Below the pieces are notes generated by a model, which saw only the letters and a program-made list of their open reading frames with translations, searched no databases and had not been told where the DNA came from. This document shows, piece by piece, positions 1 through 64,000 of a stretch of 64,000 nucleotides of DNA. Made by a program: the position numbers and the translations under genes. How positions within the stretch are numbered: the first letter of the stretch is position 1; each line of letters begins with the position of its first letter. The stretch is taken from the sequence record MW882907; one strand, written 5' to 3'. Source of the stretch: Escherichia phage vB_EcoM_SQ17.

Positions 1-1323
1 ATCATGCAATGGAGCTACTTTAAACGTTCCTGCTATTGTTTCTGGGCTAATATTCACTTGGCGAATAATACTTGGATACAGAGATGTAAGGTCGAAACTC
101 ATTACATATTTGTATCGATTTGGAATAGGTTCCTTAACAAAAGCGCCGGGATAAGGTTGAACCGGGTGAGAACGACCTTGTGGAATCACCTTGTTCTGCT
201 CTTTAAGGCTATTAAAAATAATAGCATCCCATGTTTTAATTGGGCTAAACACAGATTGAATCTGTATCTTAGCATAATAACCCATGTCCAAACTCAAGTT
301 GATGAACTGACGCTTAGCATCAATTTGCAATACACGATACACGTCGATAATGTTATAAGAAATATATCGTTGGTGATTGCTTTCACGAAGCTTAGAAATA
401 GGGCCGTCATATTTCAGTTTACCAACGTTCAATTCAAATTCTGAAATGTAATCCAGAGAATATGACGGTTGATTGGTAAAAGAGAATTTTTTGTAAAGGT
501 CAATGTAATCAAGAACAGAGATACCGAACAATGTAATGATTTCACGAGAACCATACATGTTTTCAATAACTTTAACACGAGTTTTACGATGTGGTGATAA
601 ACGTTTCGCAGTAGATTCGCCAAAAATATTCTTGATTCGGTTATACACATATGGAATATCAAATGACTCAACGTTCCATCCAGTCAAAATGACAGGAGTT
701 TTCTGTTGCCAGAAGTTGAGATATTCCATCAACAATTCTTTTTCGTTATAGAACGGCATATAAATGATTTTATCGATAATTTCAGATGGAACTTCATCTC
801 CACCTTGTTCTTGAAGCTTAGCCGCAATTTCGATAGACCATTCTTCTACATTACCATATGGAGAATTCAATAGATCAAATACGTAGAACCTGTCGTCAAT
901 TGAGTCATAATGGGTGATAGCATCAATCGGATGTTTTGCTTGTGATGGCTCAGGGAACCCATCCGGAGATGTTACTTCGATGTCGAAGTTAGCCACACGA
1001 ATTTTTGTATGGTCGTATTTGATTTCATAGTTATAAGTGTCAGACAAATACGCCAATTTGAAATCGTCCATGCCAAGTGCTTCAAGACCGATATCTTCCA
1101 TGCGTTTAATCCATTGTGAGGCATCACGCATATTAGCGAACAACTTACGAGTACACGGCTTACCGTAGATATCGAAATATTTCGTAGCCTGACTTTCCGG
1201 ACAATGAGCAAACAGTGATGGTTTATATTCTACTTCACGAGTACGTTCACGGCCGTTAGAATCGATGTAACGTTCAAAAATTGAATCACCAATCTGTTCA
1301 ACCGTTAAGTAAAATTCTTTCAT
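1..1323 (-). CDS. 43: DNA polymerase gp43, N-terminal portion (gene continues beyond window start)
   Basis: Minus-strand ATG at 1323 opens a frame reading MKEFYLTVEQIGDSIFERYIDSNGRERTRE... ...DIEVTSPDGFPEP...; run to position 1 not fully checked for stops; absent from ORF track because edge-truncated; RB69-type family B polymerase N-terminus (from memory). Confidence 0.9.
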   Translation of the reverse strand, partial: MKEFYLTVEQIGDSIFERYIDSNGRERTREVEYKPSLFAHCPESQATKYFDIYGKPCTRKLFANMRDASQWIKRMEDIGLEALGMDDFKLAYLSDTYNYEIKYDHTKIRVANFDIEVTSPDGFPEPSQAKHPIDAITHYDSIDDRFYVFDLLNSPYGNVEEWSIEIAAKLQEQGGDEVPSEIIDKIIYMPFYNEKELLMEYLNFWQQKTPVILTGWNVESFDIPYVYNRIKNIFGESTAKRLSPHRKTRVKVIENMYGSREIITLFGISVLDYIDLYKKFSFTNQPSYSLDYISEFELNVGKLKYDGPISKLRESNHQRYISYNIIDVYRVLQIDAKRQFINLSLDMGYYAKIQIQSVFSPIKTWDAIIFNSLKEQNKVIPQGRSHPVQPYPGAFVKEPIPNRYKYVMSFDLTSLYPSIIRQVNISPETIAGTFKVAPLHD

Positions 1324-1370
1324 TTAATTTCCTTTAGACGAGTTATTGTCTTTTGTTTGTTGATGAACTT

Positions 1371-1398
1371 ATTATACTCCAAATGGGACCGAAGTCCC
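1371..1398 (-). promoter_or_regulatory. regA-43 intergenic element: -10-like TATAAT plus GGGAC-TTCG-GTCCC stem-loop
   Basis: Plus attata at 1371-1376 (TATAAT on minus); perfect 5-bp stem with TTCG loop at 1385-1398; lies between regA stop and gene 43 start. Confidence 0.3.
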
Positions 1399-1404
1399 AT
1401 TGCT

Positions 1405-1773
1405 TTAATTACCAATTGTATATTTTGCTTTCAAAGTCCAGTCATCTTTCTGTTTAAAAGAGATAACACGGAAGTTATTAGTCAGGCCAAACAGATCTTC
1501 ACGAGCAGAGTCTTCAATAACAATCAATCCCCAGTCTTCAAGCAACTGAGCAATCGAATCACGTCGCTGATAGTCTTCACCGTCAATATCAACCTGACGT
1601 CCGTCCATACGCAACATTTCTTTAAAGTGGACGATGTAATATTTACCCTGCTTTTGGAGGATATGACAAGACTGGTAAAGGACTTTATCCTTGTTATTAG
1701 CGATGCCCATACGGGTCAAAGTCTCTTTGACTTTCAGAAAATCTTCAGGGTTCTTCAATTTAATTTCAATCAT
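1405..1773 (-). CDS. regA: translational repressor RegA
   Basis: 122-aa product MIEIKLKNPEDFLKVKETLTRMGIANNKDKVLYQSCHILQ...; conserved position between 62 and 43; second in-frame ATG chosen to avoid overlap with gene 62. Confidence 0.8.
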   Translation of the reverse strand: MIEIKLKNPEDFLKVKETLTRMGIANNKDKVLYQSCHILQKQGKYYIVHFKEMLRMDGRQVDIDGEDYQRRDSIAQLLEDWGLIVIEDSAREDLFGLTNNFRVISFKQKDDWTLKAKYTIGN

Positions 1774-1775
1774 TT

Positions 1776-2339
1776 TTACCATTCCAATGCTAATTTTTTA
1801 AATTGTTTTTGTTCTTTCACATTTTTTGTAACTTCTTTGAGAAACTCATCAGTGACCATGGCCTTCAGTTCTTTAAGGACTATTGGCAACTTGTTATTTT
1901 TTTCAAGGAGCCGCTTATACTCAGTAGCATCATTCATGTTGATTGTGTAATGTTTCATCAACAGTTTGATAACTAGTAACTCTGAAGTGTCTTCGACTAG
2001 TTTAGCCCATTTAGAGAATCGACGACCACGTGGAATTGCCGCCATCATATAGTTGAAGTGCGCTTCATCACTTAATTCAGAACCGACTAAGTTCATCATG
2101 TAAACAGCTGGCATACATTCTGGGAACTGGGATAATGAGTTCTCAACCATAAATTTTGAGTAGTCGACCTGAGCAATTGACATAGATTTCTTTTCATTAA
2201 TAGCATTAATGATTTTAAAGAATTCATTCTCAGGTTTTTCTTTAAACATATCAGCACATTTTTGAATCGCATCAGCGTCATTAGACTTCCATGCAATTTG
2301 GTGCTCGTTAAGCTGGACGTCATCATCGAATAAGTTCAT
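1776..2339 (-). CDS. 62: clamp loader small subunit gp62
   Basis: 187-aa ORF, ATG start, immediately downstream of gene 44 in the conserved 44-62-regA-43 order. Confidence 0.85.
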
Positions 2340-2340
2340 A

Positions 2341-3303
2341 TTATTTCCAAGTCAGTTCGCAGGTCAGTTGAAGAAGCATATACATAACATGTAATTCAAT
2401 ATTACTTGCTAATCCATGAAACTTATTGTTTTCGCCTGCAATTTCGTAAAGCGAAATAATACTTTTACCAGGTGCAACTTGGTCATAACATTCTGAAACT
2501 AATTTATCGATGAACCATGAATAATCTGCGGCATATTTTGGAGCTAATGCACGAAGTTGTTTGATATCTTTGTTCTTCATTGCTTCGATAACATCAGAGA
2601 CTGTGCCACGGTCATTAGTTACGATAGACAAAATACCCGCATCAAGAACACCTTTAGACGAGTACTGGTCTAATTGACCAATTGTACGACGAAAGTCCGG
2701 GAAGTTCTTTTTAACCAGAGCTGCAACAACTTTCATATCAGCGATTTCGATATTTTCATTCTTACAGATTTCAACCATACGATGAATCATTTTCTTCATC
2801 ATCGAGATTTTATCTTCTTCGGTTGGACGACCGAATTCGATAACTCGGCAACGACTACGTAATGGTTCAATAATTCCATCGATGTTGTTAGCAGTAATAA
2901 CAATAGAGCAGTTACTAGAGAATTCTTCCATAAACGTACGAAGGTGACGTTGTGATTCGGCGAGGCCACTACGGTCAAATTCATCAATAACAATAACTTT
3001 AGGCTTGCCTTCCATTGAGACTGAACGAGCGAATGCAGTTAACGGTCCCCGTACAAAATCAATCTTACAATCAGAACCGTTGACGAACATCATTTCAGCG
3101 TTGATATCATTACATAATGCTTTTGCTACGGTTGTTTTACCTGTACCAGGAGAAGGAGAGTGCAAAATAATATGAGGAAGTTTTCCTTTAGATACTAAAG
3201 ACTTGAATGTTTCATGGTCATACGCAGGCAGAATACATTCGTCAATGGAAGAAGGACGATATTTCTGTTCTAGAATGTGTTCTTTGGAATTGATAGTAAT
3301 CAT
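2341..3303 (-). CDS. 44: clamp loader ATPase subunit gp44
   Basis: 320-aa ORF with Walker [12 protein letters not shown], Walker B VIVIDEFD and sensor motifs typical of RFC-like clamp loaders. Confidence 0.9.
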
Positions 3304-3378
3304 GTAATTTTCCTCATTATCATTAAACTGGAGGATTTCTCCTCCATAATCGTATCACAATAAACGTAAAGCTTTGAC

Positions 3379-4065
3379 TTAGAAGTCGTGAGTAGAATCG
3401 GCTTCCATCGCAATAACATAACTTACTTGAGAGCTTTCAAACTTGGCTGCAACTTTATCACCAGCTCCCCACAACATTACTTTATAGTTACCTGGCTGGA
3501 TTTTCATATTAGCCATATTGATTACGAAGTTAAAATTGTTAGAACCGTCATAATCGGTAAGAGTCAAAGAATACTTAGGACGAGTTAGTCCAGAATCTTC
3601 AACTTTATTGTAACCATTGATAACAATTTTACCATCTTTATTTGTAATAGCAATTGTATCAATCTGAAGACCACGTGAAACTCGAAGCAATTGTTGAAGG
3701 TCTTCAGCTTTAATTTCAGTAATCACAGAAGCCACTGGGAATTGAATTGGCTTATTAGGAAAAACAATGGTGCTCTTGTCAGCGGCAGGCCAATAAACCG
3801 TGGAACGTGTATCTGCAATTTTAATATTGCCATCAGTGTGCATTGAAATTTCAGCATCATCAGACACTAGACTCAAAATGCTTAAGAAGCTATTCAAATC
3901 ATAAAGTGCTACGTCAAAATCAATTTCATCAGAGATATTTGCTTCCGCATAAGTGGTGCCATTAACTGCACGAGTCATAATAAATTTACCTTGACTCAGC
4001 AGAATGCCGGAGTTAATAGAGGCAAAGTTTTTCAGAATAGCGATAGTATCTTTAGACAGTTTCAT
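3379..4065 (-). CDS. 45: sliding clamp gp45
   Basis: ATG at 4065 gives MKLSKDTIAILKNFASINSGILLSQGKFIMTRAVNG... (228 aa); matches phage sliding-clamp sequence of RB69 type from memory; track start upstream is TTG. Confidence 0.9.
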   Translation of the reverse strand: MKLSKDTIAILKNFASINSGILLSQGKFIMTRAVNGTTYAEANISDEIDFDVALYDLNSFLSILSLVSDDAEISMHTDGNIKIADTRSTVYWPAADKSTIVFPNKPIQFPVASVITEIKAEDLQQLLRVSRGLQIDTIAITNKDGKIVINGYNKVEDSGLTRPKYSLTLTDYDGSNNFNFVINMANMKIQPGNYKVMLWGAGDKVAAKFESSQVSYVIAMEADSTHDF

Positions 4066-4107
4066 TTTATTTCCTTTCAAGACAATTCAAAGTTTATAAC
4101 AAATTTA

Positions 4108-4524
4108 TTATGCAGCAACCATCTGCTTTTTAATAGCTTCAGGCAGTGATTCAATATATTCTGGAATTTTAGAAGCAACAATTTCACCAGCTGCAATTAG
4201 TTGTTCGTCGGCATCAACACAGTAGAAATCTTCCAGACGCTCAGAACCATCTTTATCAAGAACGATTTTTCCGCCAGCTTCAATAGAATCTTTATAGTGC
4301 TTACGCATCAGATGAATCCACATATCAGATACATCGTTATCAATAAAACCATAAATCATAAAACGAGTTTCTTGTGGCAAAGATTGGAGTTTTTTGGCAC
4401 TTGCGTCATCACAATGCAGGACCCATGCTTTACGAACACGATTATGGTTATGTGGGTTAGCGTCAGTACGGATAGAAGTAACTTTCAGATCAGCAGCAGT
4501 GAAACCTTTAGCAGTAGTAAACAT
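4108..4524 (-). CDS. rpbA: RNA polymerase binding protein RpbA-like
   Basis: 138-aa ORF in the T4 rpbA position between 45.2 and 45; assignment by synteny and size only. Confidence 0.5.
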   Translation of the reverse strand: MFTTAKGFTAADLKVTSIRTDANPHNHNRVRKAWVLHCDDASAKKLQSLPQETRFMIYGFIDNDVSDMWIHLMRKHYKDSIEAGGKIVLDKDGSERLEDFYCVDADEQLIAAGEIVASKIPEYIESLPEAIKKQMVAA

Positions 4525-4536
4525 ATTATTTCTCTC

Positions 4537-4737
4537 TTATTCGTAGAAGTCGGTAACTGTCCATGCGGAATTGCGATTAGACATTATTTTATTATACTCA
4601 TCTTTAAAAGCAGATTTGAGCATTTGTTCAGTAACAATATGTTCTTCACCTGAAAACGTATTGGTCAAAACATATTTTTTAATTTCAGGGACAACGAGAA
4701 GATGTTGTCCGGTTGAATACTCCATGTTGTTCTCCAT
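4537..4737 (-). CDS. hypothetical protein (45.2-like small ORF)
   Basis: 66-aa ORF, ATG start, between gene 46 and rpbA. Confidence 0.45.
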   Translation of the reverse strand: MENNMEYSTGQHLLVVPEIKKYVLTNTFSGEEHIVTEQMLKSAFKDEYNKIMSNRNSAWTVTDFYE

Positions 4738-4779
4738 TTAATTTGATGTGGTCATTATAACCACATCGTGTTAAAGCGT

Positions 4780-6468
4780 TTATGAAACAGTCATTACAGT
4801 AAATCGTCCAACTTTGCTCATTTGAAGATGTTGTCCATAAGCTTGTGGGTCATGGTCTCTGTGACTAATTATAAACACGTTTGCATCGGTTAGAGAGTTA
4901 AGAATTGTTGAAATAGCTTTAATACCTTCAGAATCAGTCGCGGAATCCATGACTTCGTCCATAATTAATGTATTGATTCTAACACCAGAGACCTTTTCAG
5001 CAATATCTCGCCATGTAAACAACAATGCGATATCGATACGCGCTTTTTCGCCTTGACTAAATGAAGCATAACTGAACTCTTCACGGCCACGTGATTTTAT
5101 AGATTCATTGAATTCTTCATCAATAGAAAACACGTAATCAGCTTCCATGATTTTAAGATAATGGTTAATCTGCTTGTTGAACAGAGGCACATATTTTTTA
5201 ATGATAGCACCTTTAATACCAGAATCTTTTAACATATCTGTGATAATACCACGATGGTATTTTTCAAGAACGATATCAGATTTTGTTTTAATGATTTTAT
5301 CAAGTTCTTTTTGAAGCAAAGCTATCTCATCGGCATGGTCGATAAATTCCGCTGAGGCTTGTTCTATTGCAGCTTTAACTTTCTTAGCTTTATCAATAGT
5401 GGCAATCATTGCTTGTTTCTTGGTACGAATATCAGATGCAAGGTCCTGTTTAGTCTTAACATTAGCTCTATATTCGTCCACTAGGACACTCAGATTATCT
5501 CTGTGACATGTAAGTTGCTCGAATGAGTGATTACATTCGTGAAGCTTATCGGTAATCTTAGAGACAATAGGATCACCCTGGTGCAACTGTGATGCACAAG
5601 TAGGACATGTGCCACCGTCATGATACATCTTAATAACTTTGTTATATGAGTCGATTTTAGATTTAATCAAGAATGCTTCTTGTCCGATCTTGTTGAATGC
5701 CTCAGTAGGGTCTTCATCAAGAACGATATTAAGTAGACGCTCGTTAGCTTCTTCGATTTCTGCTTTTAATGAACGAGCTTCTTTGGCTAGGTCGTCATAC
5801 ATATTCTGTAGACGCGCTACATTATCACCAGATAATTTCTTTTGACGTTCGATATTCTCGTTATAAATCTTAATTTGTTGGATAATACCATCTTTCTTGG
5901 CGTCGAGAACTTGTCCCTGGGAATTAAGTTCTCGAACTTGAGACTTATTGATTTTATCCATTTCAGCGAGTGTGCCGACTTCTAAAAGGTCTTCGACAAG
6001 TTTTCTACGAGCAGGGGTGCTAAGAGCCATGAAAGGGGTATACCCTGCCGTCCCAAGCACAACGATTTGTTTAAAAGACGCGTATGACATTCCGATGCTA
6101 CGTTCAAATTCTTCTTGGAAGTCACGACTGCTGGCAGATTCATCGAGACGAACACCGTCAACGGAGATTTCGAAAATATTGGGCTTTTGGCCACGTTTAA
6201 TGAAGTATTTTTTACCATCGAATTCCATCCAAAGCTCAACTAAGAGCTCTTTCTTGTTCGTGCTATTAATGATTTGCCCTTTCTTAACATCACGAAATGG
6301 TTTACCGAAAAGTCCGAAAGTAATGGCTTCTAACATCGTAGATTTACCACCACCATTTTTACCTGTGATTAAGGTCTTTTGGACTTTATCTAATTGGATA
6401 TCGATAAAATTTTGCCCAACAGACATTATATTTTTATAACGAACACGATTTAATTTAAATGTTTTCAC
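4780..6468 (-). CDS. 46: recombination endonuclease subunit gp46 (Rad50/SbcC-like ATPase)
   Basis: 562-aa ORF; N-terminal Walker A GKNGGGKST, long coiled-coil middle, C-terminal signature and Walker B LIMDEVMDS; start codon appears to be GTG. Confidence 0.9.
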   Translation of the reverse strand: MKTFKLNRVRYKNIMSVGQNFIDIQLDKVQKTLITGKNGGGKSTMLEAITFGLFGKPFRDVKKGQIINSTNKKELLVELWMEFDGKKYFIKRGQKPNIFEISVDGVRLDESASSRDFQEEFERSIGMSYASFKQIVVLGTAGYTPFMALSTPARRKLVEDLLEVGTLAEMDKINKSQVRELNSQGQVLDAKKDGIIQQIKIYNENIERQKKLSGDNVARLQNMYDDLAKEARSLKAEIEEANERLLNIVLDEDPTEAFNKIGQEAFLIKSKIDSYNKVIKMYHDGGTCPTCASQLHQGDPIVSKITDKLHECNHSFEQLTCHRDNLSVLVDEYRANVKTKQDLASDIRTKKQAMIATIDKAKKVKAAIEQASAEFIDHADEIALLQKELDKIIKTKSDIVLEKYHRGIITDMLKDSGIKGAIIKKYVPLFNKQINHYLKIMEADYVFSIDEEFNESIKSRGREEFSYASFSQGEKARIDIALLFTWRDIAEKVSGVRINTLIMDEVMDSATDSEGIKAISTILNSLTDANVFIISHRDHDPQAYGQHLQMSKVGRFTVMTVS

Positions 6469-7315
6469 TTAAATTTTTCCTCATGAATTCAGAAACTAAA
6501 GCCTGTAAAGAACTTTGTATAGGATATCCTAAATTGACTAAATTTTTAGAAAAAGTCACATATTTAGGTTTGTTCATTTTAACCCATTCAACGTAAAGCA
6601 TATCAAAATTTTCCCAATGATATCCTTTTCTTCTAGATTTCAAATGAGTGTCTCTAACTTTAGGATTTTTCCAACTGCGTGAAACTCCAGCCGATAATGA
6701 TTCTCTATATTCGGCTGTTTTAGATATTTTACGACAAGCATCCAAATGTTTTTGTTTATTAATAGGGTCACTAAACCACTTTTGGGTCATAATAGAGACG
6801 GTTTCTTTAAATTCCTTTGAACTTGTCATAATTCTGTGTTTCTTTAAATTTTCCGGATTTTTAAACCATGCTTTTAAAGCTTGACTAATCTTAATTCTAT
6901 TATCCTGATTGGAATAGTATAATGTCATTTTTATAGAATTAACTTTACAAACATTTTCGAATTCTAAAGAATACACCTCGGCTATATTATTTAGTTCATG
7001 CGTTGTACAATTTAAATTAAATCGCCCGGTATACATTCTTTGAAGCGCGTTAATCATCTTGTGGTTGCCAGTTTTTGCCAAAATGCTATGTGCAATAAAA
7101 TGGTTATAATGACTTAAATGACACAAGTTCCATTTACATGTTTTAAAATCTGGAAAAATAGATTTTGGTAGTATATGGTGAACCTGAGTCAGTCCTTTTA
7201 CTTTATTAGTGGAATTAGTTTTTATAAAGTTTAAATACTCATCAAGTCCTTCCCACGAAGGGAAGGAGGTTTTAAGAATTTTATAAATTTGAGTTTCATA
7301 ATCAGTCTTCGTCAT
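6455..7315 (-). CDS. free-standing HNH homing endonuclease-like protein with NUMOD3-type repeats
   Basis: ATG at 7315; motif VHHILPKS...NLCHLSHYNHFIAH (His-His...Asn...His); three C-terminal repeats of W(F/K)(K/S)(N/D)P...(K/T)H; sits between 46 and 47. Confidence 0.6.
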   Translation of the reverse strand: MTKTDYETQIYKILKTSFPSWEGLDEYLNFIKTNSTNKVKGLTQVHHILPKSIFPDFKTCKWNLCHLSHYNHFIAHSILAKTGNHKMINALQRMYTGRFNLNCTTHELNNIAEVYSLEFENVCKVNSIKMTLYYSNQDNRIKISQALKAWFKNPENLKKHRIMTSSKEFKETVSIMTQKWFSDPINKQKHLDACRKISKTAEYRESLSAGVSRSWKNPKVRDTHLKSRRKGYHWENFDMLYVEWVKMNKPKYVTFSKNLVNLGYPIQSSLQALVSEFMRKNLSENI

Positions 7316-7559
7316 TATACGCGTCCTCAATACATGCTTCAGCCATTTTAAGAATAGAGCCAGGAGTATCGTTGTCCATTATATTAAAGCTAAATTCAAT
7401 AGCCCAGTCGGTGCAGACATGAACTGCTTTAACTTCATTGCCTTCAACGCGTAATGGCTCAATCCAATACTTGATAGTGTTCTCGAATCCATCATCGTCT
7501 TTAACGTCCATTTCAACTTCAAGTCGAAGCCCAGCATTATTAAATTCATCTAAAGTCAT
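7302..7559 (-). CDS. hypothetical acidic protein
   Basis: 85-aa ORF, ATG start overlapping gene 47 stop (ATGA); acidic composition. Confidence 0.5.
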   Translation of the reverse strand: MTLDEFNNAGLRLEVEMDVKDDDGFENTIKYWIEPLRVEGNEVKAVHVCTDWAIEFSFNIMDNDTPGSILKMAEACIEDAYNDED

Positions 7560-8575
7560 TGTGTTGCCTCAATATAAAGTTCGTTGGAATATTTGACCAG
7601 CGCTTCTCTGTCTTCGTCTGAGATATCTGGAATCGCGTCAATATATTCTTTAATGATATCTTGAAGTGATTTAATCTCGATTTCCTGGTCGTCATCAGAT
7701 TCAACACTGTTATCAACTTTAGAAACCATACGAAGAGAGTGAACTACTTTTTCAAGTTCGGATTCAAACTTAGTCAACTCTAAATCAATTTCTGATACTA
7801 TAACACGTAAGGCTAGATTAGTATAATCAGAATAATTGATTTTGCCTTTAAACGGATAAGTGATTCGTCGATGCCATGTTGTTTCATTAGGAATAAATTC
7901 CATACGTTCAACATCAGTGTCAAATACCCAGAATCCGCGTGGGTCGTTTTCATCACCTGCAGTAAGGGTCCATGGTGTCCCAATATATTTAACGTTAGCA
8001 GCTTCAGAGATTGTGTGGAAGTGGCCGGACCAGACTTGTTTATAGGTCTTTAAGAAATCAGGTTCAAGCCCATGAGACTTCATTCCTTTATAGAAATAAA
8101 AACCATTCAGTTCCCAGTGCCCAACACAATACGCTGCGGAAGAAGTCTTGATGTGCTCTAAGATTTCACCTGTATTTTCTTCGCACATCCATGGAACGAT
8201 ATCAATCAGACATCCGTCAAAATCTACGGTAGTTGGATGCTCGTAAATAGTAAAGTTTTCAAATTGAGTTAACAATTCAGAAACAGTGTTAGGTGTTATT
8301 GTATTCTTAAACGCCATGTCATGGTTTCCTATCGTGACATGAACGTGAATGCCTGCTTTAGAAATCATATCAACGATTTCACGATTGAATTCCATTGTAC
8401 GATGTGTTATTGCTTTACGGACGTCAAACCAATCACCGTACTGAATCCAAGTTTTAATCCCGTGTTTCTTAGAGTATTCAATTGCTTGACGAATACCATC
8501 ACGTTGAATATCTTGAACCCATGGGTCATCTTGTTTGACTCCGATATGGAAGTCGCCTAAGTGCAAAATTTTCAT
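7556..8575 (-). CDS. 47: recombination endonuclease subunit gp47 (Mre11/SbcD-like phosphoesterase)
   Basis: 339-aa ORF starting MKILHLGDFHIG; calcineurin-like phosphoesterase motifs (GDxH, GNHD, GHxH). Confidence 0.9.
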   Translation of the reverse strand: MKILHLGDFHIGVKQDDPWVQDIQRDGIRQAIEYSKKHGIKTWIQYGDWFDVRKAITHRTMEFNREIVDMISKAGIHVHVTIGNHDMAFKNTITPNTVSELLTQFENFTIYEHPTTVDFDGCLIDIVPWMCEENTGEILEHIKTSSAAYCVGHWELNGFYFYKGMKSHGLEPDFLKTYKQVWSGHFHTISEAANVKYIGTPWTLTAGDENDPRGFWVFDTDVERMEFIPNETTWHRRITYPFKGKINYSDYTNLALRVIVSEIDLELTKFESELEKVVHSLRMVSKVDNSVESDDDQEIEIKSLQDIIKEYIDAIPDISDEDREALVKYSNELYIEATQ

Positions 8576-8620
8576 ATTATTTCCTCATTAGTTAATTCAT
8601 TCTATCATCCGTTTATAAAG

Positions 8621-8646
8621 CAAAAAAAGGAACTCCGAAGAGTTCC
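8621..8646 (-). terminator. rho-independent terminator
   Basis: On minus strand GGAACTC-TTCG-GAGTTCC followed by TTTTTTTG; just upstream (in transcript terms) of gene 47. Confidence 0.5.
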
Positions 8647-8819
8647 TATCCACATAGTACACCGTACAGAGGCTCATTTGAACTTTTAAATCGAATGGGC
8701 TTGTATGTAATAGTTCCTTCGGCTTTAGCTTTATCATAAGACTCTTTAAAACGTCTCATTCTTTCTGCTTTGCCTTTACGGATTTTATCGAAATTTTCAG
8801 AAGTCGGGATGTTCGTCAT
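8646..8819 (-). CDS. hypothetical small protein (below ORF-track cutoff)
   Basis: Hand translation MTNIPTSENFDKIRKGKAERMRRFKESYDKAKAEGTITYKPIRFKSSNEPLYGVLCG, ATG start, stop abuts the terminator hairpin. Confidence 0.3.
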   Translation of the reverse strand: MTNIPTSENFDKIRKGKAERMRRFKESYDKAKAEGTITYKPIRFKSSNEPLYGVLCG

Positions 8820-8858
8820 GCATAAGCACCTCTCAGAAAATACCTAAATCGATTTCTC

Positions 8859-9080
8859 TCATCGTTTCCACCATTTCTTAACTTGAAATGAATCAACCCA
8901 CACGAGTTGTTTTGGGTCTGCCTTTACAATAGGCGGACAAATTTCTGTAATAGAACCGTCGTGATATTCCTTTTCAGAGATTTTAACACAAAGAGGACCT
9001 CCCAATTTAAGGGTGAACCCTGCGTTCAGCTTCAGTCGTTTAAACTTTGTTTGAACTAGCGCCATTAATGATGTCCTCAA
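8859..9080 (-). CDS. hypothetical protein
   Basis: 73-aa ORF from track; overlaps neighbouring ORF by 41 nt, start uncertain. Confidence 0.3.
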   Translation of the reverse strand: MRTSLMALVQTKFKRLKLNAGFTLKLGGPLCVKISEKEYHDGSITEICPPIVKADPKQLVWVDSFQVKKWWKR

Positions 9081-9363
9081 TAGCCTGACGAGTAGTAACC
9101 CACTGGATTTTAATTAACTTGTCATTGTATGGTTGTCGTAGAATATCCCGAGATTTCTTAATAGCATATTCGTAAGCTTCGAAGTTGTTTTGAATTGCTG
9201 CTTCTTGAGCATGAGCATAAAGACGGTTTAGTTCAAAACGATTCTTTTTAAGAATCTTTTCGGATTTTTTACGTGCTTCAGCTTCATTTTTCTTTTGGAT
9301 TTCTTGTAGCATTTTAGCTACTGCATCTTCTGCTTCTTTATTTTCAATAATCTCGGTAGTCAT
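9040..9363 (-). CDS. hypothetical protein
   Basis: 107-aa ORF, ATG start, lysine/glutamate-rich predicted helical protein. Confidence 0.5.
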   Translation of the reverse strand: MTTEIIENKEAEDAVAKMLQEIQKKNEAEARKKSEKILKKNRFELNRLYAHAQEAAIQNNFEAYEYAIKKSRDILRQPYNDKLIKIQWVTTRQAIEDIINGASSNKV

Positions 9364-9364
9364 A

Positions 9365-9580
9365 TTATCTCATTAAATTAAAATAAAAACGTCCATCCTC
9401 TTCAATACAGAACTCATACTCAACCGGAGTCCCATTTATCGAAAATGACACGTCATGTGGGTTCAAAGGGTCGATGTCAAAATTAATTTTAAATTCACGA
9501 CCCAACAGTTTTACCAAATAAGGGATTGCTTCGTCAAAAGGTTCTTCTAAGTAGTTAGAGATGTCAATTGTCATCCTCAT
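9365..9580 (-). CDS. hypothetical protein
   Basis: Track ORF 9365..9658 trimmed to internal ATG ([15 protein letters not shown]...) to limit overlap with gene 55. Confidence 0.4.
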
Positions 9581-10121
9581 ATAAAAAATCCAAACTAGGC
9601 GAATCGCTAACAACTTCCTTCTTTTCAGCCCCAGGAGCTTTATAAGCGGATTCTTCATAATGCGTCATTTTATCGTAGATGTCTTGAATAAACGTTTCAT
9701 CTACCAACGCTACCATATCATCGTCATGACTGTCGTAGACATTATGAACGAAGTAACTATATTTCTTTGCAACTTCCTTACGTTCTTTTTTGATACGTTG
9801 GACAAAAGCATTAAAACAAGCTCGAGTTATGTATGCATGTGGGTTATTGTACTTAGTTTCGTCGAAATTATGAAGTCCCTTAATAGAGGCTTCAATCCCA
9901 TCTGCAATCATCTCCTGCTTCCAAGACTGGGTATATCCTGAAAAGTTGAAACGTTTGGACAGGCCTTCGGCGATAAGCATAATTGCTAAACCGATGGTAT
10001 CATTCTGACGAATAATTTTGTTTGGGTCTTTATTATTTAAGAGCTCCTTTTTCCACTCGATTATAGCGGCGAGAAGCTCTTTATTATTCACATAGTTATT
10101 TTTAGGTTTTTGTTCAGTCAT
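9564..10121 (-). CDS. 55: late transcription sigma factor gp55
   Basis: ATG at 10121 gives [25 protein letters not shown]...; 185 aa, matches the T4-family gp55 architecture; track start upstream is TTG. Confidence 0.85.
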
Positions 10122-10193
10122 AAGTACCTCTTGGCTCAATTCATAGGTCTATTATATCATAATATTTAGAGACCTATCTTAAAGCACGAGATA

Positions 10194-10463
10194 CTATCGG
10201 AGCAAACAATAAGCCTGAAACACTTTTTCCATTAAACGTTTGAACTCATGGATATCGATATAAAGCTCAGTAAGACCGGCATTATAAAGAAAATCTAAAA
10301 AGTTCTCATGTGTTTCGTTATAGTCGCCTTCGTTTAATTGAGATACATGAGTTTCCCAAAAACCAACACCTTTAACGAATGGAAAATACGTGACTTTCAT
10401 GTATTCGTCAACATAAAATTCGCCCAGCTTTTCTTCAGTTATACTGATTCGAGTTAATTTCAT
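10194..10463 (-). CDS. hypothetical protein
   Basis: 89-aa ORF, ATG start, tightly packed in the 55-nrdH early block. Confidence 0.5.
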   Translation of the reverse strand: MKLTRISITEEKLGEFYVDEYMKVTYFPFVKGVGFWETHVSQLNEGDYNETHENFLDFLYNAGLTELYIDIHEFKRLMEKVFQAYCLLR

Positions 10464-10687
10464 TCTAGTTCCTTTGCTGCTTCAAGAGCAGCATCCAACG
10501 AATCAAATTGGTCAACGAAATCAATATTCAACGCATCGTCAACCGTAGCATATAACCACCATTGTTTGAATTCGTATTCTAGAATAAATCCAGGACCTTC
10601 AATCTGAGGAAGACCTAGACTATTTGTACCAACTTCGTAACCAGCTAGACGCAGGTCATTAATCAAAGTTTCTGTTAATACGCTCAT
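10460..10687 (-). CDS. hypothetical protein
   Basis: 75-aa ORF, ATG start, ATGA overlap with downstream ORF. Confidence 0.5.
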   Translation of the reverse strand: MSVLTETLINDLRLAGYEVGTNSLGLPQIEGPGFILEYEFKQWWLYATVDDALNIDFVDQFDSLDAALEAAKELE

Positions 10688-11055
10688 TTTACCGCCTTAA
10701 CAATTTTCAGGTCAACGAATTTTTTCTTACGTTGATTTTTCATACGACGGATAGTTTTTTCAGAGATTTCATGTTTCTGATAAGCTTTAGATTCAACACC
10801 AAATGCAGCAACGTCAAATTCAGAAAGAATATATTGTACTAGAATTTCGCGAATAGAATTACGTCCAATTTTCTGGTCGTGTTTTTGCATGATTTCATAA
10901 AGACGGAATTCCCACGCGTCAAGAACTTGAGGAGTAACAATATTGCCGGATTCAAGAAGAGCAACAACTTTATCGAAAGCGAAAGAATTAACTACATTTT
11001 TGATTTTAGTAGACATATTATTTTCCTCGGTTGTTTTATTATCCAATGAGAGCAT
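10684..11055 (-). CDS. hypothetical protein
   Basis: 123-aa ORF, ATG start, ATGA-type coupling to neighbour. Confidence 0.5.
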   Translation of the reverse strand: MLSLDNKTTEENNMSTKIKNVVNSFAFDKVVALLESGNIVTPQVLDAWEFRLYEIMQKHDQKIGRNSIREILVQYILSEFDVAAFGVESKAYQKHEISEKTIRRMKNQRKKKFVDLKIVKAVK

Positions 11056-11082
11056 TATACTCTGCTCTCAAGAGTTTGTGCA

Positions 11083-11322
11083 TTATTTCGTGATAAGATA
11101 ATGTAAATAGTTTGCTTGACGAACACTGATATCAACACCCATATCAAAGATACCTTTATAGAACGGGTATTTGTTTTCAGTAGAATCTAGACTAAAAGCC
11201 TTTCCACCACAACTAACGGTAATAGCATCAGTTAAAGTGTCATATACAAACTTAATAGTTGAACCATTCACTACGACTTCAAGACGTTTTTTCGATGTAG
11301 TAATGTCTAATTCTTGTTCCAT
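11083..11322 (-). CDS. hypothetical protein
   Basis: 79-aa ORF, ATG start. Confidence 0.5.
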   Translation of the reverse strand: MEQELDITTSKKRLEVVVNGSTIKFVYDTLTDAITVSCGGKAFSLDSTENKYPFYKGIFDMGVDISVRQANYLHYLITK

Positions 11323-11385
11323 GATATTTTCCTCATTTTAAGACGATAGGAAGATAATAACATGTCTTCCTATCGTTGTACATTA

Positions 11386-11586
11386 TTAACCGAACTTTTT
11401 AGCGCCTTTCCAGCCTTCGTACATAACTGCACAAGTCAGTAATACAGCGTGCTGGCATTCTTTGTATTTGTAAATCCAGAACCAGCGTAAGAAGTCTTCG
11501 TCCTCAACGCCGTTGAGTTTCATATTGGCAAAGAATTCGGCACGTTCTTCACGAAGTTGCCATGACACAATATTTTCAGGATTCAT
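11386..11586 (-). CDS. hypothetical protein
   Basis: Track ORF trimmed to ATG (MNPENIVSWQLRE...); ATGA overlap with upstream ORF stop. Confidence 0.45.
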   Translation of the reverse strand: MNPENIVSWQLREERAEFFANMKLNGVEDEDFLRWFWIYKYKECQHAVLLTCAVMYEGWKGAKKFG

Positions 11587-11810
11587 TTTGTGTTCCACGC
11601 CCCATTTTCATCGATGAACTTAATCCAGTCATTTACAGACCATTTAGTTGTATCACCCTTTGGATTAGCATTTAAAGTATATAATCCCTGCTTAAAAAGC
11701 ATTCGTTTGATATTCATAATTTCCTCAACTGTAACGATAACATTCGTTAGCTTTACGTTTGGCTTCAGTATGAGAAGTATTATAATCATAATCTTCTTTA
11801 CTGTAAACAT
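11583..11810 (-). CDS. hypothetical protein (hydrophobic N-terminus)
   Basis: 75-aa ORF with ATG start MFTVKKIMIIILLIL...; overlaps next ORF, true start may be the internal Met. Confidence 0.4.
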   Translation of the reverse strand: MFTVKKIMIIILLILKPNVKLTNVIVTVEEIMNIKRMLFKQGLYTLNANPKGDTTKWSVNDWIKFIDENGAWNTK

Positions 11811-12018
11811 CCTTTTTCAACTTACGAACTTCTTTGCGAAGTTGTCGATTCATTTCATTCTTGACTTCAGAATCAACGCCTTTCATACGTTTCCATTTAT
11901 CTGAGCGGAAAATGTTTTCAACCATGTCTTTGTGGCTAACACCGTCAGGAGCTTTACGTTTACCAAAATAGTCGTAATCACGAACTTTCAAATCTTTACG
12001 ACGATACGTTTTACCCAT
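11725..12018 (-). CDS. hypothetical basic protein
   Basis: Track ORF trimmed to ATG (MGKTYRRKDLKVRDY...); lysine/arginine-rich. Confidence 0.4.
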   Translation of the reverse strand: MGKTYRRKDLKVRDYDYFGKRKAPDGVSHKDMVENIFRSDKWKRMKGVDSEVKNEMNRQLRKEVRKLKKDVYSKEDYDYNTSHTEAKRKANECYRYS

Positions 12019-12025
12019 AAGTACC

Positions 12026-12274
12026 TCAGAGGTTGATTGATACAATGCGTTTGATAAAATTCACTTCACTTACTGAAAGGTCTTTAAGACCGATTGATTC
12101 TAAACGCTGAGTAAGCGTCAACATTGGGATATAGTCCCAATGTGTTTTAGACGTTTGATAAGTACGGACGCCATTAGCAATTTCAACGTTCAAATCAGAA
12201 ATGGTAATGAACACCAGACGTTCGTTGTTTACATTAAGAGTTAGAACAACTTTCTTTGAATCCAAACTAATCAT
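12026..12274 (-). CDS. hypothetical protein
   Basis: Track ORF trimmed to internal ATG (MISLDSKKVVLTLNV...) just downstream of an early-type promoter. Confidence 0.45.
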   Translation of the reverse strand: MISLDSKKVVLTLNVNNERLVFITISDLNVEIANGVRTYQTSKTHWDYIPMLTLTQRLESIGLKDLSVSEVNFIKRIVSINL

Positions 12275-12302
12275 TTTATTTTCCTCTATAGTAGATGGTT
12301 TA

Positions 12303-12331
12303 ATCTTAACACATCTATTGAGGATGTAAAC
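12303..12331 (-). promoter_or_regulatory. T4-type early promoter
   Basis: Minus strand GTTTAC, 17-nt spacer, TAAGAT upstream of the 12274 ORF. Confidence 0.4.
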
Positions 12332-12404
12332 TGTTTTATGAAAATATTTTCGATTTGAGAGGGGCACAAGGAGATAGTGAAGTGAAGATTCCAATGGATT
12401 ATAT

Positions 12405-12439
12405 TAGAAGTGAGATAAAGAAGACCAGGCGGCACCTGG
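12405..12439 (-). terminator. terminator-like stem-loop downstream of nrdH
   Basis: CCAGG-cggca-CCTGG inverted repeat at 12425-12439 followed on the minus strand by a U-rich stretch. Confidence 0.3.
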
Positions 12440-12755
12440 TCAATCTTCTATGATATCAGAGTCATATCCTAATGAAATCAAGGACTTTTTAAACTCTGCA
12501 ATATTCTTTTGTTTCTTATCATTTAAAAATATGACAGGATAACGAATATTAAGTGAAGTGAATCCTGCACGTTTAGCAAGAGATACGATTAAAGGACGGT
12601 CATATTCAATCTTACCATTATTAGTGAGGACTTTATAAAATGTATAAGGAGCATTGAGCTCCTTTAAAAGTTTTGTAACAGTATAACATCCTGGACAACG
12701 TCCTACTTCTTCAGGGATGCCATAAATTTCAATCTTGTTCTTTAAGTTCGAGTTT
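12440..12755 (-). CDS. nrdH: glutaredoxin NrdH-like
   Basis: KIEIYGIPEEVGRCPGCYTVTKLL... with CPGC redox motif; no in-frame ATG near the domain start (track start is GTG far upstream), start approximate. Confidence 0.6.
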
Positions 12756-13046
12756 TGTTCCACGAGAAATAATTCCTTGGTAAGCCCAATAAGGAGGATT
12801 AACAGAATCCTCGCCAGAGTTTTCTTCAGGAAAATAAACCTGGATAACAAATCCGGATTCATCAAAGGTAAAATAAACCGTAGGCAGTTCACCTAACAAT
12901 TCGGCACGAGCATTAATTTCTTCGAGATCTCGTTCACGTCCGGCCCAAAAACTAGGATTTAGACTACATTCATAAAAATAATAGTCATTACCGAACATAT
13001 CAAAACCTTTCCAACTCTCTACCACATACTGCTCAAAACTAATCAT
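12729..13046 (-). CDS. hypothetical protein
   Basis: 105-aa ORF, ATG start; its 3' end overlaps the glutaredoxin frame. Confidence 0.45.
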   Translation of the reverse strand: MISFEQYVVESWKGFDMFGNDYYFYECSLNPSFWAGRERDLEEINARAELLGELPTVYFTFDESGFVIQVYFPEENSGEDSVNPPYWAYQGIISRGTKLELKEQD

Positions 13047-13048
13047 AA

Positions 13049-13264
13049 TTAAGCCTTTTTATCAAGAACAGAATTCAGTTTATTAGTAATTTTGTCCAAA
13101 CGTTCATTGAATTCGCTGGAGGATAAACCCTTTTCAGGAGAAATTAAACTAATCACGAAAAATACAGCAGTAAAAGGAATAAGAAAAATAGCTCCAACTG
13201 CCATAAACAGAAAGAATGTTACAGTTGTAAGAAAATCAGCTAAACCTTTACGAAATTTATACAT
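13049..13264 (-). CDS. small membrane protein
   Basis: 71-aa ORF with hydrophobic segment TTVTFFLFMAVGAIFLIPFTAVFFVISLI. Confidence 0.5.
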   Translation of the reverse strand: MYKFRKGLADFLTTVTFFLFMAVGAIFLIPFTAVFFVISLISPEKGLSSSEFNERLDKITNKLNSVLDKKA

Positions 13265-13374
13265 ATTTACCCTTAATTAACTAAGCATTGATAAGCACTA
13301 AACTATATTGCGAATAAAATTCTGGACCAAAACGAAAAATCATATCATTTATAGTATCCATAATGTAATTCAAT

Positions 13375-13845
13375 TTAATCATGTTTCCACACCCCATCGG
13401 TATTTGACCAAAGTCGCTGATTATCTGATCCTCGCCACAGCTTTTTAGTCGGAAGATTTTTCTCATACTTCCCATCAATAATAACATCAACATATTTAAG
13501 CATTTCTAGTTGTTTAATATCTTCAAACTTATATCCTGTCCACAACCAAATGCTTTTATTAGGATAAAGATTTTTTACTGTTTGAACGATGCAATGAACA
13601 ACATCTCGGTTATCAGGATAGAGAGGGTCACCTCCGGTTATAGTCAATCCTTCTATATAATCATTATTCAAGCATTCAATTAATTGTTCTAGTGTCTCTC
13701 CAGTGAATGGAATGCCATTTCTAGCATTCCATGTTGATTTATTATAACACCCTTCGCATTTATGCAAACAACCTGTAACGAAAAGAACGACCCTGCATCC
13801 AGGGCCATTCACAAAATCGCAAGGATAAAATCTATCATAATTCAT
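13375..13845 (-). CDS. nrdG: anaerobic ribonucleotide reductase activating protein NrdG (radical SAM)
   Basis: 156-aa ORF with CLHKCEGC radical-SAM cysteine cluster; ATGA overlap with nrdD stop. Confidence 0.9.
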   Translation of the reverse strand: MNYDRFYPCDFVNGPGCRVVLFVTGCLHKCEGCYNKSTWNARNGIPFTGETLEQLIECLNNDYIEGLTITGGDPLYPDNRDVVHCIVQTVKNLYPNKSIWLWTGYKFEDIKQLEMLKYVDVIIDGKYEKNLPTKKLWRGSDNQRLWSNTDGVWKHD

Positions 13846-16704
13846 TGGTGTTTAACCCTATGCATGATTTCTTTATTTTTACCGAGATTAAATCCGCGTT
13901 CGTTCGGATTTCCCAAATAACCGCATGTTCTTCTTATAGTATTCATCTTTTTAGGATCACTTTCTCCACAAACTGAACAAACAAATCCGTTTTCAGTAGG
14001 AGTCATTTCATGGGTACTTCCACATGTAAAACATTTATCTACTGGCATATTAACACCAAAATAATCTAAATGTTGTGCAGCATAATCCCACACGGCCTCA
14101 AGACCTTTTAGGTTATTTTTCATATCAGGAAGTTCAACATAAGAAATGTGACCGCCTGTCGCAATGAAATGATATGGGGCTTCGCGAGAAATCTTTTCAA
14201 ACGGAGTAATATTTTCTTCTACTGAAACATGGAAACTATTAGTGTACCAGCCTTTATCAGTAACATCTTTTACACTTCCATATTTTTCGGTATCAAGTTT
14301 ACAGAAGCGATAGCACAGGTTTTCAGCAGGAGTAGAATACAAACTAAAAGCGAATCCGGTTCTTTCAGTCCATTGTTTAAGATGAATATTCATTTTAGTT
14401 AAAATTTCTTGTCCAATATCACGACCGACAAGAATATTCAATTCGTGAATACCAATGTATCCCAAAGACACTGAACTTCTACCGTTTTTAAATAACTCAA
14501 TTATATCGTCATCAGGTTTAAGACGAACACCGAATGCACCTTCTTGGTAAAGAATAGGAGCAACAGTAGCTTTAACACCCTTTAAAGAACTAATTCTGCA
14601 CATCAATGCTTCAAAACACAGATCCATTCGTTCATTGAATAATTCAACAAATTTCTGTTCATTGAATTGTGTTCCAATATAAGAATCTAACGCAATACGA
14701 GGAAGATTCAGTGTTACAACACCAAGATTATTACGTCCATCAAGAATTTCATTACCAGTCGAATCTTTCCATACACTCAAGAAACTACGGCAACCCATTG
14801 GAGAAACAGGAACAGATGAACCAGTGATAGCTTTATTATTCTTAACTGAAATAATATCAGGATACATTCTTTTGCTTGCACACTCTAGAGCAAGCTGCTT
14901 AATATCGTAGTTCGGGTCGTCTTTATAAAGATTGACACCCTCTTCAACGAACATAACAAGTTTAGGGAAAATAGGAGATATCCCATTGCGACCAAGACCT
15001 TTAATACGATTTTTCAGAATTGCTTTTTGAATCATTCGTTCAGTCCAGTCAGTTCCCGTACCAAATGTAATTGTTACAAAAGGCGTTTGTCCATTAGAGC
15101 TGAAAAGTGTATTTACTTCATCATTATATTCAGCATGAGTCGCAAATTCATGCCCGTTTATATGAAACAACAAAATTTGGATAGTCCATAGATATGCAAC
15201 GTTCTTTTATAGTGCTAGGATGAAAATTTAGCGCTTTAGCTGCTTCTATATAAGACGTATACTTAATACCGTCAACAACCACATATTCAGGAACTTTATG
15301 AATAGTAGTCTTAATACTCAAAACAAGAGGATGAGTTTCGACTTCACTTTCAGTGCAATTTAAATATTCCGCTGCTTTTTTAAAACTTCTAAAAGTTTTA
15401 TTTTTAAGCTTTATCGATACTTGTTTTTTACTTTTTCGACTATTGATATTATTTTGCACATGTTCCTTAGATCTTCCGTTTTTAGCATAATATTCAGCTA
15501 CAGAAGATTTTATATTGTTTTTATGAGATTCGGATAACACTTTACCCTTATGAGCATCTCTTAATTTTTGAATATGTTCTTCAGTATCCGGATGCTTATA
15601 AAACTTTTTACCGCCTATGGATTTATTTAAACACTTTTTGCTATAAAAATATTTACGTATGACCTCTTCTTCATGTTTTAATGCATCTTTATAACTATCA
15701 AATGTTTTTAAAATTATCCATTTAGTAGGTGTATCAGTTTTTAAGCGTTCATTTATATACTTAGATGACGTTGTGTAAGTTTTCCAGTTTGTGGGCTTGT
15801 TTTTAATTGTTCTAAATTTTTTATAACCGATATAAATGTCACCATTAGAAAACTTAACTAAGTATGTAAATGCGTCTTTATCTTTTATTTTAGTACAACG
15901 TCTTTTTATCCATTTCATTGTTTCACCTCGTATTCATAAGATAATCTTATTTATACAAGATGACTGCTGCATGTCGCCATGCAGATTAGACTATATCTTC
16001 ATCTTTCGATGCCGGCCGTTTCGAATAGCATTAGCTTCTATTCTACACCGCTACATTCATCACGGTTAGTCGTTAGGCATTTAGTTCAAAAGAACATTTA
16101 GCACGGGATTGTCTACTAGAGAGGTTCCCCGTTTAGACCGGTTTTACATGAGCCTGAATTAAATTAACTCATACGCCTGGAATGCATCGTATACGTCTTT
16201 TTCTGTTTTAGATTGGGCGTAATTCAACGCATCAGCGATTTGCCATTTTTCTGCATCTTCAACATGTTTAGCGTATGTGCGTTTAACATAAGGAGAAAGT
16301 ACTTTATCTACATTAGCAAATGTAGTTCCGCCGTACTGGTGTGAAGCAACTTGTGCAGTAATTTGTGCCATAATTGCAGTAGCAACACCAATCGATTTAG
16401 GCGTTTCAATTTGAGCATTACCTAGCTTAAATCCGTTTTCAAGCATTCCTTTTAAATCTACTAAACAACAATTAGTAAATGGAAGAGCAGGGGAATAATC
16501 AATATCATGGAAATGGATAATTCCACTTTCATGTGCTTTCATAATAAAAGACGGGACCATATTTTTGGCAATGTGCTTAGACACAATACCAGCCATAAGG
16601 TCCCGTTGAGTTGGAAAAACACGAGAATCTTTATTAGCATTCTCGTTCAAAAGATCTTTATTAGTTTTATGAATTAATCCTTCAATTTCTTTTTCAATTT
16701 TCAT
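13842..16704 (-). CDS. nrdD: anaerobic ribonucleoside-triphosphate reductase NrdD, interrupted by a group I intron
   Basis: Exon 1 about 16165..16704 (MKIEKEIEGLIHK...), exon 2 about 13842..15110 ending with glycyl-radical motif RRTCGYLG; the two reading frames are separated by an intron with its own ORF. Confidence 0.8.
15110..16164 (-). mobile_element. group I intron in nrdD carrying a homing endonuclease ORF (boundaries approximate)
   Basis: Non-coding GC-richer 5' core 15919..16164 contains GAAGATATAGTC (S-element-like) and AACGACUAA; ORF occupies the 3' part as in the T4 nrdD (sunY) intron. Confidence 0.6.
15148..15918 (-). CDS. intron-encoded GIY-YIG homing endonuclease (I-TevII-like)
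   Basis: 256-aa ORF, ATG start, N-terminal GIY-YIG-type motif ...FSNGDIYIGYKKF...; basic C-terminal DNA-binding region. Confidence 0.8.
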   Translation of the reverse strand: MKWIKRRCTKIKDKDAFTYLVKFSNGDIYIGYKKFRTIKNKPTNWKTYTTSSKYINERLKTDTPTKWIILKTFDSYKDALKHEEEVIRKYFYSKKCLNKSIGGKKFYKHPDTEEHIQKLRDAHKGKVLSESHKNNIKSSVAEYYAKNGRSKEHVQNNINSRKSKKQVSIKLKNKTFRSFKKAAEYLNCTESEVETHPLVLSIKTTIHKVPEYVVVDGIKYTSYIEAAKALNFHPSTIKERCISMDYPNFVVSYKRA

Positions 16705-17174
16705 TTTAAACTCTTTTTAAGCTGCTTTTTGAATGAAGCTATTAATTGTGTTTTGGTATCAGATTCATTATATTCAAATCCTCTTTGAAGCATCTCAGCC
16801 ATCATTTCCTCTTTACCTAGTCTTGAGAACTCTTTAGTTTTGTCTGGAACAAAATTAGGATGGATATTATTATCAGAATAATCTTGTTTCAAATAAGCAA
16901 GAAGAGCTTCAAGCCATTCGAGGTAGTCGACATCACGTCCTTTAAGACCGGAACGGTTGAACTTATGCTTCATTTGACCTTCTGCTGCATTGCACAGATT
17001 ACAGAGTAACCCACGAACTCTACCTGCTTTTGGCCCGTTTAATTCATGGTCGTGGTCAAGATGGTTACCTTGAACATCAGGGTCTAATTCACGGTGGCAA
17101 ATAGGACACTTACCATTCTGTGCATCATAAAATTTTTGTTTTTCTTCTTTGTATAATTTGCCAGATAATAACAT
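16701..17174 (-). CDS. 49: endonuclease VII (Holliday junction resolvase) gp49
   Basis: 157-aa ORF MLLSGKLYKEEKQKFYDAQNGKCPICHREL...HLDHDHELNGPKAGRVRGLLCNLCN; zinc-binding cysteines and catalytic His/Asp/Glu typical of T4 endo VII. Confidence 0.85.
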   Translation of the reverse strand: MLLSGKLYKEEKQKFYDAQNGKCPICHRELDPDVQGNHLDHDHELNGPKAGRVRGLLCNLCNAAEGQMKHKFNRSGLKGRDVDYLEWLEALLAYLKQDYSDNNIHPNFVPDKTKEFSRLGKEEMMAEMLQRGFEYNESDTKTQLIASFKKQLKKSLK

Positions 17175-17202
17175 AATAAACCCTTACCATATTAGATAAG
17201 GG

Positions 17203-17210
17203 TATTTATA
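17203..17210 (-). promoter_or_regulatory. late promoter (TATAAATA) upstream of gene 49
   Basis: Plus tatttata = TATAAATA on minus, about 30 nt upstream of the gene 49 ATG. Confidence 0.5.
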
Positions 17211-17212
17211 AT

Positions 17213-17392
17213 TTAATAAATGTTATAAAAGTCACGATGGAAACGTTTGTATTGGCGAATCATTCTTTTAGTAGGACGTGTTACCGAAATGATTGAAGTC
17301 CTCATGTTCGGATTGTTTGGAGCACCAATTATAACAAATTTCCAAGATTTTTGTCCGTTTGTTCTTTCGCCAAAAAATAATGCAGTTTTCAT
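17213..17392 (-). CDS. small basic protein, paralog B (below ORF-track cutoff)
   Basis: Hand translation MKTALFFGERTNGQKSWKFVIIGAPNNPNMRTSIISVTRPTKRMIRQYKRFHRDFYNIY; ATG start; paralogous to ORF 17817..17987. Confidence 0.4.
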   Translation of the reverse strand: MKTALFFGERTNGQKSWKFVIIGAPNNPNMRTSIISVTRPTKRMIRQYKRFHRDFYNIY

Positions 17393-17401
17393 AATAAGCC
17401 C

Positions 17402-17815
17402 TTAACTTAAACGTCTTTCTAAATATTCAATGTATTCCGCTGCGGCTTGCATCAGATTACCTTCATAACCGTCATTATTTTCTTGGGCGGCTAATTTAGC
17501 TAAAGCATAAGAAATACGTTCACCTTCGAATTCGCCAAGTCCACCATCACAAACTACTTGGTCAATTTCTTCGAGTTCATCTATTGAATGGGATTCCCAG
17601 AAGCACCAAAGAGAAGTATCACGGTCATAGATGCAAAGTTTCTCACCTGTGTTCAACATCACTTCGATAATGCCATGGTCGCCATAACCATCTTCGGTAG
17701 TAGTACCAATTACCTTGATGATCGTATCTTTCTTTAATTCAGGAAACTTATCTTGGAGTTCTTCGTCTTCTTTAACAATCTTGAACCATTTACCGCGAGT
17801 TTCAGAAATATTCAT
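17402..17815 (-). CDS. hypothetical acidic protein
   Basis: Track ORF trimmed to internal ATG (MNISETRGKWFKIVKEDEEL...), 137 aa; flanked on both sides by the small basic paralogs. Confidence 0.5.
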   Translation of the reverse strand: MNISETRGKWFKIVKEDEELQDKFPELKKDTIIKVIGTTTEDGYGDHGIIEVMLNTGEKLCIYDRDTSLWCFWESHSIDELEEIDQVVCDGGLGEFEGERISYALAKLAAQENNDGYEGNLMQAAAEYIEYLERRLS

Positions 17816-17816
17816 A

Positions 17817-17987
17817 TCAATATTCTCTATAAAAGTTACGATGAGAACGTTTAGCTTTGCGAAGCTGACGTTTAGTAGGACGAACTGTAAATGGTTGTCC
17901 AGAGAAAAAATTCGGATCGGTTTTAATAAGCAAATACCAATCATGCTTGCCATTTTTTAATAAACGGTATAATAATTTAACTTGCAT
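17817..17987 (-). CDS. small basic protein, paralog A
   Basis: Track ORF trimmed to ATG: MQVKLLYRLLKNGKHDWYLLIKTDPNFFSGQPFTVRPTKRQLRKAKRSHRNFYREY; shares NG(Q/K)K..W...I....PN...RPTKR...FY motif with paralog B. Confidence 0.4.
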   Translation of the reverse strand: MQVKLLYRLLKNGKHDWYLLIKTDPNFFSGQPFTVRPTKRQLRKAKRSHRNFYREY

Positions 17988-18115
17988 AATAATCTCTTCC
18001 CATTTCCATATCAATTAATTCATTTATTGAAGGTTCATCATAACACGTTTCTTCGTCATTGTAAACTGTTTCGACGTCTGGCTCGACTGTCTCCCATCGA
18101 GCCGAATACCACGGT

Positions 18116-18472
18116 TTAACCCCGGAGTTTATTGAGCTCTTCATAATCAATCCAGGATTCTAGCCCTGACGGCAGGTCACATTCAATGTTCCACAGAAGC
18201 TCTTCAATGGCTTGCAGGCGATTATATTCTTCAACGGTAATGGTAACCATTGGTGCAACCGGTTCTGCCTTTTTAACCATCATATCGTTCATCAGGACGT
18301 AAAGGTCATCACGAACAACAGTGTCGCTCCAACCCCATGATTTGGCTTCGTAAGCTAATGATGAAGGGAGCACATTTAAAACTTCAATAATAGTTGGAGC
18401 ATCAGGACCAAGTTCATTGGCACAAACTTCGTATACATCTTGGAAATCTTTAAGATTTAATGAATATGTCAT
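18116..18472 (-). CDS. hypothetical protein
   Basis: 118-aa ORF, ATG start, overlaps nrdC start by 4 nt. Confidence 0.5.
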   Translation of the reverse strand: MTYSLNLKDFQDVYEVCANELGPDAPTIIEVLNVLPSSLAYEAKSWGWSDTVVRDDLYVLMNDMMVKKAEPVAPMVTITVEEYNRLQAIEELLWNIECDLPSGLESWIDYEELNKLRG

Positions 18473-18732
18473 TTAAAATATTCTCGTAGTTGGTCAAAGC
18501 CACCGATCGAAGTTCCATCAGGAGCAAACACTTGAGGCATAGTCAATCCGACTTGTGATTCACGTCCAAGCTTAACCAGAAGCTCAGCAATTTTCTCATC
18601 ATCAAAAACACCTTTTTCCGGCATAACATTAATGAATTCGAATGGTTGTTTCTTAACAGTCAGCAATCGTTTCGCATTATCACAATAAATGCATTTATGA
18701 ATAGTAGAGTCATACCCGTACACTTTAAACAT
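18469..18732 (-). CDS. nrdC: thioredoxin/glutaredoxin NrdC
   Basis: MFKVYGYDSTIHKCIYCDNAKRLL... with CxxC active site, 87 aa from the second in-frame ATG. Confidence 0.8.
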   Translation of the reverse strand: MFKVYGYDSTIHKCIYCDNAKRLLTVKKQPFEFINVMPEKGVFDDEKIAELLVKLGRESQVGLTMPQVFAPDGTSIGGFDQLREYFK

Positions 18733-19138
18733 TATTTTTCCTTTCATCGATTAAATATGCAATGCCAAATACAATACATGTAATAAAACCTGTGATACAG
18801 ATAGAAACCAACAACACTGTACCAAAGAACCAAATCAAGTTATCTTTAGTAGTTTGTTTGATATCCATCTCACGAATTTCTATAGCTATCGTATCACCTT
18901 TATTCAGAAGCGTATAAAACGATGGCGATACACGCATGTCAAAAACTCGTCCTTGCTCATCTTTATAGACTGCAATAAATTCTAATTTAGAATATTTTCC
19001 TGTAGATTGGCCTGAGATTAATTCCACTACCTCCACAGGAATTACTTTAGTTTCCATGTAAGTATTCTGGCTGTTCCAAATGAATGGAATGATGGCAAAA
19101 ACTAAAGCTGCAATAAAACAACGAAGGCTATATCTCAT
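18725..19138 (-). CDS. membrane protein
   Basis: 137-aa ORF with N- and C-terminal hydrophobic helices (LRCFIAALVFAIIPFIW; IWFFGTVLLVSICITGFITCIVFGIAYLI). Confidence 0.5.
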   Translation of the reverse strand: MRYSLRCFIAALVFAIIPFIWNSQNTYMETKVIPVEVVELISGQSTGKYSKLEFIAVYKDEQGRVFDMRVSPSFYTLLNKGDTIAIEIREMDIKQTTKDNLIWFFGTVLLVSICITGFITCIVFGIAYLIDERKNNV

Positions 19139-19443
19139 TATAATGTTCTCTCAAATTTGTGGAAGCATTTACGGCATTTCAATTTCAAGTTATCGGTGGT
19201 CCAGTTAACCAGCTGGACTTGGATAGTTCCACATTCCGGGCATGGATGTTTTGCTGCCGATTTGGCAGCATTTTCACGTCGTTCAACCATTTTCATTATT
19301 TCGTTCCATGCCGGAGGAACGAACTCTTCTTCACCGTGGATTTTATCTCGCTGAACAAATTCAATCTTTGAACTATCGTCAATAAACTTAACCAAGCCAT
19401 GATTAGTGCTCATATCAATATCCTCTAAAAGACGTAGTTTCAT
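19138..19443 (-). CDS. zinc-ribbon protein
   Basis: 101-aa ORF with CPECG...CRKC pair of Cys-x-x-Cys motifs. Confidence 0.5.
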   Translation of the reverse strand: MKLRLLEDIDMSTNHGLVKFIDDSSKIEFVQRDKIHGEEEFVPPAWNEIMKMVERRENAAKSAAKHPCPECGTIQVQLVNWTTDNLKLKCRKCFHKFERTL

Positions 19444-20393
19444 TATAACACCTCAATGACATTTCGTAAACCATCAGCTTTTGCATTCAGAGCTTTTAAT
19501 GATTTAGTTTGTTTTGCAATCTGGGCTTCGACTTCTTTCAGACGAGATTTGAGATATTCGCGTTCTTCTCTTAAATTATCAACTTTTTCTACTTTAGGTT
19601 CTTTAATAGGCTTAGGCTTATACTCGTTAGGGTTCTTCAACTTAATTTGAATGCGAGAACTGTATAACATTGAATCGTTATCTTCGGATTCGTCGAACGT
19701 TTCAACAACATCCATAGTCTCTAACAATGTAATAAGTTTATAAGACAACGAACGAATAGTTTTGTTGTGCTTATTAATTTCTTCGGCTTTCATGGTACCG
19801 AGATTACGTGAGTAGTAATAAGGAACCTGGATATCAATTGACAATGATGCGTTACCATTACCAGTTGGTTTGAATACTGCAGTAACCCAATCTTTAACAT
19901 GAACTTTATTTGTACGACCATCACCGCCTGTGAATAATTTACGTGAATGTTTAAAAAGCATATTCACTTGATTATTAAATTCACAAGCAAATTTATCAGC
20001 AAATTTAGTTTCAGGAATGGTAGATAACCAATCAGCCAAATGAGTCTTTTTAACATCATTAACAATAGTGAATTCAACCAAATCGGTTTTAGATGTCACA
20101 GATTTAATAAAGCTCGGCTTCATAAAGTTTTTAATGTTATCGCGAGCTACAGTAGAAGATAATAAACGAGAACGTTTGAACCATTGAAGCAGTGTCCCTA
20201 ATGAATGAGAATATGCATTCTGAGTATCTTTACAGATATGATTTTCTTGGCCTGTGTATGTACCAAAATCGCGAAGAATACCACTTACTACAACTCGGTG
20301 TGGAACATCAAATCCTAATGAACCAGAAGCACGTTGGGCATGAACGTTAGCGATAAGACCTGCAAAATAATCAATGTAATGTGAACGTGTCAT
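19443..20393 (-). CDS. hypothetical protein with C-terminal coiled coil
   Basis: 316-aa ORF, ATG start, own early promoter upstream; C-terminal heptad-like region LREEREYLKSRLKEVEAQIAKQTKSLKALNAKADGL. Confidence 0.55.
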   Translation of the reverse strand: MTRSHYIDYFAGLIANVHAQRASGSLGFDVPHRVVVSGILRDFGTYTGQENHICKDTQNAYSHSLGTLLQWFKRSRLLSSTVARDNIKNFMKPSFIKSVTSKTDLVEFTIVNDVKKTHLADWLSTIPETKFADKFACEFNNQVNMLFKHSRKLFTGGDGRTNKVHVKDWVTAVFKPTGNGNASLSIDIQVPYYYSRNLGTMKAEEINKHNKTIRSLSYKLITLLETMDVVETFDESEDNDSMLYSSRIQIKLKNPNEYKPKPIKEPKVEKVDNLREEREYLKSRLKEVEAQIAKQTKSLKALNAKADGLRNVIEVL

Positions 20394-20420
20394 AATATTT
20401 TCCTCTCGTTAAGATAGAAA

Positions 20421-20450
20421 GATTATACTCCAACCATCCTTGGTTGTAAA
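20421..20450 (-). promoter_or_regulatory. T4-type early promoter with palindromic spacer
   Basis: Minus strand GTTTAC-AACCAAGGATGGTTGGAG-TATAAT; spacer contains CAACCA-AGGA-TGGTTG inverted repeat. Confidence 0.5.
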
Positions 20451-20455
20451 CTGAT

Positions 20456-21391
20456 TTATGATTTTAATGCATTCATTGCGTTAAAAAGTTTAGAGTACTG
20501 CAACTGGAGCTTGGTAACTACTTGTTGAGCATCACGAAGCTTAGCTTGTGCTTTGTCAAGTTCAACAGACAGTTGGTCCACAGTGGCTTTGATTTGATTA
20601 TAATAGTAATCTTCGGCAGGAAGAAGACCGTTAGAGATTTCCAGTTTAGTCGACGGTGAAGTGTATATAGATGGAGCAGTAAAATATGCACCTTGAACTT
20701 CAGCATTGCCAATTGGGGTTGTAGTAATTGACGCTTCGAACGTTGCATTTTCCTTTTTAAGATTTTGATAGTATTCAGAGTCTTTGTGCCACCATGGCGC
20801 AGGAACCTTTTTACCAATAGATACACGAGCCTGGATAGCGATATGGCCCTTATTCTTGATAGGGTTGATAATATTAAGCTCACGAGAATAAATTGCTTTA
20901 ATCTGGTGGATATTATCACCTAACACTTCCAACGCTTGGTGGAATACACGAGCAACGTTATCATTCTTAGGTTTATACGTAAGAGTGAACTCGTTCTCAC
21001 TGATAACCATGATTTCTAACTTATCGTAAGTATATTTCAAATGTTTCATGTTAATTGCTTGAGGACGAATACGAGAAGCAATGGCCATCAGATTGTTAAG
21101 GTTATTCCTGAACTGCTTAGCGAAATATTGTCCTTCACCGCCAATACAAAAATTACGAAGTTTCTGTTTGGCTAATAAACGGCTGAACTCACCATTTTTA
21201 ATGAACTCTTTAACGGGTGTGTTAGTAACGCATTCAAATTGAGTAAACTTACGAGAATTAATCCCATAATATGAACAGATTTCCTCAATCTCTTCAGGAG
21301 TCTTTACAGGCATACGGATAGGATTAGGTCCTGGGGTATATGCGTTCGAGGTAAATTCTTTGATAAGTTCTCTACGTGTAATAGAAGCCAT
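20456..21391 (-). CDS. hypothetical protein with C-terminal coiled coil
   Basis: 311-aa ORF, ATG start; C-terminus VDQLSVELDKAQAKLRDAQQVVTKLQLQYSKLFNAMNALKS. Confidence 0.55.
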   Translation of the reverse strand: MASITRRELIKEFTSNAYTPGPNPIRMPVKTPEEIEEICSYYGINSRKFTQFECVTNTPVKEFIKNGEFSRLLAKQKLRNFCIGGEGQYFAKQFRNNLNNLMAIASRIRPQAINMKHLKYTYDKLEIMVISENEFTLTYKPKNDNVARVFHQALEVLGDNIHQIKAIYSRELNIINPIKNKGHIAIQARVSIGKKVPAPWWHKDSEYYQNLKKENATFEASITTTPIGNAEVQGAYFTAPSIYTSPSTKLEISNGLLPAEDYYYNQIKATVDQLSVELDKAQAKLRDAQQVVTKLQLQYSKLFNAMNALKS

Positions 21392-21417
21392 TTTATATTC
21401 CTCATGTTGAAAAATTT

Positions 21418-21447
21418 ATTATACTCCAACCATCCTTGGTTGTACAT
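21418..21447 (-). promoter_or_regulatory. early-type promoter sharing the same palindromic spacer
   Basis: 27 nt TACAACCAAGGATGGTTGGAGTATAAT identical to the promoter at 20421..20450. Confidence 0.5.
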
Positions 21448-22442
21448 CATTCCTTAAGAAGTTTTACTACTTGAATAAGATTAGCTCGTTCCGTTTTATT
21501 TTTACCATTTAAGCCTGCTAATCGTGAGATTTCATCGTCAGTCTGTTGAATAGTTACATTAAGTTCGTTAATCAAAGCTTCAAAGTATTTGATTTGCTCA
21601 GCATGTTTTGATTCAAATTTCTGAACCGGAATAACGTCTTGGTTTAGTTCATCAATAAGGTCTTTAAGAGCATCTTCTTGGTTGATATCATATTCAACTT
21701 CTTTTATTTCTTCAACGAGCTCGTCTTTATATCTAACGTCTTTTAGTCCTGGTGCTGGTCCTGAAATCTCTTCTTTAAGAGTACAAACATATCCAATACG
21801 GTATCCAATGCCGTCTCGCTTGATAACAACTTCGTCGATAAATCCACAATGTTTAAGACCAGAGCCGATTAGGTCAAAATATCCTTGACGTCGTCCTTCA
21901 AACGTTACACGAACTACTAAGACAGTTTTACCTGCAACCTTTTGAAGCTCACATTTATAAAAGTCTGTTGAACCTGAATAACGTGGATGAGTTTTAAAGT
22001 TCATCTGACGATCTAGGCCCATTTGTAAGCGTGCTGATACGGCCATAAAACGTGTTTGGTTCTCGTTAAGATGAGCAACAATCCATTTCAAAGGCATTTT
22101 ACACTGTTCACGACCGAACAAATCAGTACGTCCTAGATTACGCAGAATGTTGTTAGAGTTAATCATCGACAGAACGTTAAGTTTATTCAGCGCGCTGAAG
22201 ATTCCATCGGCCATTGATTTTCCGTAACCTTTACACGCTTTAATAAGCGCTCGCGGTAGATTAGTATAAATTTCAGACGGCATATGAAAATCAAATTTAC
22301 TAGTCAGTAATTGATGAACTTGGATAGCAATTTGCTCATAATTAAGTGCTCTGCGATCATTATGGTCTTTAAACCATACTTTAATCTGTGAAGCACATAA
22401 ACCGTTAATTTCATGTTTTACCGCATCAGATGTAATGCTCAT
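21447..22442 (-). CDS. hypothetical protein with C-terminal coiled coil
   Basis: 331-aa ORF, ATG start; acidic and coiled-coil C-terminal third. Confidence 0.55.
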   Translation of the reverse strand: MSITSDAVKHEINGLCASQIKVWFKDHNDRRALNYEQIAIQVHQLLTSKFDFHMPSEIYTNLPRALIKACKGYGKSMADGIFSALNKLNVLSMINSNNILRNLGRTDLFGREQCKMPLKWIVAHLNENQTRFMAVSARLQMGLDRQMNFKTHPRYSGSTDFYKCELQKVAGKTVLVVRVTFEGRRQGYFDLIGSGLKHCGFIDEVVIKRDGIGYRIGYVCTLKEEISGPAPGLKDVRYKDELVEEIKEVEYDINQEDALKDLIDELNQDVIPVQKFESKHAEQIKYFEALINELNVTIQQTDDEISRLAGLNGKNKTERANLIQVVKLLKE

Positions 22443-22504
22443 AACTATTTCCTCAGATTGAATTGGAACTCAAAACCATTATAACCCGTCCTTGGGTAAA
22501 GCGT

Positions 22505-23032
22505 TTATGCGTGAACCGTCTTTAAACGTTCTTCAAATTTCCGAAGAGTACTAATACGTTCTGCTTTCTGTTTTGTATAGTTTGCAATACGTTCTGAAGT
22601 GAGAGCGTATCGTTCATTTACTGTTTCTTTCATGAAGTCAGGGATTTCACGAGAAGCTTTAATTTCATCAAACTTATCGAGTACTGCCTGGTCTTCAGCG
22701 ATTAAATTTTCGTACATCTCGATATCTTTCTTGATAAACTCGATATCTTCCTGTGTTACTTTGGATAAACGAGATGCTTTATCCTTTTTGTACTGCTCGT
22801 TAGTTTCACGAGACCAGAATAATGTACGTTTTTTGTTAGTGTTTTTGTAGACTTCCACAATTCCAACTGAATCGATGATAGCAATCCAATTCCAGCGAGA
22901 TTTGAAAATCTGACCTCCGTCCACGGTAATCTCGTTACCATAAGCAACGTCATTAAAGAACTTGCTTTGTGCTTCAGATTTAAATTTACCGTCGTTATAA
23001 TTTACCAGGTTGAAAATATCTTTAGCGTTCAT
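22505..23032 (-). CDS. hypothetical protein
   Basis: 175-aa ORF, ATG start, preceded by early promoter. Confidence 0.5.
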   Translation of the reverse strand: MNAKDIFNLVNYNDGKFKSEAQSKFFNDVAYGNEITVDGGQIFKSRWNWIAIIDSVGIVEVYKNTNKKRTLFWSRETNEQYKKDKASRLSKVTQEDIEFIKKDIEMYENLIAEDQAVLDKFDEIKASREIPDFMKETVNERYALTSERIANYTKQKAERISTLRKFEERLKTVHA

Positions 23033-23059
23033 GTTTTACCTCCAGTAGTTGATAGGTCT

Positions 23060-23088
23060 ATAATAACATAACCATAGACCTTGTAAAC
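23060..23088 (-). promoter_or_regulatory. T4-type early promoter
   Basis: Minus strand GTTTAC, 17-nt spacer, TATTAT; part of the recurring tgataggtctataataacat motif. Confidence 0.5.
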
Positions 23089-23090
23089 AA

Positions 23091-23480
23091 CTAAAAGAAA
23101 CTTTTTTCGGTATTTTTTCCACTGAACCAAACCGATTTAGGAATTTTCTGTAATTTTTCAGATTTAAGTTTCTCTTCCTGTTCTTTCTTGTATGCATCCT
23201 TGTCGTACTGGAACAACTCTAGGGCATTCTTTTGTAGACGGTCTAAGGTAATTAAGGCTTTAGTTTTTCCTTTCAAGGAAGAGTCCTGGCGAACCTCCTC
23301 GCTATATTGCATCGTAGAACTAACCATACGATGAGCATACAGTTCGACTGCGGCTTTAATTTTTTGCATAAAATCCATAACATAGCCCTCTTTGATTTGT
23401 ACAACATTATTTTTAAATATTTCTATGCCCTCAGTAGGTTCCTGGTGTCCTTCTTTGAGGTAAGCCATATGATTATTCAT
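23091..23480 (-). CDS. hypothetical protein
   Basis: 129-aa ORF, ATG start. Confidence 0.5.
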   Translation of the reverse strand: MNNHMAYLKEGHQEPTEGIEIFKNNVVQIKEGYVMDFMQKIKAAVELYAHRMVSSTMQYSEEVRQDSSLKGKTKALITLDRLQKNALELFQYDKDAYKKEQEEKLKSEKLQKIPKSVWFSGKNTEKSFF

Positions 23481-23517
23481 CTTTATGGCTTTTGTTACCT
23501 CAGAACTTCCTATAAGC

Positions 23518-24519
23518 TTATTTCAGTAAAGTAACTTCAGAGATTTCCTCCCAACCATCTTTATCAGTTGAAATAAAATCTGCTACGTAAAGAGCCGTAC
23601 GTAATGATACATTGCGAAGACGAGATACGTTAGCCTTCATCCAGGACAATGCTTTATACGTTTCTGCATCTGTCAGACCACGTTTCTGCATCATGTCAGT
23701 AGATAATATTACATCTTCAACTCGAACCATAATCTCTTCATTAGAGTGTACTCCAAGGTCGAGATACACTGAACGAGATACTAAAGCTTGAAGGTGTGGG
23801 GCAAGTTTCGAACCGCGTTCTAACTCTTTATCGATATCAACGTTTGTAATGAAAACGATAGTACCTTCAAACTCAAATTCTTTATCAATACCCTTATCAT
23901 CGAGATAAGATGACGCAGTGCTCCAACAAACTTTGCGTTTATCTCCAGTATCTAATGCTGCTTTAAGAAGGTTCAAGATGTCCATATCTGAGAATACGTC
24001 AACGTCGTCGATTAAGAGAACGCTGTCTGCATCACGGTTGAGCCAAAGTTGTTCGTAAAGGCCAATACCAGAGATTTTACCATTAATGCTTTTGTATTTG
24101 ATGAAACCGTTATCATTAGCATTATTAAGTGCTTTATCCAGAGAATACGTCTTACCAATACCAGCTGCACCTGAAATAATGAGTGAACGAATTTTGCCAT
24201 CGATAATGCCATTCGTCATCATGTTCATTACTTTAAAGCGTTTGTTGATACGAGTTTTCATATCTTCAGTGCTTTCAACAACTGCAACTGGTGATGTCTC
24301 AGCTCCTTCCATTATGATGTCTGATTTGAAGACCCATACTCCACGTTCAGAACCATCGATCATAACGAAAATTTTACCGTCACCTAAGTGGGAACATTCA
24401 GGATTAAGCTTTGCCGGGAACCATGTCTTTGTGGCAACATAAGAACCAGAGATTTCGTTATTACGATAGATACCTTTTTTGATTTGAACGTTGAACATTT
24501 TATTCTCCAATTTACTCAT
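23518..24519 (-). CDS. P-loop NTPase (AAA-like ATPase) of unknown function
   Basis: 333-aa ORF; Walker A ISGAAGIGKTYSL, Walker B SVLLIDDVDVF, sensor-like FITN. Confidence 0.6.
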   Translation of the reverse strand: MSKLENKMFNVQIKKGIYRNNEISGSYVATKTWFPAKLNPECSHLGDGKIFVMIDGSERGVWVFKSDIIMEGAETSPVAVVESTEDMKTRINKRFKVMNMMTNGIIDGKIRSLIISGAAGIGKTYSLDKALNNANDNGFIKYKSINGKISGIGLYEQLWLNRDADSVLLIDDVDVFSDMDILNLLKAALDTGDKRKVCWSTASSYLDDKGIDKEFEFEGTIVFITNVDIDKELERGSKLAPHLQALVSRSVYLDLGVHSNEEIMVRVEDVILSTDMMQKRGLTDAETYKALSWMKANVSRLRNVSLRTALYVADFISTDKDGWEEISEVTLLK

Positions 24520-24536
24520 TTCGTTTCGATAGGTCT

Positions 24537-24565
24537 ATAATAACATGTTTAAAGCAAAAGTAAAC
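24537..24565 (-). promoter_or_regulatory. T4-type early promoter
   Basis: Minus strand GTTTAC, 17-nt spacer, TATTAT immediately upstream of the ATPase ORF. Confidence 0.5.
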
Positions 24566-24567
24566 AA

Positions 24568-24786
24568 TTATTTGCGACGAGATTTTTTGGTAAGAGGTTG
24601 AAAGAACACTGCTTTACCTGCAGGAGTCAAAGTAACTCGTAATGCATTACCTATTCCCAAGGATGCTTTAACTAAACCTTTAGCTTTCAGTTCACCGAAT
24701 GCTTGACGCTGGTCTGCATCACGAGTGTTAACCATAAGACCTTTATCACCTGCTTCACGAATCATTTCTAACATTTTGGTTTTCAT
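24568..24786 (-). CDS. small basic protein (possible DNA-binding)
   Basis: Track ORF trimmed to ATG downstream of promoter: MKTKMLEMIREAGDKGLMVNTRDADQRQAFGELKAKGLVKA...; AGGAG Shine-Dalgarno. Confidence 0.45.
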   Translation of the reverse strand: MKTKMLEMIREAGDKGLMVNTRDADQRQAFGELKAKGLVKASLGIGNALRVTLTPAGKAVFFQPLTKKSRRK

Positions 24787-24814
24787 TTTGTTCTCCTCTT
24801 GTTTTGATAGGTCT

Positions 24815-24845
24815 ATAATAACATATCCTAAAAGCATGTACACTA
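24815..24845 (-). promoter_or_regulatory. early-type promoter
   Basis: Minus strand TGTACA, 17-nt spacer, TATTAT; same -10 context as promoters at 23060 and 24537. Confidence 0.4.
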
Positions 24846-24873
24846 CTTTTTAAAAATATTTTGACCCCCTAAA

Positions 24874-24887
24874 GGGCCCGAAGGCCC
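24874..24887 (-). terminator. GC hairpin (GGGCC-TTCG-GGCCC) after NTase ORF
   Basis: Perfect 5-bp GC stem with TTCG tetraloop directly 3' of the stop; no clean U-tract, so may be an mRNA-stability hairpin. Confidence 0.35.
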
Positions 24888-24890
24888 TTA

Positions 24891-25880
24891 TCATTTATAG
24901 TATGAATTGTGGTTTTCTAAGTAGACTTGCTCAAGGAAATCATCCCAGAAACTCATATCTACTTTTTGTTGCATACAGTTCTTAGCGGCTTGTTCTGACG
25001 CATGTTCAACTTGGTCAACTATATCTTCTAAGAATTCCTGTACGGTTTTAAACGTATGTTTACCAAGCTTAACATCGAGAATAAATGGAGCATCCTGAAG
25101 TGGGTAAACCAGGTCTCCGGTTTTGTAAATTTCCAATAGTTGAAGTCCACCGCGACATGCATGACTCAGTGCTTTCCAGTCAATACCTTCGTTAGCTTCT
25201 GCCTTACGAGCACGTTCACCATAGTTCTCTTCTAGTTTAACAAGGATGGCATTGAACTCTTTATTGGTTAACGTGTCTTGGAATTTACGGTCCAACAGAT
25301 TATAGAATGTTTGCTTACCTGTTTTCTCGTTTTCGGTTTCAACCCATGAAGCAAATTCACCTACAGGCAGAACATTCTTCATATGTGATAAACGAATTAC
25401 TGCACCATTATCAAAGTATTGTCCCCATTCATTAGAACGTTTAAGGGCTTGACGAAGAACAGCCAGTCGAGAACCCTTGACACCGTATTTAGAAGCTTGC
25501 TTACGGACATACCCTAAATAAGATTTCATGTTAGTGGTATAGAAACGAGACCTGTTATCTTGAATATACTTCCATACATCAGGCAAATCAGATTTAACTA
25601 CTAAACTTGGTGGAGTGTGAAGCATATCTAATGCGACAGTTTCGCCATCCGCAGCTAGTTTAAAGAAATATTTGAGACTATACAACTCATGGTCCACGTC
25701 GTCTTTTGTGTTCTTCGAAGCGGTGTTGTTAGTGTTCTTGCTCATATGTTCTTTAACGTTACCTGTCAAGATATCACGAGCATGAGGGACGTAAATTTCT
25801 TTAAAATCAACGTCAGATTCAGGAGTAGACGTTCCATAAAGGTGGCTACCAAAGTAGCCTTTCATAATTGTTTTCATCAT
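24891..25880 (-). CDS. nucleotidyltransferase-fold protein (Pol-beta-like NTase motif)
   Basis: 329-aa ORF; N-terminal GSHLYGTSTPESDVDF (G-S ... D-x-D) plus downstream acidic residue; rest helical. Confidence 0.55.
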   Translation of the reverse strand: MMKTIMKGYFGSHLYGTSTPESDVDFKEIYVPHARDILTGNVKEHMSKNTNNTASKNTKDDVDHELYSLKYFFKLAADGETVALDMLHTPPSLVVKSDLPDVWKYIQDNRSRFYTTNMKSYLGYVRKQASKYGVKGSRLAVLRQALKRSNEWGQYFDNGAVIRLSHMKNVLPVGEFASWVETENEKTGKQTFYNLLDRKFQDTLTNKEFNAILVKLEENYGERARKAEANEGIDWKALSHACRGGLQLLEIYKTGDLVYPLQDAPFILDVKLGKHTFKTVQEFLEDIVDQVEHASEQAAKNCMQQKVDMSFWDDFLEQVYLENHNSYYK

Positions 25881-26350
25881 TTAGCCTTATATTCAAGAGT
25901 AGGACAGACTTTTTCTTTACGAGCTTTAAGGTATTCACCTATTAATGATTTCTTACGTTCAATAGGCTCTAGTCCATTTTTAATTCGTTCTTGGTTTTGT
26001 GCAATGAACTCAATTTCTTTATAATATTTTCTGTCGTTATATTTGTCTAACAACCAAGACGGACCAATTACCAACCCGGCAGCAATAAAAGCCATGACTG
26101 CTACAATTAAAATGCCTACACCAATTGAGGCTGGAACTAATGTCCATAGACTGCTAAAAACAAAGAATTTAGTTAAAATTTCCTGGCCAATGATTACGAC
26201 TGCTGCTAAAATCGCAAATCCAATAATTGAAACAGCCAATACTGGGATTAACGTTTTCCAAAAATAAGCACACAATGTTTTCGGGCGATTCCATGTACTA
26301 TTGAACGCGGCATAAATTTTAAAGTGCCAAGAGTTTTCATTGATAATCAT
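25877..26350 (-). CDS. membrane protein
   Basis: 157-aa ORF with three hydrophobic helices (LIPVLAVSIIGFAILAAVVII; FVFSSLWTLVPASIGVGILIVAVMAFIAAGLVIG). Confidence 0.5.
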   Translation of the reverse strand: MIINENSWHFKIYAAFNSTWNRPKTLCAYFWKTLIPVLAVSIIGFAILAAVVIIGQEILTKFFVFSSLWTLVPASIGVGILIVAVMAFIAAGLVIGPSWLLDKYNDRKYYKEIEFIAQNQERIKNGLEPIERKKSLIGEYLKARKEKVCPTLEYKAK

Positions 26351-26359
26351 AATAATTCC

Positions 26360-26890
26360 TTATTTCAAAGTCGGGATAATAGAATCAAGATAAGCTTTAA
26401 GAGCAACTGCTTCATCTTTGTCTAATGTAATGATATGTTGACGAAGGTCATCAATTTGACGAATAACTACGACATCACCATCTTCATAAGAAGGATTAAC
26501 GCCTAGGACTGTTGTAGAGTCAGGGTTGGCCAGATTTGTAATAAAAGCATTACGGCATTTAGCCCATTGAAGTTTGGCCTTTTTGGCTGTTTCAGATTCC
26601 ATTAATTCTTTCACCTTAGTGACGAATGTTTTCCAATTATTAATAGAAAAACATTCGTCTTCAGTTTCGATATTAACCCCACTATAAAGTCCATGATAAA
26701 AACGAACTTGAAGGTCTTCGTCAATGTTAATTACAGATGCATGGCCCGGTGGATTGAGTTTCAAAATCTTGTCCAGTTCCATAGGAAGAATAGTAACCGC
26801 ATCATCTTCTTGTGTCAGAACGTAAGCACAACCACGTTTTTCTATACATAAATCACCAAACAACTCAGTCGTTTCAATTACAGTTTTCAT
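26360..26890 (-). CDS. hypothetical protein
   Basis: Track ORF trimmed to first ATG (MKTVIETTELFGD...), 176 aa. Confidence 0.5.
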   Translation of the reverse strand: MKTVIETTELFGDLCIEKRGCAYVLTQEDDAVTILPMELDKILKLNPPGHASVINIDEDLQVRFYHGLYSGVNIETEDECFSINNWKTFVTKVKELMESETAKKAKLQWAKCRNAFITNLANPDSTTVLGVNPSYEDGDVVVIRQIDDLRQHIITLDKDEAVALKAYLDSIIPTLK

Positions 26891-26891
26891 A

Positions 26892-27071
26892 TTATTCACC
26901 AATTAAAGTTTCAACAAAATTCACCAAAGCATTCTGGCAAGCATCAACCTGATTTTCATAAAAGTCTCCGCTATCATTTACCGCATGATAAGCTACATCA
27001 TTCAAATCTGAATCGGCTTCACGTAAGTCACGGATAAGGTCCATCAATTTATTAGCTTGTTCACGGGTCAT
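26892..27071 (-). CDS. hypothetical small acidic protein (below ORF-track cutoff)
   Basis: Hand translation MTREQANKLMDLIRDLREADSDLNDVAYHAVNDSGDFYENQVDACQNALVNFVETLIGE; stop 2 nt before next ATG. Confidence 0.3.
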   Translation of the reverse strand: MTREQANKLMDLIRDLREADSDLNDVAYHAVNDSGDFYENQVDACQNALVNFVETLIGE

Positions 27072-27205
27072 TTTACCATACTCGTTTCAATAAGATTCAC
27101 CATGCCGTTTACCATGTTATAAGTAAACATCGGATAATTGTATTGTACTACAATATAAGCGATAAGCAAAAGTTTCATTTTGTTCTCCATTTGTTTTGGT
27201 AGGAC

Positions 27206-27236
27206 TACTATAACATAGTCCTATCAAGTTGTAAAC
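27206..27236 (-). promoter_or_regulatory. T4-type early promoter
   Basis: Minus strand GTTTAC, 18-nt spacer, TATAGT; member of the ataggactactataaca repeat family. Confidence 0.5.
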
Positions 27237-27469
27237 TACCGATTATGTTTTAAATGTTGATAAAGTTCTTCAACTTGTTTAGGGTCCAAAACAATTAAGT
27301 CATTTTCTTGGCGAAGATAAATCCATCCCTTATCCCCAGGACCATTTTTACAAAACATCACCACCATATCATCATCTTCAGCGCTTTCAGGTAAAAGTTC
27401 AAGTACACCGTCTTCAGATTTTCCAGTATAATCGTAAAGCATAATGTCCTCACATAATCTCGTTAACAT
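27236..27469 (-). CDS. hypothetical protein
   Basis: 77-aa ORF, acidic. Confidence 0.45.
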   Translation of the reverse strand: MLTRLCEDIMLYDYTGKSEDGVLELLPESAEDDDMVVMFCKNGPGDKGWIYLRQENDLIVLDPKQVEELYQHLKHNR

Positions 27470-27629
27470 ACATTTGCAATTCAGTGTGCGTATCAGCCAT
27501 CTTTTTCATAGCTCTGTTAATATCGATGTCTCCATCTTCGCAACCATGAGCATTTTCCCAATCAGACACCGCATTAGCATACTCTTCAATCAAAAACATT
27601 AACTTAGAAATTTTTTCTTTACGTGACAT
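27450..27629 (-). CDS. hypothetical small protein
   Basis: Track ORF trimmed to ATG downstream of promoter and AGGAGA SD: MSRKEKISKLMFLIEEYANAVSDWENAHG... Confidence 0.4.
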   Translation of the reverse strand: MSRKEKISKLMFLIEEYANAVSDWENAHGCEDGDIDINRAMKKMADTHTELQMYVNEIM

Positions 27630-27656
27630 AACGTTCTCCTCTAGTAAGTAAGGTCT

Positions 27657-27685
27657 ACTATAACACAACCTGAGGAGAAGTAAAC
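27657..27685 (-). promoter_or_regulatory. T4-type early promoter
   Basis: Minus strand GTTTAC, 17-nt spacer, TATAGT. Confidence 0.5.
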
Positions 27686-27694
27686 TGCTAAATG

Positions 27695-27722
27695 CAAAAA
27701 AGCCCCAACCTTTCGGAAGGGG
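27695..27722 (-). terminator. rho-independent terminator after rI
   Basis: Minus strand GCCCCTTCC-GAAA-GGTTGGGGC followed by TTTTTTGC, directly 3' of rI stop. Confidence 0.5.
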
Positions 27723-27730
27723 CAGGTAAA

Positions 27731-28033
27731 TTAGATAGATTTAGGCTCTAATTTTATTTTCATGAACTCTGCAAATTGTCTGGCAGTTTTTATGCCTTGT
27801 TCATGACATTCAAATGCATCATCACAGGGGCTATTTTTGTAATGCTTTGCCATATACTTATAAAATTTTTCAGAATTCTCAACATTTTGAATTTCGAACA
27901 AAGTATATACGTTTTTAATCCCTGATTCCATAAAGTTGTCAAAGTACGGGTCTACATATGCAGTGCCAACGATAGGAGTTGTTGCTGCAAAAAACCCCAG
28001 CATCGCCACAATGGCTATCGCTCTTAAGGCCAT
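27731..28033 (-). CDS. rI: lysis inhibition regulator RI (antiholin)
   Basis: 100-aa ORF; N-terminal signal-anchor MALRAIAIVAMLGFFAATTPIVGTA and periplasmic domain ...VDPYFDNFMESGIKNVYTLFE... resembling T4 RI. Confidence 0.8.
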   Translation of the reverse strand: MALRAIAIVAMLGFFAATTPIVGTAYVDPYFDNFMESGIKNVYTLFEIQNVENSEKFYKYMAKHYKNSPCDDAFECHEQGIKTARQFAEFMKIKLEPKSI

Positions 28034-28045
28034 ATAGGCCTCCTG

Positions 28046-28258
28046 TTAATTTTGGCCAGTATTTATTTTTCGCCTTTGGACGGCCTTAACATCTGCGAGG
28101 TATTTTTCCAGCTTGCGCTTGCGTGTATAATCTGCTTTAGAACCGGTTTGACGGATATCCTCATTTAAATGAGAAATAGAATGTCCTAATTCTCTTCGGA
28201 TTTCATCCAATTGGGTTACAGTAAGATTACGAAGTTGTCTTTCGTTTAATTGCTGCAT
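28046..28258 (-). CDS. hypothetical protein (rI.1 position)
   Basis: 70-aa ORF, ATG start, between tk and rI. Confidence 0.5.
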
Positions 28259-28285
28259 ATATACCTCTTGGTTAGATATTAGTAT

Positions 28286-28867
28286 TTATAACAACCCTGT
28301 CAAATCATTCCAATGCTTCCGGCATAATGACACATATCTATCGGTGTCACCAATTTCAATTTGACTGCCATCTGTAATTGGAAGTCCGTCTTCCGTGACT
28401 CTAGCTACCATTGTGGCCTTTTTACCACAATGACAGACACCTTTAAGTTCAACAAGCTTATCAGCAATAGCCATTAATGCTTGAGAACCTTCAAATAGAT
28501 TACCTTTAAAATCTGTTCGTAGTCCATATGCCATTACCGGCACATTGTATACGTCAACAATACGACTAAGTTGATACACCTTTTCAGTAGTTAAGAACTG
28601 AGCTTCGTCAACAAATACACAATGAATATCCTTTTGTGCTGCAGCCCATTTATAGAATTCAAAGATATCCATGTCTTTTGTAATTATATTGGCGTCCTGA
28701 CGAATACCAATACGGGAGACTATTTCACCTTTTGAATCGCGAGTATCAATAGCCGGTTTAAGAACTAATACACCCATGCCACGTTCTTTATAGTTATGTG
28801 CGGCAGTAAGTAATGAAGCAGACTTACCAGCGTTCATAGCGGCATATGTAAAAATTAAACTAGCCAT
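28286..28867 (-). CDS. tk: thymidine kinase
   Basis: 193-aa ORF; P-loop YAAMNAGKSASLL, Walker B VFVDEAQF, C-terminal zinc ribbon CHCGKKA...CRKH. Confidence 0.9.
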   Translation of the reverse strand: MASLIFTYAAMNAGKSASLLTAAHNYKERGMGVLVLKPAIDTRDSKGEIVSRIGIRQDANIITKDMDIFEFYKWAAAQKDIHCVFVDEAQFLTTEKVYQLSRIVDVYNVPVMAYGLRTDFKGNLFEGSQALMAIADKLVELKGVCHCGKKATMVARVTEDGLPITDGSQIEIGDTDRYVSLCRKHWNDLTGLL

Positions 28868-29057
28868 AAGAGTCCTTAGTTAAATTTTCTAAATATGTTT
28901 CTAAATCATTTTCAGCTTTATCGATAGATTTTACTAATTCGTAGTATGTTTCAGCATCTCCATAATCCGAAGCCAATTCAAAAGATAAATCTCGTTCTAA
29001 ACTAATAATTTCGCTGATTAAAAATCGTATTTCATTCTTTTGTTCGCGAGTAATCAT
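28860..29057 (-). CDS. hypothetical protein
   Basis: 65-aa ORF, acidic. Confidence 0.45.
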   Translation of the reverse strand: MITREQKNEIRFLISEIISLERDLSFELASDYGDAETYYELVKSIDKAENDLETYLENLTKDSYG

Positions 29058-29260
29058 AAGGAATTTATATAATCAATAAGTTCTTGTTCTTTATCGTCGA
29101 AATCTTTACACAGTTCTTCGTATTCGTCGGTATTAAAAGGACCGCATTCATCGCAAACTTTTTCCAATTCACTATTTTTATCCATAACTTCGTGAATAAG
29201 AGAAAATAGTCTGTCTTTTTGTTCTTTACTTAAACTCATAACCATGTAACCTTTAAGCAA
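29054..29260 (-). CDS. hypothetical protein
   Basis: 68-aa ORF, ATGA overlap with neighbour. Confidence 0.45.
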   Translation of the reverse strand: MLKGYMVMSLSKEQKDRLFSLIHEVMDKNSELEKVCDECGPFNTDEYEELCKDFDDKEQELIDYINSL

Positions 29261-29463
29261 TATTCTTCTACATGTTGTTTACGACCTTTCTTATCAATAA
29301 AGGTATATTCAACGAATGTTCCGATGTAGTCTTTATCTACATCATGTGGACTATTAATTGGGCATTTAGTACGGCAAATGCGTTCCCATTGACGAATAAT
29401 TACTGCCTTATTCTTTGGGTCATATGGATGTGGATAATGTATATTCATAATAATGGTTCCCAA
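29236..29463 (-). CDS. hypothetical protein
   Basis: 75-aa ORF with several Cys/His. Confidence 0.45.
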   Translation of the reverse strand: MGTIIMNIHYPHPYDPKNKAVIIRQWERICRTKCPINSPHDVDKDYIGTFVEYTFIDKKGRKQHVEEYCLKVTWL

Positions 29464-29912
29464 TCAACAATCACAATTTCTAGTTTAGTGGAATACGTAT
29501 CTAAAATCTCTTCGATGATATCCCAGTTTCCGCCACCGATACCTGCACCAATTCTTGGCATATAAATTACAGGCTTTGTTATCTTATTCTTTCCGAATTC
29601 ATTTAATTCTATTATACAATTCATTAAAGCAGAGTACTCAAAATTAGGTCCTGGCTCAAACTGTGTATAAAGATTAAAGCAATAAGCTTTATGTGTCTTA
29701 AAATATTTTTCATAAACCGAATAAGTCCCGAGTTTAGACTCGTCTCCGAATTCGGTTTGAAGTTTATCGGCTTCCAGAATTTTTGGATAAGCCTTTGCTA
29801 ATTGTCCTGCCACACCAGCGCCCATTGTATGAAAACAATTACACCCATGAGCGATATTATTACCTTTAGAAAACAGGGCGACAATATCGCCCTTGATATA
29901 GTTTTTAATCAC
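29445..29912 (-). CDS. macro-domain-like protein (putative ADP-ribose binding/processing)
   Basis: GDIVALFSKGNNIAHGCNC...MGAGVAGQL ... PRIGAGIGGG resembles macro-domain glycine-rich motifs; no ATG, probable GTG start overlapping upstream stop. Confidence 0.5.
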   Translation of the reverse strand: MIKNYIKGDIVALFSKGNNIAHGCNCFHTMGAGVAGQLAKAYPKILEADKLQTEFGDESKLGTYSVYEKYFKTHKAYCFNLYTQFEPGPNFEYSALMNCIIELNEFGKNKITKPVIYMPRIGAGIGGGNWDIIEEILDTYSTKLEIVIVDWEPLL

Positions 29913-30252
29913 TTGCTGCAAGTCCTCTAGTATAAGAGTCAACTAGGCGGTCCACCATAGAATTGCATGCTGCCTTATCTTTAGGTTCCGCCACCGAGCA
30001 TTCTAATATTTGCCATTTTTTATAGTATCTTTTAATTAAGGTAGACGCCTTGAACCTACTAGACGCCCCATCTTTTTCTCCGTCTTTATACGCATATAAC
30101 AATTTTTGTGAAAAATCTACTTTACACTCTTGACTTTTACCACAATAATCAGACGCTGTTCTGTTTGTATACTCCGTTACATCAGTATATGTAGTATTAG
30201 CAAGAGCGTTAAATGAAACCAAGCCAACTATTAAAGCCAACATTTTGGTCAT
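29905..30252 (-). CDS. secreted/periplasmic protein
   Basis: 115-aa ORF with signal peptide MTKMLALIVGLVSFNALA and four cysteines. Confidence 0.5.
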   Translation of the reverse strand: MTKMLALIVGLVSFNALANTTYTDVTEYTNRTASDYCGKSQECKVDFSQKLLYAYKDGEKDGASSRFKASTLIKRYYKKWQILECSVAEPKDKAACNSMVDRLVDSYTRGLAASD

Positions 30253-30791
30253 TCTTTTATTTCCAGTAGTTTGGTTGATTTAAGGTAATTAGCCTTTTCT
30301 AGGACTTCAGAAGCATATTTACTTCCAGCACTTGTCTTCCATCCCGCATTATATGAGGATATAGCTTTTCTTATATCCCCGTTATGTATATTTAACCAAT
30401 AAGAAAATTCGATATAAGCCCATCTGGCTGAATTAGACCGCTTAGATAGCATTTTCTTAATTTGGGCATCAGTCATATTATAACCAAGCTGGTTAATTCT
30501 TGCCCTCATTGTTGGTAGATAATTTTGGAACATTCCATACGCATGGTGACCTTTCTTATCTTTAAGATTAATACCGGCAGATGATTCCTGCCATAGTATT
30601 GCGGCCATTATGTATCCAAGTCCTTTCTTATGCATATTTTCATGCGTTTTAAATTTTCCATCCTTAGAAAACTGTTCCCCAAACTGATAAGCATAATTCA
30701 AGTTATCGAGTTGGACATTACTAAAAGTATGCTCGGAGCTATGTGCTGATAACGAAAGAGCAAATAGACCAGCGAGTAGTGCTTTTCTCAT
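30249..30791 (-). CDS. periplasmic lytic transglycosylase (SLT domain) protein
   Basis: 180-aa ORF; signal peptide MRKALLAGLFALSLSAHS; SLT motifs QESS...AYGMFQ and SSYNAGW. Confidence 0.6.
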   Translation of the reverse strand: MRKALLAGLFALSLSAHSSEHTFSNVQLDNLNYAYQFGEQFSKDGKFKTHENMHKKGLGYIMAAILWQESSAGINLKDKKGHHAYGMFQNYLPTMRARINQLGYNMTDAQIKKMLSKRSNSARWAYIEFSYWLNIHNGDIRKAISSYNAGWKTSAGSKYASEVLEKANYLKSTKLLEIKE

Positions 30792-30799
30792 GTTTACCT

Positions 30800-31258
30800 C
30801 TAGATTTTAATCACTGCTTTAGAAGCTTTTCCTGGTAGTCGTTTACTGTTAATAATAGCCATTCTGCATTGAAGAGTCTTCATTTTGAATGCTGGATTTT
30901 CGCGACAAACTGTAAGTCCTAACCAAAGATTTCCGTCAGTTATTTCTAAACGGCCTGGACGATATTCGACACCTTCGACAAAATCTTCGTCAACATCTGG
31001 ACGTGCCGGCATTGATAAAAATTCTGCAACTTCTTTAACATGATTTTTTACTTTACGAAATAATTCAAAAACGTAGTTCTCATCTATTTCTCTCTGGATA
31101 GCACGATCTAAGAGATGTTGAGAATACTTGATATGAAAGCCTGGTAGTCCAAGAGACTTTGCAGCATCTTTTATACCGGCATTTATTTTGCGGAACTCCG
31201 TTTCAAAGATTCGACGGAGTTTATTACGGCGGATAAAAACGTCAGAATTGATAGTCAT
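30800..31258 (-). CDS. regB: site-specific endoribonuclease RegB
   Basis: 152-aa ORF MTINSDVFIRRNKLRRIFETEFRKINAG... in the T4 regB position; recalled similarity to T4 RegB. Confidence 0.8.
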   Translation of the reverse strand: MTINSDVFIRRNKLRRIFETEFRKINAGIKDAAKSLGLPGFHIKYSQHLLDRAIQREIDENYVFELFRKVKNHVKEVAEFLSMPARPDVDEDFVEGVEYRPGRLEITDGNLWLGLTVCRENPAFKMKTLQCRMAIINSKRLPGKASKAVIKI

Positions 31259-31320
31259 TTTTGATTTCTCCTCTAGTTGACAGGACTATAGTAACACATC
31301 TAGAGGAGAAGTAAACAACT

Positions 31321-31536
31321 TTATTGATAAAATGGAGTTAAAGCCCAAGATTCTTTAGATACCATATCGGCGAAATGCCTCATCTCTTCGATTTGGCGCC
31401 GACGCTGGTCGGCATAGTCTTCTTCGCCTTCTTCCTTACAATCTTCAAGGTCTTCTTCAAGATACTTTAAGTATTCACTACAAATTTTGTTGACCTTTTC
31501 TTGAAAGTCCAATAACCCAGTAATAGTAGAAGCCAT
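31321..31536 (-). CDS. hypothetical protein
   Basis: 71-aa ORF, acidic. Confidence 0.45.
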   Translation of the reverse strand: MASTITGLLDFQEKVNKICSEYLKYLEEDLEDCKEEGEEDYADQRRRQIEEMRHFADMVSKESWALTPFYQ

Positions 31537-31817
31537 TAGTATTTTTCCTCAGGTCGAAATACTGCACGACATGCCCACATACTGGCTTCTTTTAGATGTT
31601 GCTTAGCATACTTAAGAGCCTGCACTGCATCCATATCTTCTTTGGTTTGTTGCTCTGTTTCATTTTCTTTCAAGATATACGCTTCTTCAATCAGAGCATC
31701 AAACATCAATCCAAGACGGACTTCGGCATCTTTAATAGCGTTCACTTTACCGATTTTATCGTCGGTATGCGGCTTGTAGCCTTTGATGTCTTCAATCGAC
31801 ATAAGGAATTTCCTCAT
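31536..31817 (-). CDS. Acb2-like protein (T4 vs.4 position; putative cyclic-oligonucleotide sponge)
   Basis: Track ORF trimmed to ATG: MRKFLMSIEDIKGYKPHTDDKIGKVNAIKDAEVRLGLMFDALIEEAYIL... 93 aa; size and position match T4 vs.4. Confidence 0.5.
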   Translation of the reverse strand: MRKFLMSIEDIKGYKPHTDDKIGKVNAIKDAEVRLGLMFDALIEEAYILKENETEQQTKEDMDAVQALKYAKQHLKEASMWACRAVFRPEEKY

Positions 31818-32016
31818 CGGTGGCAAGGTCATATTCGACCAATTGGATAGGCTCATTAATACCATATCCACGTACAGTGATATCAGTTGTCGGATAGTTT
31901 CCAGTAATATCACCCATTCTAAATGCTTCAGTGAATGATTGCTCGCCTGAGCAACTAAACCAGGCGGCAAAACATTTTAAAACATCTTCAGACCCTTCTA
32001 TAATCAATTTAGCCAT
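31792..32016 (-). CDS. hypothetical protein
   Basis: 74-aa ORF, acidic. Confidence 0.4.
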   Translation of the reverse strand: MAKLIIEGSEDVLKCFAAWFSCSGEQSFTEAFRMGDITGNYPTTDITVRGYGINEPIQLVEYDLATDEEIPYVD

Positions 32017-32378
32017 TATAGACTCTCAGTAAAGGTACGAGCGATAACATCGCGCTGCTGTTCCGGGGTCAGAGAGTTAAAGCGAACTGCATAACCGGAT
32101 ACACGGATGGTCAGCTGCGGATATTTTTCCGGATGCTTAACTGCATCTTCCAGAGTTTCACGACGCAGAACGTTAACGTTCAGGTGTTGACCACCTTCAA
32201 TTTTAACTTTAGGATGATGTTCAATTTCAATTTCACGGGCATTCAAACCGTAGAAAATTTCCGGGTCTACAATAGCGTCTTCTTTAAAAGTCTTAGAGAC
32301 GATAATCCGGGCTTGAGTACCGTCTTCAAAATAAATAGTGCCTTTATGTGCACCTTCAAGAATTTGATATGCTTTCAT
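32016..32378 (-). CDS. autonomous glycyl radical cofactor (GrcA/YfiD-like)
   Basis: 120-aa ORF ending ...[33 protein letters not shown] with RVSGY glycyl-radical motif; 3' half visibly GC-richer. Confidence 0.7.
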
Positions 32379-32384
32379 ATAACC

Positions 32385-32693
32385 TCAATTAGAAAATAAA
32401 TTTATCCAAGTTTTTTCTTTAATCAAAAATGGGTCGGAATTAAACGCCATTAAACTTTGAGTGATTAATCCCTTAAATGGCCCATCAATAAATTCCATTT
32501 TGAAATGCGGAATACTAGTCATCAACCGTGCATTAGGAGCAGTACAAAGAACCTGCTGCCCTGCGAACGGACCTTTAGTCAAACGATATCGTTTAGGTTT
32601 AAAATGGTAAATCTCGTAATTTTCTACAAGAGCCCTTTTATTGCATACTGGGCTGTTATAACAATACTCAAAAACTTCAATAGTGGTCATCAT
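32385..32693 (-). CDS. hypothetical protein
   Basis: Track ORF trimmed to ATG ATG (MMTTIEVFEYCYNSPV...), overlapping upstream stop. Confidence 0.45.
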   Translation of the reverse strand: MMTTIEVFEYCYNSPVCNKRALVENYEIYHFKPKRYRLTKGPFAGQQVLCTAPNARLMTSIPHFKMEFIDGPFKGLITQSLMAFNSDPFLIKEKTWINLFSN

Positions 32694-33229
32694 TGCATTC
32701 CAATCACAAAAAATTGAGGACGAGCAATACCGCCGATGCAATATTTGCTTTTGCAGCAGTACTGTACTGATTTAATATGGACATTGTAAATCTTATCCAT
32801 ATCAGGAGCTTTAATAGGCTCGTCAATTATATACAGAATACGAGAAAGCGTTAATCCACGGAATTTAGAACCTTCATTACCAATAAAACTACGGACAGAA
32901 TCAGTAAATAAACGGAATCGAATATCATCGCTAGAATAACGAGAAAATTCTTTTTTAATGTTGCCAGCAGAAATTTTAGCATAAGCTGAAGTATTAGAAA
33001 GAACAATAACTGTTCCACCATCGTGCAGCCAATTAGCGGCAAAATTAGTTACTGCAGTCGATTTACCCGATTGTCTGCCGCCGTCTAAACGAAGTGTACA
33101 GTACTGCTTGAGTACTTCTTCAAATGGCGGGATATAACCATTCTTACAAATTTCTTCTACTCTAGCATCAGAATGGTGTGTAAAAGCATTCATCAGGGAT
33201 AGATAAGGTCCAGTTAAAAATGTTCTCAT
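32690..33229 (-). CDS. small P-loop NTPase of unknown function
   Basis: 179-aa ORF; Walker A DGGRQSGKST, Walker B ILYIIDEP. Confidence 0.5.
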   Translation of the reverse strand: MRTFLTGPYLSLMNAFTHHSDARVEEICKNGYIPPFEEVLKQYCTLRLDGGRQSGKSTAVTNFAANWLHDGGTVIVLSNTSAYAKISAGNIKKEFSRYSSDDIRFRLFTDSVRSFIGNEGSKFRGLTLSRILYIIDEPIKAPDMDKIYNVHIKSVQYCCKSKYCIGGIARPQFFVIGMQ

Positions 33230-33402
33230 TTAGTTTCTCTTTTAGGTTGGGCCATTCCGCGGCACATGTTAGGTCCTTCGACTCGCTATGTAAACCCATT
33301 ACCGCACTTGGGCTCGACCTTATTACAGGTTGGAAAAGGTACATCACTCAGAGGACTCGACGTTCATAAGGAGAGGTTGCGTTTCCCTTTATTAGGCAAG
33401 AA

Positions 33403-33732
33403 TTATACTCTAGGCTTTTGAGCTTGTTTGGTATTGGATTCCCATGCGGCTTTGGTAATTTTGTTAGCGGCATAACCAAAGGCACTAGATAGAACACCTT
33501 TAGAGTTGAATACGTCCAATCCAATAAGTACACCGGCTGTGTTAAATTTAGGAGCAAAGTACGCATTAGTTTTAGAAAGAGCTTTTTTCAATTCAGGGTC
33601 TTGAACCAAGCCATCAAAAACGCCTTTACTATTTACTTTATATGTTACTTTGGGATTTTTAGCTTCTTCGATAGCAGCTTTCTGTTCCGCAGATAATGTA
33701 ACTTCAGTGATAAACTCTTGATATGTTTTCAT
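33403..33732 (-). CDS. internal protein (capsid-targeted) family member
   Basis: 109-aa ORF starting MKTYQEFITEV, the T4 internal-protein capsid targeting sequence pattern MK(T/M)(Y/F)xEF(I/L)xE. Confidence 0.6.
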   Translation of the reverse strand: MKTYQEFITEVTLSAEQKAAIEEAKNPKVTYKVNSKGVFDGLVQDPELKKALSKTNAYFAPKFNTAGVLIGLDVFNSKGVLSSAFGYAANKITKAAWESNTKQAQKPRV

Positions 33733-33770
33733 ATGTTTCCTTTAAATGTAAATAGGCCTAAGTATCGGCC

Positions 33771-34349
33771 TTAATTACCACGGGCTGCATTAGCAACGGC
33801 ATAAGCGTACTGAACATTAGCGTCTTTAAACGTACCTTTAGAGGTATCTATTTCTGCCTTAAAGCCGCCTTTAGCCATAACATCGGCAAATTCTTTACGG
33901 AAAGCCATTGCATCAAGACCTTTCCATGATGATTTATGCTTGGCAAATTCAAGACCTGCGAAGTTGACAGCTTTAGCCAATTTATTATCAATGACCCATT
34001 TACCGGCTTTAGGCACAAACTTCGGTCCTTTTTGTTTAGAGAACAGTTTTAAATTCCAGCGACGAAGATCACTGTCGGCTTTAACAAAAGCTGCGTCTAA
34101 GTTACTAGCAACAACATCTTCAATATGAGCAAATTTAAGTCCGTCAACTTCAATATTTAGATCGTTACGCCAGCGAAGTCCTTCCCAAGCGAAGGCTTTA
34201 AAATCAGAAGCTTTTGTGGCTAGATATCGTTCAAGTGGAGCAGTTTTAGGGTCAAAGCCGTTTCCGCCACGATAAGTCCACTCGTCCTTATTAATGCCTT
34301 GAGCTTTTCCTGCAAAGGCCTCGGCGATAAATTCTTTATATGTTTTCAT
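33771..34349 (-). CDS. internal protein (capsid-targeted) family member
   Basis: Track ORF trimmed to ATG: MKTYKEFIAEAFAGKAQGINKDEW... 192 aa; CTS-type N-terminus. Confidence 0.6.
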   Translation of the reverse strand: MKTYKEFIAEAFAGKAQGINKDEWTYRGGNGFDPKTAPLERYLATKASDFKAFAWEGLRWRNDLNIEVDGLKFAHIEDVVASNLDAAFVKADSDLRRWNLKLFSKQKGPKFVPKAGKWVIDNKLAKAVNFAGLEFAKHKSSWKGLDAMAFRKEFADVMAKGGFKAEIDTSKGTFKDANVQYAYAVANAARGN

Positions 34350-34412
34350 TTTTGTTTCCTTGTTTGTTTTGATAGAGTAATTATACCATATTAACACTTA
34401 AGCGTAAACAAT

Positions 34413-34673
34413 TTAAGCTTTACCGCCAGAAATAATTCCGAAGTTGTTAAAATCGTATCCAATATCGTCAACATCTACTTTAGGGCTTGCTACAACATAA
34501 GCAATTTCACTACGTTTTGCATAGGTGTTGATTTCTTTACCATCGCCACCTAAGAAAAAATACCCATTACGTTTTAATGAGCCAAAGTCTTCCGCATCAC
34601 CAATGAAAGCTTTAACTTTAAATTTAGGACCTTTGGCATCTGCTTCAATGATAAATTCTTGATACATTTTCAT
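34413..34673 (-). CDS. internal protein (capsid-targeted) family member
   Basis: 86-aa ORF starting MKMYQEFIIEA. Confidence 0.6.
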   Translation of the reverse strand: MKMYQEFIIEADAKGPKFKVKAFIGDAEDFGSLKRNGYFFLGGDGKEINTYAKRSEIAYVVASPKVDVDDIGYDFNNFGIISGGKA

Positions 34674-34679
34674 TTTTCC

Positions 34680-35093
34680 TTAGTAAATTGATTTACCATA
34701 GTATTTGTACCAAGTAGGACGTTGAGCAATTTTTTCGTCTAAACGTGCTTGACTTATCGCAATGGACGCTTCGGACGGGACATAATTATTACGAAATTCG
34801 GCAGGGATGTCGGAAATATCCTGGACAGTCGTGTCCTTGATTTTGAAACCACGTTTCAAACATTCAGCGATTAGCTCGATTTGTCGTAAACGTAAAAATT
34901 CGAGTTTGTCGTAAAAGAATGTTACGTGACCTGTGCCTAAGATAAATGTTGGAGAGATTTTAAAATCCTTTACACGTTTACCGTTTTGAACATGTTTACG
35001 GACTGCACCAAATACGCGTGGTAATTCACGATACTCAGCCATAAGATGTTGGTCGGTCAGTTCAGAAACAAGTGTTAAATTGATACGAGTCAT
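34680..35093 (-). CDS. denV: endonuclease V (pyrimidine dimer DNA glycosylase) DenV
   Basis: ATG at 35093: [34 protein letters not shown]... 137 aa, T4 DenV-like throughout. Confidence 0.9.
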
Positions 35094-35151
35094 AAGTTCC
35101 TCCAAGTAGTTGATGAATGTATAGTATCAAAACCCTTGGAGGAAGTAAACA

Positions 35152-35433
35152 CTATTTTTCTGAAGCGCCTGAAATATATTTTTCAAGACGTTGTTTCATC
35201 AGCGAGCCGTTCTTAGCGATTTCTTCCGGTTTATCACACATACGCAACAAGGCTTCAAGCTTAACGATATCGCTGGTACGTTCAAATTTGCGAGTATCTA
35301 TCTTACTAGCAAGTTCAGAAATACGTGCTAATAGACTTTCGGCTTCAACCAAAGCTGCACCTAGCTTAGTTGCAAAGGTGTCAGTAGCTTCGTTAAGAAT
35401 AGATTCTGATAAAAATTCACTATATGTTTTCAT
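35152..35433 (-). CDS. internal protein (capsid-targeted) family member
   Basis: Track ORF trimmed to ATG: [18 protein letters not shown]...; ATGA overlap with lysozyme stop. Confidence 0.6.
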
Positions 35434-35918
35434 ATATACGCTTTCCAAGTTCCTGTTTTAAATGTTGAGATTACGCGTTTCGCGCGATTAGGTGTCTGAC
35501 GATACCACTTAGATTGGGCTAGATTTACTGCCGCTTCGTCCCAACGTTTCTGTTGAAGCATACGAAGAGAATTAGTAAAACCAGCGACGCCTGCTACACC
35601 CATTTGGAAGACCATATTGACCAATGCACATCGACGAACTGCATCTAAAGAATCATATACCGGTTTAAGTTTAGCATTACCCAAGATTCCGCGAACAGCT
35701 TTATCAACATCTTCATTAAATAACTTTTCAGCCTCATCAAGGGTAATTGTACCGTTGCATTTACGTCCGATCATTCTGTCAAGTTCAGCTTTAGCTACGG
35801 CTAAAGACGGGTTCTTTGTTACTAAATGGCCTATGCCAATCGTCCAAAAGCCTTCAGTGTCTTTGTATAAAGACAGTCTAAGACCTTCGTCATTACGAAG
35901 CATTTCAAATATATTCAT
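35430..35918 (-). CDS. e: lysozyme (endolysin) e
   Basis: ATG at 35918: [32 protein letters not shown]... T4-lysozyme fold with catalytic E11/D20 context. Confidence 0.9.
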
Positions 35919-35952
35919 AATACCTCCCACGTTTATAGGAGGTATTTATTAC

Positions 35953-36426
35953 TTATAGGATGGTAGTGAGCACCTTATATAATGATTTGCCCATTACATA
36001 TTCCCATTGAGAAGGTTTAATTAAAGCGAATGCATCAAATTCAGGAATCTGTCGTCCGTCTGGGAACGTATGATAGGAATTACAAACACTGTTTCTGAAT
36101 TGCTCGTGCTCTACAGGGATGGTATATAAGAACAGATGAATATTCTTATTGTCTGAGTAATGATGATCACCTAGGTCTTTCAGGAAGGCAGGGTCATATT
36201 GTGTAAACCCGGTTTCTTCTTCGCATTCACGAATAGCGGCTTCGATAGGAGATTCGCCGGGCTCGACACGACCTTTAGGAATATCCCACCGATGAGCTAA
36301 AGAACCTTTAGGACGAGAACCAGTTACACGCCCCATGAATAATTCTTTATCTTCGGTAAGGAAAATAATACCAGCTGATAGTTCTTTCACTTTATTTTTC
36401 TTACTCATCATCTCAAATTCCTGCAT
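35953..36426 (-). CDS. nudE: Nudix hydrolase NudE
   Basis: 157-aa ORF with Nudix box GRVEPGESPIEAAIRECEEETG. Confidence 0.8.
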   Translation of the reverse strand: MQEFEMMSKKNKVKELSAGIIFLTEDKELFMGRVTGSRPKGSLAHRWDIPKGRVEPGESPIEAAIRECEEETGFTQYDPAFLKDLGDHHYSDNKNIHLFLYTIPVEHEQFRNSVCNSYHTFPDGRQIPEFDAFALIKPSQWEYVMGKSLYKVLTTIL

Positions 36427-36806
36427 TCGGTAATAAAACGTTCAACTTCATTATTCTTGGCCTTTATCTTGTCTTTATGTTCTTGTAAACTACTTTTAAT
36501 AAGATTAATAATGATGGCAGCGGTACCGCCGCCAATGATGCCACCAACAACACTTATGATAATAGATGCTAATAAGATAGCAATAATATCAACAAAACCG
36601 AAAGAACTCACCTTAGTACTGAAAAACCATATAGACGGTACAAATATAATCCATCCTGTTATCCATTGACACTTATTGAAAAACTTTTCAAGCTCAGCTT
36701 GAGTTGTTCGTATTACTTCATCGATAGGTTGATATCCATTAATGTATCTGTTCACGATAATACCTGCTGGCTGGTCGATTTTAAATTCTTGGCAAATACG
36801 TTTCAC
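36408..36806 (-). CDS. membrane protein
   Basis: 132-aa ORF, no ATG (GTG start), two hydrophobic helices and glycine zipper VVGGIIGGGTAAIII. Confidence 0.4.
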   Translation of the reverse strand: MKRICQEFKIDQPAGIIVNRYINGYQPIDEVIRTTQAELEKFFNKCQWITGWIIFVPSIWFFSTKVSSFGFVDIIAILLASIIISVVGGIIGGGTAAIIINLIKSSLQEHKDKIKAKNNEVERFITECRNLR

Positions 36807-36887
36807 TAAGTAGGATGGACATCCTGTCCAATCTACTGAATAGTATGAAATACCTTCATTGATTAGACCAATATGTTTTGTTAATCA

Positions 36888-37574
36888 TTACCAGCCTTCC
36901 ATAGGGAATTCCAGATAAACTTGAGCATTGACACGAATTTCATTGGTAATCTTTTTAACTCGGTCTGTATTACGAGATACACGTCCGAACCAACGCCATC
37001 CATTACTAATTGCACGAGAACCAGTGTGCCATGTTTGCCAATCAAACTGAAGAAGAGTACGATCTGGAGCTTCCCATTTCTCTAGTTCACCTTTTTCAAT
37101 TTTTTCGAGGACTTCTTTGTGCCACTGACGATAGATAAGTTCGCCATCAGGAATCTGACTGAACTCTGCAGTTCCTGTTGCAAAATGAGTAGGACACACG
37201 TCAGCGTTAACAAGACCAAGAATATGTTCAGACAAATAGCGAGGATTGTCATAATCAGGTTGTCCTGCAGTAATAAAGTGTTGACCAACTGGAATATCAG
37301 GGCGTGGTACATCATCATGGTGATATCCAGGAATAGCAGGATACCAACCAGGCATCAGCATGTGGACTCGTGAATCAAATACTACATCAGAGTCTTTCCA
37401 ATCGTCAGGAAGATTTTGGATAAAGCTACGAGTAATTGGGCCGCCATTATCAAAAGCAAAATTCAAATCGCAGTTAAAGAACATAGGCTCGTTTTTAATC
37501 TGGTCGTTTTTAATCGCATGAGCAAAACCACCTACTGCACGAGCTTGACTATTAAACACTTTAGAACTATTCAT
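36888..37574 (-). CDS. hypothetical protein (possible 2OG-Fe(II) oxygenase-like; weak)
   Basis: 228-aa ORF, ATG start; His/Asp cluster GYHHDD and later WHTGSRA are the only suggestive motifs. Confidence 0.5.
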   Translation of the reverse strand: MNSSKVFNSQARAVGGFAHAIKNDQIKNEPMFFNCDLNFAFDNGGPITRSFIQNLPDDWKDSDVVFDSRVHMLMPGWYPAIPGYHHDDVPRPDIPVGQHFITAGQPDYDNPRYLSEHILGLVNADVCPTHFATGTAEFSQIPDGELIYRQWHKEVLEKIEKGELEKWEAPDRTLLQFDWQTWHTGSRAISNGWRWFGRVSRNTDRVKKITNEIRVNAQVYLEFPMEGW

Positions 37575-37575
37575 A

Positions 37576-37881
37576 TTATTTTCCTCGACATTCTTTAATG
37601 AAATTTTCTAGATTGGTAGATTCAATAGCTTTTTTACGAGCTTCCGCGTGTTCTTCTTCAGACAATTTACGTTTATAATTGACCCAGACATTATGGTCGA
37701 AACTAGTCGTGGCATATAATAACAATGCTCCAACGAATAGCAAAAACGGCGATAAGAATACAAAACCAGGAACACCATCCATATCGTAAGCCTTTTGTAA
37801 TACTGCAACAGAAAGAGCTGCGTAAAAAGGTGATGCAAATATTGTTAAAAGACCGATTCGATTGGTTTCTGTTAATTTCAT
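37576..37881 (-). CDS. membrane protein
   Basis: 101-aa ORF with two hydrophobic helices, ATG start, early promoter upstream. Confidence 0.5.
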   Translation of the reverse strand: MKLTETNRIGLLTIFASPFYAALSVAVLQKAYDMDGVPGFVFLSPFLLFVGALLLYATTSFDHNVWVNYKRKLSEEEHAEARKKAIESTNLENFIKECRGK

Positions 37882-37909
37882 AATATTCTCCTCATGTTTT
37901 AATAGGACT

Positions 37910-37940
37910 ACTATAACATAGTCCCTATAATTGTGTAAAC
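37910..37940 (-). promoter_or_regulatory. T4-type early promoter
   Basis: Minus strand GTTTAC, spacer, TATAGT; ataggactactataacatag repeat family. Confidence 0.5.
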
Positions 37941-37952
37941 AGTTTTGTGAAG

Positions 37953-38909
37953 TTATTTGAAAGGTTTTACCATATGGAAATTTTGTTTGAAACGTTTGAC
38001 GTAATCGTCATGTCCTAAGCTTTGGTACATACTTACTACTTTGCTGTAGTTTTCCCAGGCATACTCACGGAACCAACCAGAGGTGATGCTTGTGCAGACT
38101 TTTTCCAATGCCATCATGAAACTGGCTTCAGGGTTAATTTTAAAGTCATTAGGAATTTGAGAACGTTCTAATGCTAGTACACATGATTCTTCGTATACAC
38201 CGGCCAATTTGACCATTTCTGGTAATGATTCAAACTTCTCGCGTGAGGTCATGACTTCAGAACCGTCTTTCATATAAAATGTATACGCTGGACAGTCTGT
38301 TAGTGCAATGGCTTCATGAATAGTATCATGGTCATATGTATAGATGTCATCTTTAAAGAACGCACTTTTAGAAGTGTCAAGAACCGGGTGAGCATAGTTC
38401 AAGGTTTCTTTCTGGCGTTTCAGCATAATTTCAGTAAGTTCATCGTTCAGTGTAACACCTTTACCACGAAGATACTGAATATGGTTCATAGTCTTTAAAA
38501 AGAATGGATTATTTTTCTTGAAACGATGAGACATCTTAATGGCAAGACATATCTCAGGAGTTGCCCAGTAAAACCCGTTCAAACGGTCTTTAGTCAAATT
38601 TTTCTTGGCGTATTTTAAAAGGCCATAAGAAGACGTGAAATCTTCAGGAGTGAGTTCACCGACTAATTCACGGACATTAGTGATTGCCGGAACAATATAT
38701 GCTTCAAAATGAGTTTCGCGTCCATTATGGAAGCATTTGAAAACTTGGACATCAGGGTTATCTTGATGAACATATACACCCATCATTTGATTTTTGAATG
38801 CATTCCAAGAACCTTGGTCTGCAATAAAGTCCCAGTCACTATTTTTGATAGCGTTAGAATCAATAAGACCATGATAGTGAAGTGCACGAGAACCAATAAC
38901 TAACATCAT
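37953..38909 (-). CDS. hypothetical protein (possible NTase-fold; weak)
   Basis: 318-aa ORF, ATG ATG start; N-terminal IGSRALHYHGLIDSNAIKNSDWDFIAD loosely resembles G-S...D-x-D nucleotidyltransferase motif. Confidence 0.5.
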   Translation of the reverse strand: MMLVIGSRALHYHGLIDSNAIKNSDWDFIADQGSWNAFKNQMMGVYVHQDNPDVQVFKCFHNGRETHFEAYIVPAITNVRELVGELTPEDFTSSYGLLKYAKKNLTKDRLNGFYWATPEICLAIKMSHRFKKNNPFFLKTMNHIQYLRGKGVTLNDELTEIMLKRQKETLNYAHPVLDTSKSAFFKDDIYTYDHDTIHEAIALTDCPAYTFYMKDGSEVMTSREKFESLPEMVKLAGVYEESCVLALERSQIPNDFKINPEASFMMALEKVCTSITSGWFREYAWENYSKVVSMYQSLGHDDYVKRFKQNFHMVKPFK

Positions 38910-38933
38910 AATATTTTCCTCGGATTAATTAAC

Positions 38934-39185
38934 TTAAATTTCACGACATGCGATATCATATTCATCCCAGAGGTCATCATGTGAAGCCTCTACCAATGGA
39001 ACGATTGTACCATTTATGTCTTCGTTATAAGGGCAAATTGTACAGTGTGCATCTTCAAATCGGATGCCTTTGTGTTCAGATTTTTTATAACGCATATCGA
39101 ATATCTTTGCAAACTTTTCACGAGTAATGGTTTTAGCAACCACTTCGGTTCCGATACTTTCGTAATAAATCATTGTGGACTCCAT
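38934..39185 (-). CDS. hypothetical protein
   Basis: 83-aa ORF, ATG start, Cys/His-containing. Confidence 0.45.
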   Translation of the reverse strand: MESTMIYYESIGTEVVAKTITREKFAKIFDMRYKKSEHKGIRFEDAHCTICPYNEDINGTIVPLVEASHDDLWDEYDIACREI

Positions 39186-39201
39186 TTAATTTGATAGGAC
39201 T

Positions 39202-39231
39202 ACTATAACATAGCCCTATCTTGTTGTAAAC
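39202..39231 (-). promoter_or_regulatory. T4-type early promoter
   Basis: Minus strand GTTTAC, spacer, TATAGT. Confidence 0.5.
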
Positions 39232-39235
39232 TGTT

Positions 39236-39433
39236 TTAGCAAGAATAACTAGATGATACCCAGCCTTGAACAGTAATGCTATTATTGGATAATGAGATCG
39301 CGTCCTGGAGATTCAGACCTGCGTTATCTTCAATCCACAATGTAACTTCTTCGCGTTCTTCTGTTGCAATTTGGAACAGGTTTTCCAGAGCAGCTACTGC
39401 CGTACGTACAGCACAATCTAATTCACGAGACAT
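39236..39433 (-). CDS. small protein, C-terminal GW-x-SS-x-x-C family, copy 1
   Basis: 65-aa ORF ending ...ITVQGWVSSSYSC. Confidence 0.45.
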   Translation of the reverse strand: MSRELDCAVRTAVAALENLFQIATEEREEVTLWIEDNAGLNLQDAISLSNNSITVQGWVSSSYSC

Positions 39434-39442
39434 ATGGTTTCC

Positions 39443-39715
39443 TTAGCAAGTGTGAGAAGATGCAATCCAACCACCAGTTTCGAGGCTCAGGTTGTAGTCG
39501 TATTGGTAAACGTCAGCCCATTCGGCATAGCCGTTTTTTGTACAACGTTCAAGATCGGCTTTAAGTTGTCCGGGTGAATGATAGGTTCCACCCATACCAT
39601 AAGCTGGATACAAGTTGAATGTTGTGTTTTGTTTATCAGCAATTTCTTTGGCAGCCTCAATAGCTGCATAGATTTTTGCTACGGCTTCAGCCAGTTCGGT
39701 TTGTTCTTTAGACAT
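39443..39715 (-). CDS. small protein, C-terminal GW-x-SS-x-x-C family, copy 2
   Basis: 90-aa ORF ending ...ETGGWIASSHTC. Confidence 0.45.
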   Translation of the reverse strand: MSKEQTELAEAVAKIYAAIEAAKEIADKQNTTFNLYPAYGMGGTYHSPGQLKADLERCTKNGYAEWADVYQYDYNLSLETGGWIASSHTC

Positions 39716-39768
39716 AATGATTCCTTAGCACATCGCAGAAGACGAAACCCAAGCACCTTTGGTAATAG
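39716..39768 (-). pseudogene. remnant of a third GW-x-SS-x-x-C family gene (C-terminal fragment only)
   Basis: Frame without start codon encodes ...FIPSITKGAWVSSSAMC then TAA; upstream in-frame stop. Confidence 0.3.
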
Positions 39769-39798
39769 AGGGTATGAATTAATAATAACACATAATTC

Positions 39799-40314
39799 TT
39801 AAAGCAAATCAATCATTTTAACGGTTGGCAAAACGATTTCTTCTTCAATATAAGCAAATTCGACACGTTCAACTACACGCAAGAAATCATAATCATAATA
39901 TTCAGAAGCATGGCCAAGAATATCAGTGAGACCTTCTGATACCAAATATCCATTCTCACGGAACAGGTCAAATACACGTGATTCGTCTTCTTCAGATTTA
40001 TTACCGAGGTCGACTTCAATATCAAAGACCTTTTTAATGAATTCTGGATAAAGCTGGTCCGAGAACAGTCCTTCAACCAAGTATTCATAGATTAAAAGCG
40101 AGCAATCACTGAATAGTGTATTACCACAGTAACGTTCAGCTTTAGTACTAGAATGACGACTCTTAAATTTCTTCAAGAGATATTTAAACTGTTGGATCTC
40201 ATGCTCTTCTACACCAAATAATGTTTTGGTTTTATAATTGTCGCCATCATTTTCCCAAGTAGTGACATCAATTACGTAACCTTTAGGAATTGTACTGCCT
40301 AAACAAATATTCAT
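39799..40314 (-). CDS. hypothetical protein
   Basis: 171-aa ORF, acidic. Confidence 0.5.
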   Translation of the reverse strand: MNICLGSTIPKGYVIDVTTWENDGDNYKTKTLFGVEEHEIQQFKYLLKKFKSRHSSTKAERYCGNTLFSDCSLLIYEYLVEGLFSDQLYPEFIKKVFDIEVDLGNKSEEDESRVFDLFRENGYLVSEGLTDILGHASEYYDYDFLRVVERVEFAYIEEEIVLPTVKMIDLL

Positions 40315-40318
40315 TTAC

Positions 40319-40609
40319 TCACCGTACCATATTAATGTAATTATATTCAATGCAACGCAATTTCAAAGGATTCTTGAAAATATCATATTCAAGAGGGCCT
40401 TTTTCTGTTTCAATAAAGAAATCAAAGTTAACTGTGTTAAATTTACCATCTTCACAGAGTAATTTAACCTGTGAAGACGAACGGTCGATATAAACCTTTT
40501 CAACTTCAAAAATAGTCAAAATACCATAGTCATCGACCAGTGCTTTAGCTGCACGTTGATCGCTTTCATATCCATTCTCGACAGATTTTACTTTAGCATA
40601 AAGAATCAT
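40319..40609 (-). CDS. hypothetical protein
   Basis: 96-aa ORF. Confidence 0.5.
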   Translation of the reverse strand: MILYAKVKSVENGYESDQRAAKALVDDYGILTIFEVEKVYIDRSSSQVKLLCEDGKFNTVNFDFFIETEKGPLEYDIFKNPLKLRCIEYNYINMVR

Positions 40610-40986
40610 GAGTGTTCCACCACTTCAAAAGTATGTGCACTGACAATCTGGTACCAGTCAAAATTTTCTTCAGCATTTTTGTAGATTTCACGAAGAGCTT
40701 CAACAGTTTTTCCTGTAGCAACAAGATCGTCAATACCGCCAAGAGGATAACAGTCGTAACCAGCAAACAGAAGGAAATTAATAGTTTCTGTAGGTTCTGG
40801 ATGCAGAATACCGTTATCATCTACCACTTCAAAGAAAGTGTAAGAAGGAGTACAAGTTTTAATCCAAGCCCAGGCTTGAGCCGCTGAATCAAATGGTCTG
40901 CGTATCAAACGACAATCAGGGTCTTTAGAAGGATTTGCTTCAAAATCCGCATATACTTGATATTTCATTTTACTCACCTTTTGCAA
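40606..40986 (-). CDS. hypothetical protein
   Basis: 126-aa ORF, overlaps neighbours by 4 nt and 17 nt. Confidence 0.5.
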   Translation of the reverse strand: MQKVSKMKYQVYADFEANPSKDPDCRLIRRPFDSAAQAWAWIKTCTPSYTFFEVVDDNGILHPEPTETINFLLFAGYDCYPLGGIDDLVATGKTVEALREIYKNAEENFDWYQIVSAHTFEVVEHS

Positions 40987-41155
40987 TTTTATCCATAACG
41001 ATAGCGATTAAGCCGATTAGAAATGCTACTACCAATGAGATAGAATTTTCTGTTGTTGTCAGTAGTCCACAAATGAATCCTACAAACATCGAAAAACTAA
41101 AAGCCATTGAAGCAATTACTACAGCAACATTACGAATCAGTTCAGCGCGTTTCAT
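40970..41155 (-). CDS. small membrane protein
   Basis: 61-aa ORF with two hydrophobic helices. Confidence 0.45.
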   Translation of the reverse strand: MKRAELIRNVAVVIASMAFSFSMFVGFICGLLTTTENSISLVVAFLIGLIAIVMDKIAKGE

Positions 41156-41183
41156 TTTATTCTCCTCAGTAGTTGATAGGGTA

Positions 41184-41213
41184 ATAGTATCACTACCCTA
41201 TCTAAAAGTAAAC
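41184..41213 (-). promoter_or_regulatory. T4-type early promoter
   Basis: Minus strand GTTTAC, 18-nt spacer, TACTAT. Confidence 0.5.
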
Positions 41214-41224
41214 GGTTTTATAAA

Positions 41225-41533
41225 CTATTTTATTCCGCGTGATGCAATCGTATTCTGCCGTTTAACGCCAGTTTGTTTAAAGTTATGATTGTCGAGTTGA
41301 TCGGTACGAGCAACTCCGAATGATGATTTAATCTTAGCTTTAGATCCTTTAGTTATAGAAATATACATCTCGGGAGCCCCTTTCTTAAAGTCCGAAGCAA
41401 TTACTTCAACACCGTTCTTAGCAAGTGACCTCAGAATTGCTTCCGCATACTCATCATCAAGACCCGCTTGAGTATGAATAACGAATGTCTTTGGCGCAGC
41501 TGCTTCACAGATAAATTCTTTAAATGTTTTCAT
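41225..41533 (-). CDS. internal protein (capsid-targeted) family member
   Basis: 102-aa ORF starting MKTFKEFICEA. Confidence 0.6.
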   Translation of the reverse strand: MKTFKEFICEAAAPKTFVIHTQAGLDDEYAEAILRSLAKNGVEVIASDFKKGAPEMYISITKGSKAKIKSSFGVARTDQLDNHNFKQTGVKRQNTIASRGIK

Positions 41534-41563
41534 TTTATTTTCCTAATTAATTTTGATGAGATA

Positions 41564-41593
41564 ATAGTACCACAACCCTATTTAAAAGTAAAC
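41564..41593 (-). promoter_or_regulatory. T4-type early promoter
   Basis: Minus strand GTTTAC, spacer, TACTAT. Confidence 0.5.
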
Positions 41594-41866
41594 TCATTTT
41601 AAATAAATTGCGTATTTTTTATAACCCGCTGTCTCATGTCGAAGACCCTTATCATTAGCAAAACGCTCAATGTTGTTAATTTGATTCTGGTCAAGTTCAG
41701 AGATGTCAAACACGAAATAGTTACGTTTGTTACCAACTGTTACATAGTCAGTTAAATCAATACCATATAGGTAATTGATGTTATCAATCATAGTCTTGAC
41801 AGCTTTGCTAATTTTTACTTTTTCATTAAAAGCAGCTTCATTGATAAATTCTTTAAATGTTTTCAT
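41594..41866 (-). CDS. internal protein (capsid-targeted) family member in the ipI position
   Basis: Track ORF trimmed to ATG: MKTFKEFINEAAFNEKVKI...; directly upstream of 57B as ipI is in T4. Confidence 0.6.
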   Translation of the reverse strand: MKTFKEFINEAAFNEKVKISKAVKTMIDNINYLYGIDLTDYVTVGNKRNYFVFDISELDQNQINNIERFANDKGLRHETAGYKKYAIYLK

Positions 41867-41902
41867 TTTATTCTCTAATTTCACATTTGTTTTGATAGGA
41901 TG

Positions 41903-41942
41903 ATAGTAACACACCATCATCCTTATGTAAACTGTTTTGTGA
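41903..41942 (-). promoter_or_regulatory. T4-type early promoter
   Basis: Minus strand GTTTAC, spacer, TACTAT. Confidence 0.5.
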
Positions 41943-41944
41943 AA

Positions 41945-42630
<686 letters not shown>

Positions 42631-42634
42631 TTTA

Positions 42635-43369
42635 TTACCTTAAGATTGTTTCAATTTTAGAATAAAGCTCTTCTAAAGAGCCGTCGTTTGTAATAACTAA
42701 ATCGCCTTCTTCAATAGGCAACCCAGCTTCTGTAATATGTTTATCGGTGGATTCCGTACCAGAGCGAACCACATGAATAACTGTAGCACCCATCGCTCTA
42801 GCGGTTTCCATTTCATGGACTTGGCGTGTATCGGTCACAACGTAGTAATCGAAATCACTTCCAATATAATCCATATAGTTTAATGCAAAAAGCTTAACCC
42901 AATACATACGGTCAAATAAATTAACGACAACATCCGTACCGAGGGCTTGCATAAGACGGCGGATTGACCATGTGTCGTTGATATTATTTATAGCTTCACG
43001 CAGGGCTTCATATGGTTTAATATCTAGATATGAATACCCACCTTCTAATGATGATAATACTTTAACATTATTAATTGGTAAATATTGACTTTGTAAATAA
43101 ATTAGCGCTTCTTCCAATAATTCAATAACATCCAACTTATTGATATTTAATGGTGTTTCACGGTCGTATCCAATGCCTTCAAAGTATTCATATTTCAACT
43201 CGGTGAATACATCCGGGTTTTCGGCGTGTTTACGCTCCCAAGCTATTGCTAGAGCGTCTTTAATTGGATATGCTAATTGATATTTTATGGATTTAAAGTT
43301 TGAATTGATGTAATCAGCGGTGGTGTCTTTACCACTACGTTTGATGCCGCTTAAAAAGATTAGCTCCAT
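42635..43369 (-). CDS. 1: deoxynucleoside monophosphate kinase gp1
   Basis: 244-aa ORF with P-loop LSGIKRSGKDT. Confidence 0.85.
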   Translation of the reverse strand: MELIFLSGIKRSGKDTTADYINSNFKSIKYQLAYPIKDALAIAWERKHAENPDVFTELKYEYFEGIGYDRETPLNINKLDVIELLEEALIYLQSQYLPINNVKVLSSLEGGYSYLDIKPYEALREAINNINDTWSIRRLMQALGTDVVVNLFDRMYWVKLFALNYMDYIGSDFDYYVVTDTRQVHEMETARAMGATVIHVVRSGTESTDKHITEAGLPIEEGDLVITNDGSLEELYSKIETILR

Positions 43370-43422
43370 AGGTTTTCCTCATATAATTTATGAGTGATTA
43401 TAACATACGGAGCTAGAAGCGA

Positions 43423-44007
43423 TTAACGCAAGGAAGGGTGTCTAGAAATGGATTTAGATTCGACTGCTTGACGTGGTTGTTGAGATACAATGACTTCGCC
43501 ATCCTTTTCTATCGTCATATACGCGTAGTGAATAGTTGCTACGCACGTAACGGCAGGGTCAGAGTCTTCGGTATAACTAAATTCAATTTCACTCAAATCA
43601 GAAATCCATGGTTTATAGAAATTTGCCGTCAAAACTACTTCGGTCTTATTGTTGTTTAAAATGTGCAAAGTAACAAACTCAGGACCATCAGAGTGGGCCG
43701 TATTATGTCCGGTTATATAGTTATTAGTGCTGAGCATCCATTTATACATGTTCATCCAGGACGTCATGTCTTCATCAACTATAAATCGTACAACAAAAGG
43801 GTCATATTCAAATGTAGTGCCTGCACGCATTGCACGTCCTAACCCCATTGTGCCTGTCACAGTTTCAACAACAGGAATTCTCACACCTGGCAGTGGAGCC
43901 GTTTGGGCATTGAGCACAAAACCTGAAGTTCGTGTACTATCCGGGATATCCACAACAAAGTTTGTTATATTTGTTTGGTTAAAAATCTGTCTCGCTGGAC
44001 GAGTCAT
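43423..44007 (-). CDS. 3: tail completion / sheath stabilizer gp3
   Basis: Track ORF trimmed to first ATG; position between genes 1 and 2. Confidence 0.7.
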   Translation of the reverse strand: MTRPARQIFNQTNITNFVVDIPDSTRTSGFVLNAQTAPLPGVRIPVVETVTGTMGLGRAMRAGTTFEYDPFVVRFIVDEDMTSWMNMYKWMLSTNNYITGHNTAHSDGPEFVTLHILNNNKTEVVLTANFYKPWISDLSEIEFSYTEDSDPAVTCVATIHYAYMTIEKDGEVIVSQQPRQAVESKSISRHPSLR

Positions 44008-44109
44008 AAGCACCTCAAAAACGCTTTAATAAAAATGCAGTATAATGGTTTTAGGTCTCTTCCATTAATCTGGTTCAACAGAATATCAGAAGAACGGAAG
44101 AGAATAGAA

Positions 44110-44931
44110 TTAAGATTTCCAAACAGTATTCGCAGAGAAACGTTTTCCTTTTGACATAAACTGCTGAGTAGGTAACATGATTATGTTAGCCCAGTCTTTA
44201 GGAGCGATTTCTGTTATTGTTCCTCTAATGTGGCCTGGCAGGTATGCTTTAATCATTTTGTCAGCACCTTGAAATCCTTTCACCTTGCTCCAGTCTATTT
44301 TCAACTTTGTGTTATTAGTAATAGTAGTTGTGCTAGCATATTGCTTCAGCAATTCTTCAAGAAACTGTTGTCGTGCTTTAGGTGGGATATAGTGCAAGTT
44401 TAACCCATACATCAAATTATGTTTACCTAATCCTAAATAAATAATCAAAGGATATCGGTCCCAATACGGCAGAGTATCTTTATGTTTAGCATCATACACG
44501 TAAGTATAAATTTTGCCTGGCGTAGGCTTGACTACTTTATGACCTTTTACACTTTTCTTAATTGTTTCAACAAACCACTTAGATGATTTGTTGTTTACTG
44601 CTGCGCCTTCATTTCTAATCTTTTCTCGTATTGAACTGCGAAACGAGTTTATCATCAGAAGTTGACGTTCTTGTTTATTGAGTTTATTTTTAGGTTTAGA
44701 TTCAAGCGTTTCAATTTTCTGTGCAGTCTTAATAGATGATGCATATCTAGACATTGCAGATGTAAACGACGAGTATTTTATTCCTTTTGATTCTGCAAAT
44801 GCTTTTGCAGTGATTCCTTTCTCTTTAGCTTTCTTGTATTCTAATCCTATCTCAATCCATTTTCTTTCATTCATAGACTGAGCAATCTTAGGGGCTTGTA
44901 CGCCTTCAGATATAATTTGGAATATGCTCAT
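44110..44931 (-). CDS. 2: DNA end protector gp2
   Basis: 273-aa ORF; size and position match T4 gp2. Confidence 0.8.
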
Positions 44932-44933
44932 AA

Positions 44934-45383
44934 TTACCCCTTGTATCCGAGTTTTCTAAGACCATCCTCGGTTAGAACTCGGAATTTTATATTTCTCTTT
45001 TCAGCAACAGCTGAGGCAGCTTTCCATTTGTCACAGTTCACAGACCAGGTATATATTTCATTCATATAACGTTTCTTTGCTGCAGTCGTAAGATTTGCAG
45101 GCTTAATAGGTGGTTGAGTTTCTTTCTTTGGTTTTATTTCTACAAAGAACTCTTGACCTGATGCATCTTTCATCCATATGTCCATATAGTATCGACGTTT
45201 CTTACCTTCAGCATTACAAAAATATGGAATTACTGCTGTTTCACTACCCCATGCAATAATTTCTGGATTTTTATCTAACCATTCGAAAAAGAATTTTTCC
45301 CAGTTTGAACGATACGTTATTTTGGTATGGTCTCCACGGTATTTTTTTAAATTTTTTGGGACCCATTTACCAGAGTAGGCCAT
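44934..45383 (-). CDS. 4: head completion protein gp4
   Basis: ATG at 45383 ([19 protein letters not shown]...) giving 149 aa, downstream of a minus-strand late promoter; longer track ORF would overlap gene 53. Confidence 0.75.
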
Positions 45384-45394
45384 GTTGTCCTCCT

Positions 45395-45402
45395 TATAAA
45401 TA
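45395..45402 (+). promoter_or_regulatory. late promoter (TATAAATA) for gene 53
   Basis: Exact TATAAATA about 45 nt upstream of gene 53 start. Confidence 0.55.
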
Positions 45403-45409
45403 GTATTAT

Positions 45410-45417
45410 TATTTATA
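45410..45417 (-). promoter_or_regulatory. late promoter (TATAAATA) for gene 4 operon
   Basis: Plus tatttata = TATAAATA on minus, about 27 nt upstream of gene 4 ATG; divergent with the gene 53 promoter. Confidence 0.5.
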
Positions 45418-45444
45418 CCAATTTCATATTGGAAGGAGACTATC

Positions 45445-46020
45445 TTGTTATTTACATTCTTCGACCCAATAGGATATAGTGCTAAAACAGTTAATAAGAA
45501 TGCACCTACTATTCCTATGACAGACATATTTCGTAACTATAAAGAGTACTTTAAGCGTGTTGCTGCCAATTATAGATTACGTTCTTATTATATTAAAGGC
45601 TCTCCGCGTCCTGAAGAACTAGCAAACATAATTTATGGCAACCCTCAATTATACTGGGTCCTTTTGATGTGTAATGACAACTATGATCCGTATTATGGTT
45701 GGATTACATCTCAGGAAGCGGCGTATCAAGCTTCTATTCAGAAATATGCTAATGCTGGCGGCGACCAAATTCTTTATCATATTAATGAAAATCGTGAGAA
45801 ATTTTACAATTTGGTTTCATATCCGGATGAGCCTTTAGTGTGGTACGATAAAGGTGATGAAGCTCGTAAGTATCCGCAATATAAAGGACCTTTAGCTGCA
45901 GTAGATACTTATGAAGCGGCAGTATTAGATAATGAAAAACTTCGTAAAATAAAAATTGTTGCAAAAGAAGATATAAACTCGTTTATCACAGATTTGATTC
46001 GTGAGATGGAGATTGCATAA
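45445..46020 (+). CDS. 53: baseplate wedge protein gp53
   Basis: 191-aa ORF MLFTFFDPIGYSAKTVNKNAPTIP...; first codon is TTG preceded by GGAAGGAG Shine-Dalgarno. Confidence 0.85.
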   Translation: MLFTFFDPIGYSAKTVNKNAPTIPMTDIFRNYKEYFKRVAANYRLRSYYIKGSPRPEELANIIYGNPQLYWVLLMCNDNYDPYYGWITSQEAAYQASIQKYANAGGDQILYHINENREKFYNLVSYPDEPLVWYDKGDEARKYPQYKGPLAAVDTYEAAVLDNEKLRKIKIVAKEDINSFITDLIREMEIA

Positions 46021-47753
46021 TGGAAATGATTAGCAGTAGCCTTAATTGGTTCGTGGGTGTTGTCGAGGACAGAATGGACCCGTTAAAACAAGGGCGAGTT
46101 CGAGTTCGAGTCGTTGGTCTTCATCCAGCGCAGAGAACACAAGGTGATGTACAAGGTATTCCTACAGAAAAACTTCCATGGATGACTGTTATTCAACCTA
46201 TTACGTCTGCATCAATGTCAGGTATTGGTGGTTCTGTTACAGGTCCTGTTGAAGGAACTCGAGTATATGGTCATTTCTTAGACAAATGGAAAACAAACGG
46301 GATTGTACTTGGTACATACGGCGGAATAGTACGTGAAAAGCCTAATAGACTTGAAGGTTTTTCAGACCCGACAGGCCAGTATCCGCGACGTTTAGGTAAT
46401 GATACGAACGTACTAAACCAAGGTGGTGAAGCTGGTTATTATTCGAACTCTAACGTAATTCAAGATAACAACTTGGATTATGGTATAAACCCAGACGATA
46501 CAGATTTAGCAAATATTCCAGAAGATGATGACCCTAATTTTACAATAACAGAAATGTTACGTCGTGACGAAGGTCTTCGTGATAAAGTGTATTGGGACCA
46601 TCTCGGATATCCTACAGTAGGTATTGGACACCTTATCGTAATGGAAAAGACCCGAGATATGTCTCGAATTAATAAATTGTTATCTGATCAAGTAGGGCGT
46701 GAAGTAACAGGAAATCCCGGGACTATTACATTAGAAGAAGCAACAGCGTTATTTGAGAAGGACCTTGCTAAGATGCAGAAAGACATTCGTTCTAATTCTA
46801 AAGTAGGTCCTGTTTATGCTAAAATGAACAGATCTCGCCAAATGGCATTAGAAAACATGTGCTTCCAGATGGGCGTTGGCGGTGTAGCAAAATTCAATAC
46901 TATGCTTAAAGCAATGGCCACAGGCGATTGGAAAACCGCATACAAATCCGGACGCGATTCGTTATGGTTCCAACAGACTAAAGGGCGTGCTTCACGTGTA
47001 ACAACAATTATTTTAACCGGTAACATGGAATCATACGGTGTTCCTGTTAAAACACCGCCTTCACCAGGAGTTGGTGCCGATTTAGTTACTAGAAATACCG
47101 ATCCAGAAGACCCGGCCGGTCCTCCTATTCCGTTAGATTCACGTATCCTTTTTAAAGAACCAGAATCAAGTTATCGTGGTGAGTATCCATACGTTCATGC
47201 TATGGAAACAGAAAGCGGTCATATCCAAGAATTTGACGATACTCCAGGTAATGAACGTTATCGCTTAGTTCATCCAACAGGGTCATATGAGGAAGTTTCT
47301 CCGTCGGGGCGTCGTACTCGTAAAACTGTAGAAGACCTTTTTGACATCACTAATGGCGATGGGAACTTCTTGATTTCCGGTGATAAACTTGTTAACGTTG
47401 GTGCTAATGAAATATATTATAACATGGCCGACCGCCTCCATCAAATAGACGGCAATGACACAATCTTTATTCGTGGTAACCAATCTAAAACTGTTGAAGG
47501 CGATGGAACTCTTTACGTTAAGGGCAATATCAAAATAGTTGTTGACGGAAATGCGGATATTCTTGTTAAAGGTGATGCTAAAACTCAGGTCGAAGGGAAT
47601 CATGATTACACCGTCAACGGAAACGTTAAATGGACTGTTAATGGTAATGTTGATATGACTGTTGCCGGGGATTGGGCAGAGACAATGTCTACAATGAGCT
47701 CAATAGCTTCAGGACAATACACTGTTGACGGATCTCGTATTGATATTGGGTAA
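46020..47753 (+). CDS. 5: baseplate hub / tail lysozyme gp5
   Basis: 577-aa ORF; central lysozyme domain (DEGLRDKVYWDHLGYPTVGIGHL) and C-terminal V-x-G-x beta-helix repeats. Confidence 0.9.
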   Translation: MEMISSSLNWFVGVVEDRMDPLKQGRVRVRVVGLHPAQRTQGDVQGIPTEKLPWMTVIQPITSASMSGIGGSVTGPVEGTRVYGHFLDKWKTNGIVLGTYGGIVREKPNRLEGFSDPTGQYPRRLGNDTNVLNQGGEAGYYSNSNVIQDNNLDYGINPDDTDLANIPEDDDPNFTITEMLRRDEGLRDKVYWDHLGYPTVGIGHLIVMEKTRDMSRINKLLSDQVGREVTGNPGTITLEEATALFEKDLAKMQKDIRSNSKVGPVYAKMNRSRQMALENMCFQMGVGGVAKFNTMLKAMATGDWKTAYKSGRDSLWFQQTKGRASRVTTIILTGNMESYGVPVKTPPSPGVGADLVTRNTDPEDPAGPPIPLDSRILFKEPESSYRGEYPYVHAMETESGHIQEFDDTPGNERYRLVHPTGSYEEVSPSGRRTRKTVEDLFDITNGDGNFLISGDKLVNVGANEIYYNMADRLHQIDGNDTIFIRGNQSKTVEGDGTLYVKGNIKIVVDGNADILVKGDAKTQVEGNHDYTVNGNVKWTVNGNVDMTVAGDWAETMSTMSSIASGQYTVDGSRIDIG

Positions 47754-47756
47754 TAT

Positions 47757-48272
47757 ATGGCACAAATACTTCCTTTAAATACCGACTTAGGAGAAGACAT
47801 GGAAGGGGCGTCTATTGACGTCCTTTTTACTCCACAGTTAGAAACAACCGAAACTTTAGTGTCAATAAATATAACAGATTATGAACCGACACAAGGCATT
47901 ACGGTAGATGGTAATCGTTTATATGGAACATATGAAAGTGTGTTTAGCTTTTCTTCGGATGCATTGAAATACCGATTAAATGATGATTTTGAAACCGCAT
48001 CTTCATGGGATGATTTACCAAAAGATGAATCCACACAGTTATATTTGTGGAGAGCTCCTCAGAATCTTCGTAAAGTGTTTAGTTATACGGTTGAAATGAT
48101 TTATAACTACCAAGAAGAAAGTTCATCAGGCGGTTCTAGAAGTGACTCTGCTACAGAACCTCCACCGGCTCCAGTACAAAAAACTCTTACTAAGGTTTAT
48201 ACAAAAACTATAGTAGGAAATTGGAGCAAATGGGCTCAACAATTACGAAACTATGTTTATGCGAGGCCATAA
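47757..48272 (+). CDS. 5.1: gp5.1-like protein
   Basis: 171-aa ORF immediately after gene 5. Confidence 0.6.
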
Positions 48273-48274
48273 AA

Positions 48275-48568
48275 ATGTCTGGATTAAGTTACGACCAGTG
48301 CGTTACAACAGGTCATGAAGCATGGCCTCCTACAGTAATTAATGCTTCTCAATCTAAAGTATTCACCGGCGGTATTCCTGTTCTTGTAGCAGGAGACCAA
48401 ATAACACCTCATACAGAAATTAAAAAACCGTACGAGACTCATGGTGGTGTTACTGAACCTCGTACATCTAAAGTATATGTCACCGGTAAAAAGGCCGTTC
48501 AAATGGCTGACCCAATTTCATGCGGGGATACTGTTTCTCAGGCCTCGTCAAAAGTCTTTATAAAATAG
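48275..48568 (+). CDS. 5.4: gp5.4-like PAAR-repeat spike tip protein
   Basis: ATG at 48275: [48 protein letters not shown]... 97 aa, PAAR-like. Confidence 0.7.
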
Positions 48569-48576
48569 GAATTAAA

Positions 48577-50547
48577 ATGGCAAACACTCCTGTAAATTAT
48601 CAGTTAGTCAGAACGGCGAATGCTATTCCCGAAATTTTTATCGGGGGCACATTTGCCGAAATCAAACAGAATATTATCGAATGGCTCAACGGACAGAATG
48701 AATTTCTTGATTATGATTTTGAAGGTTCGCGTTTAAACGTATTGTGTGACCTTTTAGCATATAACACTCTTTACATCCAACAGTTCAGTAATAGTGCAGT
48801 GTATGAAAGCTTTATGCGTACTGCAAACTTGCGTAGTTCCGTTGTACAAGCGGCTCAAGATAACGGATATCTGCCTGCATCTAAATCAGCAGCACAAACA
48901 GAAATTATGCTCACATGTACGGATGCATTAAATAGAAACTATATCACTATTCCACGTGGCACTCGTTTCTTAGCATACGCTAAAGATACTTCTGTTAACC
49001 CGTATAACTTTGTTTCTACTGAAGATGTCATCGTAGTTAAAGACAAAAATAACCAATATTTTCCACGTCTTCGATTAGCTCAAGGACGTATTGTTCGCAC
49101 TGAATTAACATTTGATAGATTAAAACCTATCATTATTCGTGATAAGAATATTGACCGTAATTTGGTTAAGTTGTATGTTGACGGAGCAGAATGGATTAAC
49201 TGGACTCGCAAATCGATGGTTCATGCTGGTTCTACTTCAACCATTTATTATATGCGAGAAACTGTTGACGGGAACACTGAATTTTATTTTGGTGAAGGTG
49301 AAATCTCTATTAACACATCAGAAGGTGCTTTAACATCCAACTACATTGGTGGCCTTAAACCTGTCCAGGGTTCTAAAATCGTAATTGAATATATTTCTAC
49401 TAATGGTGCTGAAGCAAATGGTGCAGTAGGATTCTCTTATGCTGATACATTAGCTAATATCACAGTTATTGGAATTAATGAAAACCCAAGTAATAACCCT
49501 GACTTCGTTGGTGCGGATGGCGGTGGCGACCCTGAAGATATTGAACGTATCCGTGAATTAGGTACAATTAAACGTGAAACTCAACAACGATGTGTGACTG
49601 CGACTGATTACGACACATTCGTCTCTGAACGATTTGGTTCTATTATTCAAGCGGTTCAGACATTTACGGATTCATCTAAGCCTGGGTACGCATTTATTGC
49701 TGCTAAACCTAAGTCTGGGTTATATTTGACTTCCGTCCAACGAGATGATATTAAAAATTATCTTAATGAGTATAACTTAGGGACGATAACTCCTGTTGTT
49801 ATTTCTCCTGATTATTTGTTTATTAAAATGAATATTCGCGTTACGTATGCATTGAACAAATTACAAGAATCTGAACAATGGTTAGAAGGCCAAATTATTA
49901 ATAAAATAGACCGTTATTATATTGAAGATGTAGAAATTTTTAACTCATCATTTGCAAAATCTAAAATGCTAACTTATGTCGATGATGCAGATATTTCTAT
50001 TATTGGTTCTTCAGCTACTATTCAAATGGTTCGCGAGGTACAGAACTTCTACAAAACACCTGAAACAGGTATTAAATACAATAACCAGATTAAAGATAGA
50101 ACATTAGAATCTAACGTGTTTTCATTTGATAGTTTACGCGTTGACCCTGAAACGGAAGCTACTATTAAATATGACGTTCGCATTGTAGGTTCAGATAGAA
50201 ATGACCGTGGCATTGGACAAGTTATTATTGGCCCGTTTGCAGATGGCGACGTTATAGAAAATGCTTATATTCAACCATATACTGGTGACGATTTTAATAA
50301 ACTTCATGTTACGGACGGAAGAAACAAATATTACTCTATAGGTGAAGTAAATTATCCGGCTGATTCAATTTATTGGAATATAGCTAAAATTGATTTAACT
50401 TCTGATAGGTTTGAAGTTCAAACTATTGAACTCTATTCAGACCCAGCTGATGATGTTATCTTTACTAAAGACGGGTCATTAATTGTATTTGAAAATGACT
50501 TACGTCCGCAATATTTAACCATAGATTTGGAGCCTATTTCACAATGA
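48577..50547 (+). CDS. 6: baseplate wedge protein gp6
   Basis: ATG at 48577: MANTPVNYQLVRTANAIPEIFIGG...; about 656 aa. Confidence 0.9.
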   Translation: MANTPVNYQLVRTANAIPEIFIGGTFAEIKQNIIEWLNGQNEFLDYDFEGSRLNVLCDLLAYNTLYIQQFSNSAVYESFMRTANLRSSVVQAAQDNGYLPASKSAAQTEIMLTCTDALNRNYITIPRGTRFLAYAKDTSVNPYNFVSTEDVIVVKDKNNQYFPRLRLAQGRIVRTELTFDRLKPIIIRDKNIDRNLVKLYVDGAEWINWTRKSMVHAGSTSTIYYMRETVDGNTEFYFGEGEISINTSEGALTSNYIGGLKPVQGSKIVIEYISTNGAEANGAVGFSYADTLANITVIGINENPSNNPDFVGADGGGDPEDIERIRELGTIKRETQQRCVTATDYDTFVSERFGSIIQAVQTFTDSSKPGYAFIAAKPKSGLYLTSVQRDDIKNYLNEYNLGTITPVVISPDYLFIKMNIRVTYALNKLQESEQWLEGQIINKIDRYYIEDVEIFNSSFAKSKMLTYVDDADISIIGSSATIQMVREVQNFYKTPETGIKYNNQIKDRTLESNVFSFDSLRVDPETEATIKYDVRIVGSDRNDRGIGQVIIGPFADGDVIENAYIQPYTGDDFNKLHVTDGRNKYYSIGEVNYPADSIYWNIAKIDLTSDRFEVQTIELYSDPADDVIFTKDGSLIVFENDLRPQYLTIDLEPISQ

Positions 50548-53500
50548 CAGTAAAAGCGCCAGCAGTCACGAGTCTCAGATTATCTAAATTGTCCGCAAAC
50601 CAAGTTCAAATTCGCTGGGATGAGGTTGGCGCTAATTTCTACTATTTTGTGGAAATAGCTGAGACCAAAACAGCTAATGGGGAAGCAATTCCCCGTAATA
50701 GCTATAGATGGACTAATTTAGGATATACCGCTGATAACAATTTCTTTGAGTCTGGTTTAAATTCATTAACAACATATATGATGCGTGTGGCTACAGCAGC
50801 GGAGGGATTTGAGCAGTCTGATTGGAGATACACCGAAGAGTTTGAAACATTTGAAATAAACGCTTATACATTCCAACATATGATTGAAATGCAATTAGCT
50901 AACGAGTTTATTTCTGAAAAATTTACAAAAAATAATACAAACTACGTTGATTTTAATAATGACACGATCATGGCAGCACTGATGAGCGAGTCGTTCCAAT
51001 TTAGTCCTGCATACACCGATGTGTCATCGATTAGAAATTTTATAATTGGCGAAAATCAGTATCATGAAATCCAGGGGCATATCCAAGATGTATGTAAAGA
51101 TATAAATCGAGTATATCTAATGGAATCTGAAGGAATTCTTTACCTTTTTGAAAGATTCCAACCTATTGTAAAAGTGTCTAATGATAAAGGCCAAACATGG
51201 AAAGCGGTTAAATTGCTTAATGACCGTGTAGGATATCCACTTTCACGAACTGTATATTACCAATCGGAATATACGACGTATTTGCTCGGCTATGATAAGA
51301 TTTTTTACGGGCGTAAATCATCCGATATTCGTTGGTCTGCTGATGATGTTCGTTTCAGTTCACAAGATGTAACATTTGCTAAAATCGGGGACCGATTAAA
51401 TTTAGGTTTTGATGTAGAGATTTTCGGTACATACGCGTCATTACCAGGAAACGTATCACGTATTGCAGAAGCTATTACTTGTAATGATGACTATGTTTAT
51501 ATTGCGGCCAGAGATAAAGTTCGCTTCGTTAAAACCAGTAACGCTCCTATTGATTCAGATCCATTATCTCCGACCTATTCCGAACGATTGTTTGAACCTG
51601 AGACGTTTACAATAACAGGCAACCCTAAAGCAGTTTGTTATAAAATGGATTCTGTTGGTGGAAGAATATTCGCTCTTATTATTGGTGAAGTCGAAAACGT
51701 TAATGATGACCCAAGAACAAAGCCTATTTTGGATTCCGTTGATAAAGGTGTATACGTTTTAGACCATGACGCTGGAACATTTAAAAGGATATTTGGTAAT
51801 ACCGAAGAAGAACGCCGTCGTATAGAACCGGCTTTCACCAATATGTCTACTGATGGTGCTGAGCTTTATATCTCTTCTAGTAATTTTAAATTTTTAGAAT
51901 CCGATATTGTTGACGACCCAGAAACGCAATCTAAGTATGAACTTTTAGGAGCAGTTAAGTATGAATATCCTAGAGAATGGCTCGCAGATAAACATTACCA
52001 TATGATGATTTTCGCATCAAACGAAGAAAGTAATTGGGAAACTTTTTCACCAACTCCTATGCAGTATTATGCAGAACCTTTCTTTAGTTATTCTAGAAAA
52101 TCAGGCACACGTTCTTGGATTAATAACTCTGATAGAGCGGTAGTGATTTATTCTGATTTGCTTTACACAAAGGTAGTGGAAAGCCACCCTAGCACTTCAC
52201 CTGATCGTAAAGTTCATGAATACTGGAATGATGGCGATTGTAAGATTGTTATGCCGAATATAGAATTCACTGGATTTAAAAAATACGCATCTGGTATGTT
52301 GTTTTATAAATCATCAGGTGAAATAATTTCATATTACGATTTTAGTTATCGTGTTAGAGATAACGTTTCTATAATTTGGAAGCCCACTAACGTATTTTTG
52401 ACCTCCTCATTACAAAACCAAGAAAAAGAAACTTCTTGGGTTCCTGTTGAAGAGACAGGTCTAGCAGACCCGGATTTACGCCCATTACTCACTACAATGA
52501 TGCCAGAGTCTTATCTGTTGGATAATACAAACTTTGAAGCATTTTGTGAAGCGTATATTCAATATCTTTCTGATGGATACGGGACTCATTATAATAACTT
52601 ATTGAATTTGATTAAAAATAAATACCCACGAGAAGAACATGCGTGGGAATATCTTTGGTCTGAAATTTATAATCGGAACATTTATTTGAATGCTGAGAAA
52701 CGTGATTTAGTTTCTAGGTTCTTTGAGTCCAGAAGTTACGATTTTTATTCTACTAAAGGAACTGAAGCGTCGTATAAGTTTTTGTTTAAAGTTCTTTATA
52801 ACGAAGACGTTGAAGTGGAAATTGAGTCATCTGCTGGAACAGAGTACGATATCATAATTCAATCTGATTCTATAAGTGAAGATTTGGTTGGACAAACTAT
52901 ATACACCGCTACAGGTAGATGTAATGTTACATATTTAGAAAGAAGCTATTCTAAAGGTAAATTACAATGGACTGTGACTATTCATAACCTTTTAGGTAGG
53001 CTTTTAGTCGGTCAAGAAGTAAAAGCCGAAAGACTAGCAGATTTTGAAGGTGAAATAGTTCGCGGTATTAAAGGTAAAGAACTTGCCCAAAACACTATTG
53101 ATTATTTTAATCGTGGTAGAGCTTATTACGTCATGAAAATAAAGTCAAATCTTCCATCCTCTCGTTGGAAATCTGACGTACTACGTTTTGTACATCCGGT
53201 AGGATTTGGATTTATTGCAATAACCTTATTAACAATGTTTATTAATACAGGATTAACGCTTAAACATGTTGAAACTATTATTAATAAATATAAAAATTAT
53301 AAGTGGGATTCCGGACTGCCTACGGAATATGCAGACCGCGTCGCTCGTTTAGACCCTCAAGGTAATGTAGAATTCAATCCTGTTACAGGTGAAGTAATTT
53401 ATGATGCCGGTCCTTATGCCGGTATCGAATACCCTTTACCTGCAAATTATAACGAAGAAAATGATAACTCTATTTTCCAAGGACAATTACCGTCCGAACG

Positions 53501-53642
53501 ACGCAAGCCAATGAGCCCATTATTTGATGCATCAGGTACAACGTTCTCTAGATTTAGAGAGCTTGTTAATGAAAGATTGTTAGATAACGTGGGAAATCCT
53601 AGAGACCCGATTAATCCACCACAGGTTAAATTAGATGAATGA
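50544..53642 (+). CDS. 7: baseplate wedge protein gp7
   Basis: 1032-aa ORF, ATGA overlap with gene 6; size identical to T4 gp7. Confidence 0.9.
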   Translation: MTVKAPAVTSLRLSKLSANQVQIRWDEVGANFYYFVEIAETKTANGEAIPRNSYRWTNLGYTADNNFFESGLNSLTTYMMRVATAAEGFEQSDWRYTEEFETFEINAYTFQHMIEMQLANEFISEKFTKNNTNYVDFNNDTIMAALMSESFQFSPAYTDVSSIRNFIIGENQYHEIQGHIQDVCKDINRVYLMESEGILYLFERFQPIVKVSNDKGQTWKAVKLLNDRVGYPLSRTVYYQSEYTTYLLGYDKIFYGRKSSDIRWSADDVRFSSQDVTFAKIGDRLNLGFDVEIFGTYASLPGNVSRIAEAITCNDDYVYIAARDKVRFVKTSNAPIDSDPLSPTYSERLFEPETFTITGNPKAVCYKMDSVGGRIFALIIGEVENVNDDPRTKPILDSVDKGVYVLDHDAGTFKRIFGNTEEERRRIEPAFTNMSTDGAELYISSSNFKFLESDIVDDPETQSKYELLGAVKYEYPREWLADKHYHMMIFASNEESNWETFSPTPMQYYAEPFFSYSRKSGTRSWINNSDRAVVIYSDLLYTKVVESHPSTSPDRKVHEYWNDGDCKIVMPNIEFTGFKKYASGMLFYKSSGEIISYYDFSYRVRDNVSIIWKPTNVFLTSSLQNQEKETSWVPVEETGLADPDLRPLLTTMMPESYLLDNTNFEAFCEAYIQYLSDGYGTHYNNLLNLIKNKYPREEHAWEYLWSEIYNRNIYLNAEKRDLVSRFFESRSYDFYSTKGTEASYKFLFKVLYNEDVEVEIESSAGTEYDIIIQSDSISEDLVGQTIYTATGRCNVTYLERSYSKGKLQWTVTIHNLLGRLLVGQEVKAERLADFEGEIVRGIKGKELAQNTIDYFNRGRAYYVMKIKSNLPSSRWKSDVLRFVHPVGFGFIAITLLTMFINTGLTLKHVETIINKYKNYKWDSGLPTEYADRVARLDPQGNVEFNPVTGEVIYDAGPYAGIEYPLPANYNEENDNSIFQGQLPSERRKPMSPLFDASGTTFSRFRELVNERLLDNVGNPRDPINPPQVKLDE

Positions 53643-54639
53643 TTCAAGTGTTGTCTATCGTGCGATAGTTACTTCAAAATTTAGAACTGAAAAAATGTTG
53701 AATTTCTACAATTCAATAGGTGATGGTGATAATAAAAACACCATCTTTATAACGTTTGGTCGGTCTGAACCATGGGCTGCTAATGAAAATGAGGTGGGCT
53801 TCGCCCCACCTTATCCTACAGATTCTGTTCTTGGTGTTACTGATATGTGGACCCATATGATGGGCACCGTTAAAGTTTTACCTTCAATGTTAGATTCTGT
53901 TATTCCTAGACGTGATTGGGGAGATGTGCGATATCCAGACCCTTACACGTTTAGAATTAACGATATAGTCGCATGTAATACTGCTCCGTACAACGCGACA
54001 GAAGTTGGAGCTGGTTGGTTAATTTACCGTTGTTTAGATGTCCCTGACGTAGGGCTCTGTTCAATAGAATCTTTAGATAATAAAGATGAATGTCTTAAAT
54101 TAGGTGGTAAATGGACTCCGTCTGTTAGGTCTTTAACCCCTCCTGAAGGCCGTGGAGATGCTGAAGGGATTATCGAAGTTGGTGATGGATATATATGGGA
54201 GTATCTTTATGAGATTCCACCTGATGTGTCTATAAACCGATGTACTAATGAATATATAGTCGTTCCATGGCCGGAAGAAGTTAAAGAAGACCCTGCTCGT
54301 TGGGGATATGAAAACAATCTAACCTGGCAACAAGATGATTTTGGCCTTGTGTATAGAGTTAAAGCAAACATAATTCGTTTTAAAGCCTATTTAGACTCAG
54401 TTTATTTCCCTAATGCAGCACTGCCTGGTAATAAAGGATTTAGACAAATTTCTATTATCACAAACCCCTTGGAAGCTAAACTCCGTCCTAATGACCCTAA
54501 TATAAAGGCTGAAAAGGATTATTATGACCCCAGAGATTTACAGCGTCATTCTGGTGAAATGATTTATATGGAAAACCGTCCACCTATTATTATGGCAATG
54601 GATCAAACCGAAGAGATCAATATTTTGTTTATGTTCTAA
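53635..54639 (+). CDS. 8: baseplate wedge protein gp8
   Basis: 334-aa ORF overlapping gene 7 end. Confidence 0.9.
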   Translation: MNDSSVVYRAIVTSKFRTEKMLNFYNSIGDGDNKNTIFITFGRSEPWAANENEVGFAPPYPTDSVLGVTDMWTHMMGTVKVLPSMLDSVIPRRDWGDVRYPDPYTFRINDIVACNTAPYNATEVGAGWLIYRCLDVPDVGLCSIESLDNKDECLKLGGKWTPSVRSLTPPEGRGDAEGIIEVGDGYIWEYLYEIPPDVSINRCTNEYIVVPWPEEVKEDPARWGYENNLTWQQDDFGLVYRVKANIIRFKAYLDSVYFPNAALPGNKGFRQISIITNPLEAKLRPNDPNIKAEKDYYDPRDLQRHSGEMIYMENRPPIIMAMDQTEEINILFMF

Positions 54640-54643
54640 TTTA

Positions 54644-54666
54644 GGGAGACTTCGGTCTCCCTTTCG
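54644..54666 (+). terminator. terminator-like hairpin after gene 8
   Basis: GGGAGAC-TTCG-GTCTCCC followed by TTTCG. Confidence 0.45.
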
Positions 54667-54668
54667 TG

Positions 54669-54676
54669 TATAAATA
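54669..54676 (+). promoter_or_regulatory. late promoter (TATAAATA) for gene 9
   Basis: Exact TATAAATA about 30 nt upstream of gene 9 ATG. Confidence 0.55.
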
Positions 54677-54701
54677 GTATAAACTATTAAGGATTAGCCA
54701 C

Positions 54702-55565
54702 ATGTATATTCAAACTCCAAAACAATTGATTGACGTTGGCGAAATTGGTAACGCTTCTACAGGCGATATCCTTTTTGACGGCGGTGTTAAAATAAACAAT
54801 GATATAAATGCTATTTACAATGCGTTTGGTGACCAACGAAAAATGGCAACTGCTAATGGGACAGGACCAAATGGACAAATAATCCATGCCACTGGATACT
54901 ACCAAAAAGGAGGCCCTACTGATTATTTCACCCCTGTTCCAGTAGGAAGTAGACATGACATAGATGCTTCTACCGGTGGTGTTATTGTTACTGTTGCTAG
55001 AGGTGAACTCGGCGATTCCGTGGAATTTATAAATTCAAACGGGTCAATTTCTGTAAACAACCCATTAAGTATCCAAGCATTAGATTCTATTAAAGGTGTT
55101 GCAGGTAATTTAGTTATAACTACACCTTATACTAAAGTTACTCTTCGTTGTATTTCTTCTGGTGCAGGCGGTTCAATATGGGATTATTCTACAGAAAGTA
55201 TGTTTAGTCATACCGAAATTCCTGTAGACGGGACATGGAATATTATTTCAGACTATGTCAATATTCCTCTATTTTATAAAACTGAATATAATGCTGCTAA
55301 ACTTTTGGTTACATGCCAATCTGCCAACGGCCGAAAAATTAAATCATGCGAAATAAATATTCTAATAGATACAATTAATTCAAGAGTTATTTCAACTGAA
55401 TACGCAGTGATGCGCGTTGGTAATGATAACGAAGAAGATGAAATTGCGAATATTAGTTTTTCGATAATTAACAATTTTGCCACTATGACAGTTTCTTCAC
55501 ATATAAATGGTCTTCGAGTGGCAGCTAAAGTTATTTCAACTCAGAAAATTAGGGTCGCTCAATAA
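54702..55565 (+). CDS. 9: baseplate wedge / long tail fiber attachment protein gp9
   Basis: 287-aa ORF MYIQTPKQLIDVGEIGNASTGDILFDGGVKINNDINAIYNAFGD... Confidence 0.9.
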   Translation: MYIQTPKQLIDVGEIGNASTGDILFDGGVKINNDINAIYNAFGDQRKMATANGTGPNGQIIHATGYYQKGGPTDYFTPVPVGSRHDIDASTGGVIVTVARGELGDSVEFINSNGSISVNNPLSIQALDSIKGVAGNLVITTPYTKVTLRCISSGAGGSIWDYSTESMFSHTEIPVDGTWNIISDYVNIPLFYKTEYNAAKLLVTCQSANGRKIKSCEINILIDTINSRVISTEYAVMRVGNDNEEDEIANISFSIINNFATMTVSSHINGLRVAAKVISTQKIRVAQ

Positions 55566-57379
55566 TGAAACAAAATATTAAAATTGGGAACGTCGTTGAT
55601 GACGGACAAGGCGATTACCTTCGTCGTGGTGGTGCAAAAATTAATGAAAACTTTGATGAGTTGTATTATGAATTAGGCGATGGCGAAGTTCCGTATTCCG
55701 CTGGTGCCTGGAAAACATACCATTCTTCAGATGGACTTAATTTAGCCGCTGAATGGGGTAAATCATACGCAATTGATACTTCAACAGGGCGTGTTTCTAT
55801 AAATTTACCTAAAGGAACAGTGGAAGATTATAATAAAGTAATTAGAGCCCGTGATGTATTCGCCACATGGAATATTAACCCTGTAACATTAATTGCCGCC
55901 AGTGGTGATACTATTAAAGGTTCTTCTAGCCCAGTAGAAATCAATGTGCAGTTTTCAGACTTAGAATTAGTTTACTGTTCTCCTGGGCGCTGGGAATACG
56001 TTAAAAATAAACAAATAGACAAAATTACTAGTTCTGATATTAGTAGTGTAGCTCGTAAAGAATTTTTAGTCGAAGTTCAAGGTCAAACTGATTTTCTTGA
56101 TGTATTTGGGTCTGTTTCTTATAATGTGAATAATATCCGTGTAAAACATCGTGGTAACGAATTATACTATGGTGATGAGTTCAGTGACAATAGTGACTTT
56201 GGTTCTCCAGGAGCTAATCCTGGAGAAATCGTTGCATTAGACGGTAAAAACATCCGTTTAAGACAACCATGTAATATTGGCGACACCGTACAAATTGAAA
56301 CCTTTTTGGATGGGATTACACAATTACGCAGTTCTTATTCTCGCCGCCAAATACGTATTTTAGATTCGAAATTAACAACCCGTCCTTCCTTAGAAGGAAG
56401 TGTATATGTCGCTGATTTGTCAACTTTGAAATCTATTCCTTTTTCGGCATTTGGAGTTAATCCTTCAGAACCGGTCAATACTAATTCTTTAGAAGTTCGT
56501 TTTAATGGTATTCTTCAAGAATTAGCTGGTACTGTTGGTTTACCTATGTTCAGATGTGAAGGTGCTGATGCGGAAACTTCTACCGAGTGTTCAGCTTTAG
56601 GTGGGACTTGGGTTACATCTAACACCGATTATTCTATTGAATATGATGATAACGATGCAACTATTGCACGTGCTTTAGTCTTTGACCGTAAGTTTGAAGA
56701 CCAAGACATTATTGATATTACATGGTTTAATAACGATTTAGGCACTTTATTAAGTATCGATGACATTTTAGATACAACTGATGAAAAGTATGTCGCACAA
56801 GGTGCAACCGTAAATGTGACCGGCGATGTGGCTTTGACCGATTTCAATAATATCGGATGGCCTAATGTAGAATCTGTTCCGGCATATAGCAGGGAATTCT
56901 CATCTATTGCAAATATTTTTAACACTATTTACCCTGTCGGTACTATTTACGAAAATGCAGTGAACCCTAATAACCCAGCCACGTATTTAGGATTTGGTTC
57001 TTGGAAATTATGGGGACAAGGAAAAGTATTAGTTGGATGGAACGACGATATTAGCGATCCTAATTTTGCATTAAATAATAACGACCTTGATTCTAGCGGG
57101 AATCCTACACATACCGCCGGTGGAACAGTCGGAACAACGTCTAACACACTAACTAATTCTGATTTACCTCCTACTCAAACTGACGAGAAAGTTCTTATTT
57201 CCGATGAGAACGGTACAATTATTATTGGTGGCTGTCAATACGACCCTGATGCAGAAGGTCCTATATACACCAAATACCGTGAAGGCCACGCCACAACGAA
57301 TAGTACACACATACCGCCTCAAGCCGTAAATAATATTCAACCGTCAATTACCGTATACCGTTGGGTAAGGATTGCATAA
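55565..57379 (+). CDS. 10: baseplate wedge / tail pin protein gp10
   Basis: 604-aa [44 protein letters not shown]...; N-terminus parallels gp9. Confidence 0.9.
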
Positions 57380-58038
57380 TGACCATACTTAATACTAAAG
57401 CGGGAGTAATATCCCGCGAAGCAGATTTTTTAGGATTTAGAAAAAATCCTACTCAAATTGATATTTTAAACAACCAAGGCGTAGGTTCTGTAACCATTTC
57501 TCAATTGGCAAAAGGATTCTACGATGATAACGTAGAATCTGCAATAAACGATGTTCATAATATTGCTAGAGCAGATGTAGGAACAGTTACAATTAACACC
57601 TCAGGTGTATCTCCTGAAGGAACTTCACAGGTAGATTATTGGTCCTTTAGTGGAAGTGTAGCCGACCCTAGTTTGCCCGATGGAAGCCCTGTTATTGTAA
57701 AAGTTTACGGGCTTCCTGTTAATGCTACTGTAGGTATGACAGCCGACGAATTTGTTGTACAATTACGTACTACTCTCCGGAATGCGATTTCCGACCAATT
57801 GGCTATTGCAGAGTATAAAGATGACCCTACTGTTGGGACTAAATTACAAATAACATATTTAGATAACCAAAGACACGTACTCCCCACGTATTCCGCTTAT
57901 GGTATCACGGTTTCTCAAGAAATAGTGTCCCAGGCTAAGTCCGGGTACGGCACTTGGAATTTACTAGGTGCGCAAACCCTTACTCTTGACAACCATAATT
58001 CACCTACAACCTTTTATTATTTTGTGAGAACCGCATGA
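57379..58038 (+). CDS. 11: baseplate wedge / short tail fiber attachment protein gp11
   Basis: ATG overlapping gene 10 stop: [20 protein letters not shown]...; about 219 aa. Confidence 0.85.
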
Positions 58039-59591
58039 GTAACAATACATATCAACACGTTTCGAACGAATCTGTATATGTTGAATTTGACCCTACCGGG
58101 TCAAATTTTGATAGTTCAATAACCAATGTCCAGGCAGCCTTAGCCTCAATTAGCGCATATGGTGTTAAAGGTGTTCCGGAAGCAAGCGAAGCAGAAAAAG
58201 GTGTAATTCAATTAGCGTCAGAACAAGAAGTTCTTGATGGATTTAATAGTACTAAAGCCGTTACACCAGCAACATTAAATGCAAGACTTCAGTATCCGAA
58301 CGCGTCAGAAACACAGTACGGCGTAACTAAATATGCAACACAAGAGGAGGCCATTGCTGGCACTTTAGACACTGTTTCTATTACTCCGCTTAAATTAAAC
58401 CAAACTATTGATAACACTTTCTCTACTCGGTATTCAACAGAAACAACTAACGGTGTTATTAAAATTGCAACTCAAACCGCGGCACTTGCTGGATCTGATG
58501 ACACCACAGCAATGACTCCGCTTAAAACGCAACAATTAGCAATAAAATTAATTTCTCAAATAGCTCCTAATAACGACCCGGCTTCAGAATCTATTACCGG
58601 TGTTGTGCGTTTAGCTACGGTGGCTCAAACACGTCAAGGAACTCTTCGCGAAGGATATGCAATTTCCCCGTATACCTTTATGAATTCTGTTGCAACACAA
58701 GAATATAAAGGTGTTATACGTCTAGGAACACAAGCGGAAATTAATAGCAATTTGGGAGATGTTGCTGTAACAGGTGAAACGCTAAATGGTAGAGGAGCTA
58801 CCGGTTCTATGCGTGGAGTCGTAAAATTAACGACGCAGGCTGGTATTGCCCCTGAAGGCGATAGCTCTGGAGCATTAGCATGGAACGCAGATGTAATTAA
58901 TACACGCGGTGGGCAAACTATTAATGGTTCTTTAAATTTAGATCACCTCACAGCAAATGGAATTTGGTCGCGTGGCGGAATGTGGAAAAACGGTGACCAG
59001 CCAGTTGCAACAGAGAGATATGCATCTGAACGTGTTCCTGTTGGAACAATTCAAATGTTCGCAGGTGATAGCGCTCCTCCAGGTTGGGTTTTATGTCATG
59101 GTGGGACCATTTCTGGAGACCAATTTCCGGACTATCGAAATGTGGTCGGAACAAGATTTGGCGGTGATTGGAATAATCCTGGTATTCCTGATATGCGAGG
59201 TCTTTTTGTTAGAGGAGCTGGCACAGGCAGTCATATTTTAAATCAACGCGGACAAGATGGTTATGGGAAGGATAGACTTGGTGTAGGATGTGACGGAATG
59301 CATGTTGGCGGTGTTCAGGCACAACAAATGTCATACCATAAACATGCTGGTGCCTGGGGGGAAAATGGAAATAGCAGAGGTTATGCACCGTTTGGAGCAT
59401 CTAATGGCAATGGATATTTAGGCAATGGTAAAAGCGCCGACTGGGACAACCATTTGTTCTTTACTAACGACGGATTTGAAATGGGTGGTGCTCGTGACTC
59501 GTTTGGCACGTTAAACCGTGAAGGATTAATTGGTTATGAAACTAGACCATGGAATATATCATTAAATTATATTATTAAAGTCCATTACTAA
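58035..59591 (+). CDS. 12: short tail fiber protein gp12
   Basis: 518-aa ORF with repetitive central region and C-terminal receptor-binding domain; ATGA overlap with gene 11. Confidence 0.9.
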
Positions 59592-59600
59592 GGGTAAAAA

Positions 59601-61043
59601 ATGATCGAATTAAAAAGTCTACCATATGTTGATGGCCCTCCTGATGAGGGTCAAAAACGTTTAAACTGGATTAAAAATTCAGAAGAAATAACTGGCGCTG
59701 ATACGTTATACGGTTCTGAAGGAGTAATGAACCGTCCAATAACAGAAGTTCAACGAAATGTAGAAACAATTAACGATAACGTTAAGACTATCGCAGAATC
59801 TTTAGATACCGCTAATGCTGATATTGTCACAATTAAAAGTATCTTGGATGTTTCTGGTGACGTAGATGCTTTAGCACAAATTGGACATAACACCGATGAT
59901 ATTGAAGTATTAAAACACACCGTAAATTCACACGGTGTTGATATTTTAAACACTGAAGAAAAACTAGATGATACTATTGCTAATATCGGAGTAGTTAATC
60001 CAGAAACAGATTCGGTGTATCGTACGGTGCGTAACGACCTTCTTTGGATTAAAACCGAATTAGGGCAATATACTGGACAAGATATTAATGGTGTCCCTAC
60101 CGAAGGTAATGAAAGCACCGGGATGAAACGACGTATTATTACTAACAGTTCAGTGTTGGTTGACCAAGGCGTTCGTTTAACCGAGTTAGAAAATAAATTT
60201 GCCGATTCTGATGTTGGGGCTCTGACAACCGAAGTTGAAAACCTCCGTCAAGAAATAGGTCCTAGACCATCGTTAACAGTACCGGTTTACACTCTTTTAT
60301 CTGGTATTGATTCATCCATTTCTATCCAAACCAGAGATATTGCGGCATTAAAAGATTTTGTTGGATATCCTAATTCAACCGCTATTAAAACTCAAGTCGA
60401 GGCCAATCGTCTTTCTATATCAACAATAAATTCAGACATTAACTCGCCTGGTGGTATTAAACCACGTTTGACAACGTTAGAAACTACTATAGGCTCTCCG
60501 GATTTACCGACTACTCTTCAGGGTAAGATCAAATTAAATACCGATTCTATTTCAGGTATTAACACAGTTTTAGGTGTTGATTCTTCTAGCGGTTTACGTT
60601 TTAACGTAGCATGGCTTAATCAGGTGGTTGGCGTCGATTCAAATGGTGGACAACCTGAACCGGCTGGTTCACTTTTATATAGGACTCGTATTCTTGAAAC
60701 TGATGTTACTGACCTAGGCAATAACATTCAAAACGTTCAAACCGAATTGGGAACTAATTCGTCCGGTATTAAAGGACAAGTGACTAGTTTAAATAAACTT
60801 ATAAGCGGAACCAACCCAAACGGTCAAACCGTAGAAGAACGTGGTATATTGCCAACAGTTAAAAACCATGATACGACAATTAATGGTTTAACTTCTATAA
60901 TTGCTACTCTTGAAACTGATTTGGCCGCTGCAGAAGCAGAAATTCAGGCCCTTAAAGAGGCTGGATATATCGAAGATGCTCCTTCAGACGGTAAATTCTA
61001 TGTTCGTAAAGACGGTGCATGGGTTGAACTTCCTACAGCTTAA
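59601..61043 (+). CDS. wac: fibritin (whisker) Wac
   Basis: 480-aa coiled-coil ORF ending with foldon-like GYIEDAPSDGKFYVRKDGAWVELPTA. Confidence 0.9.
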   Translation: MIELKSLPYVDGPPDEGQKRLNWIKNSEEITGADTLYGSEGVMNRPITEVQRNVETINDNVKTIAESLDTANADIVTIKSILDVSGDVDALAQIGHNTDDIEVLKHTVNSHGVDILNTEEKLDDTIANIGVVNPETDSVYRTVRNDLLWIKTELGQYTGQDINGVPTEGNESTGMKRRIITNSSVLVDQGVRLTELENKFADSDVGALTTEVENLRQEIGPRPSLTVPVYTLLSGIDSSISIQTRDIAALKDFVGYPNSTAIKTQVEANRLSISTINSDINSPGGIKPRLTTLETTIGSPDLPTTLQGKIKLNTDSISGINTVLGVDSSSGLRFNVAWLNQVVGVDSNGGQPEPAGSLLYRTRILETDVTDLGNNIQNVQTELGTNSSGIKGQVTSLNKLISGTNPNGQTVEERGILPTVKNHDTTINGLTSIIATLETDLAAAEAEIQALKEAGYIEDAPSDGKFYVRKDGAWVELPTA

Positions 61044-61049
61044 TGAAAA

Positions 61050-61063
61050 GGGCCTTCGGGCCC
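61050..61063 (+). other. GC hairpin (GGGCC-TTCG-GGCCC) after wac
   Basis: Same stem/tetraloop as hairpin at 24874..24887; no U-tract, likely RNA stability element or weak terminator. Confidence 0.35.
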
Positions 61064-61075
61064 TAAAGGATTTAT

Positions 61076-62002
61076 ATGTCAGGTTATAATGCACAAAACC
61101 CTAAAGAATTAAAGGACGTAATATTACGTCGTTTAGGCGCTCCTATTGTAAATGTTGAATTAACTACAGATCAAATTTATGATTGTATTTCACGAGCGTT
61201 AGAACTTTATGGCGAATACCATTTTGACGGGTTGAATAAAGGTTTCCATGTATTTTTTGTTGATGATGAAGAAAAATACCGTCACGGCGTATTTGATATG
61301 CGCGGTTCTAACGTATTTGCCGTAACAAGAATTATAAGAACAAACGTTGGCTCTATTACTTCAATGGACGGTAATGCAACTTATCCTTGGTTCACTGATT
61401 TCCTTTTAGGAATGGCAGGTGTTTCTGGTGGCATGGGTAGTAATTGTGGTAAATTCTACGGACCGAACGCTTTTGGCGCTGACCTTGGGTATTATTCTCA
61501 ATTAGTATCTTATATGGGTATGCTTCAAGATATGATTGCTCCTCTTCCAGATTTTTGGTTTAACTCTGCAAACGAGCAATTAAAAGTAATGGGTAACTTT
61601 AGACAGAAAGACGTCATTATCGTTGAATCGTATGTTCGCTCTTATATCGAGACCCATAAGATGGTAGGAAATACAGTAGGGTACGGCCAGGTCGGTCCTC
61701 GTGATTCATGGTCTATTTCTGAGCGGTATGACAACCCGGACCATAATTTGGTCGGACGTCGAGTTGGTGAAGATCCTGCAACTAAACAAGGCGCATATAA
61801 CAACCGCTGGGTTAAAGATTATGCAACTGCATTAGCTAAAGAGCTTAATGGGCAAATTCTTGCTAAACATCAAGGTATGATGTTACCAGGTGGCGTCACT
61901 GTTGATGGCGTTCGATTAATTGAGGAAGCTCGTTTAGAGAAAGAAGCTTTACGAGAAGAGTTATATTTACTGGACCCTCCTGCTGGTATTTTGGTAGGTT
62001 AA
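61076..62002 (+). CDS. 13: neck protein gp13
   Basis: 308-aa ORF; size and position match T4 gp13. Confidence 0.85.
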
Positions 62003-62003
62003 T

Positions 62004-62639
62004 ATGGCAACATACTACAGATTGTATATTACAACATTTGAAACATCCACCGGTATAAAGATTTATGGTGGTAAACACAAATCAGTTTACGAAGACCCTT
62101 CAAAAGACCCTTATACCGGGTCTGGTACCTTTATACGAAGGGCCAAAAGAAAATACGGTCCGTCTTGTATAAAAGAAATTATATGGTCTAAGCCATTTGA
62201 ATCTAAAGCTCTAATGGATGAAGCTGAAGAGTTACTGGTAGATGAATTATCCATTTTAGAAAATTGCGCAAATCTTGTTAAAGGTGGTGCAGGCGGAAGG
62301 TCGTATATTAACCCAGAAGATAATCCATCTATAGGACAAAAACGTTCAGCCCAATCTAAAAAGAAAATGTCTGACGCCGCAAAATCAAGAAAATGGACTG
62401 AAGAAGGGTTAAGAAAACGTAAAGAATCTACAGCAAGAATGTGGAAAGATTTCAAACATAGACATCCTGATTTTTCTGGTTCAAAAAATCCAGCAGCTCG
62501 AAAAGTTAGTGTAAATGGTAAAATATTTAACACCTGCAAAGAATGTGGTGAAGAATTTAATATCACATCAAGCGCGGTTATAGGCCGATGCAAAAACAAC
62601 AAACCTAAATGGGCAGGATGGAATTATGTCGACGTATAA
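62004..62639 (+). CDS. Seg-like GIY-YIG homing endonuclease (free-standing, between genes 13 and 14)
   Basis: 211-aa ORF; N-terminal [23 protein letters not shown] (degenerate GIY...YIG), basic NUMOD-like C-terminal region and CKECGEE...C zinc motif. Confidence 0.5.
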
Positions 62640-63390
62640 TTCAAATTTATTTGCAAAGTTAGAAAACCGAGAAGGCTATTCTAAAACTAATGAAACCGAG
62701 ATTTTAAACAAATACGTGAACTTCAACAAATACGAAAATAGTCAAACCCTAGCTGATGTGTTAGTAGCAGAAAGCATACAGATGCGCGGTATTGAATGTT
62801 TTTATGTTCCACGTGAATATGTTGCTGTGGACCTTATCTTTGGTGAGGACCTTAAAAATAAATTTACTAAAGCATGGAAATTTGCTGCATATCTGAACTC
62901 ATTTGAAGGTTATGAAGGAGCGAAATCGTTCTTCAGCAACTTCGGAATGCAAGTTCAAGACGAAGTTACATTATCTATTAACCCAGGTCTTTTCAAACAC
63001 CAGGTCAACAATCAGGAGCCCAAGGAAGGTGATTTAATATACTTCCCAATGGACAACAGTTTGTTTGAGATTAACTGGGTTGAACCATATGACCCATTCT
63101 ATCAAGTAGGTAAAAATGCGATTCGTAAAATTACTGCAGGCAAGTTTATTTACTCTGGTGAAGAAATCAATCCGGTGCTTCAGAAAAATGAAGGTATCAA
63201 TATACCTGAATTTAGTGACTTGGAACTTAACCCTGTTAGAAATCTTGACGGTATCCATGACATTAATATCGATGAATATTCTGAAGTTGAGCAAATCAAT
63301 TCAGAGGCAAGTGAATACGTTGAGCCGTATGTAGTAGTTAACAACCGTGGTAGACAAAATTCACCCTTTGATGACGGATTTATGAATTAA
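62626..63390 (+). CDS. 14: neck protein gp14
   Basis: 254-aa ORF; size and position match T4 gp14. Confidence 0.85.
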
Positions 63391-63442
63391 TAAATAGATA
63401 AGATAAAGCAAACACCGGTCGAAAGGCCGGTTAGGAGAAATG

Positions 63443-64000
63443 ATGTTTGGTTATTTTTACAACTCGTCGTTCAGGCGATATATCACAATGATGGGCGATT
63501 TGTTTTCAAATATCCAAGTTAACCGTCAATTGTCTACAGGCAATAAATTAATTAGAGTTCCTATTACGTACGCATCTAAAGAGCACTTTATGATGAAACT
63601 TAATAAATGGACCTCTATAAACTCACAAGAAGATGTGGCTAAAGTCGAAACTATTCTACCACGTATAAATCTCCAAATGGTAGATTTCGTTTATAACCCA
63701 ACGTTTAAAACGAATATATTGAATAACTCTCTTTTGAGTAAATCGACTAAGGATATTGTAGACCAATACAACCCATCACCAATTAAAATGATTTTTGAAC
63801 TGAGCATCTTTACTCGTTATGAAGATGATATGTTCCAAATCGTTGAGCAAATTATTCCATATTTTCAGCCGCATTTTAATACGACTATGATTGAGCAATA
63901 TGGGCAGGATATTCCATTTGAAAGGGATATTAAAGTCGTATGGATGTCAGCAGCAATGGATGAACAAATAGACGGTGATAATTTATCCCGTCGACGTTTA
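63443..64000 (+). CDS. 15: tail sheath stabilizer/completion protein gp15, N-terminal portion (runs off window end)
   Basis: ATG at 63443 after AGGAGA SD: MFGYFYNSSFRRYITMMGDLFSNIQ...; in frame exactly to position 64000; not in track because truncated. Confidence 0.85.
   Translation, partial: MFGYFYNSSFRRYITMMGDLFSNIQVNRQLSTGNKLIRVPITYASKEHFMMKLNKWTSINSQEDVAKVETILPRINLQMVDFVYNPTFKTNILNNSLLSKSTKDIVDQYNPSPIKMIFELSIFTRYEDDMFQIVEQIIPYFQPHFNTTMIEQYGQDIPFERDIKVVWMSAAMDEQIDGDNLSRRRL

Follow-up and report, generated by a model that had tools for sequence, protein, structure and literature searches.

A probable free-standing, MobD-like HNH homing endonuclease gene upstream of gene 46 in a T4-like Mosigvirus

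The window, the whole stretch of 64,000 nucleotides analysed here, derives from a T4-like Mosigvirus genome, and the locus considered lies in its gp46/47 nuclease operon, all genes of which discussed here are on the minus strand. Gene 47 (7556..8575), the first gene of the operon, encodes the Mre11/SbcD-like subunit, and is followed by an 85-aa ORF identified as gene 46.2 (7302..7559; T4_Y03C family, Pfam T4_Y03C, 5.6e-44), by the ORF under study, and by gene 46 (4780..6468), which encodes the Rad50/SbcC-like recombination nuclease subunit and is the probable target gene. The ORF under study encodes 286 aa from an ATG at 7315 (6455..7315), with a Shine–Dalgarno sequence GAGGA at 7328-7324. The preliminary description had combined a length of 286 aa with an end at 7330; the ORF is real, whereas the 7330 end belongs to the longest mechanical form in the ORF listing, which runs from a TTG start (6455..7330) and has 291 aa. 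It had also placed the ORF between genes 46 and 47, which gives the right region, but the precise position is between 46.2 and 46, where gene 46.1 would stand. Both flanking genes are intact and on the same strand as the ORF, and the overlaps first noticed at its ends amount to 14 nt on each side: its 3′-end overlaps the GTG start of gene 46 (6455-6468) and its start overlaps the stop of gene 46.2 (7302-7315).

Aligning 7 genomes that have the HNH ORF with 11 that lack it, we defined the borders of a foreign cassette of 825 bp (6469..7293), which replaces the interior of gene 46.1 (DUF5487) of HNH-less Mosigviruses. The cassette is a replacement of 46.1, rather than a simple insertion. The higher AT content that had been judged by eye is borne out by counting, since the cassette has 30.1% GC compared with 37.4% for gene 46, 39.1% for 46.2, 38.0% for gene 47 and 37.0% for the whole window, and falls within the lowest 0.7% of 825-bp windows. 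The start region of the ORF (7294..7328, minus strand) derives from gene 46.1, comprising the GAGGA sequence, the ATG and the first 7 codons (MTKTDYE), and is identical in HNH-less genomes; its overlap with the 46.2 stop suggests translational coupling. At the other border, the cassette supplies its own Shine–Dalgarno sequence and GTG start to gene 46.

In a search for a promoter or terminator belonging to the ORF itself, sigma-70-like sites were no more frequent than expected by chance and no TATAAATA late promoter was found; the ORF would therefore be carried on the 47-46.2-46 transcript. Gene 47 is preceded by a hairpin resembling a terminator (8647-8628) and by a MotA-box promoter (8624-8599). 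A sequence inside the ORF, TATGCTTTA-N12-TAAAAT (6576..6602, minus strand), could serve gene 46 as a T4 middle promoter of the MotA-box type; this strand of the 64 kb has 4 strict matches, including this one, which is found at the same place in the homologue of phage Melville. Two RNA-level candidates were rejected: an RBS-sequestering hairpin at the start codon (z = +1.48, no structure), and an intron or other RNA element, as no Rfam match, including group I intron, was obtained in 6200-7700 at E<=1.

The HNH motif quoted in the preliminary description is present as residues 43-80, TQVHHILPKSIFPDFKTCKWNLCHLSHYNHFIAHSILA, and corresponds to a putative HNH beta-beta-alpha-metal core, VHHILPKS...KWNLCHLSHYNHFIAH (7076..7189, minus strand), with H46/H47, N63 and H72/H76 as putative catalytic residues. 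All 70 homologues retain H46 and H72, conservation of H47, N63 and H76 is 90% or more, and the pattern matches that of T4 MobB/C/D (HHIIP...NLVxLT...H..AH). In an AF2 model of residues 1-100 (pLDDT 88), strands at 43-47 and 64-68 and a helix at 69-80 give the beta-beta-alpha order; the top Foldseek matches in the PDB are HNH domains (Cas8-HNH, GVE2 HNH and retron HNH), all non-significant (E 0.6-1, probability <=0.38). The three repeats of ∼30 aa were likewise recovered, at residues 134 (YSNQDNRIKISQALKAWFKNPENLKKH), 164 (TSSKEFKETVSIMTQKWFSDPINKQKH) and 199 (KTAEYRESLSAGVSRSWKNPKVRDTH); as NUMOD3-like helical repeats they occupy residues 136-228 (6632..6910, minus strand) and are presumed DNA-binding modules.

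A direct Pfam/NCBIfam scan of the protein gave no HNH or NUMOD3 match at E<=1, what it returned (GerD and DUF1543, for example) being sub-threshold noise, but the protein matched PHROG 655 ‘homing endonuclease’ over residues 7-277 (5.5e-31) and PHROG 12434 ‘HNH endonuclease’ (2.1e-12). Moreover, Pfam domains were found among the 70 homologues, namely NUMOD3 in 20/70 (best match 3.2e-14), HNH in 5, HNH_5 in 3, HNH_4 in 2 and an I-HmuI NUMOD-like domain in 4, and the NUMOD3 units of homologues P0043 (194-212) and P0071 (195-215) align with repeat 3 of the window protein. Homologue retrieval depended on the method, with 8 proteins from a word-indexed search and 766 from an exhaustive HMMER search; a PDB sequence search with the single protein and with the 70-sequence profile returned nothing relevant. 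Compared with T4 MobD, the protein has 29% identity over 241 aa (E 6e-19), an alignment that reaches beyond the catalytic motif, and in several GenBank records this gene, or a homologue, is already annotated as ‘mobD’ or ‘MobD-like homing endonuclease’. The open-access literature yielded no description of an endonuclease at this position beside gene 46.

Presence of the ORF is polymorphic, as had been anticipated. It occurs in 9 of ∼154 Mosigvirus records, and all others have gene 46.1 at that position. In Gelderlandvirus, a homologue is present in 4 phages and missing from ∼7 (Melville has it, S16 lacks it), and in Tequatrovirus 72 of ∼505 records are positive, including T6 and T2, with T4 being negative. 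The homologues in these other genera have 45–56% identity and always stand directly upstream of gene 46. The motif, the repeats, the relatives and this distribution, together with the variants and the diversity pattern described below, make it quite likely that we are dealing with an HNH homing endonuclease gene of the free-standing T4 ‘mob’ type, closest to MobD, and that its target is the 5′-end of gene 46, in an arrangement like that of MobE.

The predicted target is indicated by variants at the start of gene 46, whose first 62 nt (6407..6468, minus strand) would constitute a cleavage-resistant allele. The variants linked with the HNH ORF are GTG in place of ATG (6468), a substitution at 6462 and a patch of 11 substitutions at 6435-6407 (codons 12–21). 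This patch is found in 9/9 HNH-positive records compared with 5 of ∼145 HNH-less ones (Fisher p = 2e-11, ignoring relatedness). In all three genera, Mosigvirus, Gelderlandvirus and Tequatrovirus, linked divergence ends at about nt 63/64 of gene 46, and the HNH-associated alleles of Mosigvirus and Gelderlandvirus have common synonymous choices, AATATAATGTCTGTTGG, where HNH-less genomes have AACATYATGTCRGTRGG. Between cassette and patch, codons 4–10 of gene 46 are ordinary Mosigvirus sequence, and the patch is found in 5 HNH-less phages; the possibility that the patch is part of one contiguous foreign tract was thus rejected. Since these 5 Mosigviruses have the resistant-type patch without the endonuclease, and T4 has a similar form of it, the patch may be an older polymorphism that was not brought by the element. 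For the T6-type relative, the difference from HNH-less genomes is confined to nt 63-64 in a sample of 3 against 3, and hence the specificity may differ.

The same observations bear on a second reading, in which homing by the protein is genuine but directed at a site within 46.1 or at the junction of 46.1 and 46, the carrier being immune by target loss and the patch being either co-converted or pre-existing. Nearly all of 46.1 is removed by the cassette, as this reading would have it, the occurrence of the A-type patch without endonuclease in the 5 Mosigviruses and T4 fits it as well, and the T6 insertion at gene 46 codon 3/4, with its flanking 9-nt repeat TTTAAACTT, would disrupt a site spanning 46.1/46. 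However, 46.1 is kept in T6, amounts to just 40 aa in S16 and is missing from STML-198; unlike the 5′-end of gene 46, it is therefore not a target conserved across three genera. Moreover, the trough of diversity described below reaches into gene 46 and not into 46.2. We consider a target in 46.1 or at the junction unlikely.

In further comparisons, mean pairwise diversity among 7 carriers was 0.24% in the cassette, and rose in gene 46 from 0.5% (nt 1–110) through 1.7% (next 500 nt) to 5.0% (remainder), with flanking values of 3.3% for gene 46.2 and 5.0% for gene 47. The trough thus decays gradually into gene 46 and is not extended into 46.2. A cassette diversity 10–20 times below that of the flanks points to recent spread. 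The carriers are not monophyletic in either flank, near-identical cassettes being found within divergent flanks (the gene 47 flank of PNJ-9, for instance, groups with JS09 and differs by ∼11% from its nearest relatives other than JS09), and a single vertical acquisition was rejected because the carriers are non-monophyletic in both. T4-like phages recombine heavily, and mosaic flanks alone are therefore no proof of endonuclease-driven spread. As judged from these sequences, the endonuclease gene is probably still mobile, and the patch, the trough and the boundary common to three genera make up what reads as a co-conversion or target-polymorphism signature beside the HNH gene.

Recent spread would not be expected of an inactive or decaying relic, which no longer cuts and persists through linkage and ordinary recombination. 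Members of the family do decay, since a frameshift has divided the T6-type gene of phage T2 into two ORFs, and the window protein goes unrecognised by curated HNH profiles, but the ORF is intact in 9/9 Mosigvirus records with protein identity of 99.3–99.7%, and every residue of the catalytic motif is intact, making a relic very improbable. It seems improbable in the extreme that the protein is a domesticated HNH nuclease of benefit to the phage, acting against competing phages or host DNA or together with gp46/47, the observed distribution reflecting turnover of accessory genes. Such a role would suit a gene placed within the gp46/47 nuclease operon and transcribed along with it, and has a precedent in the beneficial role recently reported for the T-even homing endonuclease SegB (PMC13096335); against it, ∼94% of Mosigvirus records are without the gene, and strict adjacency to gene 46 in three genera together with target-like polymorphisms and the diversity trough is what homing predicts, and would be unexpected for a free accessory gene.

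Under the preferred reading, a homing endonuclease targeting the 5′-end of gene 46, the mechanism that we infer wholly from comparative sequence is as follows. The NUMOD3-like repeats would bind DNA, and the enzyme would nick or cut the 5′-end of gene 46, at nt ∼30–65, in co-infecting genomes with the C-type allele TATCAAAACATCATGTCGGTAGGTGGGAATCCT, the common one. Recombinational repair with the endonuclease-bearing genome as template would then transfer the cassette and, along with it, the neighbouring resistant A-type allele TATAAAAATATAATGTCTGTTGGGCAAAATTTT. Inheritance of the start of gene 46 would thereby be biased (marker exclusion), much as the preliminary description had proposed for the 46/47 recombination genes.

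A wider proposal, which we put forward tentatively and hold to be somewhat short of an even chance, is that the first ∼64 nt of gene 46 are a cross-genus homing hot spot of one diverged MobD-like family, occupied in Mosigvirus, Gelderlandvirus and Tequatrovirus, including T2/T6, with a resistant allele and a nick at 63/64. If so, the family would travel with a resistant gene 46 allele, ‘K..GQN’, as opposed to the cleavable ‘Q..GGNP’, and the nick would fall where the linkage stops, at nt 63/64. T4 and the 5 Mosigviruses that are resistant and endonuclease-free would then represent past attacks repaired without gene gain. Moreover, the element would target the gene of a Rad50-like enzyme that may itself process homing breaks, for which gp46/gp47 are described as only ‘possibly’ involved in a review of T4 mobile elements (PMC2988022).

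The element belongs to a kind already well known from T4 phages, is ordinary for such a phage, and reveals no new kind of system. Its value is that of a natural experiment, in which one insertion site in three genera is accompanied by many carrier and non-carrier genomes, and it offers a specific target prediction, namely nt ∼30–65 of gene 46 in the C-type allele. Among T-even phages, free-standing homing endonucleases are one of the main causes of mosaic genomes and of marker exclusion. If the prediction holds, alleles around the 5′-end of gene 46 would accordingly be inherited non-neutrally when Mosigvirus or T2/T6-type phages are crossed or combined in cocktails.

Among known systems, T4 MobD is the closest T4 paralogue compared, the alignment spanning the HNH domain and the C-terminal region. 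The two proteins are of one size class (259 aa for MobD, 286 aa here), and both genes are free-standing, share the orientation of their neighbours and overlap the upstream gene. They differ in location, MobD being at nrdC.11/mobD.1 and the present gene upstream of gene 46, presumably with another target, and in the HNH loop, which reads ‘HHILPKSIFP...KWN’ here and not ‘HHIIPxxxGGxDDxxN’. MobD offers no mechanistic precedent, its activity and target being entered as not determined in Table 1 of PMC2988022; target nicking has been demonstrated for just two of the five T4 mob genes, MobA and MobE (PMC2988022). I-HmuI, from an intron of Bacillus phage SPO1, has an N-terminal HNH nickase domain followed by an extended string of small DNA-binding modules, a two-part architecture like that predicted for the present protein, but it is intron-encoded, whereas the gene 46 element is free-standing with no intron RNA detected. 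Against PDB chains in general, the protein had no significant match in sequence or fold.

The closest parallel in arrangement is MobE, a likeness of layout, as the sequence comparison covered T4 MobB, MobC and MobD only. Both are promoter-less cassettes that overlap the upstream gene and lie just upstream of the target gene, which is a predicted one in the present case. MobE, located between nrdA and nrdB, makes a strand-specific nick at nt 122–126 of nrdB in MobE-less genomes, and its own genome is protected via a short polymorphic stretch at nt 114–131, with flanking markers being co-converted (PMC2790892). The MobE target is a ribonucleotide reductase gene, whereas the predicted target here is a Rad50-like gene; the corresponding polymorphic stretch in the downstream gene is nt 34–62 of gene 46, where that of MobE is nt 114–131 of nrdB.

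The window belongs to a T4-like Mosigvirus, and all genes around the HNH ORF are on the minus strand, in the order gene 47 (8575-7556, metallophosphoesterase, Mre11/SbcD-like), gene 46.2 (7559-7302, Pfam T4_Y03C, 5.6e-44), the HNH ORF (7315-6455), gene 46 (6468-4780, Rad50/SbcC-like, with AAA_23 and SMC_N), gene 45.2 (4737-4537) and rpbA (4524-4108). The preliminary description had placed the ORF between genes 46 and 47, which is right, but more exactly its neighbours are 46.2 and 46, and it occupies the position that gene 46.1 has in relatives. Its account of a 286-aa, AT-rich ORF with overlapping ends was accurate: the 286-aa protein starts from ATG at 7315, with GAGGA 8 nt upstream (the mechanical ORF, 291 aa, starts from TTG at 7330), both ends overlap the neighbour genes by 14 nt, and the segment has 30.1% GC vs 37-39% in neighbours, within the lowest 0.7% of 825-bp windows across the 64 kb.

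Megablast of the locus gave ~154 Mosigvirus-level records, and the HNH ORF was present in only nine of them (phiEC1, PNJ-9, G2469, pEK20, two records of F2, AV112, AV113 and 172859UKE1), with 99.3-99.7% protein identity among these carriers. The non-carriers all have gene 46.1 (79 aa, DUF5487) at this position, hence the presence/absence polymorphism looked for at the 46-47 junction does exist. When seven carriers were aligned with 11 non-carriers, the upstream junction was mapped to 7293/7294, and the sequence 5' of it, comprising the Shine-Dalgarno, the ATG and the first seven codons (MTKTDYE), is common to the HNH ORF and 46.1; the downstream junction is the gene 46 start codon, for which carriers have GTG and non-carriers ATG. 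Judged from the shared 46.1 start and the junction at the gene 46 start, the event is an in-frame replacement of the 46.1 body by an 825-bp cassette (6469-7293), which keeps the old 46.1 translation start and equips gene 46 with a new start codon and a new GAGGA (6482-6478). Due to the fact that gene 46 starts with GTG in endonuclease-bearing genomes (window 6468), at least one annotation pipeline called it from an internal ATG: in 172859UKE1 (locus L006, 301-1947) it is annotated from codon 15 and the protein is 14 residues short. T4 gene 46 likewise starts with GTG.

In direct profile scans, neither Pfam nor NCBIfam recognised the HNH protein, but phrog_655 ('homing endonuclease', 5.5e-31, residues 7-277) and phrog_12434 ('HNH endonuclease', 2.1e-12) in PHROGs matched it, and an exhaustive HMMER search gave 766 relatives at E<=1e-3. 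Among 70 relatives, Pfam matches were to NUMOD3 (20), HNH (5), HNH_5 (3), HNH_4 (2) and I-HmuI NUMOD-like (4). The HNH-like core described earlier was borne out, since H46 and H72 are invariant in these relatives and conservation is at least 90% for H47, I48, L49, P50, N63, L67 and H76. This HH...N...H...H pattern is common to T4 MobB, MobC and MobD. Of the T4 proteins, MobD comes closest: its match (29% identity over 241 aa, E 6e-19) takes in the C-terminal region as well as the nuclease, whereas MobB and MobC match at the motif only. An AlphaFold model of residues 1-100 (pLDDT 88) has strands at 43-47 and 64-68 and a helix at 69-80, confidently predicting a beta-beta-alpha arrangement around the motif. 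The best PDB matches of this model were HNH domains, none significant (E 0.6-1), and fold searches with the full-length protein were uninformative because helical repeats dominate. The three repeats described earlier were confirmed, and they recur every 30-35 aa. Pfam NUMOD3 gave no score on them; since bona fide NUMOD3 units of two homologous proteins, P0043 and P0071, align to repeat 3, 'NUMOD3-like' is a fair label, with putative membership in the family.

Outside the cassette, fixed differences that separate carriers from ordinary non-carriers are confined to nt 1-62 of gene 46; they lie at 6468, at 6462 and in a patch of eleven substitutions at 6435-6407 (codons 12-21). Carriers have the A-type sequence TATAAAAATATAATGTCTGTTGGGCAAAATTTT and non-carriers the C-type sequence TATCAAAACATCATGTCGGTAGGTGGGAATCCT, and the linked changes in gp46 are K12Q, Q19G, F21P and also T3S. 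The A-type patch was found in 9/9 carriers vs 5/~145 non-carriers (Fisher p = 2e-11, ignoring relatedness). These five endonuclease-free genomes (G2285, WFL6982, WFK, ESCO47 and PTE-Eco05) could reflect an older polymorphism, or repair resolved in the 30 identical nt between patch and cassette. Carriers are not mutual closest relatives in either flank, and the nearest neighbour of most is a non-carrier; the PNJ-9 gene 47 flank clusters with JS09 and is ~11% from its next-nearest relatives, all non-carriers. Mean pairwise diversity among seven carriers was 0.24% in the cassette, 0.5% in nt 1-110 of gene 46, 1.7% in the next 500 nt and 5.0% in the remainder, and 3.3% and 5.0% in genes 46.2 and 47, i.e. 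a trough with a sharp upstream edge and a graded edge in gene 46.

Some phages of two further genera, Gelderlandvirus and Tequatrovirus, also have a homologue immediately before gene 46. In Gelderlandvirus, the homologue of Salmonella phage Melville (56% identity) lies between 47 and 46; four phages have it, and it is absent from about seven, including S16 and STML-198. Up to nt ~63 of gene 46, carriers and non-carriers there are strongly diverged, and from ATTGATATTCAA on they are near-identical. The synonymous choices in the carrier allele are those of the Mosigvirus A-type. In Tequatrovirus, the T6 homologue (45% identity) lies between 46.1 and 46; 72 of ~505 records have a homologue, including T6, T2, RB51 and KIT03, where it is annotated 'mobD', and T4 has none at gene 46. 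In T6 the insertion follows the third codon of gene 46: the old gene 46 start, GTGAAGAAT + TTTAAACTT, now serves the endonuclease ORF, and gene 46 is restored by a new ATGAAATCA + TTTAAACTT after that ORF. Fixed differences between Tequatrovirus carriers and non-carriers are at nt 63-64 of gene 46, and in non-carriers the first 110 nt are unusually diverse (9.2% vs 2-4% further in, AR1 compared with T4 and PD112). The endonuclease-free AR1 (L027:1648-1760) has a Mosigvirus C-type-like allele, TATCAAAATATAATGTCAGTAGGTGGAAATCCT; thus, neither allele class of the gene 46 start is confined to one genus. In T2 (PV648363.1, L025:1648-2500) the endonuclease is annotated as two ORFs, 1648-2262 and 2243-2500, and the matching stretch is 2 bp shorter than its T6 counterpart, suggesting that this copy of the T6-type endonuclease is frameshifted and decaying, or possibly a sequencing error. 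A frameshift-split gene is an expected decay stage of such elements.

For the HNH ORF, no promoter was evident beyond chance, and neither a late promoter motif nor a start-site hairpin was found. Presumably its transcription begins at the middle promoter that precedes gene 47 (MotA box at 8624), and its translation is coupled to that of 46.2. Across the 64 kb, the minus strand has only four matches to the strict MotA-box middle-promoter pattern, [AT][AT]TGCTT[TC]A-N11-13-TAnnnT, including 8599-8624 upstream of gene 47, 5294-5320 inside gene 46 and 6576-6602 inside the HNH ORF, ~134 nt before gene 46. The last is conserved in the Melville homologue, and this MotA-box-like site (6602-6576) could be a weak candidate promoter of gene 46.

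Other endonuclease loci were also observed. A second stretch of very low GC (28.7-30%) in the window, at 15148-15918 on the minus strand, encodes a 256-aa protein that matches a SegE-type GIY-YIG domain (7.4e-06) and NUMOD1 (1.8e-05); its ORF is located between two pieces of nrdD (anaerobic ribonucleotide reductase) at 13842-15173 and 16159-16704. Rfam found no group I intron there at the gathering threshold, and the ORF may be either an intron-encoded endonuclease or a free-standing seg gene splitting nrdD; in T4 nrdD, I-TevII is intron-encoded. In the Mosigviruses F2 (L001:1-282), G2469 (L014:1-304), G2285 (L017:1-304) and ESCO47 (L020:1-304), a further gene annotated 'homing endonuclease' abuts the gene 46 3' end from the opposite strand, hence gene 46 is flanked on both sides by polymorphic endonuclease sites. 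Pfam gave weak zinc-ribbon matches only for the 93 residues scanned, and the window has genes 45.2 (4537-4737) and rpbA there instead.

GenBank labels for the HNH gene, given by similarity, are 'MobD-like homing endonuclease', 'HNH endonuclease' and 'homing endonuclease'. Among open-access papers, we found none that deals with an endonuclease at this site, and the T4 mobile-element review does not list such a site because T4 lacks the gene (PMC2988022). The HNH gene is a previously uncharacterised endonuclease of a well-known type, and the main value of the analysis, a modest one, is a clean testable target prediction together with a three-genus natural experiment. In the homing that we propose at the gene 46 5' end, the HNH protein would recognise this end in C-type genomes and nick or cut near nt 30-65 (window ~6404-6438), and repair would copy the cassette together with the A-type allele. 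In a sub-variant of this reading, 46.1 or the junction could hold the target instead of the gene 46 start; other possible readings are an inactive relic and a domesticated nuclease. We propose homing at the gene 46 5' end because the arrangement matches that of T4 MobE, a promoter-less HNH gene overlapping its upstream gene, whose product nicks nt 122-126 of the downstream nrdB in genomes without MobE, while a polymorphic stretch protects its own genome and flanking markers are co-converted (PMC2790892, PMC2988022).

Follow-up and report, generated by a model that had tools for sequence, protein, structure and literature searches.

Does the interrupted nrdD locus of an RB69-like phage encode one protein that is restored by RNA splicing, or two polypeptides separated by an endonuclease gene? 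The window analysed here is the whole 64,000-nt stretch of Escherichia phage vB_EcoM_SQ17 (MW882907). The original prediction described its nrdD as split by a group I intron with an I-TevII-like ORF; this proved correct once the boundaries had been adjusted, with nrdD on the minus strand. We consider it highly probable (roughly 93%) that the locus holds a mobile, self-splicing group I intron of the T4 nrdD (sunY) type, within the class III RNR gene of an RB69-like (Mosigvirus-like) phage.

Exon-intron organization of nrdD

The splice limits of nrdD were fixed to the nucleotide by alignment to the intron-less nrdD of RB69, giving the following layout.

16704..16167, minus strand: nrdD exon 1, 538 nt, comprising 179 codons and the first base of Tyr180 (RB69 nrdD alignment, spliced translation)
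16166..15122, minus strand: group I intron of T4 nrdD (sunY) type, 1045 nt, UAAUUU...AUAAUG (RB69 alignment)
15918..15148, minus strand: homing endonuclease ORF, 256 aa, an I-TevII homologue with a GIY-YIG N-terminal domain and a NUMOD1 C-terminal module
15121..13842, minus strand: nrdD exon 2, 1280 nt, with the glycyl-radical motif RRTCGYLG at its end (RB69 alignment; Pfam NRDD and Gly_radical)
13845..13375, minus strand: nrdG (activase), overlapping the end of nrdD (ORF list, domain matches)

The intron begins with UAAUUU directly after the terminal U of exon 1, ends on a G, and interrupts codon Tyr180 in phase 1; in the comparison to RB69, it is the window stretch without a match (15122..16168). 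Its excision in silico yields a stop-free 605-aa NrdD, encoded by a spliced ORF of 1818 nt, the length of RB69 nrdD, and the predicted ligated junction reads ...GCGUAUGAGU joined to AUGAAGUAAAU.... The spliced product is 98.3% identical to T4 NrdD, collinear with the crystallised T4 protein (PDB 1H78; 1-605 to 1-605), and carries the class III RNR domains PF13597 (NRDD; E=1e-170) and PF01228 (Gly_radical; E=2e-25), while the adjacent NrdG matches Fer4_12 and Radical_SAM in Pfam. A 3' splice site after ...ACUCAUG, giving AYE-S-EYNDEV, was also considered and rejected; the RB69 alignment places the site 18 nt further, after AUAAUG.

Both nrdD ORFs of the original prediction are present, but neither coincides with an exon. 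The 181-aa ORF (16159..16704, minus strand) reads through into the intron with its last two codons and stop. The 443-aa ORF (13842..15173, minus strand) does end with RRTCGYLG, but its start is not that of exon 2: it is an ORF-calling artefact, since the first 17 codons, from a TTG at 15173, are intronic and share sequence with the 3' end of the endonuclease ORF. These sequence comparisons point to nrdD being one spliced 605-aa gene, and not two fragments and an endonuclease.

Ribozyme core and comparison with T4

The structured segment at the 5' end of the intron is non-coding, as predicted, with limits of 16166..15919 instead of 16164..15919. Its description as GC-richer is only mildly apt: its G+C content is 39.5%, where the window has 37.0%, the exons have 35.8% and the endonuclease ORF has 28.7%. 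The covariance-model search suggested as a check matched RF00028 (Intron_gpI) at 68.7 bits (E=1.2e-17; gathering score 50) over model positions 1-253 of 253, when a slice of 301 nt (15900..16200) was searched; the T4 intron, as a positive control, scored 105.3 bits. RF00028 was not matched in the whole-window Rfam gathering scan or in a 3.7-kb E-value scan. We rejected these null results as evidence of intron absence, the T4 control and the 301-nt slice both having matched, and attribute the miss to a speed-filter artefact, because the short slice scores well above threshold. As a point of method, a whole-window Rfam scan here missed an intron that a short-slice search recovered. The core and its helices are as follows.

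16192..15967, minus strand: RF00028 match, catalytic core P1 to P9
16173..16147, minus strand: P1, UAUGAGU (16173..16167) with the internal guide GCUCAUG (16153..16147) (sequence, pair check)
16141..16136 with 16017..16012, minus strand: P3, enclosing the P4-P7.2 block (whole region 16012..16141)
16132..16127 with 16108..16103, minus strand: P4, inside P3, as is P5
16095..16084, minus strand: P6 (MFE folds, pair comparison)
16071..16067 (5' strand) and 15993..15989 (3' strand), minus strand: P7
16066..16047, minus strand: P7.1 (MFE folds, pair comparison)
16043..16023, minus strand: P7.2 (MFE folds, pair comparison)
16011..16000, minus strand: P8, in region 15967..16011 (covariance match, folds)
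15984..15967, minus strand: P9 hairpin with a GNRA loop (covariance match, folds)
15153..15133, minus strand: P9.2-like 3'-terminal hairpin, GCAUGA/UCAUGC, containing the endonuclease stop codon

In P1 the 5' splice site coincides with a U.G pair, and folding predicts the same helix in T4. When the two lineages were folded independently by MFE, the same helices emerged; a script compared them explicitly, pair by pair, with those of the proven T4 nrdD intron. Among 66 helix pairs, 47 are invariant, 2 differ on one side, 17 on both sides and 0 are broken, a count that draws on two lineages only and so has limited statistical power. Compensatory changes occur in P3 (2), P4 (2), P6 (3), P7.1 (2) and P7.2 (3), and 4 of the 6 pairs of P9.2 are compensatorily changed relative to GUAGAG/CUCUAC in T4. 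A search of IMG/VR for a third endonuclease lineage for covariation found none, the single protein giving no match and the two-lineage alignment one T4-type locus. A MAFFT alignment of the two mini-introns was left unused for pair counts because it misaligned P8, P9.2 and the RBS hairpin. The P9.2 stem was also flagged by a terminator scan, on the opposite strand, and, judged by eye, P10 offers only weak pairing to exon 2, of about 3 bp.

The RF00028 match, the U.G pair of P1, the terminal G and the 17 compensatory changes bear out the group I elements first proposed. The insert also has the traits of a T-even IA2-like (nrdD/sunY) intron, namely P7.1 and P7.2 between P7 and P3', an ORF 3' of P9 and a short 3'-terminal domain. 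It is a recognisable group I ribozyme of the T4 nrdD type, for which homology with T4 would predict self-splicing. Transcription of nrdD would run through the intron, and the core (P1, P3-P9, P7.1, P7.2) would fold, with help from the P9.2 domain at the 3' end, past the ORF. Exogenous guanosine would attack behind the U that forms the U.G pair of P1 (16167); the 5' exon would then attack behind the terminal G (15122), and the mRNA made of the ligated exons would encode intact, 605-aa NrdD.

The gene could instead exist in pieces, split by an endonuclease cassette, its halves being translated separately and reassembling without RNA splicing. Aeromonas phage Aeh1 offers a precedent in nrdA/mobE, where an RNR gene of a T4-like phage is likewise interrupted by a homing endonuclease gene and the active enzyme is reassembled (PMC3653736), and both the output of ORF callers (181-aa and 443-aa ORFs) and most GenBank records (two nrdD CDSs and an endonuclease) would agree with such an arrangement. 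However, the Aeh1 insert has no ribozyme and its halves are separate proteins, whereas the ORF here is flanked by a complete group I ribozyme whose helices are maintained by compensatory change. Moreover, the ends of the insert form an exact splice-site pair (U/...G/) whose removal restores the RB69 frame base for base, and its T4 homologue, inserted at the same site, is a textbook example of self-splicing (PMC2988022). The C-terminal ORF has neither an ATG nor a Shine-Dalgarno sequence of its own; its TTG start lies within the endonuclease gene, with none at the exon boundary. A gene in pieces should have no ribozyme and should have independent downstream translation signals, and this locus has the reverse. 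Separate translation is therefore extremely improbable. Nor is the arrangement a chance one, given the E-value of the covariance match, the frame restored by splicing and the collinearity with 1H78.

The preferred reading, a spliced intron, is closely mirrored by T4 nrdD (sunY)/I-TevII. Both introns interrupt the Tyr codon of ...AYE/Y/EVN... at exactly the same point, behind its first base, as the original prediction implied, and they share one architecture: a contiguous 5' core with P7.1 and P7.2, an ORF 3' of P9, and a P9.2 tail. Both lineages lack a P2 between P1 and P3. The likeness stops short of identity, however. The intron is 1045 nt long against 1033 nt in T4, and its P7.2 and RBS hairpin are longer and its P8 shorter. 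The core is 76.5% identical to that of T4, the ORF 64% at the nucleotide and 56% at the amino-acid level, and the 3' tail 61.5%, compared with 94% for the exons. Judged by these values, the element represents a diverged second (sister) lineage of that classic intron and not the T4 intron proper. The T4 td/I-TevI intron belongs to the same T-even phage intron family but occupies a different host gene, and its ORF lies within the P6 loop, not 3' of P9; to our knowledge, I-TevI shows no detectable relationship outside the GIY-YIG domain. Over a 42-nt stretch (P3'-P4-P5-P4'), the present intron and the td introns from many phages have 100% identity, and in the td intron, too, a late promoter and a hairpin control the expression of a GIY-YIG endonuclease (PMC2988022).

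The endonuclease ORF and its control elements

The 256-aa ORF is present as described. It matches T4 I-TevII over its full length, with 144/257 residues identical (56%) and 2 gaps (E=1e-101), in keeping with its original assignment. In Pfam, residues 9-86 match SegE_GIY-YIG (26.6 bits, barely over the cut-off of 25) and residues 171-193 match NUMOD1 (25.3 bits against a cut-off of 22.8); the GIY-YIG motif reads FTY...x10...YIGY, and the protein also falls within PHROG homing-endonuclease families. A PDB sequence search (E<=10) returned no related solved structure. Identity to I-TevII by codon position is 64/74/52%, and the third position is thus the most diverged, as expected under purifying selection. 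Two elements precede the ORF.

15955..15948, minus strand: TATAAATA, T4 late-promoter consensus; the endonuclease ATG follows 29 nt downstream
15963..15923, minus strand: RBS-sequestering hairpin, hiding the Shine-Dalgarno sequence GAGGUG (15929..15924) (ViennaRNA folds)

The late-promoter motif has only 7 matches in the 64 kb, and it recurs at the corresponding place in the T4 intron. The hairpin comprises an 11-bp outer stem (UCAUCUUGUAU/AUACGAGGUGA) around a 6-bp inner stem, and the 5' strand of the outer stem ends within TATAAATA, upstream of the predicted late transcription start. The T4 intron is similarly equipped, with a late-promoter motif, a homologous 8-bp RBS stem (CCUCGUAU/AUACGAGG) that sequesters the ribosome-binding site, and a collinear endonuclease. 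By analogy with T4, the ribosome-binding site of the endonuclease would be locked in the hairpin on read-through transcripts, whereas late transcripts starting just downstream of TATAAATA would be without the 5' strand of the hairpin, so that the endonuclease would be made only late in infection. A sigma-70 promoter scan of the region gave 3 sites against 10 expected. In T4, a homing-site/operator mimic upstream of the ORF has been proposed for autorepression (PMC2988022). The best match to such a mimic over the RBS here, 17/24 at the expected place, is equalled by 23/100 shuffles and is indistinguishable from chance.

Distribution and lateral movement of the intron

The RB69-like backbone first proposed is upheld by 95.9% identity to RB69 over 92% of the comparable window, against 75.7% over 65% for T4. 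The host backbone is thus Mosigvirus-like, as opposed to Tequatrovirus for T4, and, unlike in T4, nrdD and nrdG have no mobC between them. The nrdD junction is uninterrupted in 621 of 693 phage records, including the backbone relatives RB69 and phi25-307, intron-less alleles of the kind whose comparison the original prediction called for, and an intron is found in about 68. The same intron lineage occurs in about 44 deposited phage genomes, with a full-length intron DNA identity of 99.5-100% in 43 records, and endonuclease protein at least 99% identical in 40 (100% in at least 18 of the matches listed). Its carriers include both Mosigvirus (PNJ-6, JK45, SHSML-52-1) and Tequatrovirus (IME537, HY03). 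Nothing of substance differs in the other carriers, whose records mostly list two nrdD fragments and a 'homing endonuclease' or 'hypothetical protein'.

Relative to IME537 (Tequatrovirus) and SHSML-52-1 (Mosigvirus), the window has 2 differences per 1045 intron nt and 89-104 per 1818 exon nt, a divergence of 0.2% against 5-6% (Fisher p ~1e-15 to 1e-18); the neighboring gene 49 diverges by 18% from Tequatrovirus carriers. The flank of the insertion site carries a co-conversion signature.

15121..15062, minus strand: presumed endonuclease target and co-conversion tract, the first 60 nt of exon 2

These 60 nt are identical in the window, IME537 and SHSML-52-1, and BYEP01 matches over the first 20 nt shown. 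By comparison, the first 40 nt contain 6 silent differences in RB69 and 9 in T4. A near-identical intron in two genera whose exons lie 5-6% apart argues for recent spread by lateral homing over Tequatrovirus and Mosigvirus, and the lateral acquisition suggested at the outset accords with the intron-less RB69 and phi25-307 and with intron identities of 99.7-100% among carriers. In a mixed infection, the enzyme would be expected, by homology with T4, to cut intron-less nrdD a few bases into exon 2, and through repair the recipient would acquire the intron together with a little of the adjoining exon.

The patchy occurrence among RB69-like phages might instead reflect an ancestral intron and many independent losses. 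Precise loss is known for group I introns, and about 90% of T4-like nrdD genes are intron-less. Ancestral presence, however, predicts intron divergence at least equal to that of the exons, the opposite of the values above for both the exons and gene 49, and is very improbable. A further possibility is that the ribozyme splices while the endonuclease is dead, like T4 I-TevIII, leaving a decaying, immobile intron now inherited only vertically. Frameshifted ORFs in F1, FN and 236Ecol005PP (matches in two pieces) are compatible with such decay, as is BYEP01, an intron derivative whose ORF is wholly deleted, a stage expected late in the life cycle of a homing element. In the window, by contrast, the ORF is unbroken over its full length and matches active I-TevII collinearly, and it is shared without change by at least 18 of the genomes listed; moreover, a near-identical intron in two genera with diverged exons and a common exon 2 flank requires recent horizontal movement. 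Decay is an unlikely account of the present copy.

The intron favored here, spliced and recently mobile, is not new: it is a textbook kind of mobile element already present in deposited genomes, and it opens no new biological question. No paper describing the lineage was found in the literature searched, which excluded the T-even intron survey of Sandegren & Sjoberg 2004 (JBC). The practical value of the analysis lies in annotation, as most deposited genomes record two nrdD fragments and a stray endonuclease. It also illustrates, clearly and in quantifiable terms, the recent homing of an intron between two phage genera, and indicates that the classic T4 nrdD site holds at least two deeply diverged intron/endonuclease lineages, along with an ORF-deleted derivative. 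Tentatively, this could be an old sister lineage whose endonuclease may have a target preference unlike that of I-TevII, such that two rival introns compete for one nrdD site and this one now crosses the Tequatrovirus-Mosigvirus boundary. The 9 silent differences in the first 40 nt of exon 2 and a protein identity of only 56% fit a different target preference; if real, it would make the locus a natural system for the co-evolution of homing-endonuclease specificity with the co-converted flank.

The interrupted nrdD gene and its limits

The nrdD gene, encoding the class III (anaerobic) ribonucleotide reductase, lies between nrdG and gene 49. The three minus-strand ORFs of 181, 256 and 443 aa named in the original prediction are all present in the ORF list, and alignment of the sense strand with the uninterrupted RB69 nrdD (1818 nt) and with T4 nrdD placed the exon and intron boundaries:

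16701..17174, gene 49 (endonuclease VII), flanking, Pfam-confirmed
16159..16704, minus, ORF for the NrdD N-terminus (181 aa)
16167, minus, 3' end of exon 1 (...GCGUAUGAGU)
16166..15122, minus, intron of 1045 nt, beginning UAAUUU and ending AUAAUG
15148..15918, minus, endonuclease ORF (256 aa)
15121, minus, start of exon 2 (AUGAAGUAAAU)
13842..15173, minus, 443-aa ORF with the glycyl-radical motif at its end
13375..13845, minus, nrdG, flanking, Pfam-confirmed

These alignments reveal only one insertion, at the T4 insertion point, which follows the first base of the Tyr codon within AYE-Y-EVN. Given these splice limits, two details of the predicted ORFs are artefacts: the 181-aa ORF owes its last two codons to read-through into the intron, and the opening 17 codons of the 443-aa ORF (from the TTG at 15173) fall inside the intron. 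Joined in silico, the exons form an ORF of 1818 nt with no internal stops, whose 605-aa product is 98.3% identical to T4 NrdD and 97.7% to RB69 NrdD, matches both the NRDD and Gly_radical Pfam families, and aligns over residues 1-605 to residues 1-605 of the crystallised T4 enzyme (1H78). At the downstream end, nrdD and nrdG overlap directly (13842..13845), as in RB69; in T4 the HNH endonuclease gene mobC, absent from the window, lies between them (4575..5207 of the T4 locus).

A group I ribozyme of the T4 nrdD type

At the gathering cut-off, an Rfam scan of the whole 64-kb window returned no group I core, and a permissive (E-value) scan of 3.7 kb missed it too, returning nothing relevant. As control, the T4 locus scored 105.3 bits for RF00028; its nrdD intron is experimentally established as self-splicing (PMC2988022). 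When a 301-nt slice (15900..16200) was searched, RF00028 matched at 16192..15967 (minus) over its full model length with 68.7 bits (E=1.2e-17), above the gathering score of 50, which bears out the predicted group I intron. The control and the short-slice match together show that the earlier negatives were filter artefacts; negative whole-window scans for structured RNA are not to be trusted in AT-rich phage DNA. That nrdD might instead be a gene in pieces, its halves translated separately as in the Aeromonas phage Aeh1 nrdA/mobE arrangement, is contradicted by the ribozyme in the insert, by boundaries falling exactly after a U at the 5' site and a G at the 3' site, and by an exon 2 boundary that offers no translation start.

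Helices of this group I intron were assigned by comparison with the T4 intron:

P1, UAUGAGU/GCUCAUG, with a U.G pair at the splice site
P3, CCGGUC/GGCCGG
P4, P5 and P6 (P6, GUUC/GAAC)
P7, GACUA/UAGUC
P7.1, ACCG/CGGU
P7.2, GAAUAG/CUAUUC
P8, CAUC-GAAA-GAUG
P9, CUGCAUG-GCGA-CAUGCAG
3'-terminal hairpin past the ORF, GCAUGA/UCAUGC, containing the ORF stop codon

Separate MFE folds of the ORF-less window and T4 introns recover the same set except P7, which, being a pseudoknot, is beyond MFE prediction. Compared pair by pair with T4, 47 of 66 helix pairs are unchanged, two are altered on one side and 17 on both sides with pairing kept, and none is broken; coming from only two lineages, the counts serve as a tally and not as a statistical test. 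The double changes fall in P3 (2), P4 (2), P6 (3), P7.1 (2), P7.2 (3), P8 (1) and P9.2 (4). Two functional ribozymes of one family would be expected to show just this pattern.

The 3' strand of the terminal hairpin, ACUCAUGC (15133..15140, minus), nearly repeats the internal guide GCUCAUG (16147..16153, minus), a likeness not present in T4. MFE folding of the window intron without its ORF replaces P1 by a long-range helix between the 5' exon end and part of ACUCAUGC; the likeness could reflect chance or a competing pairing. Short core segments within 16043..16137 (minus) are 97-100% identical to introns of unrelated phages: one 42-nt block spanning P3'-P4-P5 has matches in the td introns of numerous T-even phages, a second (P6/P7, also 42 nt) in elements adjoining HNH endonuclease genes of Salmonella and Escherichia phages whose genomes measure ~84-89 kb, and longer stretches match Campylobacter phages at 81-83%.

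The intron endonuclease and its expression signals

T4 I-TevII (258 aa) and the 256-aa protein align collinearly, with 56% identity, 72% positives and two gaps. The window protein exceeds the Pfam thresholds for NUMOD1 and, marginally, SegE_GIY-YIG, and is placed by PHROG in homing-endonuclease families, all in keeping with the predicted GIY-YIG, I-TevII-like enzyme. No solved structure is detectably related to it by sequence. Identity to the I-TevII gene by codon position (64/74/52%) is consistent with purifying selection. Its target preference could differ from that of I-TevII.

The endonuclease ATG is preceded, 29 nt upstream, by a perfect T4 late-promoter motif, TATAAATA (15955..15948); the 64-kb window holds only seven matches, and the T4 intron carries the motif at the equivalent position. 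In an 11-bp stem, the Shine-Dalgarno sequence GAGGUG (15929..15924) makes up the 3' strand, and the 5' strand ends within TATAAATA, ahead of the predicted start of late transcription; the T4 intron has a homologous 8-bp stem. Translation of T4 intron endonucleases is blocked on read-through transcripts and permitted on late ones (PMC2988022). The arrangement matches, and from it we infer that T4-type late-only translation control may operate here. A proposed autorepression operator in the window was indistinguishable from chance.

An intron lineage shared across two genera

In local BLAST with 50 kb of each phage, RB69 covers 92% of the window at 95.9% identity and T4 65% at 75.7%, and phi25-307 and SHSML-52-1, whose records are Mosigvirus, are among the best database matches to 20000..44999; the backbone is RB69-like, as predicted. 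Within nrdD only the intron (15122..16168) is absent from RB69. The gene is uninterrupted in RB69 and phi25-307, and a 300-nt spliced-junction query found an uninterrupted junction in 621 of 693 phage records. The window-form endonuclease (at least 95% identity to the window protein) occurs in 44 records and the T4 form (~56%) in about two dozen. Window-form carriers include the Mosigvirus phages SHSML-52-1, JK45 and PNJ-6 and the Tequatrovirus phages IME537, HY03 and BYEP01.

Divergence of the window from two carriers
IME537 (Tequatrovirus): intron, 2 differences/1045 nt; nrdD exons, 89/1818 nt; gene 49, 82.1% identical
SHSML-52-1 (Mosigvirus): intron, 2 differences/1045 nt; nrdD exons, 104/1818 nt; gene 49, 94.9% identical

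This contrast between intron and exons (Fisher p ~1e-15 to 1e-18), spanning two genera with intron-less relatives, upholds the suggested lateral acquisition; ancestral presence followed by repeated loss is contradicted by an intron whose divergence is ~25-fold lower than that of its host gene. Over its first 60 nt, exon 2 is the same in the three carriers compared, as are the 20 nt compared in BYEP01; intron-less RB69 has six silent differences, and T4 nine within the first 40 nt. This common flank is a co-conversion signature, at the expected cutting place of I-TevII-type enzymes. Against T4, the intron is 76.5% identical in the core, 64% in the ORF and 61.5% in the tail, far more diverged than the exons (94%). 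On these comparisons the window intron represents an old, separate lineage, transferred recently.

Frameshifted and deleted copies in other carriers would fit an immobile, decaying element, a reading contradicted for the window copy by its intact ORF and the near-identity of the intron across genera. One such copy, in BYEP01 (1649..1993 of its record, annotated with two nrdD CDSs), is a window-lineage intron whose endonuclease ORF has lost 700 nt in a clean internal deletion, shortening the intron to 345 nt; the deletion ends at the near-repeats AAAAGACGTTG and AAGAACGTTG, and the P9.2 loop carries one more substitution. It represents an expected degeneration stage in the life cycle of a homing element.

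The mobile intron is a textbook kind of element; 43 deposited genomes contain its sequence at 99.5-100% identity, many of them with a 100% identical endonuclease protein, and their records show a homing endonuclease flanked by two nrdD fragments. No paper singling out this second lineage was found in the searchable literature.

Three more stretches, each 250 nt or longer, lack a BLAST match in RB69's syntenic 50 kb: 28876..29454 (small ORFs, one a DUF7202 protein), 33742..34320 (a 208-aa ORF with no Pfam match) and 41575..41830. ARAGORN found no tRNA genes in the whole window; the syntenic region holds tRNA-Arg and tRNA-Met in RB69 and eight tRNAs in T4, and the RB69 tRNA segment is unmatched, homology resuming at 39752. 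Between gene 46 and a 46.1-like ORF, 6455..7330 (minus) encodes a free-standing 291-aa HNH-type homing endonuclease without a significant Pfam domain (phrog_655, E=4e-31; phrog_12434, 'HNH endonuclease'), and both RB69 and T4 lack a counterpart of 6468..7293.

What the first reader, a model, noticed from the sequence alone, without database searches (positions are those of the whole stretch)
29445..29942. Macro-domain-like ORF with non-ATG start inside the tk-regB block
The ORF encodes glycine-rich motifs NIAHGCNC...MGAGVAGQL and PRIGAGIGGG arranged like macro-domain ADP-ribose binding loops. It has no ATG: the frame opens with TTG straight after a stop, and the likely start is a GTG overlapping the upstream gene's stop. 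Macro domains can reverse ADP-ribosylation or degrade ADP-ribose-derived signals, so a phage copy is a plausible counter-defence factor.
Basis: partly seen in the sequence, partly recalled or inferred. Interest (0 to 1): 0.55.

Follow-up and report, generated by a model that had tools for sequence, protein, structure and literature searches.

The report
T4 Tk.4/AdfM macrodomain orthologue, GTG start

Summary

The real start is the GTG at 29912-29910 (155 aa). It overlaps the vs stop by 8 nt and sits exactly where T4, JS98 and other T-evens have ATG.

The gene is the syntenic orthologue (85% identity, no gaps) of T4 tk.4. T4 tk.4 has long been annotated "A1pp phosphatase". A 2025 preprint showed it is the one T4 gene required to resist DarTG2 and renamed it AdfM.

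So the counter-defence reading is supported and the finding is already known.

Two refinements are mine. First, this family is not DarG-type. An invariant Gln84 replaces the catalytic Lys of DarG, TARG1 and PhiKZ AdfM, as in SCO6735/Bt_1257, but without their extended lysine-bearing loop. Second, RefSeq and some GenBank records of near-identical phages truncate the gene to an internal ATG (126 aa), which removes part of the active site.

Side observation: a conserved, partly covarying hairpin lies in codons 7-13.

The parts
29445..29912 (-). tk.4 / adfM coding sequence: 155 aa from the GTG start to the TGA stop at 29447-29445
   Evidence: It is 85% identical over all 155 residues, without gaps, to T4 Tk.4. 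Pfam Macro is above its cut-off. The AF2 model has pLDDT 95.9. dN/dS is 0.067.
29910..29912 (-). GTG initiation codon
   Evidence: It is positionally homologous to the ATG of T4, G4498, JS98, NC-G, KMB42 and phiR1-RT. Three other Mosigvirus isolates carry the identical GTG. Metagenomic gene calls for the closest clusters are also 155 aa.
29923..29927 (-). Shine-Dalgarno-like GAGGA, 10 nt upstream of the GTG
   Evidence: Read directly from the sequence. GAGG(A/G) is conserved at the same place in T4, JS98 and NC-G.
29905..29912 (-). 8-nt overlap GTGATTAA between the tk.4 start and the end of vs (TAA stop at 29907-29905). This is a likely translational coupling site.
   Evidence: T4 has the equivalent ATGA overlap.
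29814..29849 (-). Loop 1, the substrate/ribose-binding loop HGCNCFHTMGAG (H22-G33). It contains N25, which equals DarG N22 and SCO6735 N27.
   Evidence: Alignments. N25 is conserved in at least 90% and C26 and G33 in 100% of 118 homologues. Mutagenesis of the equivalent Asn is reported in DarG, SCO6735 and PhiKZ AdfM.
29661..29663 (-). Codon for Gln84, at the position of the catalytic Lys of TARG1 (K84), DarG (K80) and PhiKZ AdfM, and of Gln85 of SCO6735
   Evidence: Invariant in 118 homologues. Three concordant alignments place it there. SCO6735 Q85A is inactive.
29523..29558 (-). Loop 2, the phosphate-binding loop PRIGAGIGGGNW (P119-W130). G122 and G124 equal SCO6735 G126 and G128, and G124 equals DarG G119.
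   Evidence: P119, I121, G122 and G124 are invariant.
29875..29893 (-). Conserved stem-loop AGGGCGAT-ATT-GTCGCCCT inside codons 7-13, followed by a U-rich tract. This is a side observation of unknown role.
29905..30252 (-). vs (valyl-tRNA synthetase modifier), the upstream neighbour in the same transcription direction
   Evidence: The ORF is.
29236..29448 (-). tk.3 (DUF7202), the downstream neighbour. Its ATG overlaps the tk.4 TGA stop as ATGA.

Best explanation
The ORF is the Mosigvirus orthologue of phage T4 gene tk.4 (adfM, 'anti-DarT factor Macrodomain'). It is a stand-alone 155-aa macrodomain of the ALC1/TARG1/DarG-like class, translated from a GTG. Translation is probably coupled to the upstream gene vs through an 8-nt overlap. 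Its most likely job is counter-defence. When the host toxin DarT2 ADP-ribosylates thymidines in single-stranded phage DNA, the protein binds the ADP-ribose in its two glycine-rich loops and hydrolyses the thymine-ribose bond, restoring replicable DNA. It acts as an orphan, phage-encoded functional analogue of the antitoxin DarG. Chemically it should resemble SCO6735 rather than DarG. It has no catalytic lysine. An invariant Gln84, held by Asn25, would position the distal ribose for attack by an activated water molecule. Shown here: the macro fold, the class, orthology with T4 tk.4, the start codon by comparison, and active-site residue identities. Taken from the literature: the T4 knockout phenotype and the enzymology of relatives. 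Inferred: that this orthologue does the same, and that it uses the Gln-type mechanism.

For: Orthology: 85% identity over 155/155 residues to T4 Tk.4, with the same gene order tk, tk.1-3, tk.4, vs, vs.1, regB.

Function of the orthologue: tk.4 was the single significant T4 HIDEN-SEQ hit on a DarTG2 host, and a clean knockout sensitised T4 (bioRxiv 10.1101/2025.11.20.689424).

Enzymology of relatives: ALC1-like macrodomains generally reverse DarT thymidine-ADPr. This is reported for SCO6735, DarG and TARG1 (PMC9411070; PMC5179494) and for PhiKZ AdfM (PMC13309987).

Active site: Q84, G122 and G124 are invariant and N25 and H22 are conserved in at least 90% of 118 homologues. They align with SCO6735 Q85, G126, G128, N27 and H24, all tested by mutagenesis, and with DarG K80, G119 and N22.

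Selection: dN/dS is 0.067.
Against: No experiment exists on this phage's protein. The T4 evidence is genetic only and comes from a preprint, and no in vitro de-ADP-ribosylation by any Tk.4-type protein was found in the searched literature. The family lacks the DarG/TARG1 catalytic Lys (Gln84 instead). It also lacks the features proposed to make SCO6735 efficient on DNA: K34 is Ala32, and the mobile loop is about 5 residues shorter and lacks K89 and K93. The protein is mildly acidic (pI 5.6), whereas SCO6735, Bt_1257, TARG1 and TaqDarG have pI 8.9-9.9. However, the active PhiKZ AdfM is also acidic, at pI 5.05. The Gln-type mechanism of SCO6735 is itself a model based on MD simulation and mutagenesis. 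Use of the GTG start is inferred by comparison and not mapped experimentally. The 10-nt spacer after the SD is on the long side.
Confidence: 0.75

Rival explanations
1. A metabolic 'phosphatase' or deacetylase. The protein would clear free ADP-ribose-1''-phosphate (a by-product of 2'-phosphotransferase reactions in RNA repair or splicing) or O-acetyl-ADP-ribose. This is what the historic annotations imply ('A1pp phosphatase', 'O-acetyl-ADP-ribose deacetylase').
Against: Those names were transferred from the domain family and not tested. At position 84 Poa1p appears to have Ser, not the family's invariant Gln (alignment). The only phenotype reported for the orthologue is loss of DarTG2 resistance. 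Small-molecule activities are common side activities of macrodomains (established knowledge).
Confidence: 0.08
2. An eraser of protein or RNA ADP-ribosylation. It would either tune the phage's own Alt/ModA/ModB marks or reverse host ADP-ribosyltransferase defences other than DarT2.
For: TARG1 and SCO6735 also remove protein-linked mono-ADP-ribose. T-even phages encode three ADP-ribosyltransferases (established knowledge).
Against: HIDEN-SEQ found tk.4 depleted specifically on DarTG2. T-even phages remain sensitive to the mRNA ADP-ribosyltransferase system CmdTAC despite carrying tk.4 (PMC11618068 abstract). This activity may be real as a secondary one but is unlikely to be the selected role.
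Confidence: 0.08
3. Non-catalytic protection. The protein would neutralise DarT2 by binding the toxin, or by shielding or binding ADP-ribosylated DNA, without hydrolysis.
For: The catalytic Lys is absent. Catalytically dead SCO6735 Q85A still inhibits DarT by interaction.
Against: Q84, N25 and both Gly loops are invariant or nearly so across 118 homologues down to about 36% identity, which is the pattern expected of an enzyme. The Gln-type relative SCO6735 is a fast hydrolase. In T. aquaticus, the DarG macrodomain alone with K80A did not inhibit DarT.
Confidence: 0.05
4. A degrader or sponge of ADP-ribose-derived immune signals, such as the Thoeris cyclic-ADPR isomers.
Confidence: 0.03
5. Not a functional gene: an untranslated or decaying ORF that lost its ATG.
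For: It has a non-ATG start. Some pipelines could only call a truncated 126-aa product.
Against: dN/dS is 0.067. The full length is conserved with no frameshift or stop. The GTG is identical in four isolates. GTG starts occur independently at the same codon in rV5-like and other homologues. The SD and the overlap with vs are preserved.
Confidence: 0.01

Closest known systems
Phage T4 Tk.4 = AdfM (NP_049723; 'phosphatase, contains A1pp motif'; anti-DarT factor Macrodomain, bioRxiv 10.1101/2025.11.20.689424)
   Same: It has the same length (155 aa), 85% identity without gaps, the same neighbours (tk.3 downstream, vs upstream) and the same active-site residues, including Q84.
   Different: The start codon is GTG here and ATG in T4. 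The overlap with vs is 8 nt (GTGATTAA) here and 4 nt (ATGA) in T4. The phenotype was tested only in T4.
SCO6735 (Streptomyces coelicolor, PDB 5E3B) and Bt_1257 (PDB 2FG1/2AFC): the Gln-type ALC1-like macrodomains
   Different: The window family lacks the mobile loop that is about 5-6 residues longer and carries K89 and K93. It has Ala32 in place of K34. It is acidic rather than strongly basic, and it is encoded by a phage rather than a chromosome.
DarG antitoxin macrodomain (T. aquaticus 5M31/5M3E, M. tuberculosis 5M3I) and the DarG-type phage protein PhiKZ gp104, also named AdfM
   Different: DarG and PhiKZ gp104 have the FPTK catalytic Lys, and the window family has YTQF. DarG has a C-terminal DarT-binding domain and sits beside darT. 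The NCBIfam DarG score is 30.8 bits against a cut-off of 250. PhiKZ gp104 matches Mtb DarG at E 9e-25, whereas the window protein matches at only about 6e-3.
Human TARG1 / OARD1 (PDB 4J5S)
   Same: It is the top Foldseek hit (E 3.4e-10). The loop after strand 5 has the same length, and the profile alignment is gap-free there. TARG1 also reverses DarT DNA modification.
   Different: The TARG1 catalytic dyad K84/D125 corresponds to Q84/G126 here.

Membership tests
Macro domain superfamily (Pfam PF01661) | Profile match above the curated gathering score | tested here: met
   28.4 bits against a cut-off of 22, E 1.7e-6, covering profile positions 2-117 of 118.
Macro domain superfamily (Pfam PF01661) | Alpha/beta/alpha fold with a six-stranded mixed sheet and five helices | tested here: met
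Macro domain superfamily (Pfam PF01661) | Two glycine-rich ADP-ribose/phosphate-binding loops | tested here: met
   HGCNCFHTMGAG and PRIGAGIGGGNW align with the loops of ADPr-bound relatives. G31, G33, G122 and G124 are invariant or nearly so. Actual ligand binding was not tested.
ALC1/TARG1/DarG-like class of macrodomain hydrolases | Closest sequence and structure relatives all belong to this class, separated from the MacroD, PARG and viral Mac1 types | tested here: met
T4 Tk.4 / AdfM orthologous group | Full-length high identity and conserved synteny between vs and tk.3 | tested here: met
   85% identity over 155/155 residues, with identical gene order.
T4 Tk.4 / AdfM orthologous group | Required for phage growth on a DarTG2-expressing host | not testable with these tools
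   This has been shown only for T4.
DarG antitoxin (NCBIfam NF048014, PADLOC DarG) | Equivalog-level profile score over the full two-domain protein | tested here: not met
   30.8 bits against a cut-off of 250. Only model positions 4-146 of 338 are matched. The PADLOC match covers 4-145 of 329.
DarG antitoxin (NCBIfam NF048014, PADLOC DarG) | Catalytic lysine (Taq/Mtb K80, motif FPTK) | tested here: not met
   Gln84 occupies that column in three independent alignments and is invariant in the family.
DarG antitoxin (NCBIfam NF048014, PADLOC DarG) | Encoded next to a darT toxin gene | tested here: not met
   The neighbours are vs and tk.3.
SCO6735/Bt_1257 subclass (Gln-type ALC1-like) | Gln at the catalytic-Lys position, held by the conserved Asn | tested here: met
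   Q84 and N25 align with Q85 and N27.
SCO6735/Bt_1257 subclass (Gln-type ALC1-like) | Mobile loop extended by about 5 residues and carrying DNA-contacting lysines (K89, K93), plus K34 | tested here: not met
   Bt_1257 shows a 6-residue insertion relative to the family profile. The window loop Q84-Y93 spans 9 positions against 14 in SCO6735. Ala32 replaces K34.
Poa1p-type ADP-ribose-1''-phosphate phosphatase | Phosphatase activity on Appr-1''-p, with the residues probed by PDB mutants H23, S30 and F152 | tested here: inconclusive
   H23 maps to H22 and S30 to T29 in the alignment. F152 was not mapped. The activity is not testable here, and the Poa1p structure paper is not in the library.

The most novel reading that the evidence does not exclude
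Tk.4-type AdfM proteins would be a third catalytic design among enzymes that reverse DNA ADP-ribosylation. They have Gln instead of Lys, like SCO6735, but a short TARG1-length loop, no DNA-clamping lysines and an acidic surface. This would make them mechanistically distinct both from DarG and PhiKZ AdfM and from SCO6735, and possibly different in substrate range. In addition, expression in several phage lineages may be controlled by a conserved, covarying hairpin placed just after the overlapping start codon. That hairpin could be a re-initiation aid or an attenuator.
Probability: 0.3. Interest if true: 0.45.

Novelty: already known. Interest (0 to 1): 0.2.

Why it matters
As a discovery it adds little, because the gene, its fold and its counter-defence role are already in the record for T4. 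It matters in three practical ways.

1. RefSeq and several GenBank records of near-identical Mosigvirus phages annotate a 126-aa fragment that lacks strands 1-2 and the catalytic Asn. Automated anti-defence catalogues may therefore miss or mis-model the gene.

2. The name AdfM now covers two different macrodomain lineages: Lys-type in PhiKZ and Gln-type in T-even phages. Biochemistry done on one should not be assumed for the other.

3. The invariant Gln84 gives a direct, cheap test (Q84A and Q84K mutants) of whether the water-activation mechanism proposed for SCO6735 is general.

Tried and rejected
TTG at 29942 as the start: rejected. The ten extra codons lie inside the vs coding region. In T4 and JS98 an in-frame stop directly precedes the conserved Met-Ile N-terminus, and strand 1 of the model begins at residue 2.

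TTG at 29921: rejected. It is only 1 nt after the GAGGA.

Internal ATG at 29825, as used in NC_055749 and OR062945: rejected. It removes the conserved residues 1-29, including H22 and N25, and has no SD upstream.

RNA fold of the start region: no unusual stability (z 0.30).

Single-sequence hhalign to PhiKZ gp104: it gave a gapped, low-confidence alignment around Q84. This was superseded by the profile-profile run.

Rfam scan of 29300-30400: only sub-threshold noise.

Promoter-like sites: fewer than in shuffled sequence (8 against 12.3), so uninformative.

Literature: no biochemical study of any Tk.4-type protein was found, and the Poa1p structure paper is not held in the library.

Overall charge as an argument against DNA binding: dropped, because the active PhiKZ AdfM is equally acidic.

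Full report
**1. What is there**

The window carries a minus-strand ORF at 29445..29942. It is 165 aa when counted from a TTG that directly follows an in-frame TAG.

The surrounding genes, all on the minus strand, are thymidine kinase (28286..28867), three small ORFs, this ORF, vs (29905..30252), an SLT-like vs.1 (30249..30791) and RegB (30800..31258; Pfam REGB_T4 E 8.8e-69). This is the tk-regB block of T-even phages.

The DNA is 98.6% identical to Escherichia phage SF and many other Mosigvirus genomes. 650 phage records match by megablast.

**2. Is it a real gene, and where does it start?**

- **Selection.** dN/dS against the T4 orthologue is 0.067 (dS 1.25), which is strong purifying selection.
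- **Position of the GTG.** The GTG at 29912-29910 gives a 155-aa product. In T4, G4498, JS98, NC-G, KMB42 and phiR1-RT the same codon position is ATG, followed by the same Ile and the same Y-I-K-G-D-I-V strand.
- **No extension possible in relatives.** In T4 and JS98 an in-frame stop (TAG, TAA) lies immediately before that ATG, so no N-terminal extension is possible there.
- **Fixed in the lineage.** Three other Mosigvirus isolates have the identical GTG context. Gene calls for the nearest metagenomic clusters are 155 aa.
- **Ribosome-binding context.** A GAGGA lies 10 nt upstream. The GTG overlaps the vs stop within GTGATTAA, where T4 has ATGA.
- **Downstream overlap.** The tk.4 stop overlaps the tk.3 start as ATGA.

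Public annotation is inconsistent. KP869101 uses the 468-nt form. RefSeq NC_055749 and OR062945 use a 381-nt form that starts at the internal ATG at 29825. That shorter form deletes strands 1-2 and the conserved His22 and Asn25.

**3. Fold and class**

- Pfam Macro is above its gathering score (28.4 against 22 bits).
- With an alignment of 118 homologues, AlphaFold2 gives pLDDT 95.9 and pTM 0.91, with six strands and five helices.
- Foldseek gives the same picture.
- The family profile against PDB sequences gives E 1.9e-17 (Bt_1257), 6.5e-17 (TARG1), 3e-14 (SCO6735), 9e-14 (Poa1p) and 3e-13 and 9e-11 (DarG).
- The only hits in PADLOC and NCBIfam are the DarG models. They cover the macro half only and fall far below the equivalog cut-off (30.8 against 250 bits).

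The protein is therefore a stand-alone macrodomain of the ALC1/TARG1/DarG-like hydrolase class.

**4. Identity with a known gene**

The 155-aa protein is 85% identical, without gaps, to T4 Tk.4. In the T4 reference, Tk.4 sits in the same position and is annotated 'phosphatase; contains A1pp phosphatase motif'. PHROG 335 carries the same label.

A 2025 preprint used transposon mutagenesis of T4 (HIDEN-SEQ). It found tk.4 as the single significant hit on a DarTG2-expressing host, showed that a clean knockout sensitises T4 to DarTG2, and renamed the gene adfM.

Independently, a 2026 Cell Reports paper gave the same name to PhiKZ gp104. It showed in vitro that gp104 removes DarT2-placed ADP-ribose from DNA, and that N23A weakens the activity.

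**5. Mechanism: what the sequence adds**

DarG and TARG1 depend on a catalytic lysine (K80 and K84). K80A inactivates T. aquaticus DarG, and N22A is the next most damaging mutant. PhiKZ gp104 is a true DarG-type protein: it matches Mtb DarG at E 9e-25 and has the FPTK motif.

The window protein is different. Three concordant alignments place Gln84 in the lysine column: the HMMER profile against TARG1 and Bt_1257, MAFFT with all references, and the profile-profile comparison against a DarG-type alignment (probability 98.7%, E 1.8e-16). Gln84 is invariant in all 118 homologues, and Asn25 is present in at least 90% of them.

This is the configuration of SCO6735 and Bt_1257. In SCO6735, Gln85 replaces the lysine and Q85A is dead. 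N27S is nearly dead, and G128E loses most of its activity. The authors propose that Gln positions the distal ribose while a backbone-held water initiates cleavage. SCO6735 reverses DarT thymidine-ADPr faster than DarG or TARG1.

Mapping the SCO6735 sequence onto the window protein gives:

| SCO6735 residue | Window residue | Status |
|---|---|---|
| H24 | H22 | retained |
| N27 | N25 | retained |
| Q85 | Q84 | retained |
| G126 | G122 | retained |
| G128 | G124 | retained |
| K34 | A32 | lost |
| K89, K93 (mobile loop) | none | loop about 5 residues shorter |

Bt_1257 shows a 6-residue insertion relative to the family profile at that loop, whereas TARG1 aligns there without a gap. TARG1 D125 corresponds to G126.

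The Tk.4 family is therefore Gln-type with a short loop. My best reading is enzymatic reversal of DarT2 marks on phage ssDNA by an SCO6735-like, lysine-independent mechanism. The first part rests on T4 genetics. The second part is inference.

**6. Rivals**

- **Metabolic Appr-1''-p phosphatase or OAADPr deacetylase.** This is the historic label. It is supported only by similarity to Poa1p.
- **Eraser of protein or RNA ADP-ribosylation.** This is possible as a secondary activity, since SCO6735 and TARG1 do it. But tk.4 was depleted specifically on DarTG2, and T-evens remain sensitive to CmdTAC.
- **Non-catalytic toxin binding.** This is conceivable, since SCO6735 Q85A still inhibits DarT. But invariant active-site residues argue for catalysis.
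- **Signal degradation or sponge.** There is no support for this.
- **Non-gene.** This is excluded by selection and conservation.

**7. Side observation: a hairpin in codons 7-13**

The terminator scan flagged AGGGCGAT-ATT-GTCGCCCT followed by GTTTTCT at 29893..29875. That is positions +20 to +38 of the coding sequence.

I compared 48 distinct homologue 5' ends: the window plus 47 from IMG/VR. Of these, 17 carry a hairpin at these codons that is far more stable than synonymous-codon resamplings of the same peptide. The values are -11.8 to -13.4 kcal/mol against a null mean of about -4.4, with z of -3.5 to -4.6.

The stem differs between clades in ways that keep pairing:

- G:C becomes A:U through synonymous Lys and Leu codon changes.
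- U.G becomes C:G through GAT to GAC.
- C:G becomes A:U through GGC to GGA combined with Ala to Ser.

Clades with other residues at positions 12-13 have no hairpin.

On all 35 in-register sequences the named structure beats both the shuffled and the slid controls. It pairs in 72.1% of cells against 66.8% shuffled (0/500 shuffles as high). Its covariation score is 0.219 against 0.158 shuffled and 0.137 or less slid. That tool warns that related sequences can pass the shuffle control without any structure.

There is no Rfam match. The function is unknown. Because the hairpin lies just beyond an initiating ribosome's footprint and is followed by a U-tract, it could be a re-initiation aid at the overlapping start, an attenuator, or a 3' stabiliser of vs mRNA.

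**8. Verdict**

The feature is an orthologue of an already named and phenotyped gene, so novelty is 'already known' and interest is low.

The useful residue is fourfold: the start-codon correction for database records, the Gln-for-Lys active site that separates T-even AdfM from PhiKZ AdfM and DarG, the short-loop difference from SCO6735, and the 5' hairpin.

Noticed in passing
window 29875-29893 (minus strand), plus loci L016-L054: A stable stem-loop followed by a U-rich tail lies inside codons 7-13 of tk.4. It is conserved in several T-even and rV5-like clades with pairing-preserving substitutions, and is far more stable than synonymous-codon nulls (z about -4). Other clades lack it. There is no Rfam family for it and its role is unknown.
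   Followed up: partly
L001 2646-3026 (OR062945.1) and L002 1646-2026 (RefSeq NC_055749.1), equivalent to window 29445-29825: Records of near-identical phages annotate the gene from an internal ATG (381 nt, 126 aa). This leaves about 79 nt unannotated after vs and removes strands 1-2, His22 and Asn25. KP869101 uses the full 468-nt GTG form.
   Followed up: yes
L012 (rV5_ev147, start at 301), L054 and L032: GTG is also the start codon at the same homologous position in rV5-like (Vequintavirus) homologues, where GAGGAG again lies 10 nt upstream, and in one other T-even-like lineage. A non-ATG start therefore arose more than once in this family.
   Followed up: partly
Literature, compared with the window protein: Two groups gave the name AdfM independently to two different macrodomain lineages. 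PhiKZ gp104 is DarG-type with an FPTK lysine and has been tested biochemically. T4 Tk.4 is Gln-type and has genetic evidence only.
   Followed up: yes
window 30249-30791 (vs.1 orthologue); L001 3450-3992; L003 1950-2492: vs.1 gives only a sub-threshold SLT transglycosylase hit (18.8 against 21.3 bits). Public records label it inconsistently as 'leucine aminopeptidase, subunit E, domain 1', 'endoribonuclease' or hypothetical.
   Followed up: no
window 29905-30252 (vs): The upstream, overlapping gene vs is the orthologue of the T4 gene that the HIDEN-SEQ preprint reports as the most strongly depleted in minimal medium. It is the gene coupled to tk.4 by the 8-nt overlap.
   Followed up: no
L004 (T4 RefSeq NC_000866) 853-1035 and 3214-3426: There are annotation slips in the T4 reference. 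tk.3 is labelled 'Tk.2 conserved hypothetical protein'. The 60-aa mobD.4 is labelled 'molybdopterin-guanine dinucleotide biosynthesis protein MobD', apparently from the gene name alone.
   Followed up: no

Follow-up and report, generated by a model that had tools for sequence, protein, structure and literature searches.

Probable gene conversion of the glycyl radical domain of the T4-like phage gene vs.6 by Escherichia coli grcA

The vs.6 Locus in Phage vB_EcoM_SQ17

The sequence analysed here, a stretch of 64,000 nucleotides from Escherichia phage vB_EcoM_SQ17 (MW882907; hereafter, the window), belongs as a whole to a T4-like phage of the genus Mosigvirus. It contains a small gene corresponding to vs.6 of T4, and the features of this gene are compiled in Table 1 together with the coordinates of nrdD and nrdG. 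A first-pass annotation of this DNA, made from the sequence alone, had placed a GrcA-like glycyl radical cofactor gene here, and both the open reading frame (ORF) and its matches to the GrcA family were confirmed. The Shine–Dalgarno-like GAGG lies partly within the stop codon of the vs.7-like ORF upstream (32385..32741), and the final A of the vs.6 stop codon also begins the start codon ATG of the gene that follows (downstream ORF, 31792..32016). The gene was 98.6% identical to the copy in E. coli O157 typing phage 3. An Rfam search of the vs.6 and nrdD regions returned no match.

Table 1. Features of the vs.6 locus and of the class III ribonucleotide reductase genes in the window.
Feature	Position in window	Strand	Basis
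vs.6 (grcA-like) coding sequence, 120 aa, ATG start	32016..32378	(-)	ORF; Pfam, TIGR04365, 6OWR and PHROG 1209 matches
Phage-lineage 5' part, gene positions 1-178, codons 1-59	32201..32378	(-)	GC; identity comparisons
Host-derived tract (probable conversion), gene positions 179-353	32026..32200	(-)	Identity to E. coli grcA
Codon of radical-bearing Gly95, motif RVSGYAV	32094..32096	(-)	Motif search; alignment to 6OWR and PFL chains
Phage-type last 10 nt including stop (GAG AGT CTA TAA)	32016..32025	(-)	3' end of tract
Shine-Dalgarno-like GAGG, 4-nt spacer TTAT to ATG	32383..32386	(-)	Read from sequence
nrdD exons	13842-15173, 16159-16704		
nrdG	13375-13845		

The closest known counterpart is T4 Vs.6 (Y06I), which is likewise 120 aa long, with 92.5% protein identity and 92.6% nucleotide identity (27 differences in 363 nt). 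Both genes lie between vs.7 and vs.5 in the regB–denV early region, and the flanks in the window are collinear with T4 63073–64898. The statement in the first-pass annotation that T4 carries a YfiD homolog, Y06I, was borne out, and the ORF is its ortholog with the same neighbours. T4 vs.6, which is annotated as GrcA in RefSeq, also carries the host-identical tract described below. The two proteins differ at nine amino acids, eight of which are in the N-terminal half; R73H, in T4, lies inside the tract, and the last 10 nt of the two genes differ as well.

Family Membership and Likely Function

The predicted product is a small stand-alone protein (about 14 kDa class) with a C-terminal glycyl radical domain. 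Pfam PF01228 (Gly_radical) matched residues 59–101 with 67.4 bits against a cutoff of 22.2, and the radical-site motif RVSGYAV with its conserved glycine lies within 60 residues that equal those of E. coli GrcA. In the alignment to 6OWR and PFL chains, Gly95 of the phage protein corresponds to Gly102 of GrcA and Gly734 of PflB (numbering from PMC8683613). TIGR04365 (spare_glycyl) was by far the best-scoring family, with 159 bits (E = 6.3e-47) over profile positions 23–126 of 126; this score does not reach the equivalog cutoff of 170 bits because the N-terminal half is divergent. The YfiD structure 6OWR was matched with E = 3.6e-42, and PHROG 1209, the orthologous group of T4 vs.6, was matched over positions 1–120 of 121 with E = 2.3e-62. 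Residues 54–120 also aligned to residues 693–759 of PflB (E = 6.5e-27), a domain of the same fold and with the same motif. By these sequence matches, the ORF is the ortholog of T4 vs.6/Y06I, a predicted GrcA/YfiD-type autonomous glycyl radical cofactor.

Compared with E. coli GrcA (YfiD, 6OWR, TIGR04365/IPR011140), the phage protein has the same plan of a variable N-terminal half followed by a glycyl radical domain. The last 60 residues, from GGQHLNV to the C-terminal L, are 100% identical in the two proteins, and the DNA encoding them is 97–100% identical. The C-terminus that the first-pass annotation quoted as matching GrcA was correctly read and holds for these 60 residues, but not for those in front of them, where the window has VKIEGGQHL and E. 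coli VRVEGGQHL. The N-terminal half of the phage protein, in contrast, is only weakly similar (ca. 52% at the nucleotide level) and seven residues shorter, and the phage gene has a phage-type composition, promoter context and neighbours. In YfiD, residues 1–60 are disordered and 61–127 structured (PMC8683613), and codons 1–59 of the phage gene are the counterpart of this disordered half.

Neither the gene nor its biochemical function is new, and the present analysis adds nothing on what the protein does. T4 Y06I is reported to be activated by PFL-AE and to rescue oxygen-cleaved pyruvate formate-lyase (PFL; Wagner et al. 2001, as cited in PMC8683613), and two reviews count it as one of the only two proteins validated as spare parts for oxygen-cleaved PFL (PMC8683613; PMC13450708). 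Together with the Pfam, NCBIfam and PDB matches, this rescue points to a PFL spare-part function. The statement that the homolog can repair oxygen-cleaved glycyl radical enzymes holds for PFL, the only enzyme for which rescue is documented. By orthology with T4 Y06I, the protein encoded in the window is expected to be activated by the host activase PflA and to take the place of the oxygen-cleaved C-terminus of host PflB. Its purpose would be to keep host PFL working during microaerobic infection, yielding acetyl-CoA and ATP, and an active host PFL would also supply formate. The class III ribonucleotide reductase NrdD uses formate as its reductant. An indirect link to NrdD through PFL-made formate is plausible, and such a supply would explain the order nrdG–vs.6–nrdC in Aeromonas phage Ah1.

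A direct relevance to NrdD, which had been proposed on the grounds that NrdD is a glycyl radical enzyme encoded in the window, was not supported. In Ah1, the vs.6 homolog does lie between nrdG and nrdC, and a role in nucleotide metabolism was proposed in an older paper (PMC1524935). Nevertheless, it is unlikely that the enzyme repaired by the protein is the NrdD of the phage and not host PFL. Its domain, apparently copied from GrcA, matches PflB residues 693–759 and is of the PFL/GrcA type, with IRVSGYAV at the radical site as opposed to RRTCGYLG in NrdD. Experimental rescue is documented for PFL only, and according to reviews, spare parts are known for formate lyases only (PMC8683613; PMC13450708). 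The gene order in Ah1 could be explained indirectly by PFL-derived formate feeding NrdD.

Compositional Break and Identity to Host grcA

A shift in base composition near position 32200 had been suspected from the sequence, and the gene is indeed not uniform in either GC or GC3. GC was 0.481 in 32016–32200 and 0.360 in 32201–32378, compared with a window mean of 0.370, and the tract ranked in the top 0.17% of all 185-nt windows by GC (z = 2.8). GC3 was 0.41 in the tract versus 0.25 in the 5' half. The host-like codons noticed in the 3' half were also confirmed: CTG encoded five of the six Leu residues in the tract, compared with 7% of Leu in the long ORFs of the phage, and 55 of the 58 tract codons were the codon used by E. 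coli, compared with the 23.9 that phage codon usage would predict. In the 5' half of the same mRNA, the codons are those of the phage. In E. coli, grcA has a strong codon bias, with CTG for all 11 Leu residues, and its composition is uniform (GC of 0.467 in the 5' part and 0.486 in the 3' part). Seven other regions of the window were as GC-rich as the tract and had no match in the E. coli genomes.

When the alignment with E. coli grcA was scanned by maximum chi-square, the breakpoint fell at gene position 179, which is exactly window position 32200. On the 5' side of the breakpoint, 91/175 positions (52.0%) were identical to E. coli grcA, compared with 180/185 (97.3%) on its 3' side (Fisher p = 4.5e-26), and a value as high as the one observed did not arise in any of 2000 permutations. 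The gene thus has a sharp, statistically supported internal change in composition and host identity, as do recombinants of the psbA/psbD type. The tract corresponds to E. coli grcA positions 200–374 (GrcA codons 67–125) and encodes the structured glycyl radical domain. Its first 133 nt match E. coli grcA exactly; for comparison, when grcA genes are compared between different bacteria, the longest exact match has a median length of 18 nt. Overall, the tract agreed at 173 of 175 positions with the grcA allele carried by E. coli strain 1190, and two related phages from IMG/VR (L097 and L099) were identical to E. coli grcA at all 175.

All 5,426 complete E. coli genomes contained the tract within grcA at 96.8–97.3% identity, whereas the phage-type 5' half was not found in any of them. 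In a megablast search of the 64-kb window against the same genomes, the vs.6 tract was the sole match and no further host-derived tract appeared. The tract was about 79% identical to E. coli pflB, in contrast to 97% to grcA, and the donor was thus grcA and not pflB. Identity to host grcA (97.3%) was also compared with that to phage homologs outside the Tequatrovirus/Mosigvirus group: it was about 84–86% for Jiaodavirus and, judged by eye from a dot-alignment, below the Jiaodavirus level for the Slopekvirus, Pseudotevenvirus, Krischvirus and T5-like homologs. Approximately 638 phage records carried E. coli grcA positions 200–384 at an identity of at least 95%, and among the matches listed, the E. 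coli grcA-type phage tracts all started at positions 199–202.

Age of the Tract and Recurrence Across Phages

To date the tract relative to the phage lineages carrying it, a Mosigvirus group (the window, O157 typing phage 3, L096 and L097) was compared with a Tequatrovirus group (T4 and five others). Between the two groups, the proportion of synonymous differences (pS) was 0.334 for the 5' half, compared with 0.069 for the tract. Within the 5' half, L097 and L099 had 13 synonymous differences, whereas their tracts had none (p = 9.5e-6). Between the window and T4, the flanking 4 kb were about 79% identical and the tract 98–99%; the 5' half and the end of vs.7, at 87–93%, were also above the 79% background. 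The low pS in the tract relative to the 5' half and the flanks indicates that the tract is far more recent than the divergence of Mosigvirus from Tequatrovirus. Either the two lineages were converted separately, or a single tract was passed between them by phage–phage recombination.

A corresponding pattern was found in Klebsiella phages. In total, 108 phage records matched grcA of the K. pneumoniae complex at 95–99%, and the matches listed in this band were those of Klebsiella phages, covering positions 202–369/374. The Jiaodavirus tract was 95–97% identical to K. pneumoniae-complex grcA (phage KP1: 97.0% over positions 202–369). At the 23 sites that distinguish E. coli from Klebsiella grcA, the Klebsiella state was present at 18–19 in KP1, Merci and L122 and at 15 in the Jiaodavirus KP179. 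Cross-matches were lower, at 85–87% for E. coli phages against Klebsiella grcA and 86–88% for Klebsiella phages against E. coli grcA. The clade uniting Jiaodavirus and K. pneumoniae had a support of only 0.69 (175 nt). The presence of Klebsiella-type sequence in the same segment of Klebsiella phages suggests that conversion occurred at least twice. A weaker third case is L117, from uncultured phages of 130–150 kb, in which a 74-nt stretch has one difference from Haemophilus grcA, compared with 13 in the sister L118.

These comparisons make it very unlikely that the tract goes back to a single ancient conversion event, in an ancestor shared by the T-even phages, and was then kept and evolved slowly. 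The 5' limit of the conserved block is common to all T-even genera, as such an event would leave it, but this limit is expected in any case, since homology to grcA starts there in unconverted lineages too. The pS between Mosigvirus and Tequatrovirus is five times lower in the tract than in the 5' half, with flanks at 79%, and the Jiaodavirus sequence is of the Klebsiella type and not of the E. coli type.

Conversion is not universal among phage lineages, because the Slopekvirus, Pseudotevenvirus, Krischvirus and T5-like homologs show no host-specific tract against the host genes sampled. These homologs and those of Aeromonas phages were 70–85% identical to the sampled host grcA genes, and no host-specific tract and no long exact run was found in comparison with this sample, from which some host genera were missing. 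The match of phage leB to one Cronobacter grcA was no better than its match to E. coli grcA. One further IMG/VR locus (L124), 91% identical to Yersinia grcA, was left out of the survey as an apparently full-length bacterial-type grcA on a short contig that is probably host DNA.

Origin and Direction of Transfer

In a neighbour-joining tree of the 175 nt, all Tequatrovirus and Mosigvirus tracts were interspersed among E. coli alleles inside the Escherichia clade (bootstrap 0.99). The 5' half of the window's gene, by comparison, was 88–90% identical to T4/Tequatrovirus (18–22 differences in 178), about 75% to Jiaodavirus (44–48 differences in 178) and 52% to E. coli. The tract is thus nested in the host clade while the 5' half follows the phage phylogeny, as in a recombinant gene. 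The phage-type tail GAG AGT CTA TAA, for which E. coli grcA has GAA AGC CTG TAA, follows the tract, and the homologs of Slopekvirus and Pseudotevenvirus have the GAG AGT CTA ending as well. In the last three codons, T-even phages vary patchily between E. coli and phage states, as would be expected from variable conversion endpoints or heteroduplex repair. The phage-lineage 5' half and the phage-type last 10 nt together indicate that an existing phage homolog was patched and that the gene was not newly captured.

The first-pass annotation had offered recent acquisition or gene conversion from host grcA as the source of the 3' half. Our results agree with conversion, and the acquisition of a whole gene fits less well because the 5' half is of phage lineage. 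Homology to GrcA does extend over most of the protein, from residue 21 to the end (residue 120), as a whole-gene capture from E. coli would leave it. Such a capture would, however, have to be recent and followed by very fast divergence of the 5' half alone, which is highly improbable: the similarities of the 5' half trace the phage phylogeny, synonymous saturation in one half cannot coexist with a synonymous divergence from E. coli of 0–0.09 in the phage tracts, and the phage-type last 10 nt place the tract inside an older gene.

Convergence, by which the 3' half would have become grcA-like through extreme purifying selection and translationally optimal codons, could draw on the identity of the 60 C-terminal residues and on the strong codon bias of grcA with its 11 CTG codons. 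It is effectively refuted by the diagnostic sites, at which the window has the E. coli state in 23/23 cases against Klebsiella, 13/14 against Citrobacter and 29/29 against Salmonella, and its probability is minimal. Bacterial grcA genes encoding nearly the same protein differ at 32–57% of synonymous sites (synonymous divergence of E. coli grcA of 0.32 from Citrobacter and 0.57 from Salmonella), and host-to-host pS values of 0.3–0.6 speak against tightly constrained synonymous sites. Furthermore, the codon identities far exceed those predicted by phage usage, the 5' half of the same mRNA retains phage codons, and Klebsiella phages match Klebsiella grcA instead.

Identity by itself gives no direction, and the 3' half of E. 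coli grcA could in principle have come from a T-even phage. This is just as improbable as convergence. The direction is from host to phage, because E. coli grcA is compositionally uniform, because its 3' part follows the bacterial phylogeny (in the tree, Citrobacter branches closest to it), and because the composition of the tract is foreign to the phage and not to the host; in addition, the tract is present in every E. coli genome searched. Contamination with host DNA or a chimeric assembly can be dismissed almost entirely, given that the same junction recurs in the reference genome of T4 and in hundreds of phages sequenced independently of one another, that the reading frame is continuous and that the tract is flanked on both sides by phage sequence. 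Taken together, the comparisons of sequence make homologous gene conversion from host to phage, having occurred at least twice and being limited to the block encoding the glycyl radical domain, the very probable origin of the tract.

Possible Mechanism and Implications

In T4, host DNA is fragmented during infection, and phage recombination, which depends on UvsX and UvsY, is very active. A fragment of host grcA freed in this way might invade the phage homolog through the phage recombination machinery, and approximately 175 nt of the radical domain would be overwritten by homologous (homeologous) recombination with chromosomal grcA. The limits of the tract would be set by nucleotide homology, from just before GAAGGTGG to near the stop codon. 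In unconverted lineages, the stretch similar to grcA has these same two ends, and upstream of it the similarity is ca. 50%. The tracts fill exactly this homology block, as predicted for homology-limited recombination. Given that the tract corresponds to GrcA codons 67–125 and the structured part of YfiD to residues 61–127, its boundary may reflect both the homology limit and functional modularity.

Intragenic recombination between host and phage with patchy %G+C has been described for psbA and psbD of cyanophages (Sullivan et al. 2006, PMC1484495; Zeidner et al. 2005, as cited in PMC1484495). As in vs.6, a host-derived metabolic gene of a lytic T4-like phage is patchy in composition, gives statistical signals of recombination and clusters by host. 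Unlike in psbA/psbD, the donor of the vs.6 tract can be named to species, the tract is base-exact in some phages, its limits fall at the boundary of a protein domain, and the host is an enteric bacterium. Moreover, psbA exchange runs in both directions and mostly between phages. No description of the vs.6/grcA mosaic was found in the literature searched, although an earlier mention is possible, and the gene-conversion tract in vs.6 is probably unreported so far.

A more far-reaching reading is that the radical-domain segment of vs.6 evolves in concert with host grcA, with conversion recurring each time a T-even lineage settles on a host genus and being favoured by the fit to PflA/PflB. The pairs behind this reading are E. 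coli with Tequatrovirus and Mosigvirus, Klebsiella with Jiaodavirus, and the partial 74-nt tract in phages with Haemophilus-type sequence; we consider it possible but somewhat doubtful. A host-matched segment in at least two pairs of phage genus and host genus could reflect selection for compatibility with the PFL and activase of the host. Alternatively, it could reflect a "homology trap", in which the sole phage sequence similar enough to host DNA is repeatedly overwritten.

T4-group phages are usually thought to trade little DNA with their hosts. If conversion is the correct explanation, vs.6 would be an unusually clean, base-exact case of host-to-phage gene conversion in this group, and the tract could mark the recent evolutionary host of a phage. 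If, beyond this, the segment does evolve in concert with host grcA, a strictly lytic phage with modified DNA would be updating or repairing a metabolic gene from the template of the host chromosome, and the tract would record the recent principal host of the phage.

Two minor observations concern variation among the phages carrying the E. coli-type tract. Position 240 of grcA is the sole common E. coli polymorphism in the tract (T/C), and the phages also have T or C there, apart from one with G; this shared polymorphism was considered as a sign of repeated conversion and judged weak, as the site may be mutable. In Tequatrovirus isolates from Yersinia, Hafnia and Citrobacter, vs.6 was 92.6–93.4% identical to that of the window, and the Hafnia isolate had an E. 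coli-type tract (174/175 nt).

GC-rich stretches and a possible phage–phage exchange near vs.6

Seven further stretches of the window equal the grcA tract, the host-derived 3' part of vs.6, in GC richness (at least 0.48 over 185 nt; see the table). A megablast search against complete E. coli genomes returned no similarity for any of the seven, and they are therefore not recent E. coli-derived tracts. Outside the tract, the window and T4 also shared 87%–93% of positions over the phage-lineage 5' half of vs.6 and the final part of the vs.7-like gene, compared with approximately 79% in the wider flanks, and identity dropped abruptly toward vs.5 (stretches compared: 32427–32526 versus 32016–32200). 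The raised identity at the vs.6/vs.7 junction may reflect an older phage–phage exchange across the junction.

Possible association with anaerobic ribonucleotide reduction

The window carries nrdD, encoding the anaerobic ribonucleotide reductase, in two pieces on the minus strand (13842–16704). The gap of approximately 985 nt between the two ORFs houses a homing-endonuclease-like ORF, an arrangement resembling the T4 nrdD intron with I-TevII; a search of the nrdD region for a group I intron gave no Rfam match at the gathering threshold.

Features of the nrdD region and GC-rich stretches in the window
Feature	Position	Strand	Profile or domain
NrdG activase homolog, directly downstream of nrdD	13375–13845	-	Fer4_12 / Radical_SAM
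nrdD second piece, ORF with glycyl radical domain	13842–15173	-	NRDD profile positions 145–562
Homing-endonuclease-like ORF, 256 aa	15148–15918	-	GIY-YIG/NUMOD1
nrdD first piece, ORF	16159–16704	-	NRDD profile positions 1–141
Endonuclease VII (gene 49) homolog, directly upstream of nrdD	16701–17174	-	
GC-rich stretches	5963–6196, 18036–18269, 36148–36346, 46948–47132, 58831–59398, 61610–61832		

In the distant T4-like Aeromonas phage Ah1 (NC_055733), the vs.6 homolog (197–580) is flanked by nrdG and nrdC/nrdH, within the anaerobic nucleotide-reduction cluster. This gene order hints at a functional tie of the spare-part protein to NrdD metabolism, possibly via formate supply.

Homologs in uncultured phages and database records

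A clade of uncultured phages (L114–L119 and L125; IMG/VR contigs of approximately 30–150 kb) has vs.6 homologs of approximately 130–134 aa, whose C-terminal domain was nearest to Pasteurellaceae grcA. Contig L117 contained a near-exact Haemophilus-type sub-tract of 74 nt that was absent from its sister contigs, and L116 encoded, two genes upstream of its vs.6 homolog, a radical-SAM-like protein with a putative resemblance to QueE.

In E. coli O157 typing phage 3 (KP869101), four different ORFs near vs.6 (3150–3994, 5178–6187) are all annotated as 'endoribonuclease RegB', apparently through annotation carry-over. Judged by location and length, 5178–5636 is the sole counterpart of T4 regB among the four. 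The 142-kb record PV654520, named 'Pseudomonas phage vB_PSGBLB0006', contains a T-even vs.6 with 86.9% identity to K. pneumoniae grcA, the same as in the E. coli phages listed alongside it, and its host label or record identity may be wrong.
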